From: Spirogloea muscicola
Taxonomy: Eukaryota
Direction of reading: 5' to 3'
Assembly: GCA_009602725.1 (NCBI GenBank)
Contig: WELB01000009.1
Coordinates: forward strand, 156,374 to 220,373
DNA length: 64,000 nucleotides
The notes beneath the pieces are model-generated. The model saw nothing but the letters and a program-made list of their open reading frames with translations, searched no databases and had not been told where the DNA came from. A program made the translations under genes and the position numbers. The first letter of the stretch is position 1, and each line of letters opens with the position of its first letter. Below, piece by piece: positions 1 through 64,000 of the stretch.

Positions 1-208
1 TTATGCTGCAGCTTGTTGATGACAGCAGCTACTGCTCCGTCAAACCAACAAGCCCACGTCTCTTGAAGTTGAATTTATTGTATATGAACATTGCTTGCTT
101 CAGTGCATATAGTCTCTGGCTTCTCTGTGCTTATAACAGTATGTAGGATGAAGAACTTTTAAATTGTATCACAGGCTTATGCTCAATCTGTTCACTTTGG
201 ACCTGCAG

Positions 209-3200
209 GTAGTGATTCATTGGCTGCGCACTGGTTCAGCAGATGCCGCGCAGCACCGCATGGCAGGTTGGTATCTCTCCGTCAGCCTTCGCTGATGCTT
301 CTCTTGATCATGATCAGGCACCCACAGATTGTTGGCCTCCATGCAAATGCAAGCATCCTCTGTTTGCGGCTGCAGGAGGCGTGTCCATTGCTGCAGGTTT
401 GCTGTTCGGCATCTGCTGCCAGTTCCTATTCCAGGCAAGGAGAATGACAAGGCCCTGTAAGACTATTTCCTTGGTTGTGGGTCATTCAGGCAACCCTTGC
501 TGTGGGACTAGCACTCCTTGACGTACACATTTTGTCTCCTTGTCTCAGCGAGCAACATAGCAATGTAGCATATGTCCCTGCAAAGCTCGCAAGTTGTAAC
601 TCCATGCATGTGTGCTTCACTTCTGCGGTTGCAACAATAGACCACAGCCCTTTCTTTCACAAAGTCAGAGTCAAGTCTATTAGCTGTAGCAGCGCAGATT
701 GTGCCACTGATAAAACACCGCGCTTGGCTTGTCTGCAGACGACAGCTCAAGCCAAAGCTGGCATGGGGTCCTTTCGACTCCGATTCAAGAATCTCTTCAA
801 GGATGAGGGTGTCAAGGAGGTTGCTTGACCCATATCACACTGATACAGCTTCCTGCTTGCCTCTAAGAAGAGCGCAGCTCTGTCATAATTTCGTCTTAGT
901 AGTTCTCCCCAGTCAGCAGTGATATGGTATCCCACTTATGTAGCAACTCAGGTCTGGAGGTTCTGACAGTCTTTGAATCGTCTGTGGATCTCATGGGTTT
1001 TGCAGGTCATGGATGTGATGATTCCTGCTTCTGTGGCCTCTGGGATGCTCCAGTTTGCAACATACACAGACCTCTACTTTGCTTCCTTCATCCCAGGCTC
1101 TGCAGCTGCATTGAATTGTGAGGGCAGCTAAAATCGTGCTTACCAGCATCAGCATGATCACTTCGATTGCAATCTGAGCATCCCCAGTCCATGCCTCTAT
1201 TTGTTTCTTGATACACAACAGTGGGGTTAATGTCGTGTGCAGTTACATTGCTGTAGCTTTAAAGAAGTACATTGCCCTTCATACTGCAGATGCAAACTTG
1301 TTGGTGATGGCTCCCTTGGGTGTGCTTTCCACGTCCCTCCTGGTTCCTATCCTCCCTGTCTTTGCCCGCCTTTCGGATGTGAGTTGACCACAAAAACATC
1401 CACTCACTAGTCAATGGTCCACTCTTACTCTGCTGAATGTGTAATGCAAGCACACCTGATATGTGGGTCGACAAGAACAATCACTCCACTTGTGTCACCA
1501 CTAAGTAGCAAGACTGCTTGGGAGAGCACCTCCAATTAGCAATGTGTAAATTAAGATCAACTTGGTTCATTCAGCAGTACTGCTTGTGCAGCCTTCCAGG
1601 TGGTCTGAGCTGAAGCAGAGGGTGCGGGAAGGCCTCGTCGTAGCAGCGGTATCAGCTTTCATAGGACCAAGAGCATAACTTGCAACATGTATTGGGCTTT
1701 TCTTGTGGTGGCCGGTTCTTTGTTGATCTTGTAAGCATGTAGCATCAAGCTGCACAATGACAAAAACTCAAGTTATCGCCATGCTTGTGGTCCTTGGGTT
1801 GCTGTGGACATAGTAACAGTAATGCAGGGCTGCTTCTTGATGTCAGGCAGTGACGTTGCCCCTGAGCGCCATCATGATTCCCTTGGCGAATCCCATTGTC
1901 CGGACCTTGCTGGAGCGAAGCACTTTCAATGCTGCCGCCTCATCCTCGGTGTCATCTCTTGTTATCTGCTGTCAGTGTGCCTCATTTTCCTTCAGGCAGC
2001 TTGATGTGACTTTTTGCATGCTCAAGATTGGCATCTAGGTGCTCACAGGTGCTGAGTACAACTTGGTGACTGGACTTTGATAGTTGTATGGCAGCTGGGT
2101 CTGTATGAATAGTGAATGCACATCTCCAGAAATAACAGCGCACAACGTTGTCGTGTTTGCTGCAGATGTCATAGGAGCAACATCATACTTGGCTAGAGAC
2201 GTGCTAGTCAGGGTCTTCTACGCACTTGGTGATGGCCAGCTGCCCTTCCGAGTCAGCATTCTGGCGGTCCTGGCGAACGCCTTTCTGGACTGGCTCCTCG
2301 TCCGCAAGCTTGGCTATGGAGCTCAGGGCCTGGTCTGTTGCCACATCCCCTGTCGTTGTGCTTTTTTGTGAAGGTTCTCATTTGGTGTGAATGATATACT
2401 AAAATACCCCTTGGTAGGCTACACTTCTGATATGTTCCTTGCATGGGGGGATAACATTTAGTGTTAATAATGAAGTGCTCTGCAGCTTATTGCAAAATAT
2501 CTATAAAAGCTAAACCCTTATTCTAGATCCTAGAGACTTTCTTCTAGAAGCTGCAGAGTGATGGTCTTTGCAAGATGTTTGGTTGTGATTTGACGAGTAC
2601 ACTTGGTCCGCGTAATCAGATTCTCGCTACACTGGCCTGCAACACTGGCTCGGCAGTGGCGTTCCTACTCATCCTCTCCAAACGCCTCGGTGGTGAGCCC
2701 CTGCAGAAGCAAAGCAGCCTCTATCTGCTGCACACTTGTTCATTAAGCTTGGCACCATTATTCTTCCTGGACTGTGCGCTTGCATTGCCAGCAACTCCAT
2801 CTCCTCTCTCCAGTCTATGGCCGTGGCTCAGAGTGTCATGCAATATCAAGCCTGTACATGTTGAAATCAAGAACAAGGTACACAGCGCCACCAAATAGAA
2901 TGTGATGAATCTAAAACGTGGGCACTAGGCACTTGACCATGTGAAGGCCACAACCCTGCCAGAGATGTGGCTCATCATTGAACACTCCTTGTCTATCATT
3001 GCTGCCCAGGGCTTGGCTTGAAGGACTGGGCTAAACCCTTCTTAACATTGCTAGCATTGGCCGTTCTCTCCTCCGTCATTGCATACCTCGCCTTCCCTCC
3101 CTGCTTCCAGCTGCTCCGATTACTAGCATTGCGAGTGGCACTTGGCACACTCTCCCCCAGGTATGCATGCTGGACGGTACATATTCGACATGCAATGGTT

Positions 3201-3579
3201 GTTGTAGGCTTCGTCATTCGCTTCCCACTGTGTCTTAGCTGCAATATTGGAGCCTGTGGGCTGCTTCGGGTTGCTTATGTTGCACATGCCCAACCTTGAA
3301 CGATAAGATATTTCATGCTTGAACAGATCAGCATGTTGGGGATTGAAGCTTTGCGTCTTTGCGGTTGTTTCAGACTACTGTCTGCTAAGTCTGACTAGAC
3401 ACACTCACTGTTCACTTTATGTTGTGTGCAGGCTTTACTGGATGGTGGAGGGTTGTGCAGTAGGAGTAGTGTCTCTTATCTCCCTTGTCTCGTTTTTCGG
3501 GGCCCTCTACTACATCCAGCTGCCGGAGCTTGAGAATGCAATCAATGTGAAAGTTGCACATACCAGAAGAAAGTCTTAA
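209..3579 (+). CDS. murJ: Lipid II flippase MurJ/MviN (plastid peptidoglycan pathway), spliced, 5' part outside window
   Basis: Exons read GGVSIAAGLLFGICCQFLFQ / TTAQAKAGMGSFRLRFKNLFKDEGVKE / VMDVMIPASVASGMLQFATYTDLYFASFIPG / ANLLVMAPLGVLS / IVRTLLERSTF / YLARDVLVRVFYALGDGQLPFRVS, typical of cyanobacterial-type MurJ; stop TAA at 3577-3579. Confidence 0.9.
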
Positions 3580-4106
3580 CGACTTGGCCAGTGAATGGCC
3601 CGTGAAGATCCAGTGACAGTCTATATGTCAACTGATTGATACTTGATTCTCCTTTTGCTTGATTTCAAGCCCAAGACTTGAAATCTTGGGTTTTCTGGCC
3701 TGCTTAACGGGGAAGGACCTGCACTGGATTTGTCAATTGTAACTCATTGCCCTATGCCGATCAAAGAAGAGTGCACACATACTCTGGCTTGTTTCTCCTA
3801 TTTGTGAAGCATTGTTCTCCGATCTGTAGTTTTGACTCTTGAACCTGCTATTGTTGCTATATTTGGTCGCACATCACATGACAGGATCCAGAACAGCCCT
3901 ATCACAGAGCAAGCAAAGCAGCGAGGCGAGTGACCGACGGGCTCTTTGGTCTGCAGTCTGTACAGACAATCAAGAGTCCAAGCAAATGATTTAGGCACTG
4001 TCTCTCATGGAAGTTTGCATTGGCTGCTTCAGATAAGAGCCGGACCTTAATGGTGACAAGTCAGGTCAAAAGATTAAGAAGGATGTGTTCGAGTCTAAGG
4101 TCCTCC

Positions 4107-7100
4107 TTAGAAGCGCCGCTTGTCATAGAAAACAAGGCCGTGTATGCCACCTTCCATCTGAGCGGCACCAGTTCTCACCTGGTGACACAAGCAGCAGCCT
4201 GCCAATCAGCATGAAGTGCGCGTGGAGCTCCAAGTATGAGAAAAACCACTGCCTCAGCAAAGCTTCAGGTGTCACAGCCATTGTCTGCTTCTATGAAGTA
4301 AAGAACCTGTAAGCATGAGACTGCAGGCAACCTCTACACGAGGATGCCAGATTATTCACCTCGAGGCGAATGTCTCCTGCGTCCAATGCAGCCCTGGCAG
4401 CAGGCAAGTCCCGGACACCCAAGTCTTGAAACCCCTGTGCTTGCAGAAAGTTGACAAGCAAGCTCAGGGAGCTGAAAATGCGACGATGCAGAGCCACAGT
4501 GTACTCTGAACTTGAGAAGGATGTGGGCTTGTCCCTGTTAAGCAGCTCAGGATAAGATCTTGATTCTAGCAGAAGTCTCCTGAAGCGCTAGGTGACAGTG
4601 AGGACCTGCTTGACAGCTTGCATTGTGTACGGCACGAGGCAAAAGACGGAGCCCTTGTCAGCAACTGCGCCCGCGACTCCCTGCGCCACCTTGAGCTTGG
4701 ACTGGTCACCAAGGTATCGCGCGTCACTGCCCTTCTCTTGTGCCTCCAGCGACCCCATGCCCCGAAACCTCTTCAAGCGCTGCCCGTCCTGTTGAGGCAG
4801 CAGAGGCAGCGAGGAGGAAACCTTGAGTGTAATATAGATGAGAATTTCCCCAATACCAGTGCACGATTGGTTCTAAAGTGATCATTGAGTCGCAATGTCT
4901 GCTATGTAAAATCTTGACACCGGCCATGGATATACAAACACACCAATAATCAGAGTGGCACCAACAGCAGGCCGTATACTTGTAGGACAAATAATCCTCA
5001 TGGACATGCAAGTGTAGTGCCTGAAGGTCTCAGCCTATGATTGTTCTGTCATCTTTGCAAAGAAGAGGACGCTGTGCCACCCTTCCAATCATGCAGTCGA
5101 CTAGAGCCAGAAAATGTAGTCATTTGATGACTTCCAAAGTGAGGGAGACCTGCAACAACATTGTTGCATACCTTTGTGAAGTACTGCCCCGGGGTTTCGG
5201 ACGTGCCTGCCAAGAAGCTCCCGCACATGACACAAGATGCGCCCAGCGCAAGCGCCTTGACAATGTGGCCCGAGTTGGCGATGCCACCGTCAGCGATGAT
5301 CGGGACGTCCATGGCTGCCGCAACCTGGGCAGTGCTGTAGACTGCTGTTGCCTGCAGGTGGCAGAGGGCATGGTCAGCTATTACATACTACCATGCCATG
5401 CAACCATGCAATAGTCATAGTGCTAAAGTTGACGACTAAAAAGTCATGAAAAACCGAATATGATGAGAAAACTTGCACTTAATAGGATACGCAGTCAAGG
5501 CTTCAGGCACTGCGTTTTGGCAATTGTAGGGGCAAAGACATGAAGCCCACCTGGCCTCTGCCCACAGCGCAGACCTCCTGCGTGGTGCAAATGGACCCAG
5601 AGCCCATGCCGACACGCAGGCCGTCGGCGCCCGCCTCAATCAAGTGCCGAGCCTGTCGAGCCGTTACGACGTTGCCAGCAATGACTTCCAGCTCCATGGG
5701 CTGCGTTCGCTTGATGTGTGCCAACATCTCCATCTGGTATGTTGAGTGCCCCTGGGAGGAGTCCAGGATGACTGCCCAAGCAAGATGCGAGGAGGCAGCA
5801 GCTGTCAGCCACTGAACACCTTATACACCCTGACATTCATTCCTATCTGAGTGGCCCCAAAGCCCAAGGTCCTGGCTGGAGCTTTAGTACACCAACATAG
5901 GCAAGATATGATTGACAAGATGCTATATTGTCATTTCAGGTAGTCAACAACGATGGACAGATATAGCTGTTGAAGAGAAGCTAGCGCACGCAGCAAGAGC
6001 AGCACATGAGGAAGGAAAGTCTCAGTGAGCTCTTAAACTGTGCATCCAATATGAGGCCATTCTACGCCCAAGGGCGGCCTCACCTGCATTGACGCCTGCT
6101 TTGACAAGAAGCTCCAGTCTGACTTTGTCTGCCTCCCTGCCAAGCGACGAGGTTGAGCTGTCATTAGCACATGTCACACAACTCCCACTTACACACTTTG
6201 TGGCAGCTTGTTATAGCAGCTCTGGCAGCACCCCTAGCTTGTTTTCAATGAATCTCCTCCGTCCATTGGTGTAATTGACGCACTTTGAGTGGACGATCAG
6301 GCAGAATATTGGCCACAACCAATACTAAGCTTCACATGACGATAAGTCGAGGCTGCTGAACCTCACCTGGTGCCGATGGCGGCACCCACAAGCACCCGGC
6401 CATCTACTCCCATCGAGGGCGGCCCGAGTGGAGGGAACCTGCAGACTCTTTTCAAAGCCGACCGACATGCTAAGCCTGCATACAGAACGCCGCAGTGGAC
6501 ACTGACATAAGTTCGTACTATGACATGATGCAAGACTGGTGCCAAGTGTTTTCATGGAGGTCCCCAACACATAAGCGCACCACAACAGCACCAAAGGGCT
6601 GTGATATATCACATGCCGGTGAGCTCCAATGTGTCATTGACCAGTGGCAGTATGCTCTTCTTGCAGGCCCGCAGGGCGAGGACGGCCTGATCCCGCGTGC
6701 ATGTCTCAGGGGCGGTGACGACGTCCACAGTCATCACGTCGCGCAGCGGGCGCGTCAGGTCTTCGTCAAAGTCGACATCGCTGCCAGTCACGACACCTGG
6801 CGATGCTCTGCGGCAGACATGGTCAGCACTATGGCTCCTGTGCCGACTGGACGAGCAAACCCACAAGCGCTACCTCTACACGTGCCATACATGGTGGAGG
6901 TCAGCCCCTGTATAGAAATCTCAAATTTGCAATGGTTCATAGACCAAGAAGGGTCTGCACCAATCCAGGTCTACGTTCTGGGCACTGTCTGACCCACAGT
7001 CTGAAACCCACCGAGAAGCCTGCTGCCCATGCAGCCGTCCTGTGTGATGCACGCGCTCACGCTTCCGGAGCTCTCCCGTAGCCTCAGCACGTCCTGGTTT

Positions 7101-8037
7101 CAAGGCCCGACAGGGAGGGACCCCTGCCCAGGTGATGAGAGCGTGTCGAGACTGAGGACAGAGGCGCAATTGTGCTGCAATGGGACCTCCAGAAGGCCCG
7201 TAGACGTCGACAATCTTGACGGCTTAGGAATTAGCCGCTTGAGGCCAGGGCGTGGTTACCATGACCGTATGGTCCGGCGTGAAGCAGACGGGGTCCTCGA
7301 CGAAGCCCGCGGTCAGTGTCTTGGCCTTGGCGACCTGCCGCAGCATGCCACGACCAGCACGTGTCACAAGCAGGCTGTGTTGGCATCGATCTCGAAGAGC
7401 CCTCTGACCAACGCAAGCGCCTGAGGCCGGCAGTTCCAGTCGAAGACTGCAACTCTGCAAGCCAACGTGAGCCATCATTGGCAGCTGCGGCGTGGCGAGG
7501 ACCGCCATCTGTGTGAGTGCTGCCCTCACTTGCAGGAGGCCCACCTGAGCAGCCTGCTCCTCGGGCTTGTTGTTGTAGTGGATGAAGCCCATGCCGCCGA
7601 CGGCCGCCATGGCGGACGCCATGCCGGCTTCCGTGACTGCAGCCCACAACCACCAAACTGCTCAGAACGTCAAGCCCATAAGTCCGTACTGTCACCACAG
7701 TGACCAACTTCACCACCGAAGCTCTATCTAAGGTGGGCAATCGTGCTGGCTTGCTCAGGTTTCTAGGGGGTGGCCTCGTGCTTGTGCTGTCCTCAGCACT
7801 AGGCCGGAGAGCCCTCGCCGGCATGCAAGCGCCATGAAGGCCATATGGGCGCCCACTGATGGGCTTCACGGGACTGAAGCTGGCCAAGGCCGTTGCAGTT
7901 GCACGTCTCTCGCAATATGAAGTCCTGATTAGATGGCGAAAGGGGGCGGGAGGGGTCGCGACCTGTGTCCATGGGGCTGCTGACGACCGGCGTGCGCAGG
8001 CGGATGCGGCGCGTCACCCGCCCCGTCAGGTCCACTG

Positions 8038-8072
<35 letters not shown>

Positions 8073-8313
8073 CGCCGTTAGTTCCGAACGTCAATGCCGC
8101 TACAGTCATAGCGTGGCAAGCCGCCTCGCCTCGCCGTCGGCCGCCGCCGCCGCCGCCGCCGCCGTTGCCGTTACCTTGGTCGGCGCCGAAGTCGATGAAG
8201 CTGGGGTGGAAGATGCAGTCGTCGTAGGTGTACGACCAGCCCCGGCCGAAGAGCGCCGCGGCGGCGAGCCCATTGGCGCCTGCCCCGCGCCCGCAGCCGC
8301 AGGCGGCCGCCAT
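4107..8313 (-). CDS. IMPDH: Inosine-5'-monophosphate dehydrogenase, spliced
   Basis: Motifs [37 protein letters not shown] region, [34 protein letters not shown] (catalytic Cys loop), [25 protein letters not shown], last exon [23 protein letters not shown]. Confidence 0.97.
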
Positions 8314-8454
8314 GGCGGGCGCGCCAGAGGGCGAGCTCCTGGGTGGGGAGTCGAGCGCAGCCAGGGGTTGGGGGGTCGACTAAACCCTGGGGTTTAAGCA
8401 GGTGTGTTATGCGCCTGCCAGTGTCGCTGCAGTCAATGACCCACTAGAAGGAAA

Positions 8455-8780
8455 GAAGAAAGTGCTCGCCCATTGAGGATAGGGGCTGGAAAAGCCAGCC
8501 CAAAATGAGAACGAACAAAGAACGTGAAGGGGGCCAGGGGAAGCGCTAAGAAATACAAGCACAAGAAGAAACAAAGCAGCTACGAAGGAGCCAGCTCTTC
8601 CAAGATTGAGGCAATGGCTGTGAGAGGCCAGCCCAAACGGGATGGACACGGCACATCCGTTGCATCTGCGGTGCCGGTCGCGCTTTGGCTGCAGCCTCTG
8701 GCCACAGACAGGACAGAAAGAAAGACAGACAGACAGACAGGGGATTGCCATTGCCTTACATTGAAGAAGCTGTTTCTTCA
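8455..8780. repeat. Cluster of modular hairpin repeats upstream of IMPDH
   Basis: GTGCTCGCCCATTGAGGATAGGGGCTGGAAAAGCCAGCCCAAAA and GGCTGTGAGAGGCCAGCCCAAA; 8660-8715 also resembles 44295-44345. Confidence 0.85.
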
Positions 8781-9429
8781 TTTTGCGCGCCTGACAGGAG
8801 AAGCGTATTCCCGCTGCCCTTGATGCCCTTGAAGTCAAGAGTCTGCCCTGATTTGACTCCAGGAACAGGCTCAGTCAACGATGACGAATATTGGTCCACC
8901 TTTCAGGACTCTGCAACGTGAGCAGAATGTGAATAACGCCGCGTGACATCGCTCTTGACATAGCTGCAACCTTTCAGTGGCACTTGGCCCACATTCTCGA
9001 AGTGGGACAAATTTGAACGATGGTGAATGCTAATTGAGCAATCAGCGACCCATATGAACATGATAGCCTCACGAGCCACGCAGTAGCAGGAGCGCCAGAG
9101 CGCACCCAAGCTCGCAACTTCACACTGCAAGGCGAGCTGGTTGCTGATCATCACAGGACAAGCAGGCCAAGCTCATGCTGCGGCCTGGTGGCCAGGAGGG
9201 ACCTCGCGGTTGCCGCTCGCAACAACGACCTGCAGCATGGTGACAAAATGATTCTGGGGGGGGGGGGGAGAGGCCGCGGGTGCGGCACGGGGAGGAAGAG
9301 GAGGGTTGGGCAGTGGTTTGTGTTATGGTGTCTTTGGGGGCGGCTCATGGAGGACCGAGCAAGTATATGTTCAGAAGACTTGCAGGTTTAAGGCAGAAGG
9401 TGAGTGCGGCAGCGCTGCCGCACTCAAGA

Positions 9430-12282
9430 CTATTCGCGAGGTCGGGCCGACCACAACGAGCTGAGCGCACGCAGCCTGGCAAAGTAGTCCCCCATAGCAA
9501 GCAGGCCCCGGGCGGCCTGCCGCGTGGTGAGGATGCGGTGCATCTGCTGTAATGTCTCGTGCCTCAAGCTGTCCGCCTGGCAAGCAAGCCCAGCACGATG
9601 TAGCAGTGGGTCAATGTCCACACAAGGTTACACAATGTAGGCTGGAGGAGAGCTTGCATATGGACTTGCAGCAGCAAAAACTTTATATGGCCATGCACAT
9701 GCACATGCAAATGCTTCTAAGGAGCTCTTCAATGATGATATAGCTGCTTAAAAACTTCTCATTGTATATGGTGGCGGTCAGCATGCAGCTCAGAAGCACA
9801 TAGGTTGCCCTCTGTAGCTTATTATACCTGCCTCACGAACGACTCCAAAGTCCCAAGCTTGCCCATCGCCATGGCCATCTGCCCCATGTAATTGGCGACG
9901 TTCGAGGACGCCCCCAGGGAGCCTGCCGACAATGTGTCTGCCAGGGACTGCTGCAGCGCTTCCATCCCCTGTATGTGCAGTGGAGCAGCTGTCGTATTTG
10001 TCAAGGAGGTCCTTGATGGTTCAAAGATGCAGGTGTTTGTAGCTTGAAGTCCTGAATATAAATTGGAAAAGGATAGCTGTTGAATGCCATGTGAGTAACA
10101 AGCTCACCTGAGTCAGCGCATCCTCCGCCTGCTGCGAGGACTGCTGCAAATTGCATATCCCGTGCAGCTGTTGCTCATTAAGCGGCTCAATTTGTGGGAT
10201 GAGTATCTGCAGTTCAGAATTTGCAATACCTCTTAGTGAGTGCTTGCAGCCGGTGCTTACCCACTCATTTTCCCTACCCAGGATCAAGATGCTCTTCTGG
10301 TCCCAGGCAGGAAGGACAAGTAGCTCGCATTTAAGAATGTAGTTTGTCTACACAAAGTTCACTGAGCATAGGTTCTCCTAAAGTTCCTCCTCACGCTGCT
10401 GCACAAGTAGAGCTGCTTTGGCAACTGGAGTGGAGTGAGAAACACTAGCCCGTGGGTTTAAGCAGGGGGGTGCCGTACCTTGAGCAGCTCTGACGGGCGA
10501 AAACCGCCCATCCACATGAAGCAGCGCTCGGCGGGCGTCTTCCACATGCCTGATACAAGATGGAAGACGTCCGCCTTGGCAGCTGCCGCCTTGAGCTTAA
10601 ATAGCTCCTCGTACTGCGCCATCACGCCATCCACGAGCACTCGCAGCTCTGCATCGCCCAACCGCGACTGCAGCGCCGCACGCAGGTCGCACATCTGCCG
10701 GTGGTGTTCCTCCACCCACCGTGCATACTCCACGTCAAAAGCTGCGGCTCCTGGCGAATTGGAAGCGATAGGCAGCGTCAGATTGGCCGTCCCGGCGGGC
10801 GTCGCTGACCAACAGAAGCACTATTTGCGGGCTAAGAGACAAGTGCTGCAAGTAAAGCTTGGCTGCAAGCTTGGCAACAACCTACGAGCCGGTGAATTGT
10901 CCGCTAAGTGTCTGGAAGCAACAGGAGCCACAATGCTCTGCGCCACAGTGATCGAGGCCACAGACCGGAGCAGTGCAACATGCTGCCGTGGCGCAATGCA
11001 GGGCGTACCAGGGTTCAGGTTGGCATTGGCATTGGGCCCCAGAACAGCGCCGGCCTGCCCGGCAGCCGCATCGCCTGTCCGTGTCCCAATCTGGCGCTCA
11101 ACGGCCGCCGACAGTCGGAGTCAATGTGCAGCGGCCGTGCAGTGGCAGCACCGAAGCAGTGCAGGTGTTTATAACGAAGCTCAGACTGACGCACCGACAG
11201 GAGTGGTACCAAGGACCGCAATGCCGAATGGCAACCTCGGACGGGGGCCCCGAGGTGAGGCAAGGCGAGCCAAGGCGGCTCACCTGCTGCCGGGCACGCT
11301 GCAGCTCCTGCTCAAGCTGCTGCAGCCGGACGCGGCTTGTCTCGAGCTGCTGCACGTACGCCTGCAGGAATCGGAAGAGTTACCAAAAGACGTCAGCATC
11401 GTTCCATGGACTCGCGTACCTTTGCTGGCCGTAGGCGCAGTCTGCAGCGAGCTGCTCCAAGTGGCGAGCTGCCAGGGCGGGGTGGGGCGAACACCTTCTT
11501 GCGCAGGCGGCTCTTGCGTGCAGCCTCGCGGTTCTGCGCCAGCCGCCGCAGGGCCTGCAGCAGCAGGCCAGGGGCACAGAGGAGGTGGACATGACAGGCC
11601 GCCGCTATAGACAAGGGCTTAACACTCCGGTAGGACTGGTAGGAGGCACAGTGAGCGAGTAGCAAGCGAGCGCAGTCACACACGCGCTTGTAGCCAGCAG
11701 CGCGCGGCGACGCCGGTGGCACATTTGGGGCGCTCACCTGCGGCTGGCTGCCCTTGGAGTCGCCGTTCTTCTGCTCGTGGTCGGAGCTCGTGCCGCCCGT
11801 CTGGCCATCATCGAGCTGCGGCGCGCGGGAGACAGGCGCAGACCTCGTCACAGGCCGGCCGCGAGCGACGAGCCGGGCGAGCGGGCTCCGCGGCAGGGCA
11901 GCCGAGCGCGGACGGCACAGTGCATCCAGCGAGCAGCAGGAGAAGCACGGCTGGGCTGTCGCGCCGCTGCCACGCCCAGCCATGGCTGGCAGCGGCCACC
12001 TCGGCTGCGGGCGACGTTGCCGCCATCATGGCGGAGCCTATTGAGATGGCATGCTCGCCATTGGCTGCCCAGGCTCACCCGCGGGTCGCCGTCGCGGTCG
12101 GTGGACATGGACGCGTCATCGCCGCGCGGGTCGCTCATGCCCTCCGCGCCGCTGCCGCCAGCGCCCGGCCCGGCGGCGGCAGCGGCGGGGCGCGGCCGCT
12201 TGGCCGTGGCGCGCCGGGCCTCGGCGTCGCCTAGGAGCATGTCAGGCCTTCACACGGCCGCCCCCAACGGCGCGTCATCTGA
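9430..12282 (-). CDS. TGA: TGA-family (group D) bZIP transcription factor with DOG1 domain; 5' end probably in gap 12283-12554
   Basis: LRRLAQNREAARKSRLRKK / AYVQQLETSRVRLQQLEQELQRARQQ (bZIP); FDVEYARWVEEHHRQ..ADVFHLVSGMWKTPAERCFMWMGGFRPSELLK (DOG1); C-terminus RLRALSSLWSARPRE*. Confidence 0.96.
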
Positions 12283-13077
12283 NNNNNNNNNNNNNNNNNN
12301 NNNNNNNNNNNNNNNNNNNNNNNNNNNNNNNNNNNNNNNNNNNNNNNNNNNNNNNNNNNNNNNNNNNNNNNNNNNNNNNNNNNNNNNNNNNNNNNNNNNN
12401 NNNNNNNNNNNNNNNNNNNNNNNNNNNNNNNNNNNNNNNNNNNNNNNNNNNNNNNNNNNNNNNNNNNNNNNNNNNNNNNNNNNNNNNNNNNNNNNNNNNN
12501 NNNNNNNNNNNNNNNNNNNNNNNNNNNNNNNNNNNNNNNNNNNNNNNNNNNNNNCGGCGGCGGAGGCGCCGGCGGCCTCGGCGGCGGCGACGGCGGTCCG
12601 GCGCGGCCAAGGCTGGAGGGGTGTGGGGGTGGGCTAAAGCTAGGGCTAGTAAATTGTGATGGGGGCGGGAAACCCTGTACAAATCTGAAAACTGCCAGAT
12701 TTCTTGGCGGGAAACGCTGCACAAATCCGCAAATTTCTAGATTTCTTGGGTGGCCGATCAGCCCGCGCCGGGTTAAGATTCGAATTGCAGAGAGCGCGGA
12801 TCGACTCCCAGTTCCAGCCCCCCGGATTATTAGGAGACGGCTGCTCCCCCGTGCGGGCCCGGGCGGCAGCCCACGAGCGGCCGGGGAGGCCCCGCCGGCC
12901 CGCCACGTGGCGGCCGCAGGCGCGGCCCTGTGCCTGCATTCACCTACGGATTCGATGCCGGGCCTCCCGGGCGCCTTGCTCCCCAATGGCGTTGACCCCC
13001 GGGGCCATAAGCGACGGGTCGATTATACGCACTCCCGACTCTCCCGCTTCTACCCAGCTGTCCAGCCATCTCTCTCG

Positions 13078-16000
13078 GTGAAGAGTCTTTCTTTCTCTCT
13101 CGATGGGCTGGCTTTTCTTTTTGGGCTGGCTTTTCGCAGCCCTTGCCCCCATTGGGAGTGCCACTTCTTCTGATGGGGCCCCGTGCACTTGGCAAGAGCT
13201 GTTTCTTGGAAGCGGCGAGGCAGCCCCACTTGCGCCGAGCTTCCGTGGGCTTGTTTGCGCGCCATCCGGCCCTTTCAAACCTTGTCCAGTCCTTCGGGCT
13301 GGCCACTAATGGCCATTGCTGTCAATTTGGAAGAGCTGATAGGTTTTTCTTTGAGACCATGGCCGCTGGCTACCACTCGCTACATTGCGTATGATGCACT
13401 CTAGCGTACTTCACACCTCCTTGATCTAGACGCTCTTCACCACAGTGTGCTGGCTTGTTGCTTTGGCCTTCCTCTCATTCAATGCGGATCGCGCGCCTTC
13501 GTGCTCTTAGGAGGCCCCCTTTTGCTGGTGTTCCTCGCCCCACTCTGCCTTTTGGGCTACGTATGCTATTTTAGCCACCACGCCTTTCGGCCGAGTGCTT
13601 CCTCGTCGTGTTATGGCCCTTCGCATTTGCGCACATGCTACTTCCAACCTTTCCTGCCGGCTCCGCCCGTCTCCCAGGCAGAAGCAACCAGGAAACCAGG
13701 AGCAAGAGTGCCACCGATGCCCCCTCTGCATGAAACAACACTAAAAGTAGCCCACGGCGCACCCCGAGGTGGCGCGAAGCCTGGCGCTTGTGCTGGCTCG
13801 AGGCCTGCAGTCTCGCCCCTTTGGCAGCTCTGTACCAGCTGGCCTTCCAGAGCAAGAGCCACCACCATTTGAAAGGATAGCTCCCCCACCGCCGTGGCAT
13901 CTGTGGGAGAGCCACACCTGCGCTCGCGCGCCTTGTCGTAAAGAAATCCTCAACGTTCAGAAGAGAGAGAGGGAGCCTTTCTGGAGAATGCGATGGAAGG
14001 TTGTCAATTCTCTAATGGGGCTGGCTTTTCCCAGCCCTAACCCACCCTTTGGAAGAGCTGCTTCCTCCTTCCGTTAGAAGGCCAGCCCATCAAGATTGTT
14101 GAGCAAGGTAGAGTAAGGGCCACACCGTCCCCAGCACACTCCCGCCCGACGTCAGCGGGGCGCCGGCGCTGACGTCCTGCAGGCAGGCTTGCTGACGCCA
14201 GCGAGGCACTGCCTGGACCAGGGCTTGCTGGGCGCCCGCCTGGACGGGAGCCCCAGAAGGCCGTTAACCGCCGAGGCCTTGTGGGGCCAATCGGTGGTGG
14301 TGCCGAAACGGGACGTCACTCAGGGCAGGTAAATGCTGCGCAAGGGGCCGGCTCCACCGTCGCGGACCACTATCAATGAAACTGCTCTTCCAAATTAAGG
14401 CAAATTATTGGTCTAAGAGAGAGAGAAGGCGCGCGGTGCGCATGAGAGAAAGGGGTGGCCAATTCAAGCCAACACATTGGACAGGCACAAGCTAGCGCAG
14501 ATTTCAACCCCTTACTCCGGCTAAGTAACTCCACTTGCGGCTGTCGAGTAGGCTTGTTGGGAGCCCCTCTGGGCAAAGATCTCTTAGATTATTCCTTATT
14601 ACACCACGACAGTGTGCTGGCTTGGCTTGGCCTCCCAATCCACGCGCACCACGCGCCTCCTCTTTGAGAACCCATTCGGAAGTGTCACACAGCTGCATAG
14701 CTCTTGCAAAGCTGCTTGGTTTTCGCGCCTTCCAGAGCTTGTCCACTCCTTGTGGACTTTCTGATTGTGGGGTGACCTTTCACAGCCATGGCCTTGGAAG
14801 AGCTTCTTTCTTATCCTGACATGCGGCTACATACCATGGGGTTACAACTGTGCGGCTTCCCTTTGTAGCCACTTCGTCTGCTGTGTGGCTAGCCTTCAGG
14901 TGTCGAACCTTCCCCTTAAGACCTTGACCATGCTTATCGGACTGGCCTTTCACAAAGACCACCTCCTTACAGAGCTTCTCCATGGATCAGCCACCTTAGT
15001 AGCCGTGAGTCAGTAGCCACGAGTCTGTGACGGGCAGATTCAGGTCTTTCTGGCAAGACATAGATTACCAAAACAACTGAGTGAACGTGCATCTCAAGGC
15101 TATCGCAGGCCATTTGCTGTGACATGCGCCAGAACCCTTCTCATCAGTGGACCCACCTTTGACCTATCTTACTGCAGACTTTGGCTGGTCTTTGCCTCAG
15201 AAACTTGAATGGCAGCTGACCTTTCTTTCATGATGGATCGTCCGGTTGTTAAAGTGAGCATGAGTCCCTTCTTGCCCCAGGTTGTTGTAGGAGCATATGC
15301 AGAAATGAAGAAGTGGCACTGTACATAGAGCATGCACAGGCAAGAAGCAGACGCTGTGGGTGGCCAGCCCGAGATAGAATGTTGACAAAAGCTGAAAAGG
15401 GAAGGCGTCAACAAGGAATCACAAAAGGGGCAAGGTTGGGCAGAAGTATCAGAAGTGACGCTCACTCAGCTGTCGAGCGGCTGCTGTGACGGGGGGGGGT
15501 GTTCATCGATAAAATGCTCCCATGAGAGTAGCGGCTGTGAGGAGCCAGCCGTACAGGAGGACAGAAGTTGGGCAATGTCAGAAATAAGAACAAATAATAA
15601 ATCCCTCTTAGGGAGTCCAGCGGCTGCCGTGAGATAGGAATCCCTGTGTACATGAAAAGCACTAGGAGGACAATGGCTCTCATAATAGTGTGGCTATGAG
15701 GAGCCAGCCAGCTTGACAAGAGCCGGAAGTTTGGAATGAGTCAAAAGTAGGCCCGCTCAGAGAATTTGGTGGCTCGCACTTCTGAATCTGGTAGCCTTTA
15801 TCAGCAACCGCAAGCTGGACACGCTGATGATACTGAGACTACAATGTTTTTCTGAAGCTAACGGTGGCTCACTTGGGTAAGATTTCAGTGAGGAGCAACA
15901 GCAGAGGGATGTCACTGGAGCCAAGGCGTCCTTCTGGTAAGACCTGGTGAATATCAGGCCGCAGCTGAAGGTCGGACATATTGGCAGGAGGGGAGGAGGG

Positions 16001-19000
16001 AGACAGGCGTCAAAGCTCACAGCCACCGCCCCCCTTAGAAAAGAAGAGCACTATGCTCAGAGAGATGGTTTTCTCCCTTAGCCAGCTCATTACCCAGTTA
16101 CCAGGTCATTTGTAAGGCTAGAATTGGCCTCCCTTTCACTTTCATGCGCACCGCGCGCCTTCTCTCTCTCTCTCTTTCTTAGCCAACCGCCCCCATGAGC
16201 ATGAGCGCTTATCCCGCCCCCGCTGTTCTTTCGGCCCCTTCGGACATCGTCAACTTTTCTCGGTCTGGCCTTTTTACAGGCGGAGTGCCTCCTTCCCTGC
16301 AACGAGCTACTCCGACCTGATGTTGCTCACTCGCGGGTACTGAGCTTCCCTAGTGCGTTGTCGTGCTTGGTAGTGTAGTCCTTTTTCGGCACCTCTATCT
16401 TGAGCTTTGGACATTGTCCATTCCTCTTGGGCTGGCTTTGCCAGCCCCTCTTTCCTATGGGCGCGCTCTTTCTTCATTTCTTCTTTTACAGCCCTTGCCC
16501 CCTCCGAAAGAGCTCAATTCTTGAGAGGAATGAGGTCCCCACAGGATATCAGCGATTCAGGCTGCGAGGTTTTCCAACTTGTGGCTGTTGATCAGGTTAC
16601 CAAGTGGCCATCCGTAGGACTTACTTGTCCTGCTAAAGTGCTTTTTCCAAATTGGGGCTTCCCCCTGGACCCTGTGAACTCTCTTTCGGCTGGCTTTTCA
16701 CGACCACAGCCTCCTTGGCAAGAGCTCACATTCCAGCTGCTGGTCAGTTTCTGCTGCTGTTGACTTGACTTACTGCGTGACTATATGGTACAAATACTAT
16801 TGAACCTGACTGTTTGCGCTACGAGATGAGGGTGATGACAGGGAGGGAAGAGAGAAGGCGCGCGGGGCGAATGAAATGAAAGGGAGGCCAATTCAAGCCA
16901 ACACATTGTTCAGGCAGAGTCTAGTGCAAACTAAAGAGAAGGGGGAAGCAAGAGGAAGAAGGCAGGAGAACAACGAGACCTTCCAGATCAGATATACGGC
17001 AATGGCCGTAAGAGGCCAGCCCAAAGCATGGACAAGGAAAGAGATACCCTAAGGGGCGATTGCTGTAAAATGTCAGCCCACCAGAAGAACTAGCCTGAAG
17101 TGAGTGGAAAAGGGCTCGCCCACGGAAAGGGCCCAAAGCGCGAAGGAGCAGCTTCTCGATGTTTCTCATGCAGGGCTTCTTCCCTTGGTGGGAAATGAGA
17201 GAAGGTGCTCTGTGCGTAAGAAAAGAAAGGGTGGCCTAGTTGAGCCAATAAACTTTTGCCTGAACCTGTTCAGGCAAAAAATAGTGCAAGAAGTGGGGCT
17301 ACATAAGTATAAGCCCTGTGCTAAGGTGGGCGTCGACGTGCACGGAGCCTTTGGCACAAAATGGCTTGACTTGCTTCACCACCTTGCGCGGCGTGCATTG
17401 GCCCGTCGCCAAGGGCAGCAGGGCGAGCAGCCCGGCTTCAATGTCGCCGCGTCCCTCGCTCAAGTCTTCCGGATGCGCTTGGCCATCTCTTCGCAGCGGT
17501 CCCTTGCCTTCGCCGTTCACTTGCGCGCAGGCCGCGCTTTTGCGGCGACCTCCGGCTTCCGACAGGGCGACAACTTTCCGCCGGCTAGCTATTCAGATCT
17601 GCATCTCCTGACTAGATGTTACTGAGAGTCTCGTTGCTGATGTCCTAGTCCTTAGCACTCCGGCTTCTTCAGAGAAAGAGCTCGCCCATTGAGGATAGGG
17701 GCTGGAACAGCCAGCCCAAAAAAGAACCTTGTCCATTCCTTTGGGCTGGCCTCTCCCAGCCACCAGTCAATCTGGCCGCGCTTTCTGCTATGCTAACTAA
17801 GGTGGCTAGGTAATGGAATGTGTGTTAAGTGATGGAGGGGCCTGTGTGGCAAAGTAAGAAGGCAAGCACATTGACAGAAGGTGGCTAAGGTAACAGGGGA
17901 AATGGGGTGGGGGCAAAAGCCGGGGGAGTCCTGCCCCTTTCCTGCCGAGCCGGCGCGCGGGAGCGCTGGCCCCTCGGTTCGAACCTGCGACCGGCTGTCA
18001 GGCCATCAGGTGAGCGCGGCTTTCCCCAAGGGGGCGCCACGTGTTGGTCAGCTGCCACGGTGGCGTCTCGTATTGGTGGCGCGGGCTCCAGGATTCTGGC
18101 GGGACCGCAGATTCCTACCAGCTAGTTCCCACAGCCAGTCACCACGGCTAGGAGATGATTCAGCTGACCGATGCCAATCAGCCCCTTCCTTCCTCTCTCG
18201 GCCATTGCCGTGCTTTGAAAGTGCCTGTTCGTTTCCTGACGTCGAAGGAACGCATTGCTACTTCGTTCCATTTCAGACCTGGTACATTCCATTGGGCTTG
18301 GCCTCGCTACCCAGAAGAAGTGGCTCTCTCAATGGGGCCAAGGGCTGTGATAAGCCAGCCCGAAAAATTTGACAATCTACCCAGAGACTAGTTTCTCTGA
18401 CCTGCGGCTGCTCAACAGGGGTTATTGAGCACCCAGTGGCCACTTGCGTCGCTGTGTGCTTTAGCTCTCGCCTGGCCCCTTCAATTTTGTTCGTTCTCTT
18501 TTCTGAGCTGGCCAATCACGGCCATCGCCTTCAGTTGCAAGAGTCTTTCCATCGTCTCCTTCCGCACATGCCATTCTTCCAGTGTAAGGACACTGGAAGA
18601 AGCTTTTTCTTTACTGTACTCTGCTCATTCTTTTTTGGGCTGGCTGTTCCAGCCCCTATCCTCAATGGGCTCTTTCTTCTTTTCTTTTTTCCCCGCGGCC
18701 TGACAGGAAAGCATATTCCCGTCCCCAGTGGCGGGGTTGTTGGCCCCCGCCTTCGCGGGAAGAAGGTGCTCGCCCATTGAGAAGAGGGGCTGGCAAAGCC
18801 AACCCAAAAAGAATGGACAATGTTCAAAGCCAAAGAAAGAGGTGCTGAAAAAGGACTACACTACAAAGTGCAAGATGGTGCAGAGGGAGATGCAGATGGC
18901 TGCTCAGTATCCAAGTGTGAGCAACAGCAGATCAGAGTAACTCGGAGCAGGAGAAGCGGCACTTTGCCGAGACCCGGAAGCAGCAGCCATAGCACGAGCC

Positions 19001-19121
19001 TTCGCGGGGGACTACGTGACGCTGCTACGTCCTCGTCCATCCTTCCGTGGGCTCGCCAGTTACTAACGCATCGGCTTGAATTGGCCACCCATTCATTCCA
19101 CGCGCACCGTGCACCTTCTTC
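13078..19121. repeat. Gene-free island rich in modular hairpin repeats between divergent TGA and ycf45-like genes
   Basis: Modules at ~13100, 13280, 13445, 14015, 14420, 14610, 16085, 16370, 16850, 17000, 17675, 18315, 18380, 18615, 18760, 19075. Confidence 0.85.
18377..18550 (-). mobile_element. ~175-bp element of the same family (sister subfamily; relatives at ~54150-54325, ~44362-44460, ~44715-44850)
   Basis: Left end GGAAAGACTC..GGCCAGCTCAGAAAAGAGAACGAACAA; right end TGCTCAATAACCCCTGTTGAGCA + CAGAGAAACTAGTCTCTG + GGTAG, homologous to the right end of the 210-bp element. Confidence 0.7.
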
Positions 19122-19518
19122 AATCACAGCCATCGGGTTTGGCTCACCGGTTTTGGCAAACCGGTGAGCCAATGGGGCTGGCTGCGTCTCAGATTGTTTC
19201 CCTCGGGCTGTTGCATAATGTGGTTGGGGGCGGGGAGGTTCCACTCGCCTGCTTCCGGAGGAGGGAGGGAGGGAGGAGGGAGGAGGGAGGGAGGAGGGAG
19301 GGAGCCCCCCCTCCCCCCCTCCCCAACTCACGCCCGCNCTGCGGCCGGCTCGCGGCTCCCCCGTCACGAGCCACCATCTGGCGTCGGCGAGGCGCCGCTT
19401 GCTGCTGGCGACCGCCTCGGCCGCCCTGTGCGGGGCGGTCGCCGCGCCGCCGTCGATGCGCCTCCGCCCGGAACGACGTCAAGAAGGCCGTCGCTGAGGT
19501 CGTGCCAGGCGCCTGATC

Positions 19519-22500
19519 ATGGCTGCCGCGCCCCGCACGCCATCCCTCTCGGCCGTCCGCCGGCCCGCCGGCATCGTGCCGGCCGCGGCGGCCACCGCGA
19601 ATCCGCAGCTCCATGGTGCGCAGCACTCGGCGTTCCCTGGGCCACGGAATCGCCAACTATTTGTCGAAACGTCGGCCATCGGCAGTGGGCCACGGCTCTG
19701 TTGGCAATCCAGAAGCCCTTGCTTGGGCAAGTATTGCAGCCATGCGAGCAGCAGCTGCAGCGTCAACCTCCACCCCATGGCTGCCGGTTGCAACGCCTAC
19801 GGCAAGGCCAGCTGCGGCAGCGGACTCCTGTCGAGGAGGCGAGGGGCTGCCGCAGCAGCGCCAAAGGCGGGCGCGGCCGCTGCGTGCGGCCCGACCAAAG
19901 GCCTGGACGCAAGCGACTCGGCCGCCGCTGCCATCTCCGCGGCCTCGGCTGCTCCCGGCAACCTGGAGCGGCTGATGCTGGAAGACGGCCCGGTCATCGT
20001 GCGCGACGACCTCAGCCAGCTCCTGGAGGTGAGCAGCTCCCTCGGCCCCCCCTTGGTCGCGCAGAGCAAGCATGAGCGGGCTGCCCTTCCCATCATTTGC
20101 GGCTTGCCTGTCAAGAGAAGGTAAGCTCAATCATTGTGATTTGCCACAATACACTTGGTATGGATGGGCGTTGTGGCACCATGGATCCCTGCATCCCGAG
20201 TTGTTGTCTGTGTCATCCATCACATGCAGGCACGTCTCAGTGCCAGGGCTCAGAGCTCCCGGCTGTTGGTACAATAATAGAATGTCTTGCGACCATCTTG
20301 TATTCCCTTGATTTGAGGCCCTTGCTGTCTTCGCTGATGAGCGTTGGCAGTCTGTGGCCAGACTCACCCCGCTGTCTGCCAGACTCTGTTACTGTCTGGC
20401 ATGGTCTGAGAACCTTGCAGCAGATTGTGAATGTCTCCAGATGGATCAACTGGCTAACTGCAAGCTCATGTTGTGGGTCCTGCTGCAGTGCTTACCTGAG
20501 GTGCTGCGCTCGAAGCTCCGCGAGCACCCTCGCCGCTCTGAGTTGCTCGAGGTGAGGCTGCCGCCGCTTCGCCTCCCTTTCCTGCGGCAGCTGATGTTTA
20601 GGGGACATGTGCGACTCCTGGCTTCGATTGGCTGAGTGCTGGGCAGCTCGACTGAGGGCCTGTGCACTCGATGCTGGCCTTCCCTCAGGTCGTCCTGGAT
20701 CTCGGCCGGCGGCCGGAGGCGCGGTTCCTGGGCGACGGCGGCGGCGAGTACCTCAGCCAACACGAGGTGGACAGCCGCGTGGCACAACTACTGATTTCTT
20801 GCAACCCTTTCTGTCGCTCTCGCTCGGAGGAAAAGGATCTGTAAGTGATAGCCAGCAGCAGCACCTCATTGTAGATGCAATGGTATTGGGCACTGGCGCA
20901 GGTCACGCGGATCGACTTGGAAGCGGCACAGGCAGCTGTTGGCGAGTTTGGCGGCGACAATCGCGCAGGCGTGGAGGGCACGCTGCACCGCATTTCTGGC
21001 ATTCGCAACCGCAAGGGTCACATTGTGGGGCTAACGTGCCGTGTTGGCCGCGCCGTGACTGGCCATGTTGACATGATACGGGACGTCCTCACGCTAAACC
21101 AGAGCATTCTCTTCCTCGGCAGGCAAGCCCTCTTGTCATTATGTATTTAATGCTCCATTAACCATGTGCATGCTCCAAGTTGCCTCTCAAGGAAGTGGCA
21201 ATGAGTGCGGGCAGCCAAACAGCAGGGCTGGGTGCTGCCTTTTAGTCACAGCAAGTTGTTGTGCTTTTGGGCTGCAGGCCGGGCGTCGGCAAGACTACGG
21301 TGATACGTGAGATTGCGCGCGTGCTCTCTGATGAGCTCCACCGCCGCGTGGTGAGACCATTGAGCCCTTTGTCTTTGTCCTCTGTCCAATGTCGCGCTCC
21401 TCGTAGTCGCTTGAGAGCTTCATTGCTGGCGCAGTCCACCATCACTGGTGTCAGTTGGTTGTGCATTGTGCTTTCTGTCCCCTGCTCATGCTGTAGCTTG
21501 TCTGCTCACACATGCTTCTGGGCTTGCAGGTCATCGTCGACACGAGCAACGAGATTGGTGGTGATGGGGACATCCCTCATCCAGCCATTGGTGGAGCTCG
21601 TCGCATGCAGGTGGGAAGCACGACTGCTTTCTTGCCGTACTTGGACTCGAATCACATCTGTGACCACGACATATGTATGTGGACACAACAATCGGCACTG
21701 CTCAATGCTATCTGGGAGTGATCCCTGAGGCAGGTCCCAGATCCAGCGATGCAACACCGCATCATGGTGGAGGCCGTGGAGAATCACATGCCAGAGGTGG
21801 TGATTGTGGACGAAATTGGGACAGAGGCTGAGGCGCTTGCCTGCCGCACTATAGCCGAGCGTGGTGTCATGCTTGTCGGCACAGCCCATGGCCAGCTGCT
21901 GGAGAACCTGATCAAGAACCCAACTCTTTGTGACCTGGTGCGTTGCTATGACTGATTGATGTGCTCAGTATGGCAAGCCTCTGCGCTACGCAGTCACGGC
22001 AAACGAAACCTGGCTGCAAGCTCATTGGCAAATGGGGCGGTGTGCTGCACGGGGCAGGTCGGGGGCATACAGACAGTGACGCTTGGCGACGACGAGGCCC
22101 GGGCGCGTGGCACGCAGAAGAGCGTGCTGGAGCGCAAGGCGCCTCCCACATTCCCGCTGCTCATTGAGATGCGGGAGCGTAACTACTGGGTATCTCACCA
22201 GGTGGGATCTGGCAACCAAAGCCCTCATGAGGGTGCTTGCCAGGATTGCTGTAGGCACTCTAGAAGGAAGGCATGTCATCTGTAACGGGAATTGTGATGT
22301 TGCAACCTGAGCTGGCAGACTGATAGGAGCGTCGACTCGCTGCTGTATGGCAAGAGGCCCTATGTTGAGGTGAGGGCCAAGCTGTGCATGCCCTGCCTTT
22401 GTGCTGCCCATCTCAGGTAGTCGTACAGCCACGACAAGGTTACCGGATAACAAAGTCCATCTTCTGTGGCAGAGAGGTTCTTCTAGGAAGGCTTAGCTTC

Positions 22501-23226
22501 TCCATAGACTAGAACATCCCTCAGTCTGCGACAGATGGAAGCCCATACTGACGTTGGCTTGTTGACCTGTTCCAATAGCAGCTTGCTTGTGGAAGGCACA
22601 CAAGCTGCCGGCAAGCTAAGCTGTGCCAATGTTCCTGACAAGAATCTTCACCTTTGAGTTCAGGTTCGTACAAGGGACGGCATGTGCGACGTCGTGATTG
22701 AGCGCAGGCTGTATGACAGCAGCGGCAATGGTCGCTCGGACGGTGACTACGAGTACAGCCTGGGCAGCCCACTCATGTCCATGGTTGGGGCGCTCAATCC
22801 TGCTGACGAGATTGACCGCACGTATAGCTGGGCAGCCAAGCTTGGTAAGTCAAGCGCCATGGAAGGCATGGTCGATAATGAGCTGGCAGTGCCCCCTACC
22901 TCCGCAAGACAGTTTCCTGTCTTTAAGTTGCAGATGTCTCTGTGGTTTCAGCAGCTTGGAGCTTCTTGTGTTGGGCTCTGTTGTGCGTCGCAAGGCAGTC
23001 CTTTTTAAGCGCTTTGCCTTATCAATTACTTTGGTGGTCCTTCATGGATGCAGGGCATGTGCCAGATAAGGACGCAATCGCCGAGGCTGCCATGAGCTTC
23101 TCTGTCAGTGGGCGGAGGGGATCCTGGGAGGACTATGACGAGGAGTTTGCTGGGTACGGCAGCTCTGGGGGTTCAGGGGGTAAGCGGGGCTCCAAGCGCG
23201 GGCCCCGTGGTGTGCGGCTGCGCTGA
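19519..23226 (+). CDS. ycf45-like / SpoIIIAA-like P-loop AAA ATPase, probably plastid-targeted, spliced
   Basis: Transit-peptide-like N-terminus; [44 protein letters not shown], Walker [71 protein letters not shown]. Confidence 0.92.
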
Positions 23227-24287
23227 GCACAGGACAGGTCGTCTAAGGGTACTAATCCCTCAATAATGAGGGCCAGAGGTACCTCTTCGTGATCTCTCTG
23301 CTATCAAGAGCTCAGAGTTAGCACTTTTTAAGACATTCCTGGAAACAGCGTAAGGTCTTGAGAGGCCAGTTGGATAGGGGGTGGGGATGGGTAAGGGCTT
23401 TCCAGTGAGCGTTCTCAGTAACGCAAACTGGAATGCCAAAGTCACTGTGACGTAGCACACTGCGGAAAACTGGCAGTTTCTCTGGGCGGTTGTGTGTGTG
23501 GGCTGTACTGTATTGTGCACATATATATCAGCACCTTGCTCGACCCTCTGTCTCTTCAGTTGCTCTTGGTACTACATTGGTATGCAATTTGACTTCTGGG
23601 AAATCACATGCATTCGCAGTGTGTGATCACGTGTCATGGGGCTTAATGTTTGGAGCTGCTCCTATGCTCGTGCACTTGGACAACATGAAATCTGGGCAAC
23701 AAGATTTGGCCTTCTCATGTCACCGAGACCGATATCTTTCAAGCCGTGGTGCTATGGTGCAACCTAGCAGCCTTGAAGAGCCTCAGTGCATCAAAACGAA
23801 CAGCCGAGTGTGACGTACACATGGCCATTACAAAAGAAGCTTGATGACTGCAGAAGCTGTTGCAACTCAAAGTGGTCTCTCCTGTTCACACACCTCTTTC
23901 TAATGCTGATCCTATAGCCAGGTGCTTCCAGCTCATCCTCAAGTATTCTAGTTGCCTTCCAACTCTTGGTCCTAAATATTGGTGATGTATGTCAATCGAT
24001 GGACATCAAATGGCACTCTCTTCCCTTAAGCCCTCTTCTGGTACCTGCGTGGTCTGCACTTCCAGCCCCTTCAACTTTGTTGATGCCTGCTGGGCTGGGC
24101 TTCACAGCCATCGCACTCTTGTGGAAGAGTTTCTCCTCCAGCCCCCATGTAGTCCAACTTGCATCTCAATCTGTGCCTTATGACACCAACTGGGTCAGTA
24201 AGCTATTTGAAGAAAAGTGAGGATCTGAAGTCAAGATGCAGCCCATGGTGATCACGTGGTGTGCTCGTTAGCCTCTGGCCGCCCGCA

Positions 24288-27200
24288 ATGGCGCCTCCAC
24301 AGGGGCAGCCGTCGGGCGCTGCCTGCAGAGCCGCCGAAACACCGAGCAGGGATGGCAGCGCAAGCACGTACCAAGTGCCCATGTCGATGTTCGCAAGCAA
24401 CCGTGCGAAGCTCGTGCAGAGGCTCGCCAGCTCGGGAGCGCTGCCTGGTGGCGGTGCTGCAGGCCGTCTCTACGTCTTGCTCCAAGTGAGTGAGCAGCAA
24501 GTTCAAGGCCCTCCACCTCGCTCCTCTGCCGGAAGCAGCATTCGCCAACAATGCATTGCTTGTGTTACGAAGTACGACTAGAAAGCCTGGAACATGCAGG
24601 GCACACCACAAGGACGACTCTGCAGATACACCAGAAGCAGAGTGGCTTGCTCGTTGCTTGATACTTTTGCTGCCGCCACCAGCGTCGTGTCAGTTCTGGG
24701 CTTGCACAATGTCAGCCACGCTGCGTGATCATTTAGAGCTGCGGGCTTGCATCGCGGGCGCGTGCGTGCAGGGCGGAGAGCAGCTGCTGCGGTACTGCAC
24801 GGACCACGAGCCACTCTTCCGGTTGTTTCCGCGCCATAAATTCCCTAAATGAGGTTTATAAGGTGGTGTACATTAGTTTGGGTCCAAATTGAGGCAGGCA
24901 ACTCAAGTGATGCTGAACATGGGCGGCCCTGCTGAACCAGGACAAGGCTGTCAAGCGGAGACTTGAGCTCGTACTCGAGTCAGTCATCTACTGGTGCCCC
25001 TGTAGGACTTCAGCATCTGGGTTGTCAGCTCCCATCTATGGACTGAGTCCAGCGTGATATCCAGAATCTAGAGGTGCCAGGGTTCCAGTAGAATTCCCAC
25101 CTGCACAAGCTGTTCAACCAAGGCCTGGCGCATGAAGGAAGATCTGGACATTCCTGCTGTCTATAGCGTGCATATTTAAACCCAAAGGCATCCACTGGCT
25201 GGGTGTGCACAGGCAGGAGAGCTACTTCGCATACCTTTTTGGGGTGACCGAACCTGGGTTCTACGGAGCCATTGTGAGCAGCTTGTACATTCCATTGGAT
25301 TGCAGGCTGCTCTACTACTATGGCCAGATTTGGCTTCGATTGGCAGAGGACAATTGGGCAGTCAGTGCGTGACTGCTGCAATGTCATCTCAGGAAGCAAA
25401 GACTGGAGATTCCATGCTCTTCGTCCCTCGCCTCCCGGCCTCATATGCCGTCTGGATGGGCAAGATCCACGATCCCCAGTACTACAAGGTAACTAAATGC
25501 AGGCCACCTGCTAGCTCTACGTGGAGCAAAAACGATAGCTGAAGGTCATCTTAGATGAGCCGCTTGGAGATGTATGTAGCCAGCCCTGATTCAGTCCTAT
25601 TTCTTACACTCCTCCGCAGTTGAAGTACAAAGTGGATGCTGCATTCTATGTAGATGAGATGAGCACAGTGCTCTCAGCTGAAGGGAGCTGCGCTGATGGA
25701 TCCAGCAGCCAACGACAAGAAACATTACTTCTGCTGCTCCAGGGCTTGAACAGTGACAGCGGCAACTGCTCCAAGCCCGCAAAATTCGAAGTAAGTTCTT
25801 GGCTCAACCTCTTGCTGAACAGGCGGACTTATTGGACAACTGGAAGGCTTAGCGAGACACTTACGGACTAGCTGGGTGGTCCTGAAAAGCAGATCAGTCA
25901 TTTACTCTCAGCTTCCTAAGCGTTGTGTTAGTCCTTGTCCTACTAAGTATGTCAGCATCTCAGATCCCAGGTGCTAGGTGCCAGCACCACTGACCCTCTT
26001 CAGTCCTAGCCTCCATGTCTGTCTCCGTGTATCTGGTCTCAGCCATCCAACTAGTGAAAATTTCAAGCAAGTGAAGCATTACAGTTGTTTCTACAGGGAG
26101 GTCATCCTACAAAAAGGATCTCAGAGATTTTCAGTTGCACTTGGACTTTGTAGACGGCAGTACTAACAAGTGTTGCTCGTGACAGGGCATACAACACTTC
26201 AAGAATGATGTTGAGGTTCTCCACCCTGTGCTGAGTGAGTGCCGCGTGACAAAGTCAGAGGAGGAGCTGGACCTCCTGCGATATGTCAACCGTATCAGCT
26301 CCGAAGCTCATGTCGAGGTTGAGTCTAAGTAGTTGCTCCCATGTCGCGTAAGATAATCACATGATGGCTGAAATTGGCGAAGAACTCTGTTTCGGGCTTC
26401 ACACTGCATTTTGGTAAGGAAGGATGGTGCACGTGTGCCAATTATTGAAATTTGAGGGATGCAACACTCTTGACCTGTTCTTGACCAGGTCATGCGCAAG
26501 GCATCACCTGGCATGATGGAGTATCAATTAGAAGCTGACTTTCAGCACTACGTGTATCATGAAGGCGGTTGCAGGTATTCTTCAAGGCCCTTCCTCCAAA
26601 ATAAGCAAGACCACTGCCCACTCTGAAGCAGGCTAGCCCACCACAGTGTACGTGCAAATCAAGAACGTACATCCACCAGTCCGTCTATTGTAAGATGTGC
26701 TACTTGGCTGAGCAGGAATTGTTCTCTGACACAGCTCTGAATGTCCGTGGCATACCTCATAACTCACTTGCCTGTCTCTGGACAGGCACTGCTCGTACAC
26801 ATGCATTTGTGCAACCGGCGAGAATTCTGCTGTCCTCCACTACGGCCATGCTGGGGCTCCAAATGACAGAGTACGCTGCAGTGTGCACACCACATTGATG
26901 GTTCTGTCATCTGGCAACTCAACGTATCTGAACTTCTGCTGAGAGGCACTTTACGGTGCAGAGACTGGAGGATGGTGACATGGCCCTTCTTGACATGGGG
27001 GCGGAATTCAGCTGCTACGCCTCGGACATCACCTGCTCCTTCCCCGTCAATGGGCGCTTCTCGGACGATCAGCGAGTCGTTTACGAGGGCGTACTTGCGG
27101 CGCAAAAGGCAGTGTTTGCTGCTATGAAGCCTGGCATCAGCTGGGTGGATATGCACATGTGAGGGCATCACTTATAGCATTGCAGTATTGCGAGTGCATC

Positions 27201-28313
27201 GTAGTTTAAGCAGCAGTTCTGTGTCCTCTTATGCAATTCACTTATAATAGTGTGCAGTGATATTTGGGAATCAGGGTTTAGACATTAGACTGACATTGAG
27301 ACAAGTCACACATACCAAAGATCAGTTTGATGTGAAAATCTGGCCCTTCTTCTTCTGCATATGCTACTGCTGGCTCATACTTGACTGGATGCAGCCTGGC
27401 AGAGCGGCACATCTTGGGGGCTCTCAAAAGCGGCGGCTTTTTGCAAGGGTGAGTGGCTGCTTCGCATGAGCTTGTCCTTTCGCTATGTTGATCACACTGC
27501 TCTCTTTCACAACATGACGATCCAAAAAGCATGGACACGAAGGGCTGTGGTTCAGCAAGATCTCTGCTATGTCCAGGTCGGAGGATGAGATGCTCGAGGC
27601 GAGCTTGGGGGCTGTGTTCATGCCTCACGGCCTCGGCCACTTCATGGGCCTGGACACGCATGACGTTGGCGGGTACCCAAAGGTCTGCTTGCCGGACTCT
27701 GCACGACGCAAGGCTGCGTGGTGACGCGCACAATGTGCCAGAAGTTGATCTGCCAACGTGGGTATTTGTATGTCATGTATGATGAGACAACTGTACAAGA
27801 AGGGGATTGTGCTGGCACGAAATTCATCTTGCTGATCTATTGCACATGGAGGAGGGCAGGGTACAGTGCGGATCGACAAGCCGGGCATGAGGAGCCTGAG
27901 GACGGTGCGGTGCCTGGAGGAAGGCATGGTCCTGACGGTGGAGCCCGGGTGCTACTTCATCAGCGCGGTTCTGGAGCCGGCCATGGCAAACCCCTCCTTG
28001 ATGCACTTCTTCACGAGCTCCATTGCTCGGCTGCGCGGCATGGGTGGCGTGCGCCTGGAAGACGATGTGGTCAGTCTCTCGATTACTCTGACTGCCGAAC
28101 CATTTTGTGCTTACCTGTGGCGGCTAGTATGTATGCAGGTCTAAATATGGACCGCCCATCTATCTCAAGGTGCCGGGCAATGTGCTTGATGTTCTGCAGA
28201 TTGTGACCTCGGATGGAATTGAGAACATGACACAGTGCCCGAGAGAGATTGCGGACGTGGAGGCTGTGATGGCTGGAGCACCCTGGCCGCCAAGAAAAGA
28301 AGTCTTGGAGTGA
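24288..28313 (+). CDS. PEPD: Xaa-Pro dipeptidase (prolidase, M24B), spliced
   Basis: [110 protein letters not shown], ends [24 protein letters not shown]. Confidence 0.96.
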
Positions 28314-28777
28314 CCAGTCTGTCGTGTCACCTGCAGAAGAAGACACATTCGATACTGCTGGGTAGGCACACTGCCCTCCACCATCACCCTTATCGGTTAC
28401 ATATTTCTTGCGCTCCCTGATAATCATCTCAAAGTTCGCCTAAGCATTTACTCGGATGTTCTTCAGACAGTGCAAGTTGCAAAACCACACACCAGAAATG
28501 GAATGACACAAGTGCACAGCTGAGAGCCAGGGGTGCTCGTTTATAGTTGGCTAAAGCCGACGATCAACTCCCAACTGCTAGTACCTCTATCTCCAAAGAA
28601 GGGTGGAAGTGAGCGCTATGCTCTGCTTCGAAATTGTGAACCTCTGCAGGTTTGTTGTTTGACAGTCACTATACTAGTCTTGGTCAGTCCAAGCCTCCTA
28701 GTACTGCCCAGGGAATATGCCCAAAGTATGCAACATATGCAACAAGTTGAAGACTGAGTGAACAAGTAGCCCTCATC

Positions 28778-31700
28778 CTACACACGGCCTCGTATGCCTG
28801 CTAGAGCAGCCTCCCGCTTGGCTTCGGCAGCTTTCCCCGTGCCACGGAAATAGAAGTACACTTGCTGCACATCAGTCAGAACTTGCCAGCATAAGCAGCT
28901 ACATTGGAGGGCACAGTGCATGTAAACAAGTACTGGCGTATGATCAGGATGAGTACTATCGTGGCACAGTATATCATTGTCAAGTCGAAGTCTATGTGTG
29001 CAAGTCTCTCACTCACCTGCATCACAAACAAGCTAAGAAGAGATTCCAAAGTAAAGGAGACAAAGCCGACTATGAAGAATATCTGCACAACACAGAATGA
29101 TCATAGTTGCTTCAGCAGCCTGAGCGACTAGGAGCTGATGTTGCAGTGGGATCTTCACAAGCAGGTTCTACATCATCATGTAGTGCCGAGGAGATTATTG
29201 CCAACTGTGTGCAGTATGAGGCCTTCAGCTTGGCGAAAATGGGCTGAAGCTCAATAATACTCACTCCCACAACAGTGTGACCGTCTGCCAGAATTTGGAT
29301 AGCTGGCAAGATACCCCTGCACAAATTTGGGTGCCAGACTTCAGACGCCTTGTGAAATGCAGCAACATGATGAGAAGGCAAAAAGGTGGAAGGCATTGAC
29401 TGCTGGTCAAGGTTTACTAAACACCAACAAAGATACGTGATCCAGAGGAAGCTGCTGAACCGATATCTAGCAAATCGAGCCACTGTTGGCCATACAGGGC
29501 TCTACATTTGCTCTTAAACAACCATCTTCAAAGCTAAGGTGGTGCGAAATCAGAGGAGGAAGCTGCTGAACAAACTCCAGCTACCTACTTCTGGGCATTT
29601 TTGCAACCTAGTGCAGCTCAGTTGCTTGCGATACTCACGATAAGGACCTTCCTTTGAAAACAAAAGGTGGTGCCACAGCGGCAAATATCACAAAAGCACA
29701 ATGGACCTGTCACAAACTCGTGATAAGGACTTTAATGCCATGTGGAGTACAGCATTCGGCTTTCCTTTTGCACGATGAGCTGCAACTCTCAGCTTCTGCT
29801 AGTGCGAAGACCAGCGGCCTAGATGCTGTCAGCAGGCCCGTTTGGAATTTAAATTCAAGTGGACTTACCAAGTAATATACAAAGAAAAAGACAAATCCCA
29901 AAGAGCTGTCCTTCCTGCAAAACCAAGCAAGCAAGCACGTTTGTGGCAAATGTGATAGCAATGATATGCATGTCGTTGCTTCGCTAGTTGGAAATTTCAA
30001 GTGAATTAACAAAAGATTGACAAAACTTCCACGTGACACCATCGACTCATCAACAACCTTAAGATGTCACTTCAATGATACCCATGTAGTCCATGTGGCA
30101 CGAGGACTGCCATGTCATTGTGATGATTATGCATTGCCAGTGAAGAAAATGCTCAAAGCAACTGGTACCTCATGGACACATAGAGACGCCTGTACCACAA
30201 AAAGTAAGAGAGCGGGTATCCTAGCGCAGCATAGAGTATTGCAAGCGCCCAATTTTCGAATCCTGCAGAGTGGAGGGCAGGCATGAGGGTGCGCATAGGC
30301 TTGCCACTATTTCAAGTACTACAACCCAGTAAAGCTAAGAGCCAGGAACCAGTGCTACGCAAATGACAATTTCCGATCTAGGAAACAATGCCTCAGTTGC
30401 TCATGAGCGGTCAATGACATGGCTTGTCCTTGTACTACCGCTCTTTAGGGGAACATTGTTATCACTTAATAGAGATCAAAGGAAGTGGACAAACCCCGGC
30501 TGCCCTTAACAGCGTGGCCTATCCACGAAGCAGAGACAGCAATAATATTCCACAACAGACACCAGAGTATACCTGCAAAACAAAGGAGCAGCAACCCAAA
30601 AACATGAATTGATGTATGCTTATAGACATGTTAGGTGGCTGCAAACGAGGACGAAGTCACAGGATCCAAGTCTTGGATGGCAAGGATCATAATAAGCAAG
30701 CAATGTCCAAGCAATGTTCATGAGTCTTGCTCACCCAACCAGCTATAGTATGCCATCCTCTGAACAAATTGGAGATGATTGGGGATATCTCGGGAGATGT
30801 CATGATGCAGGAACGGAAAGCAAGGGGGCCAATTCTTCAGGTCACCTCCCCCCATAGCTGCATATCCAAACTCTCAATCAGCGACATGGGCCAAGCAACA
30901 ATGTGATGAATCTCAGACAAGAATTTCACGATACATGTTCATCCTCTGCATTATCCTGTGATTGTCATTGCTCCAAGGCCTAGCACCGATCAACCACGCT
31001 CCTCTTGAGCTACAGAGTTGCCTCATGAAGTCTTCCTGCAGTATATCTTTTCTGCTCTTCCTTCTCCTACTTTCCTTGCTGCCTACAAGTAAGACAAATT
31101 ATGAATAGCTCGCACCAGCCAACTCAAGTTCACGCTTCCTCAGCTCCTGCAAAAGGCCGACCGCATCAATGATTGACTATTATAGCCTTTGGCAAGTGTA
31201 TGAGACAAAACTCGATACATCTGTGGCTATCGAATTTGGAGATTGAGACAGTGAATATCAAAGTGTGTCAAAATGTCAACAACAGAAGAGGATGCCATTT
31301 TGAGCCACTCCTCGAAATGAGTAAGACCATAGTTGTGTTGCAGTTGCACCAGCACAACACAATGACAAGCCCACACTGAAGAGCTAGTTTTAAGTCGAGA
31401 TTAATACATGTGAAAGTACAATAAGGAAGTGCTTGAGTAACAATAAGGAAGAATGAGTGCTACTGATGCTGACGCTGGCTTTTGGAGGTCTGGTCAGGGC
31501 TCTGTGAAGAGAGAGCTCACCTCTTCCTTCTTGGCAAGTGCCAACTCCTTTGCATGAAGGGCCTTCTCCCTCCTCTGGAAATCCTGCACCCATGACAAGG
31601 TTGTCTCCTTTCACATTCACCACTCACTCAGGCAGCAATAGGGCAGAAGCAGCTGCTCCTTGGTGCTCAAGGATGGTCTGATTTAGCCGAGTGCATCACT

Positions 31701-32625
31701 AGAGAGATACCTGAGCTGTCCTTGCTTCCAGCAAAAGCATTGCAATACGACCATTCATGAGAGGCCAGAGCACACAAAATTCGCCCAAGTCGACCTCTAA
31801 AGGTCAAGCAGTGTACATGGTCCTCAAGCAGTGCTGAACAGCTCACTAGGTCTTCCTGTCAGTCGTTCTCATTCATTGGCTACACAACCTCTCTCAAAAA
31901 TGCTCTGACCTTGTTGGTGTTCCCCAGGGGAATCTCTGTGGTGGCATCTGTGACTGCGGCTGAGTTGAGTACAGGATCTGGCTTGACAGATGCCGGCTGC
32001 AACTGCAGGCATGAAGCAGGCCACTCAGGTCTCAGGTCGTGTGCACTAGAAGTAGGAGCTCCTCAGCTCTCTATCTCGGTCAGAGGAAATGCATGGAACT
32101 TAGGCGCTTCGCTAAGAGCACACAGAGGTGACATGGTCGCCTCCTGAGCAGGATCTGACGTCCATGCTACACGCAGCAACAAAGCGCTTCAAGTCCTCCT
32201 GTCCGGCGCCTCGAAGATCCTTCCTGAGTACATCACTTACCGTGTCGAAGAAGGAAGCGGTGCCCGCAGATTTGGGAGGAGGTGTGTAGGCGACCGGCCT
32301 GGCGGCTTGCCTCTGGCTCTCCTGCAGGACGACAGAGGGCCAAGGCTCTTGTATCGATCAGCCCAGACGGATGGAGGCTTCAAGCGCGGGCGGTGATGCA
32401 CGGATCGTCACGCATCCGACCTCGGCCGGACGGCCAGCTCCACGGCCACCACCACAGAGTGGCTGCAGGACTTGTTGTATGCATGAAATGGTAGCCCACA
32501 CCGCAGGCCGGCAATGGAGGGAAGGGTCTGACGGCGGAGGGAGGACGGAGAGGCGGACTCACTGAGAAGGGGTTGCCTCCGACGCCGCCGCCGTCCTCGT
32601 CGAACGGGTTGTCGTAGTGACTCAT
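28778..32625 (-). CDS. SCAMP: Secretory carrier-associated membrane protein (SCAMP), spliced
   Basis: N-terminal NPF repeats (MSHYDNPFDEDGGGVGGNPFS), coiled-coil exon, KNWPPCFPFLHHDISRDIP, TM exons (DSSLGFVFFFVYYL; IFFIVGFVSFTLESLLSLFVMQ), QVYFYFRGTGKAAEAKREA. Confidence 0.93.
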
Positions 32626-33282
32626 GATGCCGCCGCCGCCGCCGCCGCCGCCGGCCCGCCCCGCCGGCCCGGCTCTCACCGCCGCCGCCGNNNNNNNNNN
32701 NNNNNNNNNNNNNNNNNNNNNNNNNNNNNNNNNNNNNNNNNNNNNNNNNNNNNNNNNNNNNNNNNNNNNNNNNNNNNNNNNNNNNNNNNNNNNNNNNNNN
32801 NNNNNNNNNNNNNNNNNNNNNNNNNNNNNNNNNNNNNNNNNNNNNNNNNNNNNNNNNNNNNNNNNNNNNNNNNNNNNNNNNNNNNNNNNNNNNNNNNNNN
32901 NNNNNNNNNNNNNNNNNNNNNNNNNNNNNNNNNNNNNNNNNNNNNNNNNNNNNNNNNNNNNNNNNNNNNNNNNNNNNNNNNNNNNNNNNNNNNNNNNNNN
33001 NNNNNNNNNNNNNNNNNNNNNNNNNNNNNNNNNNNNNNNNNNNNNNNNNNNNNNNNNNNNNNNNNNNNNNNNNNNNNNNNNNNNNNNNNNNNNNNNNNNN
33101 NNNNNNNNNNNNNNNNNNNNNNNNNNNNNNNNNNNNNNNNNNNNNNNNNNNNNNNNNNNNNNNNNNNNNNNNNNNNNNNNNNNNNNNNNNNNNNNNNNNN
33201 NGGCACGGGCCGCGGAGGAGGCGCGGCCGCGCGCGGGCAGGAGCGCCGGTCCCGCGGTGTCTGCGACGGGCCGGGCGGCCCG

Positions 33283-35051
33283 ATGGGCTGGCGGGCCGCC
33301 CAGCAGGTGTTCCAGAGCTGGAAGGTCCTGCGCGGCGACCGGGTGAGCCGCCGCCGCCGTCGCCGCATGTCTCGGCGTGGGTTCAGGATTTACGGCTCAG
33401 GTTAGGTTTTAGGATTCTAGGGGTTTAAGGGCTTGAATTTAGGCCGCGCCTCCAGTCCTGGATTTAGCTGACACACATTGCGCTCAGCACGCTCACAACG
33501 GCCTGCTCGACGATGGCCTGCCCAGCGGGGCCAGCCACGGAGCGCTCCGACGGTCGCAGTCTGGATTGCAGGCGCGGTTTAGGTTTAGGGGTCAGGTTTT
33601 TCAGGGTTTAGGTGTTAAGGGAGCAGGGTTTAGCTGCTTAACATGGGCGGCCCTCCATGTTGGTGGGTGTCAGGTGATGGTGATGGCGGGCAAGGACAAG
33701 GGCCTCACTGGCACGGTGCAGCGGGTGATCCGTGCCCAAAACCGCGTCGTCATCACCGGCCGCAACCTGGTGTGCCCGCCTCCTCCTCTCTCCCAGCGTC
33801 CGGGTCCATGCATGTGGGCTGCTCGCCTTCGGGCCACCGGCGTACAAATTTACAAGCTCAGTATCCAATACGGGAAACCCTTCGGTTTTCCATTGAATAT
33901 TAAGACACGCATGGCACGTTTCGCACGTTAGGACCTGGATTAGCAGGCTCTGGGGCGTGGCCACACTCCTCCTGTTGAGAGAAGTGTAAGCAGCTTCGTC
34001 GATGCCACGCTGGCCGTCCTGCTTGTTGACGTTCTCCCTGGCAGAGAATGACAAAATGTCACATCTAAAGGGAGGCAGGTGGCTGGGTGTGCACAGGTGA
34101 AGAAGCATGTGAAGAGAACCGAAGGCTCGCCGGGCGGCATCATCACTATGGAGGCGCCACTTCGCGTTTCCAACGTGTCGCTGCTGGACCCAGTCACAGG
34201 GTGAGTTGCATGGTAGGCATACAGGAAATTAAGCTGGAATAGTCACGTGATAGCTTGTGGTGATGCAATGCCTCGTTGGTGTGCTCGCTCGCAGTGAGCT
34301 TCAGTGTATATGGCTGGTTTGTGAAGGCTTTGCTGTCGAGTTACTTGAAAGAAGACCCCTTGCTCTAGTCTCTGTTGCCTGAGGTCAATATCTAAAATTA
34401 GAGTGTCTCCACTAATTTTAGATAACCCACTGATGCAGAACAGCAGATTAGTCCTGTATGCATCTGTTATGTACATCTGTTACGTAGTGATGACAGCCAA
34501 GTACCAAGTGCTAGTGCAGGCAGGGTGTTCCTAGCTCTGGCTTCAAGGTTGAGCAAATGGTCAACAGACTCCAATCACGCCCAGCTATGAAGGAGTGGTC
34601 TCCATGTGCCTGATAGTTATTGAATGTACGTGCTGGTGCTGCTGCAGGTCACCGTGCAGGGTAAGCTTCAGATGGTTGGAAGATGGGACCAAGGTACGGG
34701 TGGCACGTGGCCCTGCGTCATCAGGAGCCATTGTCCCTCGCCCAGCCGTTCTGCTGGAGCGACGGATGCCTCTGCCACTGGCAGGTGCACCTGGTTTGCA
34801 GGACCCTGTCTGCAGCTAGGCATGCCAGTGGTCTTTCAGTCAAGCATTTGTTTTGTAGCCGCCGTCTTGAAAGTTGATCAAGAAGTGCATGTAGCTGCCC
34901 TACTGCTGGCCACGACGATTGTCTGAATGCCTCCTGATGTGATTTCGTTGTCTGTGTTGCTCGGGTGAGTTTAGTTGGACCGAGGGATACGGCGAAGGGG
35001 GCTGCTCTGGAAGAGGCCTACGACCCAAGCACTGGCCTTCCTCCTCTATAA
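33283..35051 (+). CDS. RPL24: Mitochondrial ribosomal protein uL24 (KOW domain), 5 coding exons
   Basis: MGWRAAQQVFQSWKVLRGDR / VMVMAGKDKGLTGTVQRVIRAQNRVVITGRNL / VKKHVKRTEGSPGGIITMEAPLRVSNVSLLDPVTG / PCRVSFRWLEDGTKVRV / GPRDT..PPL*. Confidence 0.94.
33381..33633 (+). promoter_or_regulatory. Degenerate telomere-like (TTTAGGG/telo-box-like) tracts in the first intron of RPL24
   Basis: GGTTAGGTTTTAGGATTCTAGGGGTTTAAGGG and GGTTTAGGTTTAGGGGTCAGGTTTTTCAGGGTTTAGG. Confidence 0.5.
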
Positions 35052-35458
35052 TGGCGTTCACTTGGCGGGTGGTTAGGCATTGCACAAATGTTTGTGCTGC
35101 CGTTCACCACGAAGATACTCCTAAGTTTCTCCATTATTTCGTGACACATCCTCATCGACTGTGCACGCTTGACATGACTGCCTAGCTAAGCTAGCAGATT
35201 TACTGCACCCACAATGGTGATGATGTTCATCTATGTAGCTGAAGGAAACTCAATATCAACTCTTGCCATAGATAGGATTAGGACATAGGACTGAGGACAT
35301 AGAACCTCTTCTTGATAACTCAGGATCGAGCACATGACTGCCTTGTAACCTTAAGTCCACCTCTTTCAGGATTCTTCCACAAGATTGTCATACACTCAAT
35401 GCTATGGCAAGTGAGACTTGATATTCCAAGTTGTCAGCTGCCTGTCCAAGGCTAGTTC

Positions 35459-38400
35459 TCAGCGGTAGTATGACGCAGTGAGGAAGAGAGAGACGGAGGC
35501 TGCCAGCGTCACAAAGAGCTCCTGCAACAGGTTGACAGAACAAGCATCAGAGAAACTTGGATAGTGATTCAATAGTGAGGGTCATCTATTGCAAGGAACA
35601 TCTGTACATCCGTAATTGTCGCTGGAATGTGAATTTAGTAATCTCTAGCATGCAGGCCTCAGAGCAAGCTCTGAGATTGCTGACAATTCTCTATCCTGAT
35701 AAAGAGTGCCTGTGAAGGTGAGGTTCAGCAGTGTTGAGAGCCGCAGAAAGTGACCTGGCCAGTTGCTAGGGCAGATGGAACAGCCCGACCTATAGAGTCT
35801 AACGCTTTCACCAGGAATGTGTAGGACTGTTAAGAGCAGAAAGCGGAGGTCAGTCTTTAACAGATGTGCACACTCAGCAGCACCTCCTTCATCGACACGC
35901 TAATGCCGCAGCATGGACCTCCCCGCTGTGTTGAGTGGCAGCGCAATTGGCAATGACATTGCTTGGCACAAATCTTGCTGTTCTGAGCATATGTGGACCT
36001 CCCAAATTTCATTCCCACTCCAATCAAGCGGCGGAGAAGGCATCTTACAAATGCAGCAACAGCAATGTTGCCGAAAACGAGACCCAGAGCTCGCAGCAGC
36101 GTCTTTGCATTCTGCGTCTTCTTTGAAGCAGCAACCTCCGATTCATCCCCGCCCTCCTCTTCCTGCGCGAGTGCAAATCTCTGTCTAGATCATTCACAAG
36201 CAACCGCATTTACTGTGTTCAAAAGCAATCACAAATTACAAGGTCAACCAATGCTCATAGCCAAGAACGTTACAGAGGCTCTAACACAACACAGAAGCTC
36301 CATACTGAATGAGGGTGATCATAGCTCTGAACATGTCGAACCAGCACAAGAACATATCAAACGTACTGAGGGGGTGCAGATGGCGACTGGCAGTAGGGTG
36401 TTAGGAATTTACATCTTCTGGAGCATAAGACTTAGCCGGAGGTGGGAGGTACGACTTCAACTTGGTGAATACTTGATACATGTATGCAAATATAAGAAAC
36501 TGCAGAGGTTTATATTCGGCTTGACCTCCAGATGACAATATCCAGAAGGCCTGTCAAAGGAGGACACAAGCGGGTAATGTCACCAACCTCCGAGTGCAAA
36601 TGCAAGGATCAAGATACAATGCACCTACACCCTCTTGTACGAGTTAGAATCTCCTCCTTAACCTCAAAGTAGTGGGCTATGTCTTAGGTTCATATCTACA
36701 TGGTTTGCCCATCGCCTTTTCAACTGTGCATGCTAAACGCTGTGATCGTGACCGCTGAATACATTACAAGACTACTGGCCAAGTCAACCTCAGAGCAAAG
36801 AGGTCATGGTGTGGATGCGCTAACAAAAGTGGCAGAGATGGCCAAGTTGATGTAGATGTTATTCTGACTGGACTGCGCTCTCCTGCATGAAAAGGGCAAA
36901 AAGAATGAGTGCACGCTCCACATTTCTGACCCCAAGGGCGAGACCTCTTCCTGCTAACAATGACCAGCTGCATAAAGGACATCTTTGGATATGAAAAGTG
37001 CATATTATGAGAGCCTGGCTTTGTTTTTCAAGCAGATGCAAGCCAAGTTCTTCAGCTTCACCTGGGCATCCATGGCAAGCTTACAACCCTGTCTGCATAC
37101 TTCACTTCATTTGACACCTGTACACAGCAAGAAGTAACTTGCTAAAGTGCAAACATGAGAATATGCAAGGAGGGGGGTGCTTTGCCTGGATGAGCATGCA
37201 GAAGTGCAGAAGGCTGGTTCTCAGCATAGACCAAGCAAGCCAAGGATGCAAGCAGGACTGGACCAGGATGATGGGGAAGCTGTTGCTCGTGATGATGATT
37301 GTACCTTAACAGAGCCGTAGGTGAAACCCTCCTTGCGCTGCGTCAGCTGCCGCATCATTATCTTGTCATATGCAGCCTCCACCTAAACAGCAGAGTATGT
37401 CATGCACTGAGCTGCAGGCACTTGCCGGGTAAAGGAGAGCAATGCAGGCGTTGACTCCAACCGAACTTAACAGTACGTGTTAAGAGATAAGAGAGGGCGG
37501 ACGGACCTTGTCCATGGTGGCCTGATCCCCTCGCCTTTCCGCATCTTTGAACTTCCTGCTCCTTGCTGTCTTTGCAGCATCGAAGCCTGCCAAGGGGCTT
37601 ACCCCCAACACCTGATAGGAACGTTATTCAAGAGTACTTGTGAATGATCTTGCCAAGCATGCATGCAATCAACCTGAGCGTGTATCACTGGGCTTGATCA
37701 TTTGTGAATATGCTCAGCTTTGCCATGACCTAAGCAGGCCTCAAGAGCGCTTGCTGCTCTAGTGGCAGTGAAGAATATACGTCTCCGCTACTTGCTTGTC
37801 CCAGCTAAGCTTGATGAATGGGTAAGAAGGCAACTTCATCTGTACTTGACCAACTTCAACAAGGCTTACTTGGTAGGGGTCATCCTCCTGAGGCTGACTT
37901 GATGCACCCGCTGCAGCACTGCATCTTATCTGAGGCCTCTGTAGACGACCAGCCCCACTGCTTCCAGCGTGCTTTCTGCTGACACTGCATCAATGTGCCA
38001 CTTCACCAGGTTCAGCAGTGGCAGTCTTGACCCTGTCCAGCTTACTTCCTGAATGGAGATCATGTATATAAATGGCTCGCAGCTTGCGCCCAGCCTGACG
38101 GCACGCCTCGACCTCGCTGGACCTCATATTTGACATCATGTATGCACAGCGTGCTCGAGCAGGCGCAGAAACCTAGTAGCCCCACGCAGCCCATGCGAGG
38201 CACGACCGCATGGCCGCGCTTCGGTGCCTGTCAGCAGCATTCAGCTGCCCCTGCAGCAGAGAGTATACTGCGGACTCAAGGAAGGTGGCAACAACTCGAC
38301 GTTACGTCTTCATCCCGGATCATTCCCCTCTCCTATTGTGCCATCTTTCGGACCGCCACGTTGCAGTCGTCCGGCAACACTTGCTCACGAGACTTGACAC

Positions 38401-38606
38401 TCGCTCTCTTCGAAGCTTCGCGTCCGGACGCACTGGTTACGACTGCACCGCCGTTCTTTCCGAGGAAGGAGAGCTTGCGGACGCCAACACATGGAGCCTC
38501 CGCTGTGCCGCGGCACATGCTGGCTGCTCTGCAGCGGCGATCGCACCAGAATGCTCGGGAGAGCCCCGCGCTGCGGCGTAAGCCACTCGGCGGCCGAGTC
38601 CCCGAC

Positions 38607-38643
<37 letters not shown>

Positions 38644-38644
38644 T
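35459..38644 (-). CDS. DUF3353 / CPP1-like J-like chloroplast membrane chaperone, spliced
   Basis: Hand-translated exons EDDPYQ / VLGVSPLAGFDAAKTARSRKFKDAERRGDQATMDK / VEAAYDKIMMRQLTQRKEGFTYGSVK / VSNEVKYADRVVSLPWMPR / EYKPLQFLIFAY / KTLLRALGLVFG / ELFVTLAASVSLFLTASYYR*. The start codon is tentative. Confidence 0.85.
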
Positions 38645-38979
38645 CGCCGCGGCCACGGCCGTGGATTAGGGTTCGGGTAGCCGACGGACCCCGCGGCGTC
38701 GGGAGGAACGGAACGAGCAGGCGTCCGACGTTCCGTCCGCGTCCGGGGGGCGCCCAACTGCCGCGGGACATGACCTGACCCGGGGGGGTCCGCTGGTCGC
38801 GGCGACCCGCCGCCGAGCCCTCGGGAACGCGCGCCACGTGTCCGGCGCGGGCGCCTCCCGGCTGCCGGGAAGCTGCCGGGCGGCGCGCCGCCCGTTGACG
38901 GGGACGGGCGGCTGGGGCGCGTGGGGAGGGGGCCCTCTCCGACTTGGTCGTTGCCTAGTCATGTCTATGGTTTTTCCCG

Positions 38980-39153
38980 GCTTTTGACATTGTCCATTCT
39001 TTCTGGGCTGGCTTTGCTTGGCCCCCTTTCTCTATGGGCGCGCACTTTCTTTCCTTGTAGCTGCTCCACGCTTTTCCGGCCCCTTCGAACCTTTGTCAAC
39101 TCTTTTTGGGCTGGCTTCTCGCAGCCCTTGCCCCCATTGGGAGTGCCACTTCC
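38980..39153 (-). repeat. Two modular hairpin repeats in the divergent promoter region
   Basis: TTTTTGGGCTGGCTTCTCGCAGCCCTTGCCCCCATTGGGAGTGCCACTTC is almost identical to 13118-13167. Confidence 0.85.
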
Positions 39154-39429
39154 ATGGGGGGCGGACCTTGTCAAATAGACTTCCCGATATTCATTTTCGG
39201 GGGGGACTATACAGTATAACAGCCTCCGCCACTTCTTTTGGAAGGAGCCGATGTCGTCCAGACGGTGGGGGCCGTCAGTTTTGACGGCGCGGGGGCCCCC
39301 ACGGCGCCCCGGTTAAGGACGCGCCTTGGCCCGGCCCCGACTGGCCCGCCGTCACCCTCCCCCGGCTCGCTCGGTCCCGGGCGGACCAACTGCTCTCCGC
39401 CCCCCGCGCCGCGCCCGCCGCCCCCGNGG

Positions 39430-40759
39430 CCGCGACTCGCCCTCCGAGCTCGCCGCCGTCGACCCGGCGCTGCGGCCGTACCTCCAGGCCCGGCTCGGCG
39501 GCGGCGCCGGCGGCGGCGCTGGCGGCCTCAACCCCTTCCTCACCGACGCCGGCGACGCGCCGTACAGCCAGGGCAACATCCTCCGGCGCTCCAAGTCCGC
39601 AGCCGCAGCTGGCCTGGAGAAGCCCGCCGCCTCGCCGACCTCCAGCCCCCCGCCGCCCCCTGGAGCTGCCAAGGCTGCGGCGCCGGCTGGAGCTCCGCCT
39701 GCGTCATGGGGCAACATTGTCGGCAAGTTTGCGGCGGCTTCCAAGTCGCCGACGGGCCTGCAAGATGCAAAGGCGCCTAAAGCGCAGCCCGCCACGCCTA
39801 CAAGTGCGGCGCCGCTGCAAGCTCGTGCCAAGCCTGCCGCATCAGCCAGGTCAGGCAGTCATCTCGTCCTGCACCATCCCGTCCTGCACCTTCTTCTTGC
39901 AAGATACCATATCCTGAGAGGGCCTGAGCATCGACTATCAGCGTCGGTCTCTTCGCATGCATGGATAACACCATGCTGTGCATCCAAACTTGTGCTGGCC
40001 TCCTCTTGGTGGTAGTCGTTCTTGTTGCATCTGTGGTGTAGAGGGACACGAAGGATGACAGAGCTAGGGTTGAGCATGGAGGTCTAGCCATGTGGTATAG
40101 CTGCTAGTGGGAATGCCAGTCAAAGGACGTGTGTGCCTAGTGACGGGCCTTTGACTGGACTCGTTTGTTGGCCAGGCCACTGACTGGTCATTAGCTGGAA
40201 GTATGTGCTGGTGTGCAGGCGTGTGTCTCCTTCCTATCCATTTGCAGTAGCCCTTGTCGATTCTCACGCTCTCGCCTGTAGTCTTCTTGCAGTGGCAGAG
40301 AATATCCTGCAGCAGTCACCTGGCAGACTGGCCAAGAGGGCGGCCCAGCAGTGATCAGGTTTCCATGGGACTCTAAGTATGTCCGTTATCCTGTTGTAGT
40401 TGCAGAATCCAATGCTGCTCTGTTTAGCCCCCAGATAGCCATGTCATTTGCCAGTTGATGCATAGATGGCCGAGCATAGTTGAGAACCACTTGACTGGTA
40501 GTCTTTGTGCTTGCAAGCACCGCGGAGGTTTGTTGTGTGGCAACTCTGCTGTGCAGGCAAGCATGTACCACTGTAGCCGCCGACTTATGACTGTGCTGTT
40601 TTGTTGTGTAGCCCACCTGATCTTGATCACCGGACGCTTCATCCAGCCAGTCGATATCGCCTCGTCAGTCATGCTCCTCTTTCGCCAGCCTCTGTCCTCG
40701 CTCCTGGATCACCGTCTCCACCCCTCCTGTCCCCTGGCTCGTCTCGCTCTCTATCTCCA
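39430..40759 (+). CDS. Unknown low-complexity Ala/Pro/Ser-rich protein (first exons); start unclear (N at 39427); may splice on to 42342-43424
   Basis: GC-rich frame ..ELAAVDPALRPYLQARLG..NPFLTD..GNILRRSKS..WGNIVGKF, with plausible AG/GT-bounded exons at ~40292-40358 and ~40611-40759. Confidence 0.5.
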
Positions 40760-42341
40760 GGTGACCGTCCAACATGCATAAAAGACGACAAGATATCAAC
40801 ATATATGGCAGCATTTTGCTCTATCCACACCAGTGCATGTGCATTTGACACATGCACACTGAGCAATTTTTGTATTCGCATTCTTCAGCACCCAGTACCG
40901 CATCTATACCAGTGGTGTTTCCTGTGGACTTTGCTGATGAGTCAGACTGCGCAAGGTCAGTGTGCACCTTTCCTGTCTGATGCATCACTATGCACCCACT
41001 GGGCAAGCATTTGTTTCTGTCTACAGCGTATTAGTATATGGAGTACTTCCAATGTCTTGCATGCTTCCTGTTGAGTCCTATTGCTGATGTGTTTAGCATG
41101 TTGGATTGGCATTGGCCATATAGACGTGTGTCAAAAGATTGCCACCACTCCATGGTGGTCATCTGCTGTGTTCCTAGTGGGTGAGTGTTTGAAGGTAGCT
41201 CTGGATTGGCTTGTGCAGCCAAGCATCCACTGCATCTTATCGACCTCCTATTCGTGTCCATGGGGGCAGCTCAATAAGCAGGCATGTCATCTCCACATAT
41301 GCTTGTCATTTGGTTACTAATCTGTAAGGGGGCCGTCGGCTCTCCGTCTTAGATCAGTGGTCCATGCACTCCGTGCCATTATGCGACCTCCTCATGATGC
41401 CTGAGATCTGCAAGTAAATACTTAGTGAGGCACTTGTTCCAGGAATTTACTGAGCTTGTTGTGCTTACAGAGCTCCACAAGCGGCACAACTGGTTGGTGT
41501 TGCCCATGACGCAATGGAGATGGCGACTAGTGAAGCTTCTGCCAGCACACAAAGCAACAGGTGATCTCAAGGTCTGAGCAATCATGTCCTTGGTGCCTTT
41601 CTACATTACATGTCGTTGGTGCTGAGAGAGGAAGGGGGTGCTTGCCATTGGGTAGGGTATGCTCATGGGGAAATTTATGCTGAAGTGGTCATGCGCTGAA
41701 GTTTATAGGACAATGTTCAGCTGTTTTGCTGACTTTGTGGACGGCTTAAAGAGGAAATTCTGTTGTGAGTCTGCAGATATTTCACAAGATTGCCAAGACC
41801 CATCCCAAAACAATATGTTGACCTTCCAGCAATGCCTCGACGCACATCCAGGTAGTTTGACTGAAGTGTCCTTGCATAAGTCAGACATGCTTCATCTTCT
41901 AGGATGCACACTCAAGCTAGTAGGGGCATGCACAAGCCCTTTTCTCCTATCACCTGGACTCCGCTACCTGGTTACAAGCTAGATGATTGTCTTGTTTCAA
42001 CAACTGAGGAATGCTTGAGCTCTCTGTCTCCTGCTTGCAGCAAGAACAATCTGCCATCAACGCCACTGGCACCCCCTTTGTCAAGCCCTCTGGTGAGCAT
42101 GTTGTCTTACTATTAGTACTTTCTGCTCTGAGAACATTCTTGGTCAGATAGAAATGAGCATTTACTGTACTTGACTAAGTACAGTGGGTCAAAACTCAAT
42201 CTATCTGTTTGCGGTATGTTTGTTGCAGTCATCACTGAGATGTAGAGCACGTCAAAGTGGTTGTGAATATAAGCTGCAGCCTTAAAGCGAGTTCACTGTC
42301 TTGCTTGCATTCACCTTACTGTTGAGAGATGCATCTTGCAG

Positions 42342-43424
42342 GAGTGGCATTACACAAAGAGACGAGGCCCTGAGGATGGTGTCATAGAGGACCTTCTTCA
42401 GCAACTACTGAAACAAATTGCTGAAGAGACCAAGTCAACCCTCCCGACAGGGGATGTGGACAAGGATAAGGGCTCCACAGCAGGAATTACAAGCTCAGAG
42501 GGGCTCGATCAGGAAGACGGTGGAACATCTTCGTCGGTGCCTGGTCCAGTTGCCAATGATCTGTCGACAATCGCGCAGGCTTCTGATTTGCAGCAGTCAC
42601 AGCGGAAGGGAATGGCGTCTAAGAGTGGGCCTTCTTCAGCAAGCATTCTCGCCAGGATCTTGATGATGCAGGCTGCAGCTCTAGCCAAGTCTTTTTCCAA
42701 CCTCACATTTGCAGCTGCCTGGGCTGCTGACGATGAGCAAACAAGGAGCTGGGATGTGCGTGAGGCCAAGGCTGCGGACAGCCACGTGGTGACCTGTAAC
42801 GGGATGCTGGTCATGGACCTGACGAGGAGGTTTGTGGACAGGGAGCTGGAAGTGTACGAGGCTCTTCTGAAAGCGGAGACCCTGGGAGCTCTCAAGCACT
42901 TGCGGATGAAGTTGAAGGGAGCAGGCGGGAAGTTTGCCAGCATTGGAAGTGGCCCAGGCTGCAACGGTGCAGGCCTACGCTTGTTCCTGCACAGGATGGG
43001 TGTAGACATGGACGTGGATGTGGTCGGTTACGGCCCAGATTATGTTCATCACAAGTGGGGCCAGGGGTGGGACAAGGTCGGTCAGGCCATATCACTCAAG
43101 GGCGTCGGGTCTTTTGAGGCCAGGGGCTTGGAGGACTTGCAGGAGCACAACGTGTCCCTAAAGGACTGTGCGGTTGTGTCGCTGACATACTCAGTGATTG
43201 AGGCCATGGAGGGCAAGGTGCCGAGCAAGTGGGCTAACTTCTGGCAGAAGTTGCACGCTGCCACCAGCGATGACGTGGTGGTTCTGATCTGCGATTCGTA
43301 CGAGGACCGTCGGTTCTTCAAGGGTCCAGCGGAGGAGCTCTGGGAGAGCACCTTTTTGAGCGAGGAGGGCACGGGCCGGCTCGACTACCTCATGGTAAAG
43401 CAGGGGAGCAAAGCTCCCAACTGA
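42342..43424 (+). CDS. Long terminal exon encoding a class I SAM-dependent methyltransferase-like (Rossmann) domain
   Basis: ~360 open codons after acceptor ttgcag; FASIGSGPGC glycine loop, then strand/helix pattern VDVVGY..D...KW, CAVVSLTYSV, VVVLICD. Confidence 0.6.
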   Translation, partial: EWHYTKRRGPEDGVIEDLLQQLLKQIAEETKSTLPTGDVDKDKGSTAGITSSEGLDQEDGGTSSSVPGPVANDLSTIAQASDLQQSQRKGMASKSGPSSASILARILMMQAAALAKSFSNLTFAAAWAADDEQTRSWDVREAKAADSHVVTCNGMLVMDLTRRFVDRELEVYEALLKAETLGALKHLRMKLKGAGGKFASIGSGPGCNGAGLRLFLHRMGVDMDVDVVGYGPDYVHHKWGQGWDKVGQAISLKGVGSFEARGLEDLQEHNVSLKDCAVVSLTYSVIEAMEGKVPSKWANFWQKLHAATSDDVVVLICDSYEDRRFFKGPAEELWESTFLSEEGTGRLDYLMVKQGSKAPN

Positions 43425-45406
43425 AGGTACTGCCAATAGCGCAGAATAATTGCTTCAATCAGGAGCTCGGAGCAGTATTGTGTGGTGTTGACGGCTGTGC
43501 GACTCTGTGGAGTTTGCAGTCTGTCATCCCCTTTCGCATTAGGCGTTTGGCATACGACAGCAGATAAATTAGGCCATGCGTGTGCAGCACCTGTGCATAT
43601 GAGAGAAGCTAGGTTGCAGTGTCAGAGCCGTAGGAAGCTTAGGAGAGGCTCGAAGCAGAGCTGGTGCAAGTCTCTAGGACTGAAGTGCCTGAAGATGTTT
43701 CCCGGCTTCTGGTAGGACAAGACGATGGTTGCACTCTGTCAATTGCAACAGATGGCAACTGAAGGCCCCAATTGCGGTGCCACCGTACATAGTCTAGGAT
43801 GATTGCATAGGCTGAGGAGCAGCGCCAGCAAGCATTGCTCTCCATACTGGACCCCTTCGCTGAATTTTTCCACACAGCCAATCTACGTGAGGTTCTGCTG
43901 CTTCCTTGTATCCAGTTGGTGACTTTGTTGCTGTCGGGCCAATAAGTCTGACATCTCAGGTAACATATGGGGCCACCCTCTCGCCCTTGCCTTGCGTCAA
44001 ATTTCCATTGTCTGCTTCGCGCCCTATCACGAGTCCTGCCAGCATGTGACGTGGCAAGACTCAGCTCCGGTAAGCACCCGGTGCGCCTTGCGCAATACAC
44101 CTTGCGCAAAGCCGCCTGCCTCTAGCCTCCCTGGCGATCTAACAGCCCAGAGCAGGCGTGGTAGGCGAGAATGGAATGGGGGCAGAGTAAAGCCTGTGGC
44201 AAGGTGCAGTGAGACTGCAGTACCCCTGGCCTCTCTCGCCCAGGGGTAAGGCAGCGCCTGTCAGTAATGCTGCAGCATTTAATGGCACATGCAGTGCATG
44301 TGCGTGTCGGTTGCGCTTTAGCTGCAGCCTCTGGCTACAGACAGGGCACCTACTAAACTGAAGACTAGTTTCTCTGCTGCGGCTGCTCACTAGGGAATAC
44401 TGAGCACCCAGTGGCCACTTGAGTCGCTGTGTGCTCTAGGCTCTTTTCTGGCTCCTTTGAGAATTCAATCTTTGTCGTTCTCTATCTTTCTGCATACTAT
44501 ATGGCAAAGCTGTGCGCCTTCTGGCCCTTTGGACCCTTGCCCACTTTGCTGGGCTGGCTTTTCAGAAGAAGAAGGGCTCGCCCATTGAGAATATGGGCTG
44601 GAACAGCCAGCCCAAAAAAGAATGAACAGAGTACAAGAAGAGGGGGGGGGAAGCCAGGCGAAGCCCTAAGGCAGAGCCCTCGCCCCTCTTTACAATGCTT
44701 GGTTCTAAGACAGGCGGCCGCTCAACAGGGGAGATCCAGCGCCAGTGGCCACTTGAGTCGCTGAGTGCTTGGCGCTTTTCTGGCCCCTTGGAGTTGCTGG
44801 CCCCTTCTGTTCATTCTTTTGTCTGGGCTGGCCAATCGCAGCCGTTACCCTCTGCTTAGTCCCCTGCTTTCTGCGCCATTCGGCTCCTCTTGACCTTGTC
44901 CATTCCTTTTGGGCTGGCTTCTCCCAGCCACCAGTCAATTCGGCCGCGCTTTGCTGAATGGACTCTGCTGAATGGACGAGCGTGGTTATTGAGAGGAGGA
45001 GCTGCTTCCGGGGGATCTCCTGAAGCAGCGGAGGGGGCCCCACCCAGTTGCGATCCGGGAGCACGCGCCGCACGAGAAGTCAGCGTGACGGCGCCGGCTG
45101 GCGCTTCGGATTGCGGCCAAGTGGCCAGTGCACGTGACGGGCCTCTCGTGGCTGCCGCGTGCTCCCACGACCGTTGCTAAGGGATCAGGCCTGCCCGTGT
45201 GGCCGTCTCTGCCACGTGGCACAGCTCAAGCCCCCAGTGGGTTGGCCCCCCCCGCTAAAAAGTTTCTCTTCTCCGACTGTGCCAGGTTGGGCGACACATC
45301 ATGCGGAGAGGAAGAAAAGAAAAGGGAGAAGTGCTCGCCCATAGAGACGAAGGGCTGGCAAGGCCAGCCCAAAAACAATGGACAGTGTCTGAAGCCGAAG
45401 AAAGAA

Positions 45407-45617
45407 GAAGAAGGGCTCGCCCATTGAGAATATGGGCTGGAACAGCCAGCCCAAAAAAGAATGAACAGAGTACAAGAAGAGGGGGGGGGGAAGCCAGGCG
45501 AAGCCCTAAGGCGAAGCAGCAGAAATGACAAGCACACAAGAAAAAACAAAGCAGCTACTAACCACTCAGTAACCCCTGCTAAGCAGGCGCAGGTCGGAGA
45601 GGCTATGCTCCTGGAAG
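45407..45617 (+). mobile_element. ~210-bp non-autonomous hairpin element, full-length copy 1
   Basis: Near-identical reverse complement of 50335-50544; bounded by GAAG on both sides; GGGCTGG-AACAG-CCAGCCC hairpin near the left end. Confidence 0.8.
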
Positions 45618-45712
45618 AAAGGATTTCGTGTATTTGAAACAATCGAAGGCCAGTATGGCCAAGTACAGAGGTAAGCACATCTTATGACGTAGCAGCTAGC
45701 ATCTAGCAGCTA

Positions 45713-45947
45713 CTGGAGCTGCTAGTGGAGTGAGGCAGCAGCTGTGCCAGGAGGAATGGAGGGGTGGGGGGGAGAAGAGGGCTGGAAGTGCCACGATTGG
45801 GGCCTTGACATCCTGTCCTGCTGGAGCTGCTAGAGGAGGAGTGAGGCAGCATCCATAGCAGGAGGGATGGGGGGGTGGGGAAGGATGGCCGGAAGTGCCG
45901 ATGAGGGTCTTGTCGACCTGGCCTGGCAGCAGTGGCAGGATGAGGGA
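45713..45947. repeat. Tandem repeat of ~108-bp diverged units running into an assembly gap
   Basis: CTGGAGCTGCTAG..GGAGTGAGGCAGCA..GGAAGTGCC recurs at 45713 and 45821. Confidence 0.7.
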
Positions 45948-46994
45948 NNNNNNNNNNNNNNNNNNNNNNNNNNNNNNNNNNNNNNNNNNNNNNNNNNNNN
46001 NNNNNNNNNNNNNNNNNNNNNNNNNNNNNNNNNNNNNNNNNNNNNNNNNNNNNNNNNNNNNNNNNNNNNNNNNNNNNNNNNNNNNNNNNNNNNNNNNNNN
46101 NNNNNNNNNNNNNNNNNNNNNNNNNNNNNNNNNNNNNNNNNNNNNNNNNNNNNNNNNNNNNNNNNNNNNNNNNNNNNNNNNNNNNNNNNNNNNNNNNNNN
46201 NNNNNNNNNNNNNNNNNNNNNNNNNNNNNNNNNNNNNNNNNNNNNNNNNNNNNNNNNNNNNNNNNNNNNNNNNNNNNNNNNNNNNNNNNNNNNNNNNNNN
46301 NNNNNNNNNNNNNNNNNNNNNNNNNNNNNNNNNNNNNNNNNNNNNNNNNNNNNNNNNNNNNNNNNNNNNNNNNNNNNNNNNNNNNNNNNNNNNNNNNNNN
46401 NNNNNNNNNNNNNNNNNNNNNNNNNNNNNNNNNNNNNNNNNNNNNNNNNNNNNNNNNNNNNNNNNNNNNNNNNNNNNNNNNNNNNNNNNNNNNNNNNNNN
46501 NNNNNNNNNNNNNNNNNNNNNNNNNNNNNNNNNNNNNNNNNNNNNNNNNNNNNNNNNNNNNNNNNNNNNNNNNNNNNNNNNNNNNNNNNNNNNNNNNNNN
46601 NNNNNNNNNNNNNNNNNNNNNNNNNNNNNNNNNNNNNNNNNNNNNNNNNNNNNNNNNNNNNNNNNNNNNNNNNNNNNNNNNNNNNNNNNNNNNNNNNNNN
46701 NNNNNNNNNNNNNNNNNNNNNNNNNNNNNNNNNNNNNNNNNNNNNNNNNNNNNNNNNNNNNNNNNNNNNNNNNNNNNNNNNNNNNNNNNNNNNNNNNNNN
46801 NNNNNNNNNNNNNNNNNNNNNNNNNNNNNNGTCGCCGCCGGCGGCGGCGACGGCGGCGGCGCGAGCGGCGGGCGCGGGCGCCCAACGGTCGGGAGCGGGG
46901 GGGGCGGCGCGCGCTTCCGCTGGAAAGAAGAAAGAGGTGCTGGAAGAGAGAGAGAGAAGGCGCGCTGGAAAAGGACTACACTACCAAACAAGAC

Positions 46995-47110
46995 GAGAGA
47001 AGGCGCGCGGGGCGCATGAAATGAAAGGGAGGCCAATTCAAGCCAGTACATTGATCAGGCGAAGGCTACTGCAGACTAAACAAGGCTAAATGTACCTAAA
47101 GTAAGGTGCC
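46995..47110 (+). repeat. 116-bp repeat, exact reverse complement of 55928-56043
   Basis: Base-by-base comparison; diverged relatives at ~13445, 14420, 14610, 16110, 16850, 19075, 47680. Confidence 0.92.
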
Positions 47111-47218
47111 TAAGGTGACATCAATACCCACGGGTGAGCACAAACAAATCTGACAAGCTAACTTGGGCAGCTGGAGCGCCGCCACGAAAGCCGGAGGCCT
47201 GACTTAGAGCCCTGCACG

Positions 47219-47552
47219 TTGATGAAGAGCCAATGCTTGCGAGCGCTGCAAACTAAGCGAGAGCCGCATTCTGTACTAAAGAAGGAGAGGCACTATAATG
47301 ACCACCCCCGGGGCGACGGGCGACCACTTCTTCCCATGCGCCATGGACATATACGGCGGCTATGGAACGAAGTGGTCTGCCCTCCTCCATCGCCTGGCAC
47401 TGCATGTTGATGCCCGCCGACGTAGTCGGGCGATTAGCTTAGGCCATTCTAGCGTCCCGCAAGCCATCATTGCATGCGATAGGATGAGGCTATCATTGAG
47501 TCTGCAGCGCTCCAAGCACTCGCGATTCACCAGCGTGCTGGTCGTGCATTAG
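47219..47552 (+). mobile_element. 3' fragment of a CRE-like non-LTR retrotransposon (restriction-like endonuclease end)
   Basis: KKERHY then (frameshift) HFFPCAMDIYGGYG..SALLHRLA...RMRLSLSLQRS, the F.P.A.E..G..G / RLS..LQR pattern of RLE-type elements. Confidence 0.6.
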
Positions 47553-49105
47553 CCCAGGCTAATGGCTTCCGTGGTGGTGGTTTGGCTCCTCAGTATAGCT
47601 TGTCAGATATGCATGTGCTTACTCGGGGATATTAGTGTCCCCCTTAGGCAGCTCATAACCCAATTACCAGGACATTTGTAAGGCTAGAATTGGCCTCCCT
47701 TCCAATTTCATGCGCACCGCGCGCCTTCTTCTCCGCTGAAAGGAAGTGCGGCCAGATTGACTGGTGGCTGGGAAAGGCCAGCCCAAAAGGAATGGACAAA
47801 GGAGCCGGACATTACTCGAAAGAGCTAACTCGGAGTGGTGGCTAAAACCCCGAGCCCTGTCGTGACACTGGGCGTCGGCAGTATGCACAGCAGCGTCTGT
47901 TTTGCGATACCAGCGTACAAATTTGGTGATGTGTAGATAGCATGCTTGCCAGGCAAACCAGCAAGAACACGGCCTTGATGTAAGTCAGGAGACTCTTCCA
48001 GTTTCCGTCATTGTGGCCCCTTCGACCCTTTGTCAATCTTTTTCGGGCTGGCTTTTCACAGCCCTTGCCCCCATTGAGAGAGCCACTTCTCTTCCAGTAG
48101 AGGGCGATGGCTGGGATTGGCCAGCCCAGAGAAGAACGAACAAGTTTGAAGGGGCCAGAAATTGATGTGATAATCTCGCATTGAGAAGCGAGGAAGAAGA
48201 CGACAGCTTAAGTGAGAGTCGCACAAGCACGGAAGCTGCATGTATGTTGGCTACTATGACGTTGTGGCTGATGGGTATGACGACCAAACGAGGTGATGCG
48301 GCAAGATTCACATGACTCAATGCAGAACTCAAGCACGAGCATGAAGCGTCTGCAATGTCCTCTTTGAAGAGTCTCACGCATCAGTGTAGCATAGCGCACG
48401 AGAGGGCAAGGCCCAATGGCCAGTAACCAAGGGCGGGGCCCTAGATGCAGTCACCAAGGGGCAAGGCCCAGCTCTCTCAGCAGCTTGACGGGGCAAGACA
48501 AAATTGCGACAGCGATGACCGCTATGTCATTCACGAGATGCTACTACTAAACCCCTCGTAGCTTGCTCACGAGCTTCTCGGTCTATCACTTGGGCTTCTC
48601 TTGAGCCGCTCGGAGGGCAGGTATGGCTTGTGCGGCAGTGCCAGGTGTAGCATGACAGAGTGAGCGTACTCCCTGACCCGCATGGACTTGATAGGTACCG
48701 AGTTTGTAAGTCCCTTCACACCAAGCTGATGAAGTGCCTCTGTATCCACATGTGCCGCCACCTCCACGTCCTTGTTTGATCAACAACGAGGCATCAACGA
48801 GACATGGCACGACAGCTGTCATGCCACAGCGCGTCAGCTGCCATACAACGCCATTATGCCAGATCAGCAAAGAACCAGGTAGCGTGTTATAGCTTGCATG
48901 GCAGGCAAAACAGAAAACGGAGTTAATTATAACGTTGGAAGTGAGAAGCGAGTAGAAAGACAATAGCCTGAAATAGATTGGTACAAGCACGAAACTCGTA
49001 TATAAGTTGGCTACTATGAGGTTGTGACTGATGGATACTGAAAGTCAGGGCTTCCCCTAAAATCAAGTGCTGGTACAGCATGACAACTTGGGCTAGAATC
49101 TGTGA

Positions 49106-49300
49106 GCAGCCTACACAGAACCAATCGGCATCTCGGAATATAATGGGAAATTGGAGAAAAGCTACGAAGGTGCCACCCCTTCTGCAACTATAGCACAAAA
49201 GCATGGCGGCGGCTAGATCACATTGGTGACAAAAGAAGCAGGACAAATGATCTGAAACCCATCGTTGTAAGGGGTTAGTAGATGTGTCAAGATTACTCAG
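49106..49300 (-). mobile_element. Degenerate PHD finger, probably the integrase C-terminal PHD of a Ty3/Gypsy element
   Basis: LSNLDTSTNP..LSCFFCHQCDLAAAMLLCYSCRRG......FP....DWFCVGC: C-x2-C, MLLC-x2-C and WFC-x2-C kept, central His/Cys lost. Confidence 0.6.
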
Positions 49301-49519
49301 GTAATAGTAGTGATATCCCGGATATAATGATAGCAACACGGTTGCCTGAGCCATGTAGTCTGACGACATTGGAAGAGAGTCTTTCTCAGCTGCTTAGCTT
49401 CTTATTGTGCTTGTCTTCCTTAGTGCTTCGCCTAGCCCCCTTCTTGTACTTTGTTCATTCTTTTTTGGGCTGGCTGTTCCAGCCCATATCCCCAATGGGC
49501 GAGCCCGTTCTTCTTTCTC

Positions 49520-49927
49520 AAGGAGCCTAAGGTGCTTTTTGCTCTGGCTATTGGTACAGGGAACTAAGTTGCCGGCTAATTGTGGCACGATCAAAAATCT
49601 TGCCTCTATTTACAGATGTAATGTCTGCAAGCGTGCGCGTCGAGCATAGACTGCTCTTCCATACATGATTATGCATGCTGAAATGGACTCCCGGGTGAGC
49701 TCTTTAACCTCACGCAAACTCCAGCCTGTCTTGTGCGTCAGCAGTTGCTGAAGTGCAGAACCGGTTGCTCTTGCCAACACGTCGATGAGAGCGTCAATGC
49801 TGATCTCCTTCTGGTGAAGGTTTCACACAGTTGTGACTTGTGTATCATGGGGCCGAGCCTTCCACTTACCGACAACGTTGCAATCAGTGCTGGAGGAGAT
49901 CCAACTCCGATTGCTTTTGGGGCATGA
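49520..49927 (-). pseudogene. Second, frameshifted and truncated copy of the partitivirus-like coat protein sequence
   Basis: Aligns by eye to ~50988-51395 (roughly 75-80% nt), e.g. QLCETFT-QKEISIDALIDVLARATGSALQQLL vs QVCKTFTQKEISIAALIDVLATRTGSALQYLL, with 1-bp deletions. Confidence 0.8.
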
Positions 49928-50291
49928 CGGCATGCTTTTGGGGCATGGGTTACGTGAAGTGAGGCGATGGTCAGCTTATGTGTGATGTTAACAAGACATT
50001 GACACTCGCCCTCGAACTCATAACCTTGGTCTGGAGTACCTCAGCGTAAATTTCAAGTCAGCAGAGCACCTGCTCCAGAAAAGCTTCAGCAATGTATGTG
50101 CTGGACTTCCGGGGATGACAACACCCTTAACCCATTGAGTGAGGTGCTCAAAGAATCATAAGTATGGTGTCTGAGCACCCTTGCACAGAAGACCTGCCAA
50201 TGGAAAGGCCAAACCTTATTCTCGGTATGAGCATTCATACACTCATAACATCAAAAAGGGTTCATACTCCGCGGGGGGGCGTCCTAGCTCT

Positions 50292-50322
<31 letters not shown>

Positions 50323-50334
50323 CCAGGGGACATA

Positions 50335-50544
50335 CTTCCAGGAGCATAGCCTCTCCGACCTACGCCTGCTTAGCAGGGGTTACTGAGTGGTTAGTAGCTG
50401 CTTTGTTTTTTTTTGTGTGCTTGTCATTTCTGCTGCTTCGCCTTAGGGCTTCGCCTGGCTTCCCCCCCCCTCTTCTTGTACTCTGTTCATTCTTTTTTGG
50501 GCTGGCTGTTCCAGCCCATATTCTCAATGGGCGAGCCCTTCTTC
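50335..50544 (-). mobile_element. ~210-bp non-autonomous hairpin element, full-length copy 2 (interrupts the viral ORF)
   Basis: Near-identical to 45407-45617; CTTC at both ends on the + strand. Confidence 0.8.
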
Positions 50545-51400
50545 TGCTAGGAAGAAGCCGTCGAGTTCTGTAGCCGAGACCTGTCTAAGCAAGCTGCCAT
50601 AAATATCACCTAACGGCTTTGTCATCAATGTAGCGACAAAGCCTCTTGGCTTCTCTCTATTGGCCCTGCTCTTGGTGACAACCTTTTCATCAATGGTTGT
50701 CCAAGCTCTGGTGAAAGCGTCTGTAGGGCTAAAGCTCCCCATTGGAAATGTAGAGATGATGTCAAATCGTTTGGCATCACCGCCTGCCTCTAAGGTCCAC
50801 CGTCCAGTTCCTACAGGGGTGTCTAGGTCTATGGGCCCCAGTGGGGAACCAAAGCGTCGGAAGTGAGCTAACATTGTACTATAGTCAAGGACGCTAGCTT
50901 TTGCTGAAGTGCCTCCACTGTTGAGGATCTGATCTGTCACCGTTGGTATAAACCGCTCATCAACAACCCTGCCTACTGGTCTGAAGATGCCTAAGGTGCT
51001 GATTGCTCTGGCTATCGCTGCTGGGAACATAGTCTGCCGGCTAATTGTGGCACGGTCAGGAAACTTGCCTCTATTTACAGATGTAACGTCTGCAAGCATG
51101 CGCAGTCGAGCATAGATTGCTCTTCCGTACATGTCTGTGCATGCTAAAATGGACTCCCTGGTGAATGCTGTAACCTCACGCAAACTCCAGACACCCTCGC
51201 ACGTCAGCAGATACTGAAGTGCAGAACCAGTTCTTGTTGCCAAGACGTCAATGAGGGCGGCAATACTGATTTCCTTCTGCGTGAAGGTTTTACACACTTG
51301 GTGGTGGTATAGCATGGGGCCGAGCCTTCCACTTGCTGACAAGGTTGCAAGCAGTGCTGGGGGAGCTCCAACTCCAATTGGTTCTGCGGCATGACATCCT
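50545..51400 (-). pseudogene. Endogenous viral element: partitivirus (deltapartitivirus/cryptic virus)-like coat protein
   Basis: Intronless ~280-codon open frame with YGRAIYARLR..RGKFPDRA..MFPAAIARAISTLGIFRP..RFIPT, LDTPVGTGRWT and FPMGSFS, matching by recall the motif order of plant cryptic-virus capsid proteins; 3' end cut by a repeat insertion at 50544. Confidence 0.65.
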
Positions 51401-52096
51401 CCTTCTGTGGTGGGGGAATGACATGGGGTGGTTCTGAGTAATCAGGGTGAAGTGCTGCAAATGGGAGTTCGGTAAAGACAGCAACGTACATTGTGTTCGA
51501 GGGATTCAACTCATGACTGAAGGAAGGGCTGATAGTTGCAGCTATGATCAGCTCATAGATCGTGCCCAAACTGGACACTGTACGTAGTTGCCTTGATAGT
51601 CATGCATACAGTTGAGGTGCGTTGCGTAGGATCTCTTGCATTCAATGTGCAGAGGGCATCTGGTGATTCCATATACTCTGTCAGTACCACCGATTTGCCG
51701 TCCATTGAAAGTGCCATCGGGCGTACCTCTGTAATTTTCTAGGACCCAATGCACCATCCTGAGATGTCTTCAAAGATATAACTCTTCAGTGCCGTATGGC
51801 ACAATTTCAATGATAGTAAGACGATGTCCAATGTATCAACAGAAATGTTGATGACCTGTCCTGAGTCCAAACCCTTACACTGAGCAGAATGCAACCTGTC
51901 TGCAACAAGAAAGTATTTGACTCAGTAAGATCGAGACATTGATCAAATTGACTTGGGTATAGTCCAGATGTAGTCAATCAAAGTCCAGATGTAGGCAAAC
52001 CATGTATAGATGTAGCAAGACAGGTTTCAGAGCTTAACCCCATCAACATCAAGTCACCAATGCCCACAAGAGAAGAGTCCTCTCGGCCCAGTACAA

Positions 52097-52412
52097 GGTG
52101 ATGCAGCAAGATGCACTCTACTAAACGCAATGAAACAAGCGCGACAAACGTCTGCAATATCCTCACTGAGAGTCTCACGCAGCAACGTTGTGATTGAGCC
52201 ACAGAGGGCAAGGCCCAATGGCCTGTAACCAAGGGCGAAGCCCAAGATCCACTCACGAATGGGCAAGCCCAGCTATGTAAGTGGCTCGAATGGGGCAGGG
52301 CCCAGCCCTTTACGTAGCTCGGAACGTGGGCAAGGCCCAGCTGTACCAGTAGCCTGAACGGGGCAAGACCCAAAAACAACAGGCAATTTCCGCAAGATCA
52401 ATCACAAGATGC
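52097..52412. repeat. Diverged direct repeat of ~48292-48541 with internal GGGCAAGGCCCA sub-repeats
   Basis: Shared blocks GGTGATGC.GCAAGAT, CGTCTGCAAT.TCCTC, GAGTCTCACGCA, GAGGGCAAGGCCCAATGGCC.GTAACCAAGGGCG; six sub-repeats at ~25-36 bp spacing. Confidence 0.75.
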
Positions 52413-53315
52413 AAATGACGCAATCTCGCAGACAAGCAAATGACACTGAGACTGTACTCAACAGCCTCTGAGTGAATTGAGGCAATGCTCGACAACTGCA
52501 CCTGTCACACGAGGTCACAATGTTCCGTGGCTTACCTGGTGTGACTGGGCCTGGCGCGACTGCCTGCGGAGCCCCTCGGGATAAAGCTCCCCTACTCCGC
52601 TGCTGCCCTTGATCTGAACCCGCGCCTTCTTGGCGCGACACAACAGGAGCTAAGACGCCCGTCGTCGCTGCGGCGGCGGCGGCGCGGGGGCAGATGGGAA
52701 GACTGGGCTGAGTGGACTGCTCGGCTTCGGGTACTCCACACCCAGTTACTACTCGGTGAGGTGAAAGGTTCACGTTCTTTGATGGGGTTTCTGGCCTTCA
52801 GCCCCCCCACAGAAAAAATAAGTCGTGTATTTGAAAGAAACGAAGGCCAATGGCCAAGTACAAAGGCAAGCACATTCAAAGTTCTACATGACCTACAGCA
52901 GATTGACCCGCTCAGTAAGCACGGGTCAAAACATAAAGGTCGCGAATCGATGCATGAATACTAGATGTCAGATACGAAGCCCTTCTGCCACCAACTAGAG
53001 CTCGCCCAGCTTTCTGGTGCAAGGCATTAGCCTGAGCACGCTGCAAACAGGCCGAAACTCGTCGTTGCAAGAACGACAGACATGCAGCTGGCAAGCCCAT
53101 CTCATAGAAGAGGGCTTCGCTTTATGTAGCCCCATCCTTTGGAAGAGTATTCTTCTCATTTTGTGCATTAGCTTTGCCTGAACAGTGTGTTTAGATTGAT
53201 CACCCTTCGATATCGTATACACCGCGCGCCTTCTCTCTTTACTCATTCAACTTCTGCATTGCCGACGCGGGCGGTAGAATTGACTTTTGCAAAGAAGGAG
53301 CTCGCCCATTGAGGA

Positions 53316-53975
53316 TGTAACGAATGCTGTAGATCGCCAAGCCCGGGCTGCCGGCGGCGCAAGGAGAAGCGGGAGGCATTGGGATGGGGCCGCAACGGTA
53401 AAATTGACAAACGGTTACTGCAGGGGCAAGGGTCCAGGGGTCCGAGGTTGGGTGAAGAACTCACCCCCTCTCCCATCTCGGGTGCCCTCTTTATAGCCCG
53501 ACGGACTGCGAGCCCGGCCATACGGGCCCGGGTGGGATATTCGGCACCCAGTCTCTCGTTGATGACCCGTCCACGACCTGTCGACGGCTAACAACGGCTA
53601 CCACCGACAATCTACCCGTCACTCGCAGCTGACAGTCACTACCCCCAGGCTATCGTCAGCCGTCTATCATCCCCGTCAATACTAACGGCTAACAATGCCG
53701 TCAAGGCAGTCTACAGCGCTGCCACCTCCCGTCGCCGTTCCAGCGCCAGCACCATGCTGTCTCGCGTGTCACGACTCCGGGTTGCGCCGCTCTCAGCTCT
53801 ATATCAAAGCCACGCTGCCCAGCCTGGTGAAATTGTCCGTCTCCAGGCATCTGTCAAGCCTTTCCTGCGGCACTGACAGTCAATTTATTTATCAGCCGGA
53901 TGAGGTATCTAATCTCCAGGCATCTGTCAATACATTACAGCTGCATTGACATTCCAGCCATGTAAATTCGTTACA
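53316..53975. mobile_element. Solo LTR (660 bp)
   Basis: TG...CA ends with a perfect 10-bp inverted repeat TGTAACGAAT/ATTCGTTACA; 5-bp TSD GAGGA (53311-53315, 53976-53980); TATA-like CTATAAAG on minus strand ~53489-53496; removal restores an intact repeat module. Confidence 0.88.
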
Positions 53976-54439
53976 GAGGATAGGGGCTGGAAAAAGCCAG
54001 CCCAAAGGTTCATTCGTTTTTGGGCTGGAAGGGGCCAGGGAACCCTATGCCATTTGGGCGCGGGCAGATGGGAATGTTACTTGACTGGCCAGAGAAAGAG
54101 AAGACGCTTCCAGGAGAGGGCAGTAGAAGTGGCATTGGCAGGGGGCCTGCTACCCAGAGAGAATTCTCTCTGACCTGAGGCTGCTCAACAGGGGTTACTG
54201 ATGAGTGCCTCGTGGCCACTTTAGTTCCCGTGCTTTGGCGCTTTCTCTGGCCCCTTCGAACTGTTGTCAATCTTTTTATTGGGCTGGCCACTCACAGCCA
54301 TCGCGCTCTACTGGACGCGTCCTTCAAAGCTGAGCTGGAGGTACCATGCTCACGACTCCCTTCAGACCAGATCTGAAATGCGAGTCCGCCTCACATTTCC
54401 ACGTCTGCAGCCACCTCACCAATCTTGTCAGATTCAAAC

Positions 54440-54896
54440 GAATGAACCGCCGACGACTATGGCACGGCAAATACCAGCCGCGCTTTAACTGCCATAATAG
54501 TCTCGCAGCCGCGGTGGCAGAGCTGAACGGCCTCCACCGAATACCCGGCGAGAAAGTGGTGTTCTTCGGAGCCATGTTCAAGCGCCTCCACCGGGCAGAC
54601 TCCACCATGCTGGAGGCCCTCAAGCTGTCTTTCCTGTGGCGTCACTCCAACCAGAGCTCGCGCAGAGTGCTCTCATCAGTCAACCAGCGACCTTGGACAA
54701 GGCACTGGAAACCTTGCATGCCTTGGCGACAGTCACGCCCTTGCGGCCCAGACCAGCAGCCTCGGAATTCAACATGTCCACTACCCTGGAACCGGCAATA
54801 ACCACCACCGGTGCAAAAACAACAACATCGAGGGAAGAGATGACCGCAGTGCTGGAGAAATGGAGAAGACAGGCACTTCGATCAACATTTTTTTAG
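54440..54896 (+). mobile_element. Frameshifted retrotransposon Gag remnant
   Basis: RF...SLAAAVAELNGLHRIPGEKVVFFGAMFKRL..MLEALKLSFL / LQPELAQ..QPATLDKALE, resembling the Ty3/Gypsy Gag Q/PGE(S)V..F..RF region. Confidence 0.55.
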
Positions 54897-55927
54897 CAAA
54901 GACCGCGGCATAGCCTGGACTGTAGAGCATAGTAGCACACAACCAATACTGGCACTTCCATAGGCTAAAGCGGAGAATCACCTGGTGGAGGAAGAAAGAT
55001 GCGCATTACGCGTAAGCTGAAGTGGAGGAGGAGCATAGTGACACCCTCCTTGCGGCAAGTAGCTCTCCACAGGAGGGCAGATATCACCCTCCTGTGGAGA
55101 CAAAAGTGGGACTCTATGGTGCCGCCTTACCAGGCAACGGTGACAGCTCCTGGGTTGATATGAGTTCCACCATCTCCATGTTCGGTAACGGTGCCTCCGG
55201 CGTCTGCGATCACCGAGACAGCTTGCAGAAGCCCCTGGGGCCGGCGCGACCGGCCAGGGCACACCTTGCCCCCCTGGGTGCTCCAACTTGCATCGCCCGG
55301 GGATCGAACCCGGGACCAGTACTCCGGTTCTCCGGTGTCCTGTGCAAGAGGTCCAGAGCGATCAAGGTATACCGTAGCGGGTCGTTGGAGGCCGGTGCTA
55401 CCATTAAGTAGCAGGCGCCTAATAAGATTGGTTGACTTCTTATCATCTTCTGCGAAATATTAATATTGACGCGGCCCGTTGCCTGTGCTGGCCACGCACT
55501 GGCAACTTGAGAAAGAATGTGGACCTTGTAAATACTTTCGGGCTGGCCTCTGACAGCCCTTGCCCCCTTTGAAAGTGCATAATTTGCTTCGCTGCAGCCA
55601 GAGAATTGCGCTTTTCAGAGCAGATGAGGGGAGACAAACAGGGAGAGATTGGAAAGATCTCGATTGACGAAATGCAGCTACTGATGTGAAAGAGCGCGGC
55701 TGTGGGCGTCAACCAGGTGCACAAAGAAAGTGTTAAGAAGAAATTAGCGGAGACACCAGCTTGGCAAACACGGCGCTCCCAGTCAGCGCTTCCCTGGCCC
55801 ATTCGGTCATTTCTGGGCTGGCCTCTCCCAGCCACCGCCCACTCCTCGGCTCCTTCAGACCTTGTCCATTCCTTTTGGGCTGGCCTCTCACAGCCAAGAG
55901 TCAATCTGGCCGCGCTTTCGTTCTCCT

Positions 55928-56043
55928 GGCACCTTACTTTAGGTACATTTAGCCTTGTTTAGTCTGCAGTAGCCTTCGCCTGATCAATGTACTGGCTTGA
56001 ATTGGCCTCCCTTTCATTTCATGCGCCCCGCGCGCCTTCTCTC
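55928..56043 (-). repeat. 116-bp repeat, exact reverse complement of 46995-47110
   Basis: Base-by-base comparison. Confidence 0.92.
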
Positions 56044-56772
56044 CTGGAAGCGTCTTTCTCCTAGTACCCGCATGTCAGCAGTCGAAAGTCCGATGTGCTG
56101 ACGTGGGGGTGAGGGGAGAGAGGACATTCCTTTTTTCGGCACTTCTCTTATAGAGCGATCGCCTTGACTCGGAGGAAGCTACTTGCTTTGCTTTATGTGT
56201 TTGGACGTGGAAGCTTCAAGGTGAAGCGGAGACGGAGGAGGGAGGCGATTGGCGAGATTGGGCTTCCCACCCACCCTCCGCACCCCTCCCTCCCTCTCTT
56301 CCTTCTCATCCCTACCTCCCTCCCCTCTACCACCCCACCTCTCTCTCTTGCCTTTGTACTTGGCCACCACTCAGGCCCTCCATCTGTGAGTGGCCAGCCC
56401 AGAAAGGGGCCAAGGATGAAAGAATGGCGCTACAGAAATTCTATTCCCTCTCTCTTCGCCCACTCCCCCCCCCTTTCTCCCTCCCTCCCGCCCGCCCCAC
56501 CCCTCTCTCTTCCTTGCTCTGTCTCTCTCCCTTGCTCTCTCGCATCGCCCCCACGGCGTCACGGCGACGCCTGGGCGTTCCACCCCGCCCAGCCATTAAG
56601 AGCTGCAGGCGATGAGGAAGCCCACAAAGAGCAGTCCCCTCCCCACCTCTGCACACCTTCAGCAGCAGCTGCAGCTGCGAGCCTCCGAGTCTCTGCGCCC
56701 GCAGCTTGCCGCACCCGGGGCTCTCTCGGCTCCACGCAGCCCATTGCGCCGCAGCACCCCCCGTGCACGGCC

Positions 56773-57512
56773 ATGGCCGAGAGCGCCCTGCCTGCGCCGA
56801 CGTCACTGACCCCGTTCCTATTGGTGGAGCGCGGCAAGGCCCAGGAAGCCGTGGAGTGGTACAAGAGCGCGCTCGGCTTCGTGCAGATGGCACTTGATGT
56901 CGATCCCCGGCCCTCTGAGGACGGCAAAACACTGCTGATGCATGCCCACCTGAAGAATGGAGCGGCCGAGATTCGCCTGGGGGACGCTCCGCCAAGCCAT
57001 TATCCACCGTGAGCGGCAGTGACTATCAACCCCTCTCGTCCTTGCAGTCAATAAGGGTCAGATGGGCGGGTTGAGGCATCGAAGTAGTCTGCTGTATTTT
57101 TCTGTGCTTCCTGAGTACTTCGCTAGGACAGGGAGTGTGCCTCGTACTCCTCATATGAGACCTCTAAAGTACCAATGCGGCAAGTGGGTCAAGAATGTTG
57201 TGTAGGAAGGGCTGGATGTATGAGCGCACTGAGCCTGGGGCATAAGCATAAGTTGAATTTGGACCTGCTCACCCACACTGCATTCCTGTTGTCAGTGGCC
57301 AGACTCCAGCGGAGCAGAAGATAACTTGCCACTTCATGCTGTACACCAGCGAGGTGGACAAGCTGGTCGCGAAGGCAGAGAAAGCCGGTGCAAAAGTCAC
57401 TATGGCGCCACATGATGCTTTCTGGGGAGCACGATTTGCTGAATTTGTGGACCCGTTTGGTTTCGGTTGGTCTGCACATCACCAACAATGCAGCGAGTCG
57501 ACTCAGAAGTAG
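56773..57512 (+). CDS. VOC/glyoxalase superfamily, PhnB-like protein, 2 exons
   Basis: LTPFLLVERGKAQEAVEWYKSALG..LMHAHLKNGAAEIRLGD; exon 2 FMLYTSEVDKLVAKAEKAGAKVTMAPHDAFWGARFAEFVDPFGFGW; stop TAG at 57510-57512. Confidence 0.9.
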
Positions 57513-59828
57513 GTACAGCAAAAGCTACGCAGCAATGTAAAAGCTTTTGCATGTAGCAACAAGGCTCTACTCTTCCAGTGCTACACACGTCAGTAGGGGA
57601 TGATAGAGGATCAAATTCTCCTGGCTCTCTTCTTCCTGTACTTAGCACTTACAGCTCAGTGAAGTTCATATACTCACGTGCTCGCCTTGACAGAGGATGT
57701 GACAGGAGTCTGTCATGTACTCTCAAATATACCCGATTCTCGCATTGTCAACCTCATTGCTTGTGATGCTCTCCGCTCACCAATGGCTACTTTGAAGCAC
57801 CACAGCTGCCGCCAGTGACAGCTCGTTGACTTGTCATGCTAACAAGATTTCAGAAGGGGCAATAGTTATATTAGATGAGAAGGAGGGCAATGGGGAGGCA
57901 TAAGCGTGAGCGTGTGAACCGTGAGACTATCCTCGTGGTATCATGAGCACTGGTGACGGACCAACAGAGGAGAAGGCATGGGTGTTAGGAGAGTTGCAGT
58001 GCTTGGACCGACAGCCTTCAAGAAACTGGCGAATGCCCAGAAGTTAGTGACGTCAGGAGCGAACCTGACTTGACAGACAGGAGGTTTATATGATGTCAGC
58101 TGACTGCAATACAACGGCCAGATGAGTTGCCTGTTATGGTCCACATTGCAGGTAGTACAAGCCAAATTAAGTGTGAAAGCAAGAACTGCCAGAAAGGAAT
58201 GGCTTGCACAAGAACAGAACAAGCAAAATGTGTGCGAGGCAGCATGAGTCTGTGGCCGGAGCAATCTAAGAACTTGGTTCATCTAAATTTGACTCCTTGT
58301 GATGACACCTGCTTCGTAAATAAGGTAGAGACCAAAGATAACTGATCAGCGCCTTTCCTCACGTGAACATTCACAGGCTTATTGATTGGCTGAGTGCATG
58401 GTCCAGAGCCGCACCCGGGTCAGAACAAGTCGCTCTCCGCAAGGCGATGGAAGGGTGGGACAGATGCTGACCGTGGCTTCTCATGGTTGGCAAAGATAAC
58501 CTCTTTGTCAGCTCAGAATCCGCTTTAAACAAATCGAGCTGCAAGTACAGAAGCATCGACAACAGCTAGCCAAGCGAAGGAAAGATCTCGACGACCTGAG
58601 ATATCAAGGTGCAGGAAATTGCTACAACAACCTCTAGCTTTGCATCCTGTGGTGACGATGTCTGTCACCACAGGAACCTGGCGACTCATTATGCGCAACT
58701 TCAGCAAGCCCAAGTTGGCCTCTACCCGAGTAACACCTATCCGGGTTGATTCCCAGCCTGCTGCGCACCGGCGCCAGCATGGCACGAGCACGTTGAGCTG
58801 CAGCTGTGTCCGGCGCGGGCATTGTTCTCATGTCTGTCTTCACACCGAAGGATTGGAATGTCAGCCTTCTATGTCTACGTTCGCAGCCATGTCAGCATTC
58901 TTGCCATTCACACAGATGAGCCACTGATGGGACATGCCAGACGCCTTTCGAGAAGAGACGGAGCTCAAGAGCTCAATTGGTGGAGTCCAGCAGCTGCCGC
59001 AGTGAACTGCCGTAGTTCCACTCCAGCAACCACGAGTGGGACAAGGAGGAGGATTGAGGAGGCACCACGTTGACACTAGCAAGCTGGGGTTCTTTGGACC
59101 TTGTCCACTCCCTCTGGGCTGGAGATGTGCAGCCATCACATCCTTCTCCGGCGAGCTTCTTCACCGAGAGCTGCGCAATGCATCCCAACCCCTGATCCCT
59201 GAAGCCTTTTCCAGAGAAGCCATGACTTGCTCGTATTCGTCTTTCACAGTCCTCTCCGGCGCTGTCAGACCTTGTTCAGGCCTTTGGGCTGGGCTTCCCA
59301 CAGCCACTGCCTTACGCTGAAGAGCTATCTTAATTGTTCTCAGCAATCGCTATTTTCCGGGGGAGGAACTTATCCTCTTTCCAGCAGACCGACAAATGGC
59401 CCGCGCCCAGGCCGGGAGCCCGAGAGGCCCCGACTGCCACGTGGGACACAGGGAACGCCCCCGAGTGCCGACGACACGCGGCGTCCGCCCGACAGCGCCC
59501 ACGTGCGGCTGCACGTGCAAGTCGGAAGGCACATGGCGGGCGCAGTGCCGTCGATGCACGTCATCGGGCGGCCGCAAAAGCCGGAGGCCGTGGCACGGTC
59601 CGGCAGCAGTCGGCAGTAGCAGCCAATCACGGGGGGGCGGGTGGTGCACGTGCGCTGGCGGGGCGACTGGCCTGGCCGGGCCCACCAGGCGGGGCCCCCA
59701 GCCCGGCCCCTCTCCCCTCCAGCACATGGATCGCGTTACCAGCTCTCTCTCCTAAAGCGCCCCCGCCTCCCTCCTCCCCCCCCCCGGCGCCTGCAGGCCA
59801 TTCTCTCCGCCCCAGGCCCGCGCCCTCA

Positions 59829-59860
<32 letters not shown>

Positions 59861-60450
59861 GGCAGCGCCGTCCCGGGCCATCACGGCGGGTGCGCGAGCC
59901 GCCGCTCCCTGGCCTTTTGCGCCGCCTGCGCCGTGGCTTCCGGCTTCAGGCCGGGCGATCCGGTGCAGTGCACCACTGAGCCGAGCTGTGAGGCAGACGC
60001 GACTGCGGCGCCTGGCCACCGCCGCCAGAGCCGGCGATGACTCCCCGCCGCATGACCACGAGAGTCTGCTGTCGTGATTCCGCCGCGGCTGTGAAGTCCA
60101 ACTGATGCCGCGGCTGCGTCCACCGCGTCTACTCTGCTTCTGTGCACTGCTGCAAGTGTAGTAATGCTGGTGTCGCTTGAGCCGCCAATGTCAACAGTGC
60201 CTGGTTTTGTGGCCAGCGCTGCAGTGCACTCGCGGAACAAGCGAACGAAGGCGCAGGGAGCAAGAGCGCATGCCGAAGCGAGAAGCTCAGGAGACGGCTC
60301 TTCAGGCGTGAGGTGATTACATGCGGAAGTCATTCGAATGCCCCTGCTGCAGCTGCCTGGTGGATGAGACCGTCCGCCTACATAGCACTGATAGCAAATG
60401 ACTGGCTGGCGCGTGCTGAGCAGGCTGCACACGGTGGAGGTGCCACCACA

Positions 60451-63400
60451 ATGCTGTCAAGATTCAGGCCCAAGTCTAGAGGCGGCGGCTTCCGACGCAG
60501 CAAGCGTAGGGTGGCACTGGAGCCAGACCCTCAGCAGCTACTAGAAGCTACAGGCTCAGGCCCCTCCTTGCCATGTAACACGGATCAGCGGCCTGGCACG
60601 CCCTCCTTCGGTCAGACCGACCTGGAAACGCAGCCAGCTTGGAGGCCTCGGAGGTTCCTCGTCGGCCTGAAGGTGACCAGTCAGTCCTTTCCATACGTGG
60701 ATGCGAGTCATGAAGCCACATTAATATGCTGGGCCTGCTGTTGACCCATTCATGCACGGAACCCGACGAATAAGCAGCCTTAAGTGAGTCATCTGCTCCC
60801 TTGCTCCTCTTTACCTGGCAATGAAAGTGTGCTATGTGCCACCACCGCCTGCAGGGCCAGCAAAAGTTTGGCCAGACAGTGGGCTTCACAGAGGAGGGCA
60901 AGGCATTGGTGCAGCGTGTCCTTTCTCAACTAGCAAGGCCCCATGACCTCATACTGGTCGTGCACGTCATCAAAAATGTACCCCTTCCATCTCGTGAGTC
61001 TCAGCTCGAAGGACAGCTCTCCATATTGTTCAGAAAACTTGCTTGGTGTAGCCGACCACCCCAGCAAAGGAGTTGGGTACAAGTCGAAAAATGTACAAAT
61101 ATGTCTCTACTGAGAGCAGCAGGAAGGTTTCCATGGTCCCCTCTAGCCGATCCACTTTATTCACCGTTCAAAGTAAAAGTGACCAAGTTTGCAAGATACA
61201 ACCTTGCTTGACCGAGTTTGTTCTCCTGCAAGATACTTACTGAAGTCCATGAGCATTACACTTGCTGCAGTCCGAGACTGCAAAGGTTCCACAAAGCTTT
61301 CCGAAACTGAGTGCCTCGGCAACAGCGCTTCGTATCAAGTCTAATTTCGGCACACTTCAATGCATGCGCTGCAGTTGGCTACAGCCTGCCAGTTGCTGAC
61401 GCCTCGGAGCAACTCTTGGCCAGCTACTCAAAGGAGCTCAAGAATGCCTGTGAACGATTGCTAACCCCGGTTGTTAAGGCTGGGTTGCAAAAGCAGGCAT
61501 GAGAGCATTGCACCTTTAATCTCCATAGATCCTCTTAATAGTTCCTCTTAGCATCTCCTTAGCAGACATATGTGCAAATCTACCTTCTTGTATGATGGGC
61601 TGCTGTGCTTCTATTGGGAAGCTACATGCACTCGTGCATATCGGCTGTGACTCCCTATCCGAGGGGCAAAGAGATTGATCTCATGGTTATGCAGTTGATA
61701 CTGCTCACACCTGCTCTTTCTTGCAAGTACAAGATTTACCGATTGCAAGCACCTTACTGGGCCTGCTTCTGATAGCAGCTGCTGTTGGAAGTCATCGTCT
61801 TATTATGGTTGTCACTGGTACCTGCTTGCTGATTTGAGCAGCTGTTGGACATGTCCCTGCCTTCTCTCTTGCATGCAGGTGAATATTCGGTGCTTGATAG
61901 GATATGGTCAGTATATCGATGAAGTTTTGACAGAAAGAGCACAAGTGCTGCAGGCGACTCATCTTCTGGTAGGCCGCTCGAAGCAGAGCCTTACAAGCAG
62001 GTGAGCTTCTCCTCACACATGTCGTCAACGTCAGATGTCTCTAGGTCCTGTCCTTAATTGCATGCCTCCAGAGACTTTTATTCGTTTGATTAGCAGCACG
62101 CAGTGGCAGCTCATTCTGTTTGTTCATTTGTCTCTGACTCGCACGTAATCTTAGAGAGCCCTCTCCTAGATTTTCAGTGGTGAGCGTCACAAGGAGCTAC
62201 ATTAAGAATCAGCAAATCGAGCTGGTACCAGGAAGATGTGTAGGAACATGCCAATGTGTTCTTCTCCGCTAGTACAATGAACCAATGTAGCAGTTGGTCT
62301 TGTCCTTGCTCATGTATGACATTCTGGTAGTGTGAAGGGGTGATGTCTGGTTAAGTTGGCATACTGCTGCTGTGCAGGACTTGCTCTCAAGACGTTCAAT
62401 GTCTGGTTGCAAATGTACCCCCTCTCTGCACGGTGGTGGTATACTGTCACAATGAGATAATTCATAAAAGCCCCGGTACGTGTTTTCTGTACACCTGTCT
62501 CTGATTCCAGCATTGTGATACACAATACAAGAGTTAGAAATAGGTGATGATGTCCAACGGAGTTCTGTTGGCTGTGGGTCCTCTGTCGTGAGTCAACGAC
62601 ATCATTGAGGGTTGGACTGAAGCTGATGATCTAGGTGTCTGTAGTCGCTTCTACCCAACATGTCACTTTGGAGGTGCGGCAAGTGTTAAAGCGGCAATGA
62701 CACATGTAGCATTGGAGTGATATCATCTTGGTATGAGGCAGGCACGCTCACAAAGTGGACATCGAAGAGTGTCGTAGGGAAAGACGATGACATGGAGCTC
62801 ATGGAGATGAACATAAGCCCTGGCAGAGGTCCAATAGATACTCTTCTTCCTCAAACAACGCGAGTGCATGAGGAGAAGCTCACAATTGAGGAAGAGCCCT
62901 TGAAGACATCGCCATTGCTCCTTTTGACGGCTTCGCAAGAGACCAAAGTGCACCACATTCATCTGCCCATGGTAGCATCAGGTCGTTAATGGACTATGAT
63001 CAGCTGCCTTCTCATCCCTTTTCTTTGCCATTGCCAATGCTGCCAAATGAATGCCCCTCATTGACACCTCCATCCAATAGTGCTCCGTCTGGTGACCATG
63101 CTAATCACCACCATCACTGATGCTCATCACTTCTGGAAGTGAGCCGGAAAGAAGGCTTTGCACTTTCAGCAGTCAACGTTACCGCCAAGTTTACCCTCTG
63201 ACTTTGCTGTTTTCCTCTATTAAATTCCAGGTGAGTGTCTTGGAGACACTGGCCTGTACGAATATTCCAGCAACAGCTCCAGCAGTGGTAGTGTAAGGCA
63301 GGAGTCGCCCCGCACTGTTCTTGAAGTGAGTTCCTCAGGTAATGCAAACGGCACATGAAAAACATCCACTGCTCTCTGTAATCAATACTTCACAGGAGGT

Positions 63401-64000
63401 CCTTCAGTACCAGTGGCTACACTCATCAAGCGCAACTACGAAGAACCACTCCATTCAGTTTAACAAAGCAGCTTGAAAGTTCCAGGCAATACTGATGACA
63501 AGTATTCCTGCATGTTTCTAGGTTCTGAGGATGGATGTAGCCCTGGCATGAGACACTCGGGAACAACGTCAATGTACTCACAACCTGGAACCGAAGGTAC
63601 AGAAACTACTCATAGATAGCCACACGCCATTATCCTGATTGCAAAGATTAGCAAAGCTCTTGATGGCCAACTGTTCTTATACTGAGTCAAAGGAGCTGAC
63701 TGCTTTGTAATTAAAGAAGGTTTCGATTGTCAAGTAGAAGAGAGCACTGAAACAGCTTCAGAGTGCTCCAGTAATTTGCAAGGATAGTCACATTCTGCAT
63801 GCTGATGTTCTTAGAGCTCTGTAAGCCGGCAGTAGCCTTGTGCATTGCAATCTCCCCAGGTTCTCATGCATTTGCTGTAAGCACTTGAACATGCTATGTG
63901 AGAGTGCACACGGTCATAGGACACACTGTACTTGCATACACGCCCAGTGCATCTAAGCTACTTGATGTCTGACCCTGTCATAGGCCCTGTTGACAGTGGT
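60451..64000 (+). CDS. USP (adenine nucleotide alpha-hydrolase-like) domain protein, resembling the N-terminus of plant RLCK-VI kinases; continues past window
   Basis: Exons RRFLVGLK / EEGKALVQRVLSQLARPHDLILVVHVIKN / VNIRCLIGYGQYIDEVLTESAQVLQATHLLVGRSKQ fit the USP pattern. No kinase motifs are seen in the window; start and downstream exons are uncertain. Confidence 0.6.

What the first reader, a model, noticed from the sequence alone, without database searches (positions are those of the whole stretch)
50545..51440. Endogenous partitivirus-like coat protein, largely intact, in an algal genome
About 290 stop-free, intronless codons in an island of otherwise broken relics. The motif order YARLR / P..IA.AI..LG.F / F.IPT / G..WT / FP..F matches my recollection of deltapartitivirus capsids. 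Partitivirus CP integrations are established in angiosperms (e.g. Arabidopsis ILR2); one in a streptophyte alga would extend host range and could reflect co-option or antiviral memory.
Basis: partly seen in the sequence, partly recalled or inferred. Interest (0 to 1): 0.85.

Follow-up and report, generated by a model that had tools for sequence, protein, structure and literature searches.

The report
Spliced partitivirus capsid gene in alga
A coat-protein gene related to those of plant cryptic RNA viruses (deltapartitiviruses) sits in the DNA of a green alga from the lineage closest to land plants and is likely transcribed and spliced like a host gene, which would push these viruses back into algae, although the gene likely has little or no maintained function.

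Summary
Its best relative is the putative coat protein (CP) of a moss deltapartitivirus (33-35% identity, E 1e-26), and its model matches the pepper cryptic virus 1 capsid best (Z 16.9). It lies at single-copy depth in DNA runs. A neighbouring gene matches a Spirogloea muscicola (Zygnematophyceae) gene model. 'Intronless' is wrong for the transcript: a contig from a probable RNA run of a second study joins 51727 to 51404 across a 322-nt GT-AG intron, placing an in-frame ATG in strong context before the capsid frame (303 aa). A second upstream intron is inferred. The viral N-terminal arm is missing, and a young repeat supplies the last 7 codons and the stop. A broken tandem copy (83% identical) lies 600 nt downstream. 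Signs of selection are weak and mixed (dN/dS 0.83). No RdRp was found nearby. Partitivirus CP insertions are known in flowering plants; my searches found none reported in a streptophyte alga. Verdict: a new variant of a known kind, most likely an expressed, weakly constrained relic, with real odds (about 1 in 3) of co-option.

The parts
50524..51404 (-). Capsid exon: deltapartitivirus-like coat-protein frame (residues 12-304 of the stop-to-stop frame), ending in TGA at 50526-50524
   Evidence: fold; RNA contig covers 51404-50771 only
51405..51726 (-). 322-nt intron, GT...CAG, pyrimidine-rich 3' end
   Evidence: skipped by contig 18 of run X5, present in DNA contigs 3, 4, 12, 13; ends read
51727..51899 (-). 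Upstream exon (extent as covered by the RNA contig; may run further); carries the ATG at 51757-51755 (A at -3, G at +4), in frame with the capsid exon, with an in-frame stop just upstream
52536..52698 (-). Probable further 5' exon in a GC-rich stretch (67% GC), ending at a consensus donor CAG|GTAAGC
   Evidence: contig 20 of X5 matches 52535-52698 and goes on for 68 letters elsewhere; donor and depth arithmetic; join inferred, not displayed
52117..52417 (-). Bin that holds the inferred 68-nt exon piece; candidate acceptors CAG|G at 52353 or 52222; overlaps a 33-nt tandem repeat and a dispersed repeat
   Evidence: inference from depth arithmetic; repeats
50335..50548 (.). Young high-copy repeat (98% identical to 45403-45617, 99% to 44564-44672) that supplies the last 7 codons and the stop of the frame
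50287..50323 (.). GCTCTG microsatellite between the two copies
49516..49943 (-). Broken tandem copy of the first half of the capsid exon: 83% identical, three one-base gaps, one stop, no AG at the acceptor position, cut off at a repeat
50030..50270 (-). Possible decayed copy of the upstream exon and donor (weak: 1 of 1000 shuffles reached the local score; a global alignment gave no support)
49414..49515 (.). Older member of the same repeat family (85-89% identical to the young copies) abutting the broken copy
9430..12138 (-). Host TGA (bZIP + DOG1) gene used to place the host; span 2709 nt equals the locus length of gene model SM000009S23467

Best explanation
A deltapartitivirus-like coat-protein sequence sits in the alga's DNA beside a broken tandem copy; it is likely transcribed from an upstream host-type promoter and spliced to an exon that supplies its start codon, so it would yield low levels of a 303-residue protein predicted to keep the capsid fold, most likely under weak or no selection. 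Steps. (1) Inferred from established knowledge: a cytoplasmic dsRNA virus has no DNA stage, so its CP message was copied by a host retroelement reverse transcriptase and inserted; only the CP segment was found here. (2) Shown: two tandem copies exist. Inferred: they arose by DNA duplication after insertion, because their differences fall evenly on the three codon positions, unlike two virus strains. (3) Shown in one contig of a probable RNA run: the upstream exon is joined to the capsid exon across GT..AG, in the sense of the capsid frame; this bypasses the place of the viral N-terminal arm and gives an in-frame ATG. (4) Shown: a young repeat provides the end of the frame. (5) Inferred, untested: translation, and little or no present function. 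If it has one, the likeliest is a decoy capsid subunit (see rival 1).
For: Identity: 17 hits at E<=0.001 among 1.84 billion proteins, best P0002 at E 9.6e-27. Of 10 hits looked up, 3 are named deltapartitivirus or cryptic-virus CPs, 1 clusters with Raphanus sativus cryptic virus 2, 1 with a Nicotiana attenuata genomic protein, 1 is 'hypothetical', 4 are unnamed. BLASTP 33% over 307 columns. Model pLDDT 79.8; only 1 of 71 PDB matches has E<=0.001, pepper cryptic virus 1; Z 16.9 (rmsd 3.4, 198 aligned) against PCV1 and 11.3 against PsV-F. In DNA: depth 54.6 over the frame against about 50-62 on unique flanking contigs in X1, no differences. Splicing: contig 18 of X5, 807 letters, no differences, two abutting pieces; GT..AG ends; DNA contigs run through both splice sites. 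Near-neutral drift: differences 26/19/21 by codon position, dN/dS 0.83, P 0.53; profile scores favour neither copy (21:15, P 0.41); a frame this long survives 0.09 neutral substitutions per site without a stop 13% of the time; a nearly invariant Trp is Arg at 213; a repeat replaced the C-terminus; RNA depth is low (9.75) and unspliced intron pieces occur at depth 4.
Against: All four frame-breaking lesions in the shared stretch (3 gaps, 1 stop) are in the other copy (gaps alone P about 0.04); at differing residues the open copy agrees with the two nearest viral proteins 12 times against 4 (P 0.077). The ATG is in frame and in strong context, and 9 of 10 invariant or nearly invariant columns are kept. 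These point to some constraint. The splice rests on one low-depth contig from one run whose RNA nature is only guessed, and it does not reach the stop codon. No single DNA contig spans from the frame across the repeats to a host gene.
Confidence: 0.5

Rival explanations
1. Co-opted gene. The spliced message is maintained because the protein is useful: most likely a decoy capsid subunit that lacks the viral N-terminal arm and proper C-terminus, joins the capsids of related partitiviruses and spoils genome packaging; alternatively a regulator of host physiology, as ILR2 is reported to be in Arabidopsis.
For: Lesions only in the other copy, polarity 12:4; canonical intron with in-frame strong-context ATG and a probable second 5' intron; whole shell region kept and well modelled; precedent of ILR2 (PMC3136472, passages) and of a partitivirus CP that alters nodulation (cited in PMC8494798, passage).
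Against: Pooled dN/dS 0.83 is not different from 1; none of the polarity tests reaches P 0.05; Trp-to-Arg at a nearly invariant site; low RNA depth; no orthologue in another species was found; no matching live virus or RdRp was seen in what I could search.
Confidence: 0.33
2. RNA-level memory. The locus acts as a source of small RNAs against a related virus; the tandem and repeat-flanked layout would feed silencing and the protein is incidental.
For: Two tandem copies among dense repeats; transcription likely.
Against: The copies are direct, not inverted; silencing needs near-identity at the nucleotide level and the nearest known virus protein is only 33-35% identical. No small-RNA data were examined.
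Confidence: 0.08
3. Donor was not an algal virus (a separate question from function). The sequence came from a virus of a moss, fungus or other neighbour by a one-off transfer, so it says nothing firm about deltapartitiviruses replicating in Zygnematophyceae.
For: The nearest named relative is from a moss library; ILR2 is closest to a fungal virus (PMC3136472, abstract and passages); no RdRp seen.
Against: Distance to the moss virus is large (branches of about 1.5-2.2 changes per column), as expected for an unsampled algal lineage; insertion needs viral RNA inside the algal cell (established reasoning); its clade also holds two unassigned environmental proteins.
Confidence: 0.25
4. Artefact: a contaminant or mis-joined contig, or a cellular or transposon protein with chance likeness.
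For: The DNA runs may be the source of the assembly; no contig bridges the repeats on either side. No Pfam or PDB sequence hit.
Against: Single-copy depth equal to the flanks; host repeats abut both copies; a run from a second study holds the same letters spliced; known CPs P0002, P0004 and P0008 also have no Pfam hit; the fold match stands far above unrelated rows.
Confidence: 0.03

Closest known systems
Putative coat protein of Racomitrium varium deltapartitivirus (P0002; CAH2618961.1)
   Same: 33-35% identity over nearly the whole frame; sister in the trees (91/83; SH-aLRT 99).
   Different: That protein is 366 aa with a 58-residue longer N-terminus and 13 more C-terminal residues, and belongs to a two-segment RNA virus; this one is in DNA, spliced, with borrowed start and stop.
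Partitivirus CP-like sequences (PCLS1-8, including Arabidopsis ILR2; PMC3136472)
   Same: Chromosomal copy of a partitivirus CP gene without its RdRp nearby; several PCLS are closest to the same short-CP group (RSCV2, FCCV, rose cryptic virus; passages).
   Different: Those reported are in flowering plants (the word 'alga' occurs 0 times in that paper's main text). Its single mention of 'intron' is PCLS lying inside host introns, not a CP exon spliced to an upstream start. ILR2 is closest to a fungal virus and has a mutant phenotype; none is known here.
Pepper cryptic virus 1 capsid (PDB 7NCR; PMC8494798)
   Same: Best structural match (Foldseek E 6.2e-5; Z 16.9, 198 residues, rmsd 3.4). The model also has a basic low-confidence loop (255-266) before its last strand and helix, loosely like PCV1's disordered protrusion.
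   Different: 10-12% identity; PCV1 has a long-form CP. That paper states there is no evidence that short-form CPs assemble capsids, and this protein's relatives are of short-form length (343-367 aa).

Membership tests
Deltapartitivirus-type coat protein | Sequence homology to deltapartitivirus CPs over most of the length | tested here: met
Deltapartitivirus-type coat protein | Partitivirus shell fold | tested here: met
   the model used an alignment of viral CPs, so this is not independent of the sequence match; the single-sequence model failed (pLDDT 33.5)
Deltapartitivirus-type coat protein | Full-length CP with its own N-terminal arm and C-terminus | tested here: not met
   match covers P0002 59-353 of 366; no similarity of the one alternative upstream frame tested to P0002's arm; end from a repeat
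Deltapartitivirus-type coat protein | Forms homodimers and T=1 capsids | tested here: inconclusive
   not settled by the tools; needs expression and electron microscopy
Deltapartitivirus (as a virus) | Two dsRNA segments with an RdRp that defines the genus | not testable with these tools
   no genome held; no RdRp by Pfam in the window's frames of 85 aa or more or in six frames of 46831-56171; genus placement rests on the CP alone
Endogenous non-retroviral RNA virus element (PCLS type) | Present as DNA at chromosomal copy number among host sequence | tested here: met
   4 probable DNA runs of one sample hold all sampled words; depth equals the flanks in X1; host repeats abut it
Endogenous non-retroviral RNA virus element (PCLS type) | Physical link to host genes across both junctions | tested here: inconclusive
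   contigs break at the repeats; 50522-51548 and 51524-51989 overlap, but no piece spans the region
Domesticated (co-opted) viral gene | Transcribed and processed by the host | tested here: met
   GT-AG join in one contig of a probable RNA run, absent from the DNA contigs; single run, low depth
Domesticated (co-opted) viral gene | Purifying selection | tested here: inconclusive
   dN/dS 0.83, P 0.53; polarity 12:4, P 0.077; lesions 4:0
Domesticated (co-opted) viral gene | Orthologues kept across species; protein made; phenotype | not testable with these tools
   no related algal genomes can be searched here; no near-identical protein

The most novel reading that the evidence does not exclude
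A land-plant-type cryptic virus infected the algal sister group of land plants, and the alga domesticated its capsid gene: it built a two-intron host transcription unit that discards the viral N-terminal arm, supplies a new start, and makes a decoy capsid subunit that blocks assembly of related partitiviruses. This would be a captured RNA-virus capsid used as an antiviral gene in an alga, and evidence that deltapartitiviruses predate or cross the alga-land-plant boundary.
Probability: 0.2. Interest if true: 0.82.

Novelty: new variant of a known kind. Interest (0 to 1): 0.58.

Why it matters
Deltapartitiviruses had been extended to liverworts, mosses and lycophytes (bioRxiv 10.1101/2022.02.07.479358, section 50). 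A fossil in Zygnematophyceae, grouping with the moss virus and apart from the vascular-plant CPs sampled, would carry the lineage into the algal relatives of land plants and gives a probe to look for the live virus in algal transcriptomes. The locus also shows a viral gene midway to becoming a host gene (new introns, borrowed start and stop, a decayed sister copy as a built-in control), so 'relic or co-opted' is directly testable. As a side result, the model suggests that short-form deltapartitivirus CPs share the PCV1 capsid fold, a point left open in PMC8494798.

Tried and rejected
Pfam, PDB sequence and word-index searches with the protein gave nothing; a profile search of PDB sequences gave 0; the word-index search with the alignment gave 2 of 7993 candidates. 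ESM Atlas gave nothing usable for the protein or for P0002. Locus searches found no relative in viral contigs (could not run on the divergent alignment) or metagenome contigs. The single-sequence fold failed. The homodimer prediction returned 'no answer' (score 0.00, alignment not used) and is not used either way. No run is on record as RNA ('no RNA holder listed'); X5 is a guessed RNA run. Run X6 laid nothing, which proves nothing. Stretches that X5 does not cover (including 51900-52116, where the four upstream ATGs lie) are not taken as evidence. A wider view of X5 over upstream exons and neighbouring host genes was not obtained, so the second intron and the RNA nature of X5 on known genes stay untested. 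The idea that the intron is the old viral N-terminal arm found no support in the one frame tested; a recalled 5'-terminal virus motif was not found upstream. Homology of the two copies' upstream regions is weak. Rfam: 0 matches in 44000-58000. My first guess of Klebsormidium as host was dropped. Three look-ups of earlier findings were empty. Liu et al. 2010 (PMC2977895) is not held, so its tables, which may list algal insertions, were not seen.

Full report
Observation. The minus strand holds a stop-free frame at 50524-51441, 304 codons between stops (protein P0001). None of 300 base shuffles of 46831-56000 gave a frame this long. Without splicing, the first in-frame ATG is at residue 42.

What the protein is. 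Pfam, PDB sequence search and the word-index search gave nothing, but the exhaustive search of 1.84 billion representatives gave 17 hits at E<=0.001. I looked up 10 of the 17. The best (P0002, E 9.6e-27) is the putative coat protein of Racomitrium varium deltapartitivirus; P0008 is that of interrupted club-moss deltapartitivirus; P0011 is coat protein 1 of silvergrass cryptic virus 1; P0004 clusters with Raphanus sativus cryptic virus 2 and P0005 with a Nicotiana attenuata genomic protein; P0003 is 'hypothetical' and four have no name. BLASTP against P0002 gives 33% over 307 columns, covering its residues 59-353 of 366. Alignment A1 held the query, 15 of the 17 hits (P0007, a near-duplicate of P0005, and P0010, a 1106-aa protein with a 29-residue match, were left out) and P0024. 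The query keeps 9 of the 10 invariant or nearly invariant columns; position 213 is Arg where nearly all have Trp. With A1 the model reached pLDDT 79.8 (33.5 without alignment). In the PDB only 1 of 71 Foldseek matches has E<=0.001, pepper cryptic virus 1, and the next are PsV-F and picobirnavirus capsids. In BFVD 9 of 211 matches have E<=0.001, of which 2 are named, both partitivirus or cryptic-virus capsids. VIA-align against 48,161 chains ranks PCV1 (Z 16.9, rmsd 3.4, 198 aligned), PsV-F (11.3) and Atkinsonella hypoxylon virus (8.3) on top, with unrelated rows at 4.0 or less. Because the model leaned on viral homologues, fold and sequence are not independent lines. In trees of 17, 14 and 12 rows, midpoint-rooted and without an outgroup, the protein groups with the moss virus and two environmental proteins (100/99; sister to P0002 91/83) apart from the other 13 rows. 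All these branches are long and the tool warns of false joins, though the pairwise scores agree.

The host. An exon of a bZIP-DOG1 (TGA) gene in the window matched gene model SM000009S23467 at 97%. All its parts map to the window, and the gene's span, 2709 nt, equals the model's locus length. A passage of bioRxiv 10.1101/2022.07.21.501042 assigns identifiers of this form to Spirogloea muscicola, Zygnematophyceae. That this class is the sister group of land plants is established knowledge. No protein near-identical to P0001 came up or 16 although this alga's gene models are in the collection, so the gene appears unannotated (inference).

It is in DNA. Four probable DNA runs of one sample hold all sampled words, and one probable RNA run of another study, labelled as another organism, holds 73%. 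In X1 the contig 50522-51548 has depth 54.6 and no differences, against 49-62 for the other unique contigs listed; X2 is noisier (164 against 112-162). These runs may be the source of the assembly, and no contig spans the repeats on either side. No second copy at 90% identity or more added depth over the frame in X1.

It is likely spliced. Contig 18 of run X5 (807 letters, depth 9.75, no differences) maps as two abutting pieces, 51899-51727 and 51404-50771, on the minus strand (table 8). The skipped 322 nt begin with GT and end with a pyrimidine-rich CAG, and DNA contigs run through both sites. The orientation of the splice signals makes the transcript sense to the capsid frame. The join puts the ATG at 51757 (A at -3, G at +4; the only ATG in the covered exon, with an in-frame stop just upstream) in frame: 10 new residues plus residues 12-304, 303 aa in all. 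Contig 20 of X5 matches 52535-52698 and stops at a consensus donor, CAG|GTAAGC. Its 68 unplaced letters account exactly for the depth of bin 52117-52417 (0.77 expected, 0.77 seen), where two CAG|G acceptors lie, so a second intron is inferred. Limits: one run, low depth, RNA status guessed, unspliced intron pieces at depth 4, no cover of the last 250 nt of the frame, and no link shown between the two contigs. Since X5 has no differences from the window it is probably the same strain or species under another label (inference), so it does not show conservation across species.

Surroundings. The frame's last 7 codons and stop lie within a 214-nt repeat that is 98-99% identical to two copies 5-6 kb away, so the C-terminus was replaced recently. 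Downstream lies a second copy of the first half (49943-49516), 83% identical, with three one-base gaps and one stop, cut off by an older repeat. No RdRp or transposon domain was found by Pfam in the window's frames of 85 aa or more or in six frames of 46831-56171. The rest of the genome could not be searched.

Selection. Over 134 codons the copies differ at 26, 19 and 21 first, second and third positions; dN/dS is 0.83, P 0.53. This fits duplication in the genome followed by largely neutral change. At 36 differing residues a profile favours the open copy 21 to 15 (P 0.41); identity to the two nearest viral proteins favours it 12 to 4 (P 0.077). Neutral substitution at 0.09 per site leaves the frame stop-free 13% of the time (60% at 0.02, 2.5% at 0.18), and all three gaps falling in the other copy has P about 0.04, before allowing for the fact that the frame was picked for being open. 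The evidence leans slightly to constraint but does not show it.

How it most likely works. Capture of a CP message by a host reverse transcriptase (established route, not shown here), tandem duplication, decay of one copy, and expression of the other from an upstream GC-rich region through two introns, with a borrowed start and stop. I put 0.5 on a weakly constrained or neutral expressed relic, 0.33 on a maintained gene (decoy subunit most likely, an ILR2-like regulator less so), 0.08 on small-RNA memory and 0.03 on artefact. Separately, there is about a 0.25 chance that the donor virus did not normally live in the alga.

What is known. PMC3136472 (abstract and passages seen) describes partitivirus CP-like sequences in many flowering plants, including ILR2; 'alga' does not occur in its main text. 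bioRxiv 10.1101/2022.02.07.479358 (passages and section 50; supplements closed) extends deltapartitiviruses to liverworts, mosses and lycophytes, and says it removed suspected endogenous sequences from analysis, so this locus may have been seen and dropped there. PMC8494798 (passages) gives the PCV1 structure and leaves short-form CP assembly open. PMC7594059 and PMC12542316 (passages) report partiti-like viruses in chlorophytes and aquatic angiosperms, not this. Searches for a report in streptophyte algae: Spirogloea + partitivirus gave 0; Klebsormidium + partitivirus + endogenous gave 0; some searches listed 15, 2, 4 and 2 papers, none on this by listing or by the passages read; the phrase 'endogenous partitivirus' was absent from the 15 papers listed. 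Subscription papers, including Liu et al. 2010 and the genome paper, were not seen.

Verdict. The find is a new variant of a known kind: known in type, new in host lineage as far as I could search, and unusual in having become a spliced transcription unit. Interest 0.58.

Noticed in passing
window 2084-2368 (+): Exon matching MurJ lipid II flippase (Pfam PF03023, E 1.7e-6), fitting a plastid peptidoglycan pathway as known from mosses and streptophyte algae (recalled).
   Followed up: no
window 4591-7661 (-): Multi-exon IMP dehydrogenase / GMP reductase gene.
   Followed up: no
window 56773-57509 (+): Glyoxalase-like gene of the At5g48480 type, the nearest recognisable host gene upstream of the locus.
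   Followed up: no
whole window, e.g. 44564-44672, 45403-45617, 46995-47110, 50335-50548, 55928-56043: Very abundant short repeat families with a GGGCTGG...CCAGCCC hairpin core; some copies are 98-100% identical and inverted to each other, so they appear to be recently mobile.
   Followed up: partly
window 48182-48277 and 48942-49037; 48288-48541 and 52093-52412: Two pairs of older direct repeats (75-76% identical); the second pair overlaps the inferred 5' exon of the capsid transcript and may have supplied it.
   Followed up: partly
window 42273-43424 (+) and 10462-11610 (+): Long open frames (383 and 382 aa) with no Pfam match; the second overlaps the TGA gene on the other strand.
   Followed up: no
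P0018: A 122-aa relative on a 4685-nt contig, too long for a partitivirus segment, may be another endogenous copy in an unknown host; it falls in the same clade.
   Followed up: no
P0024: A 324-aa Nicotiana attenuata protein on a 51-Mb contig, named 'uncharacterized', aligns as a nearly whole short-form partitivirus CP.
   Followed up: partly
window 21246-21725, 25180-28141, 33443-33928 (+): Weak AAA-type hits, an aminopeptidase P gene and a KOW-motif exon.
   Followed up: no
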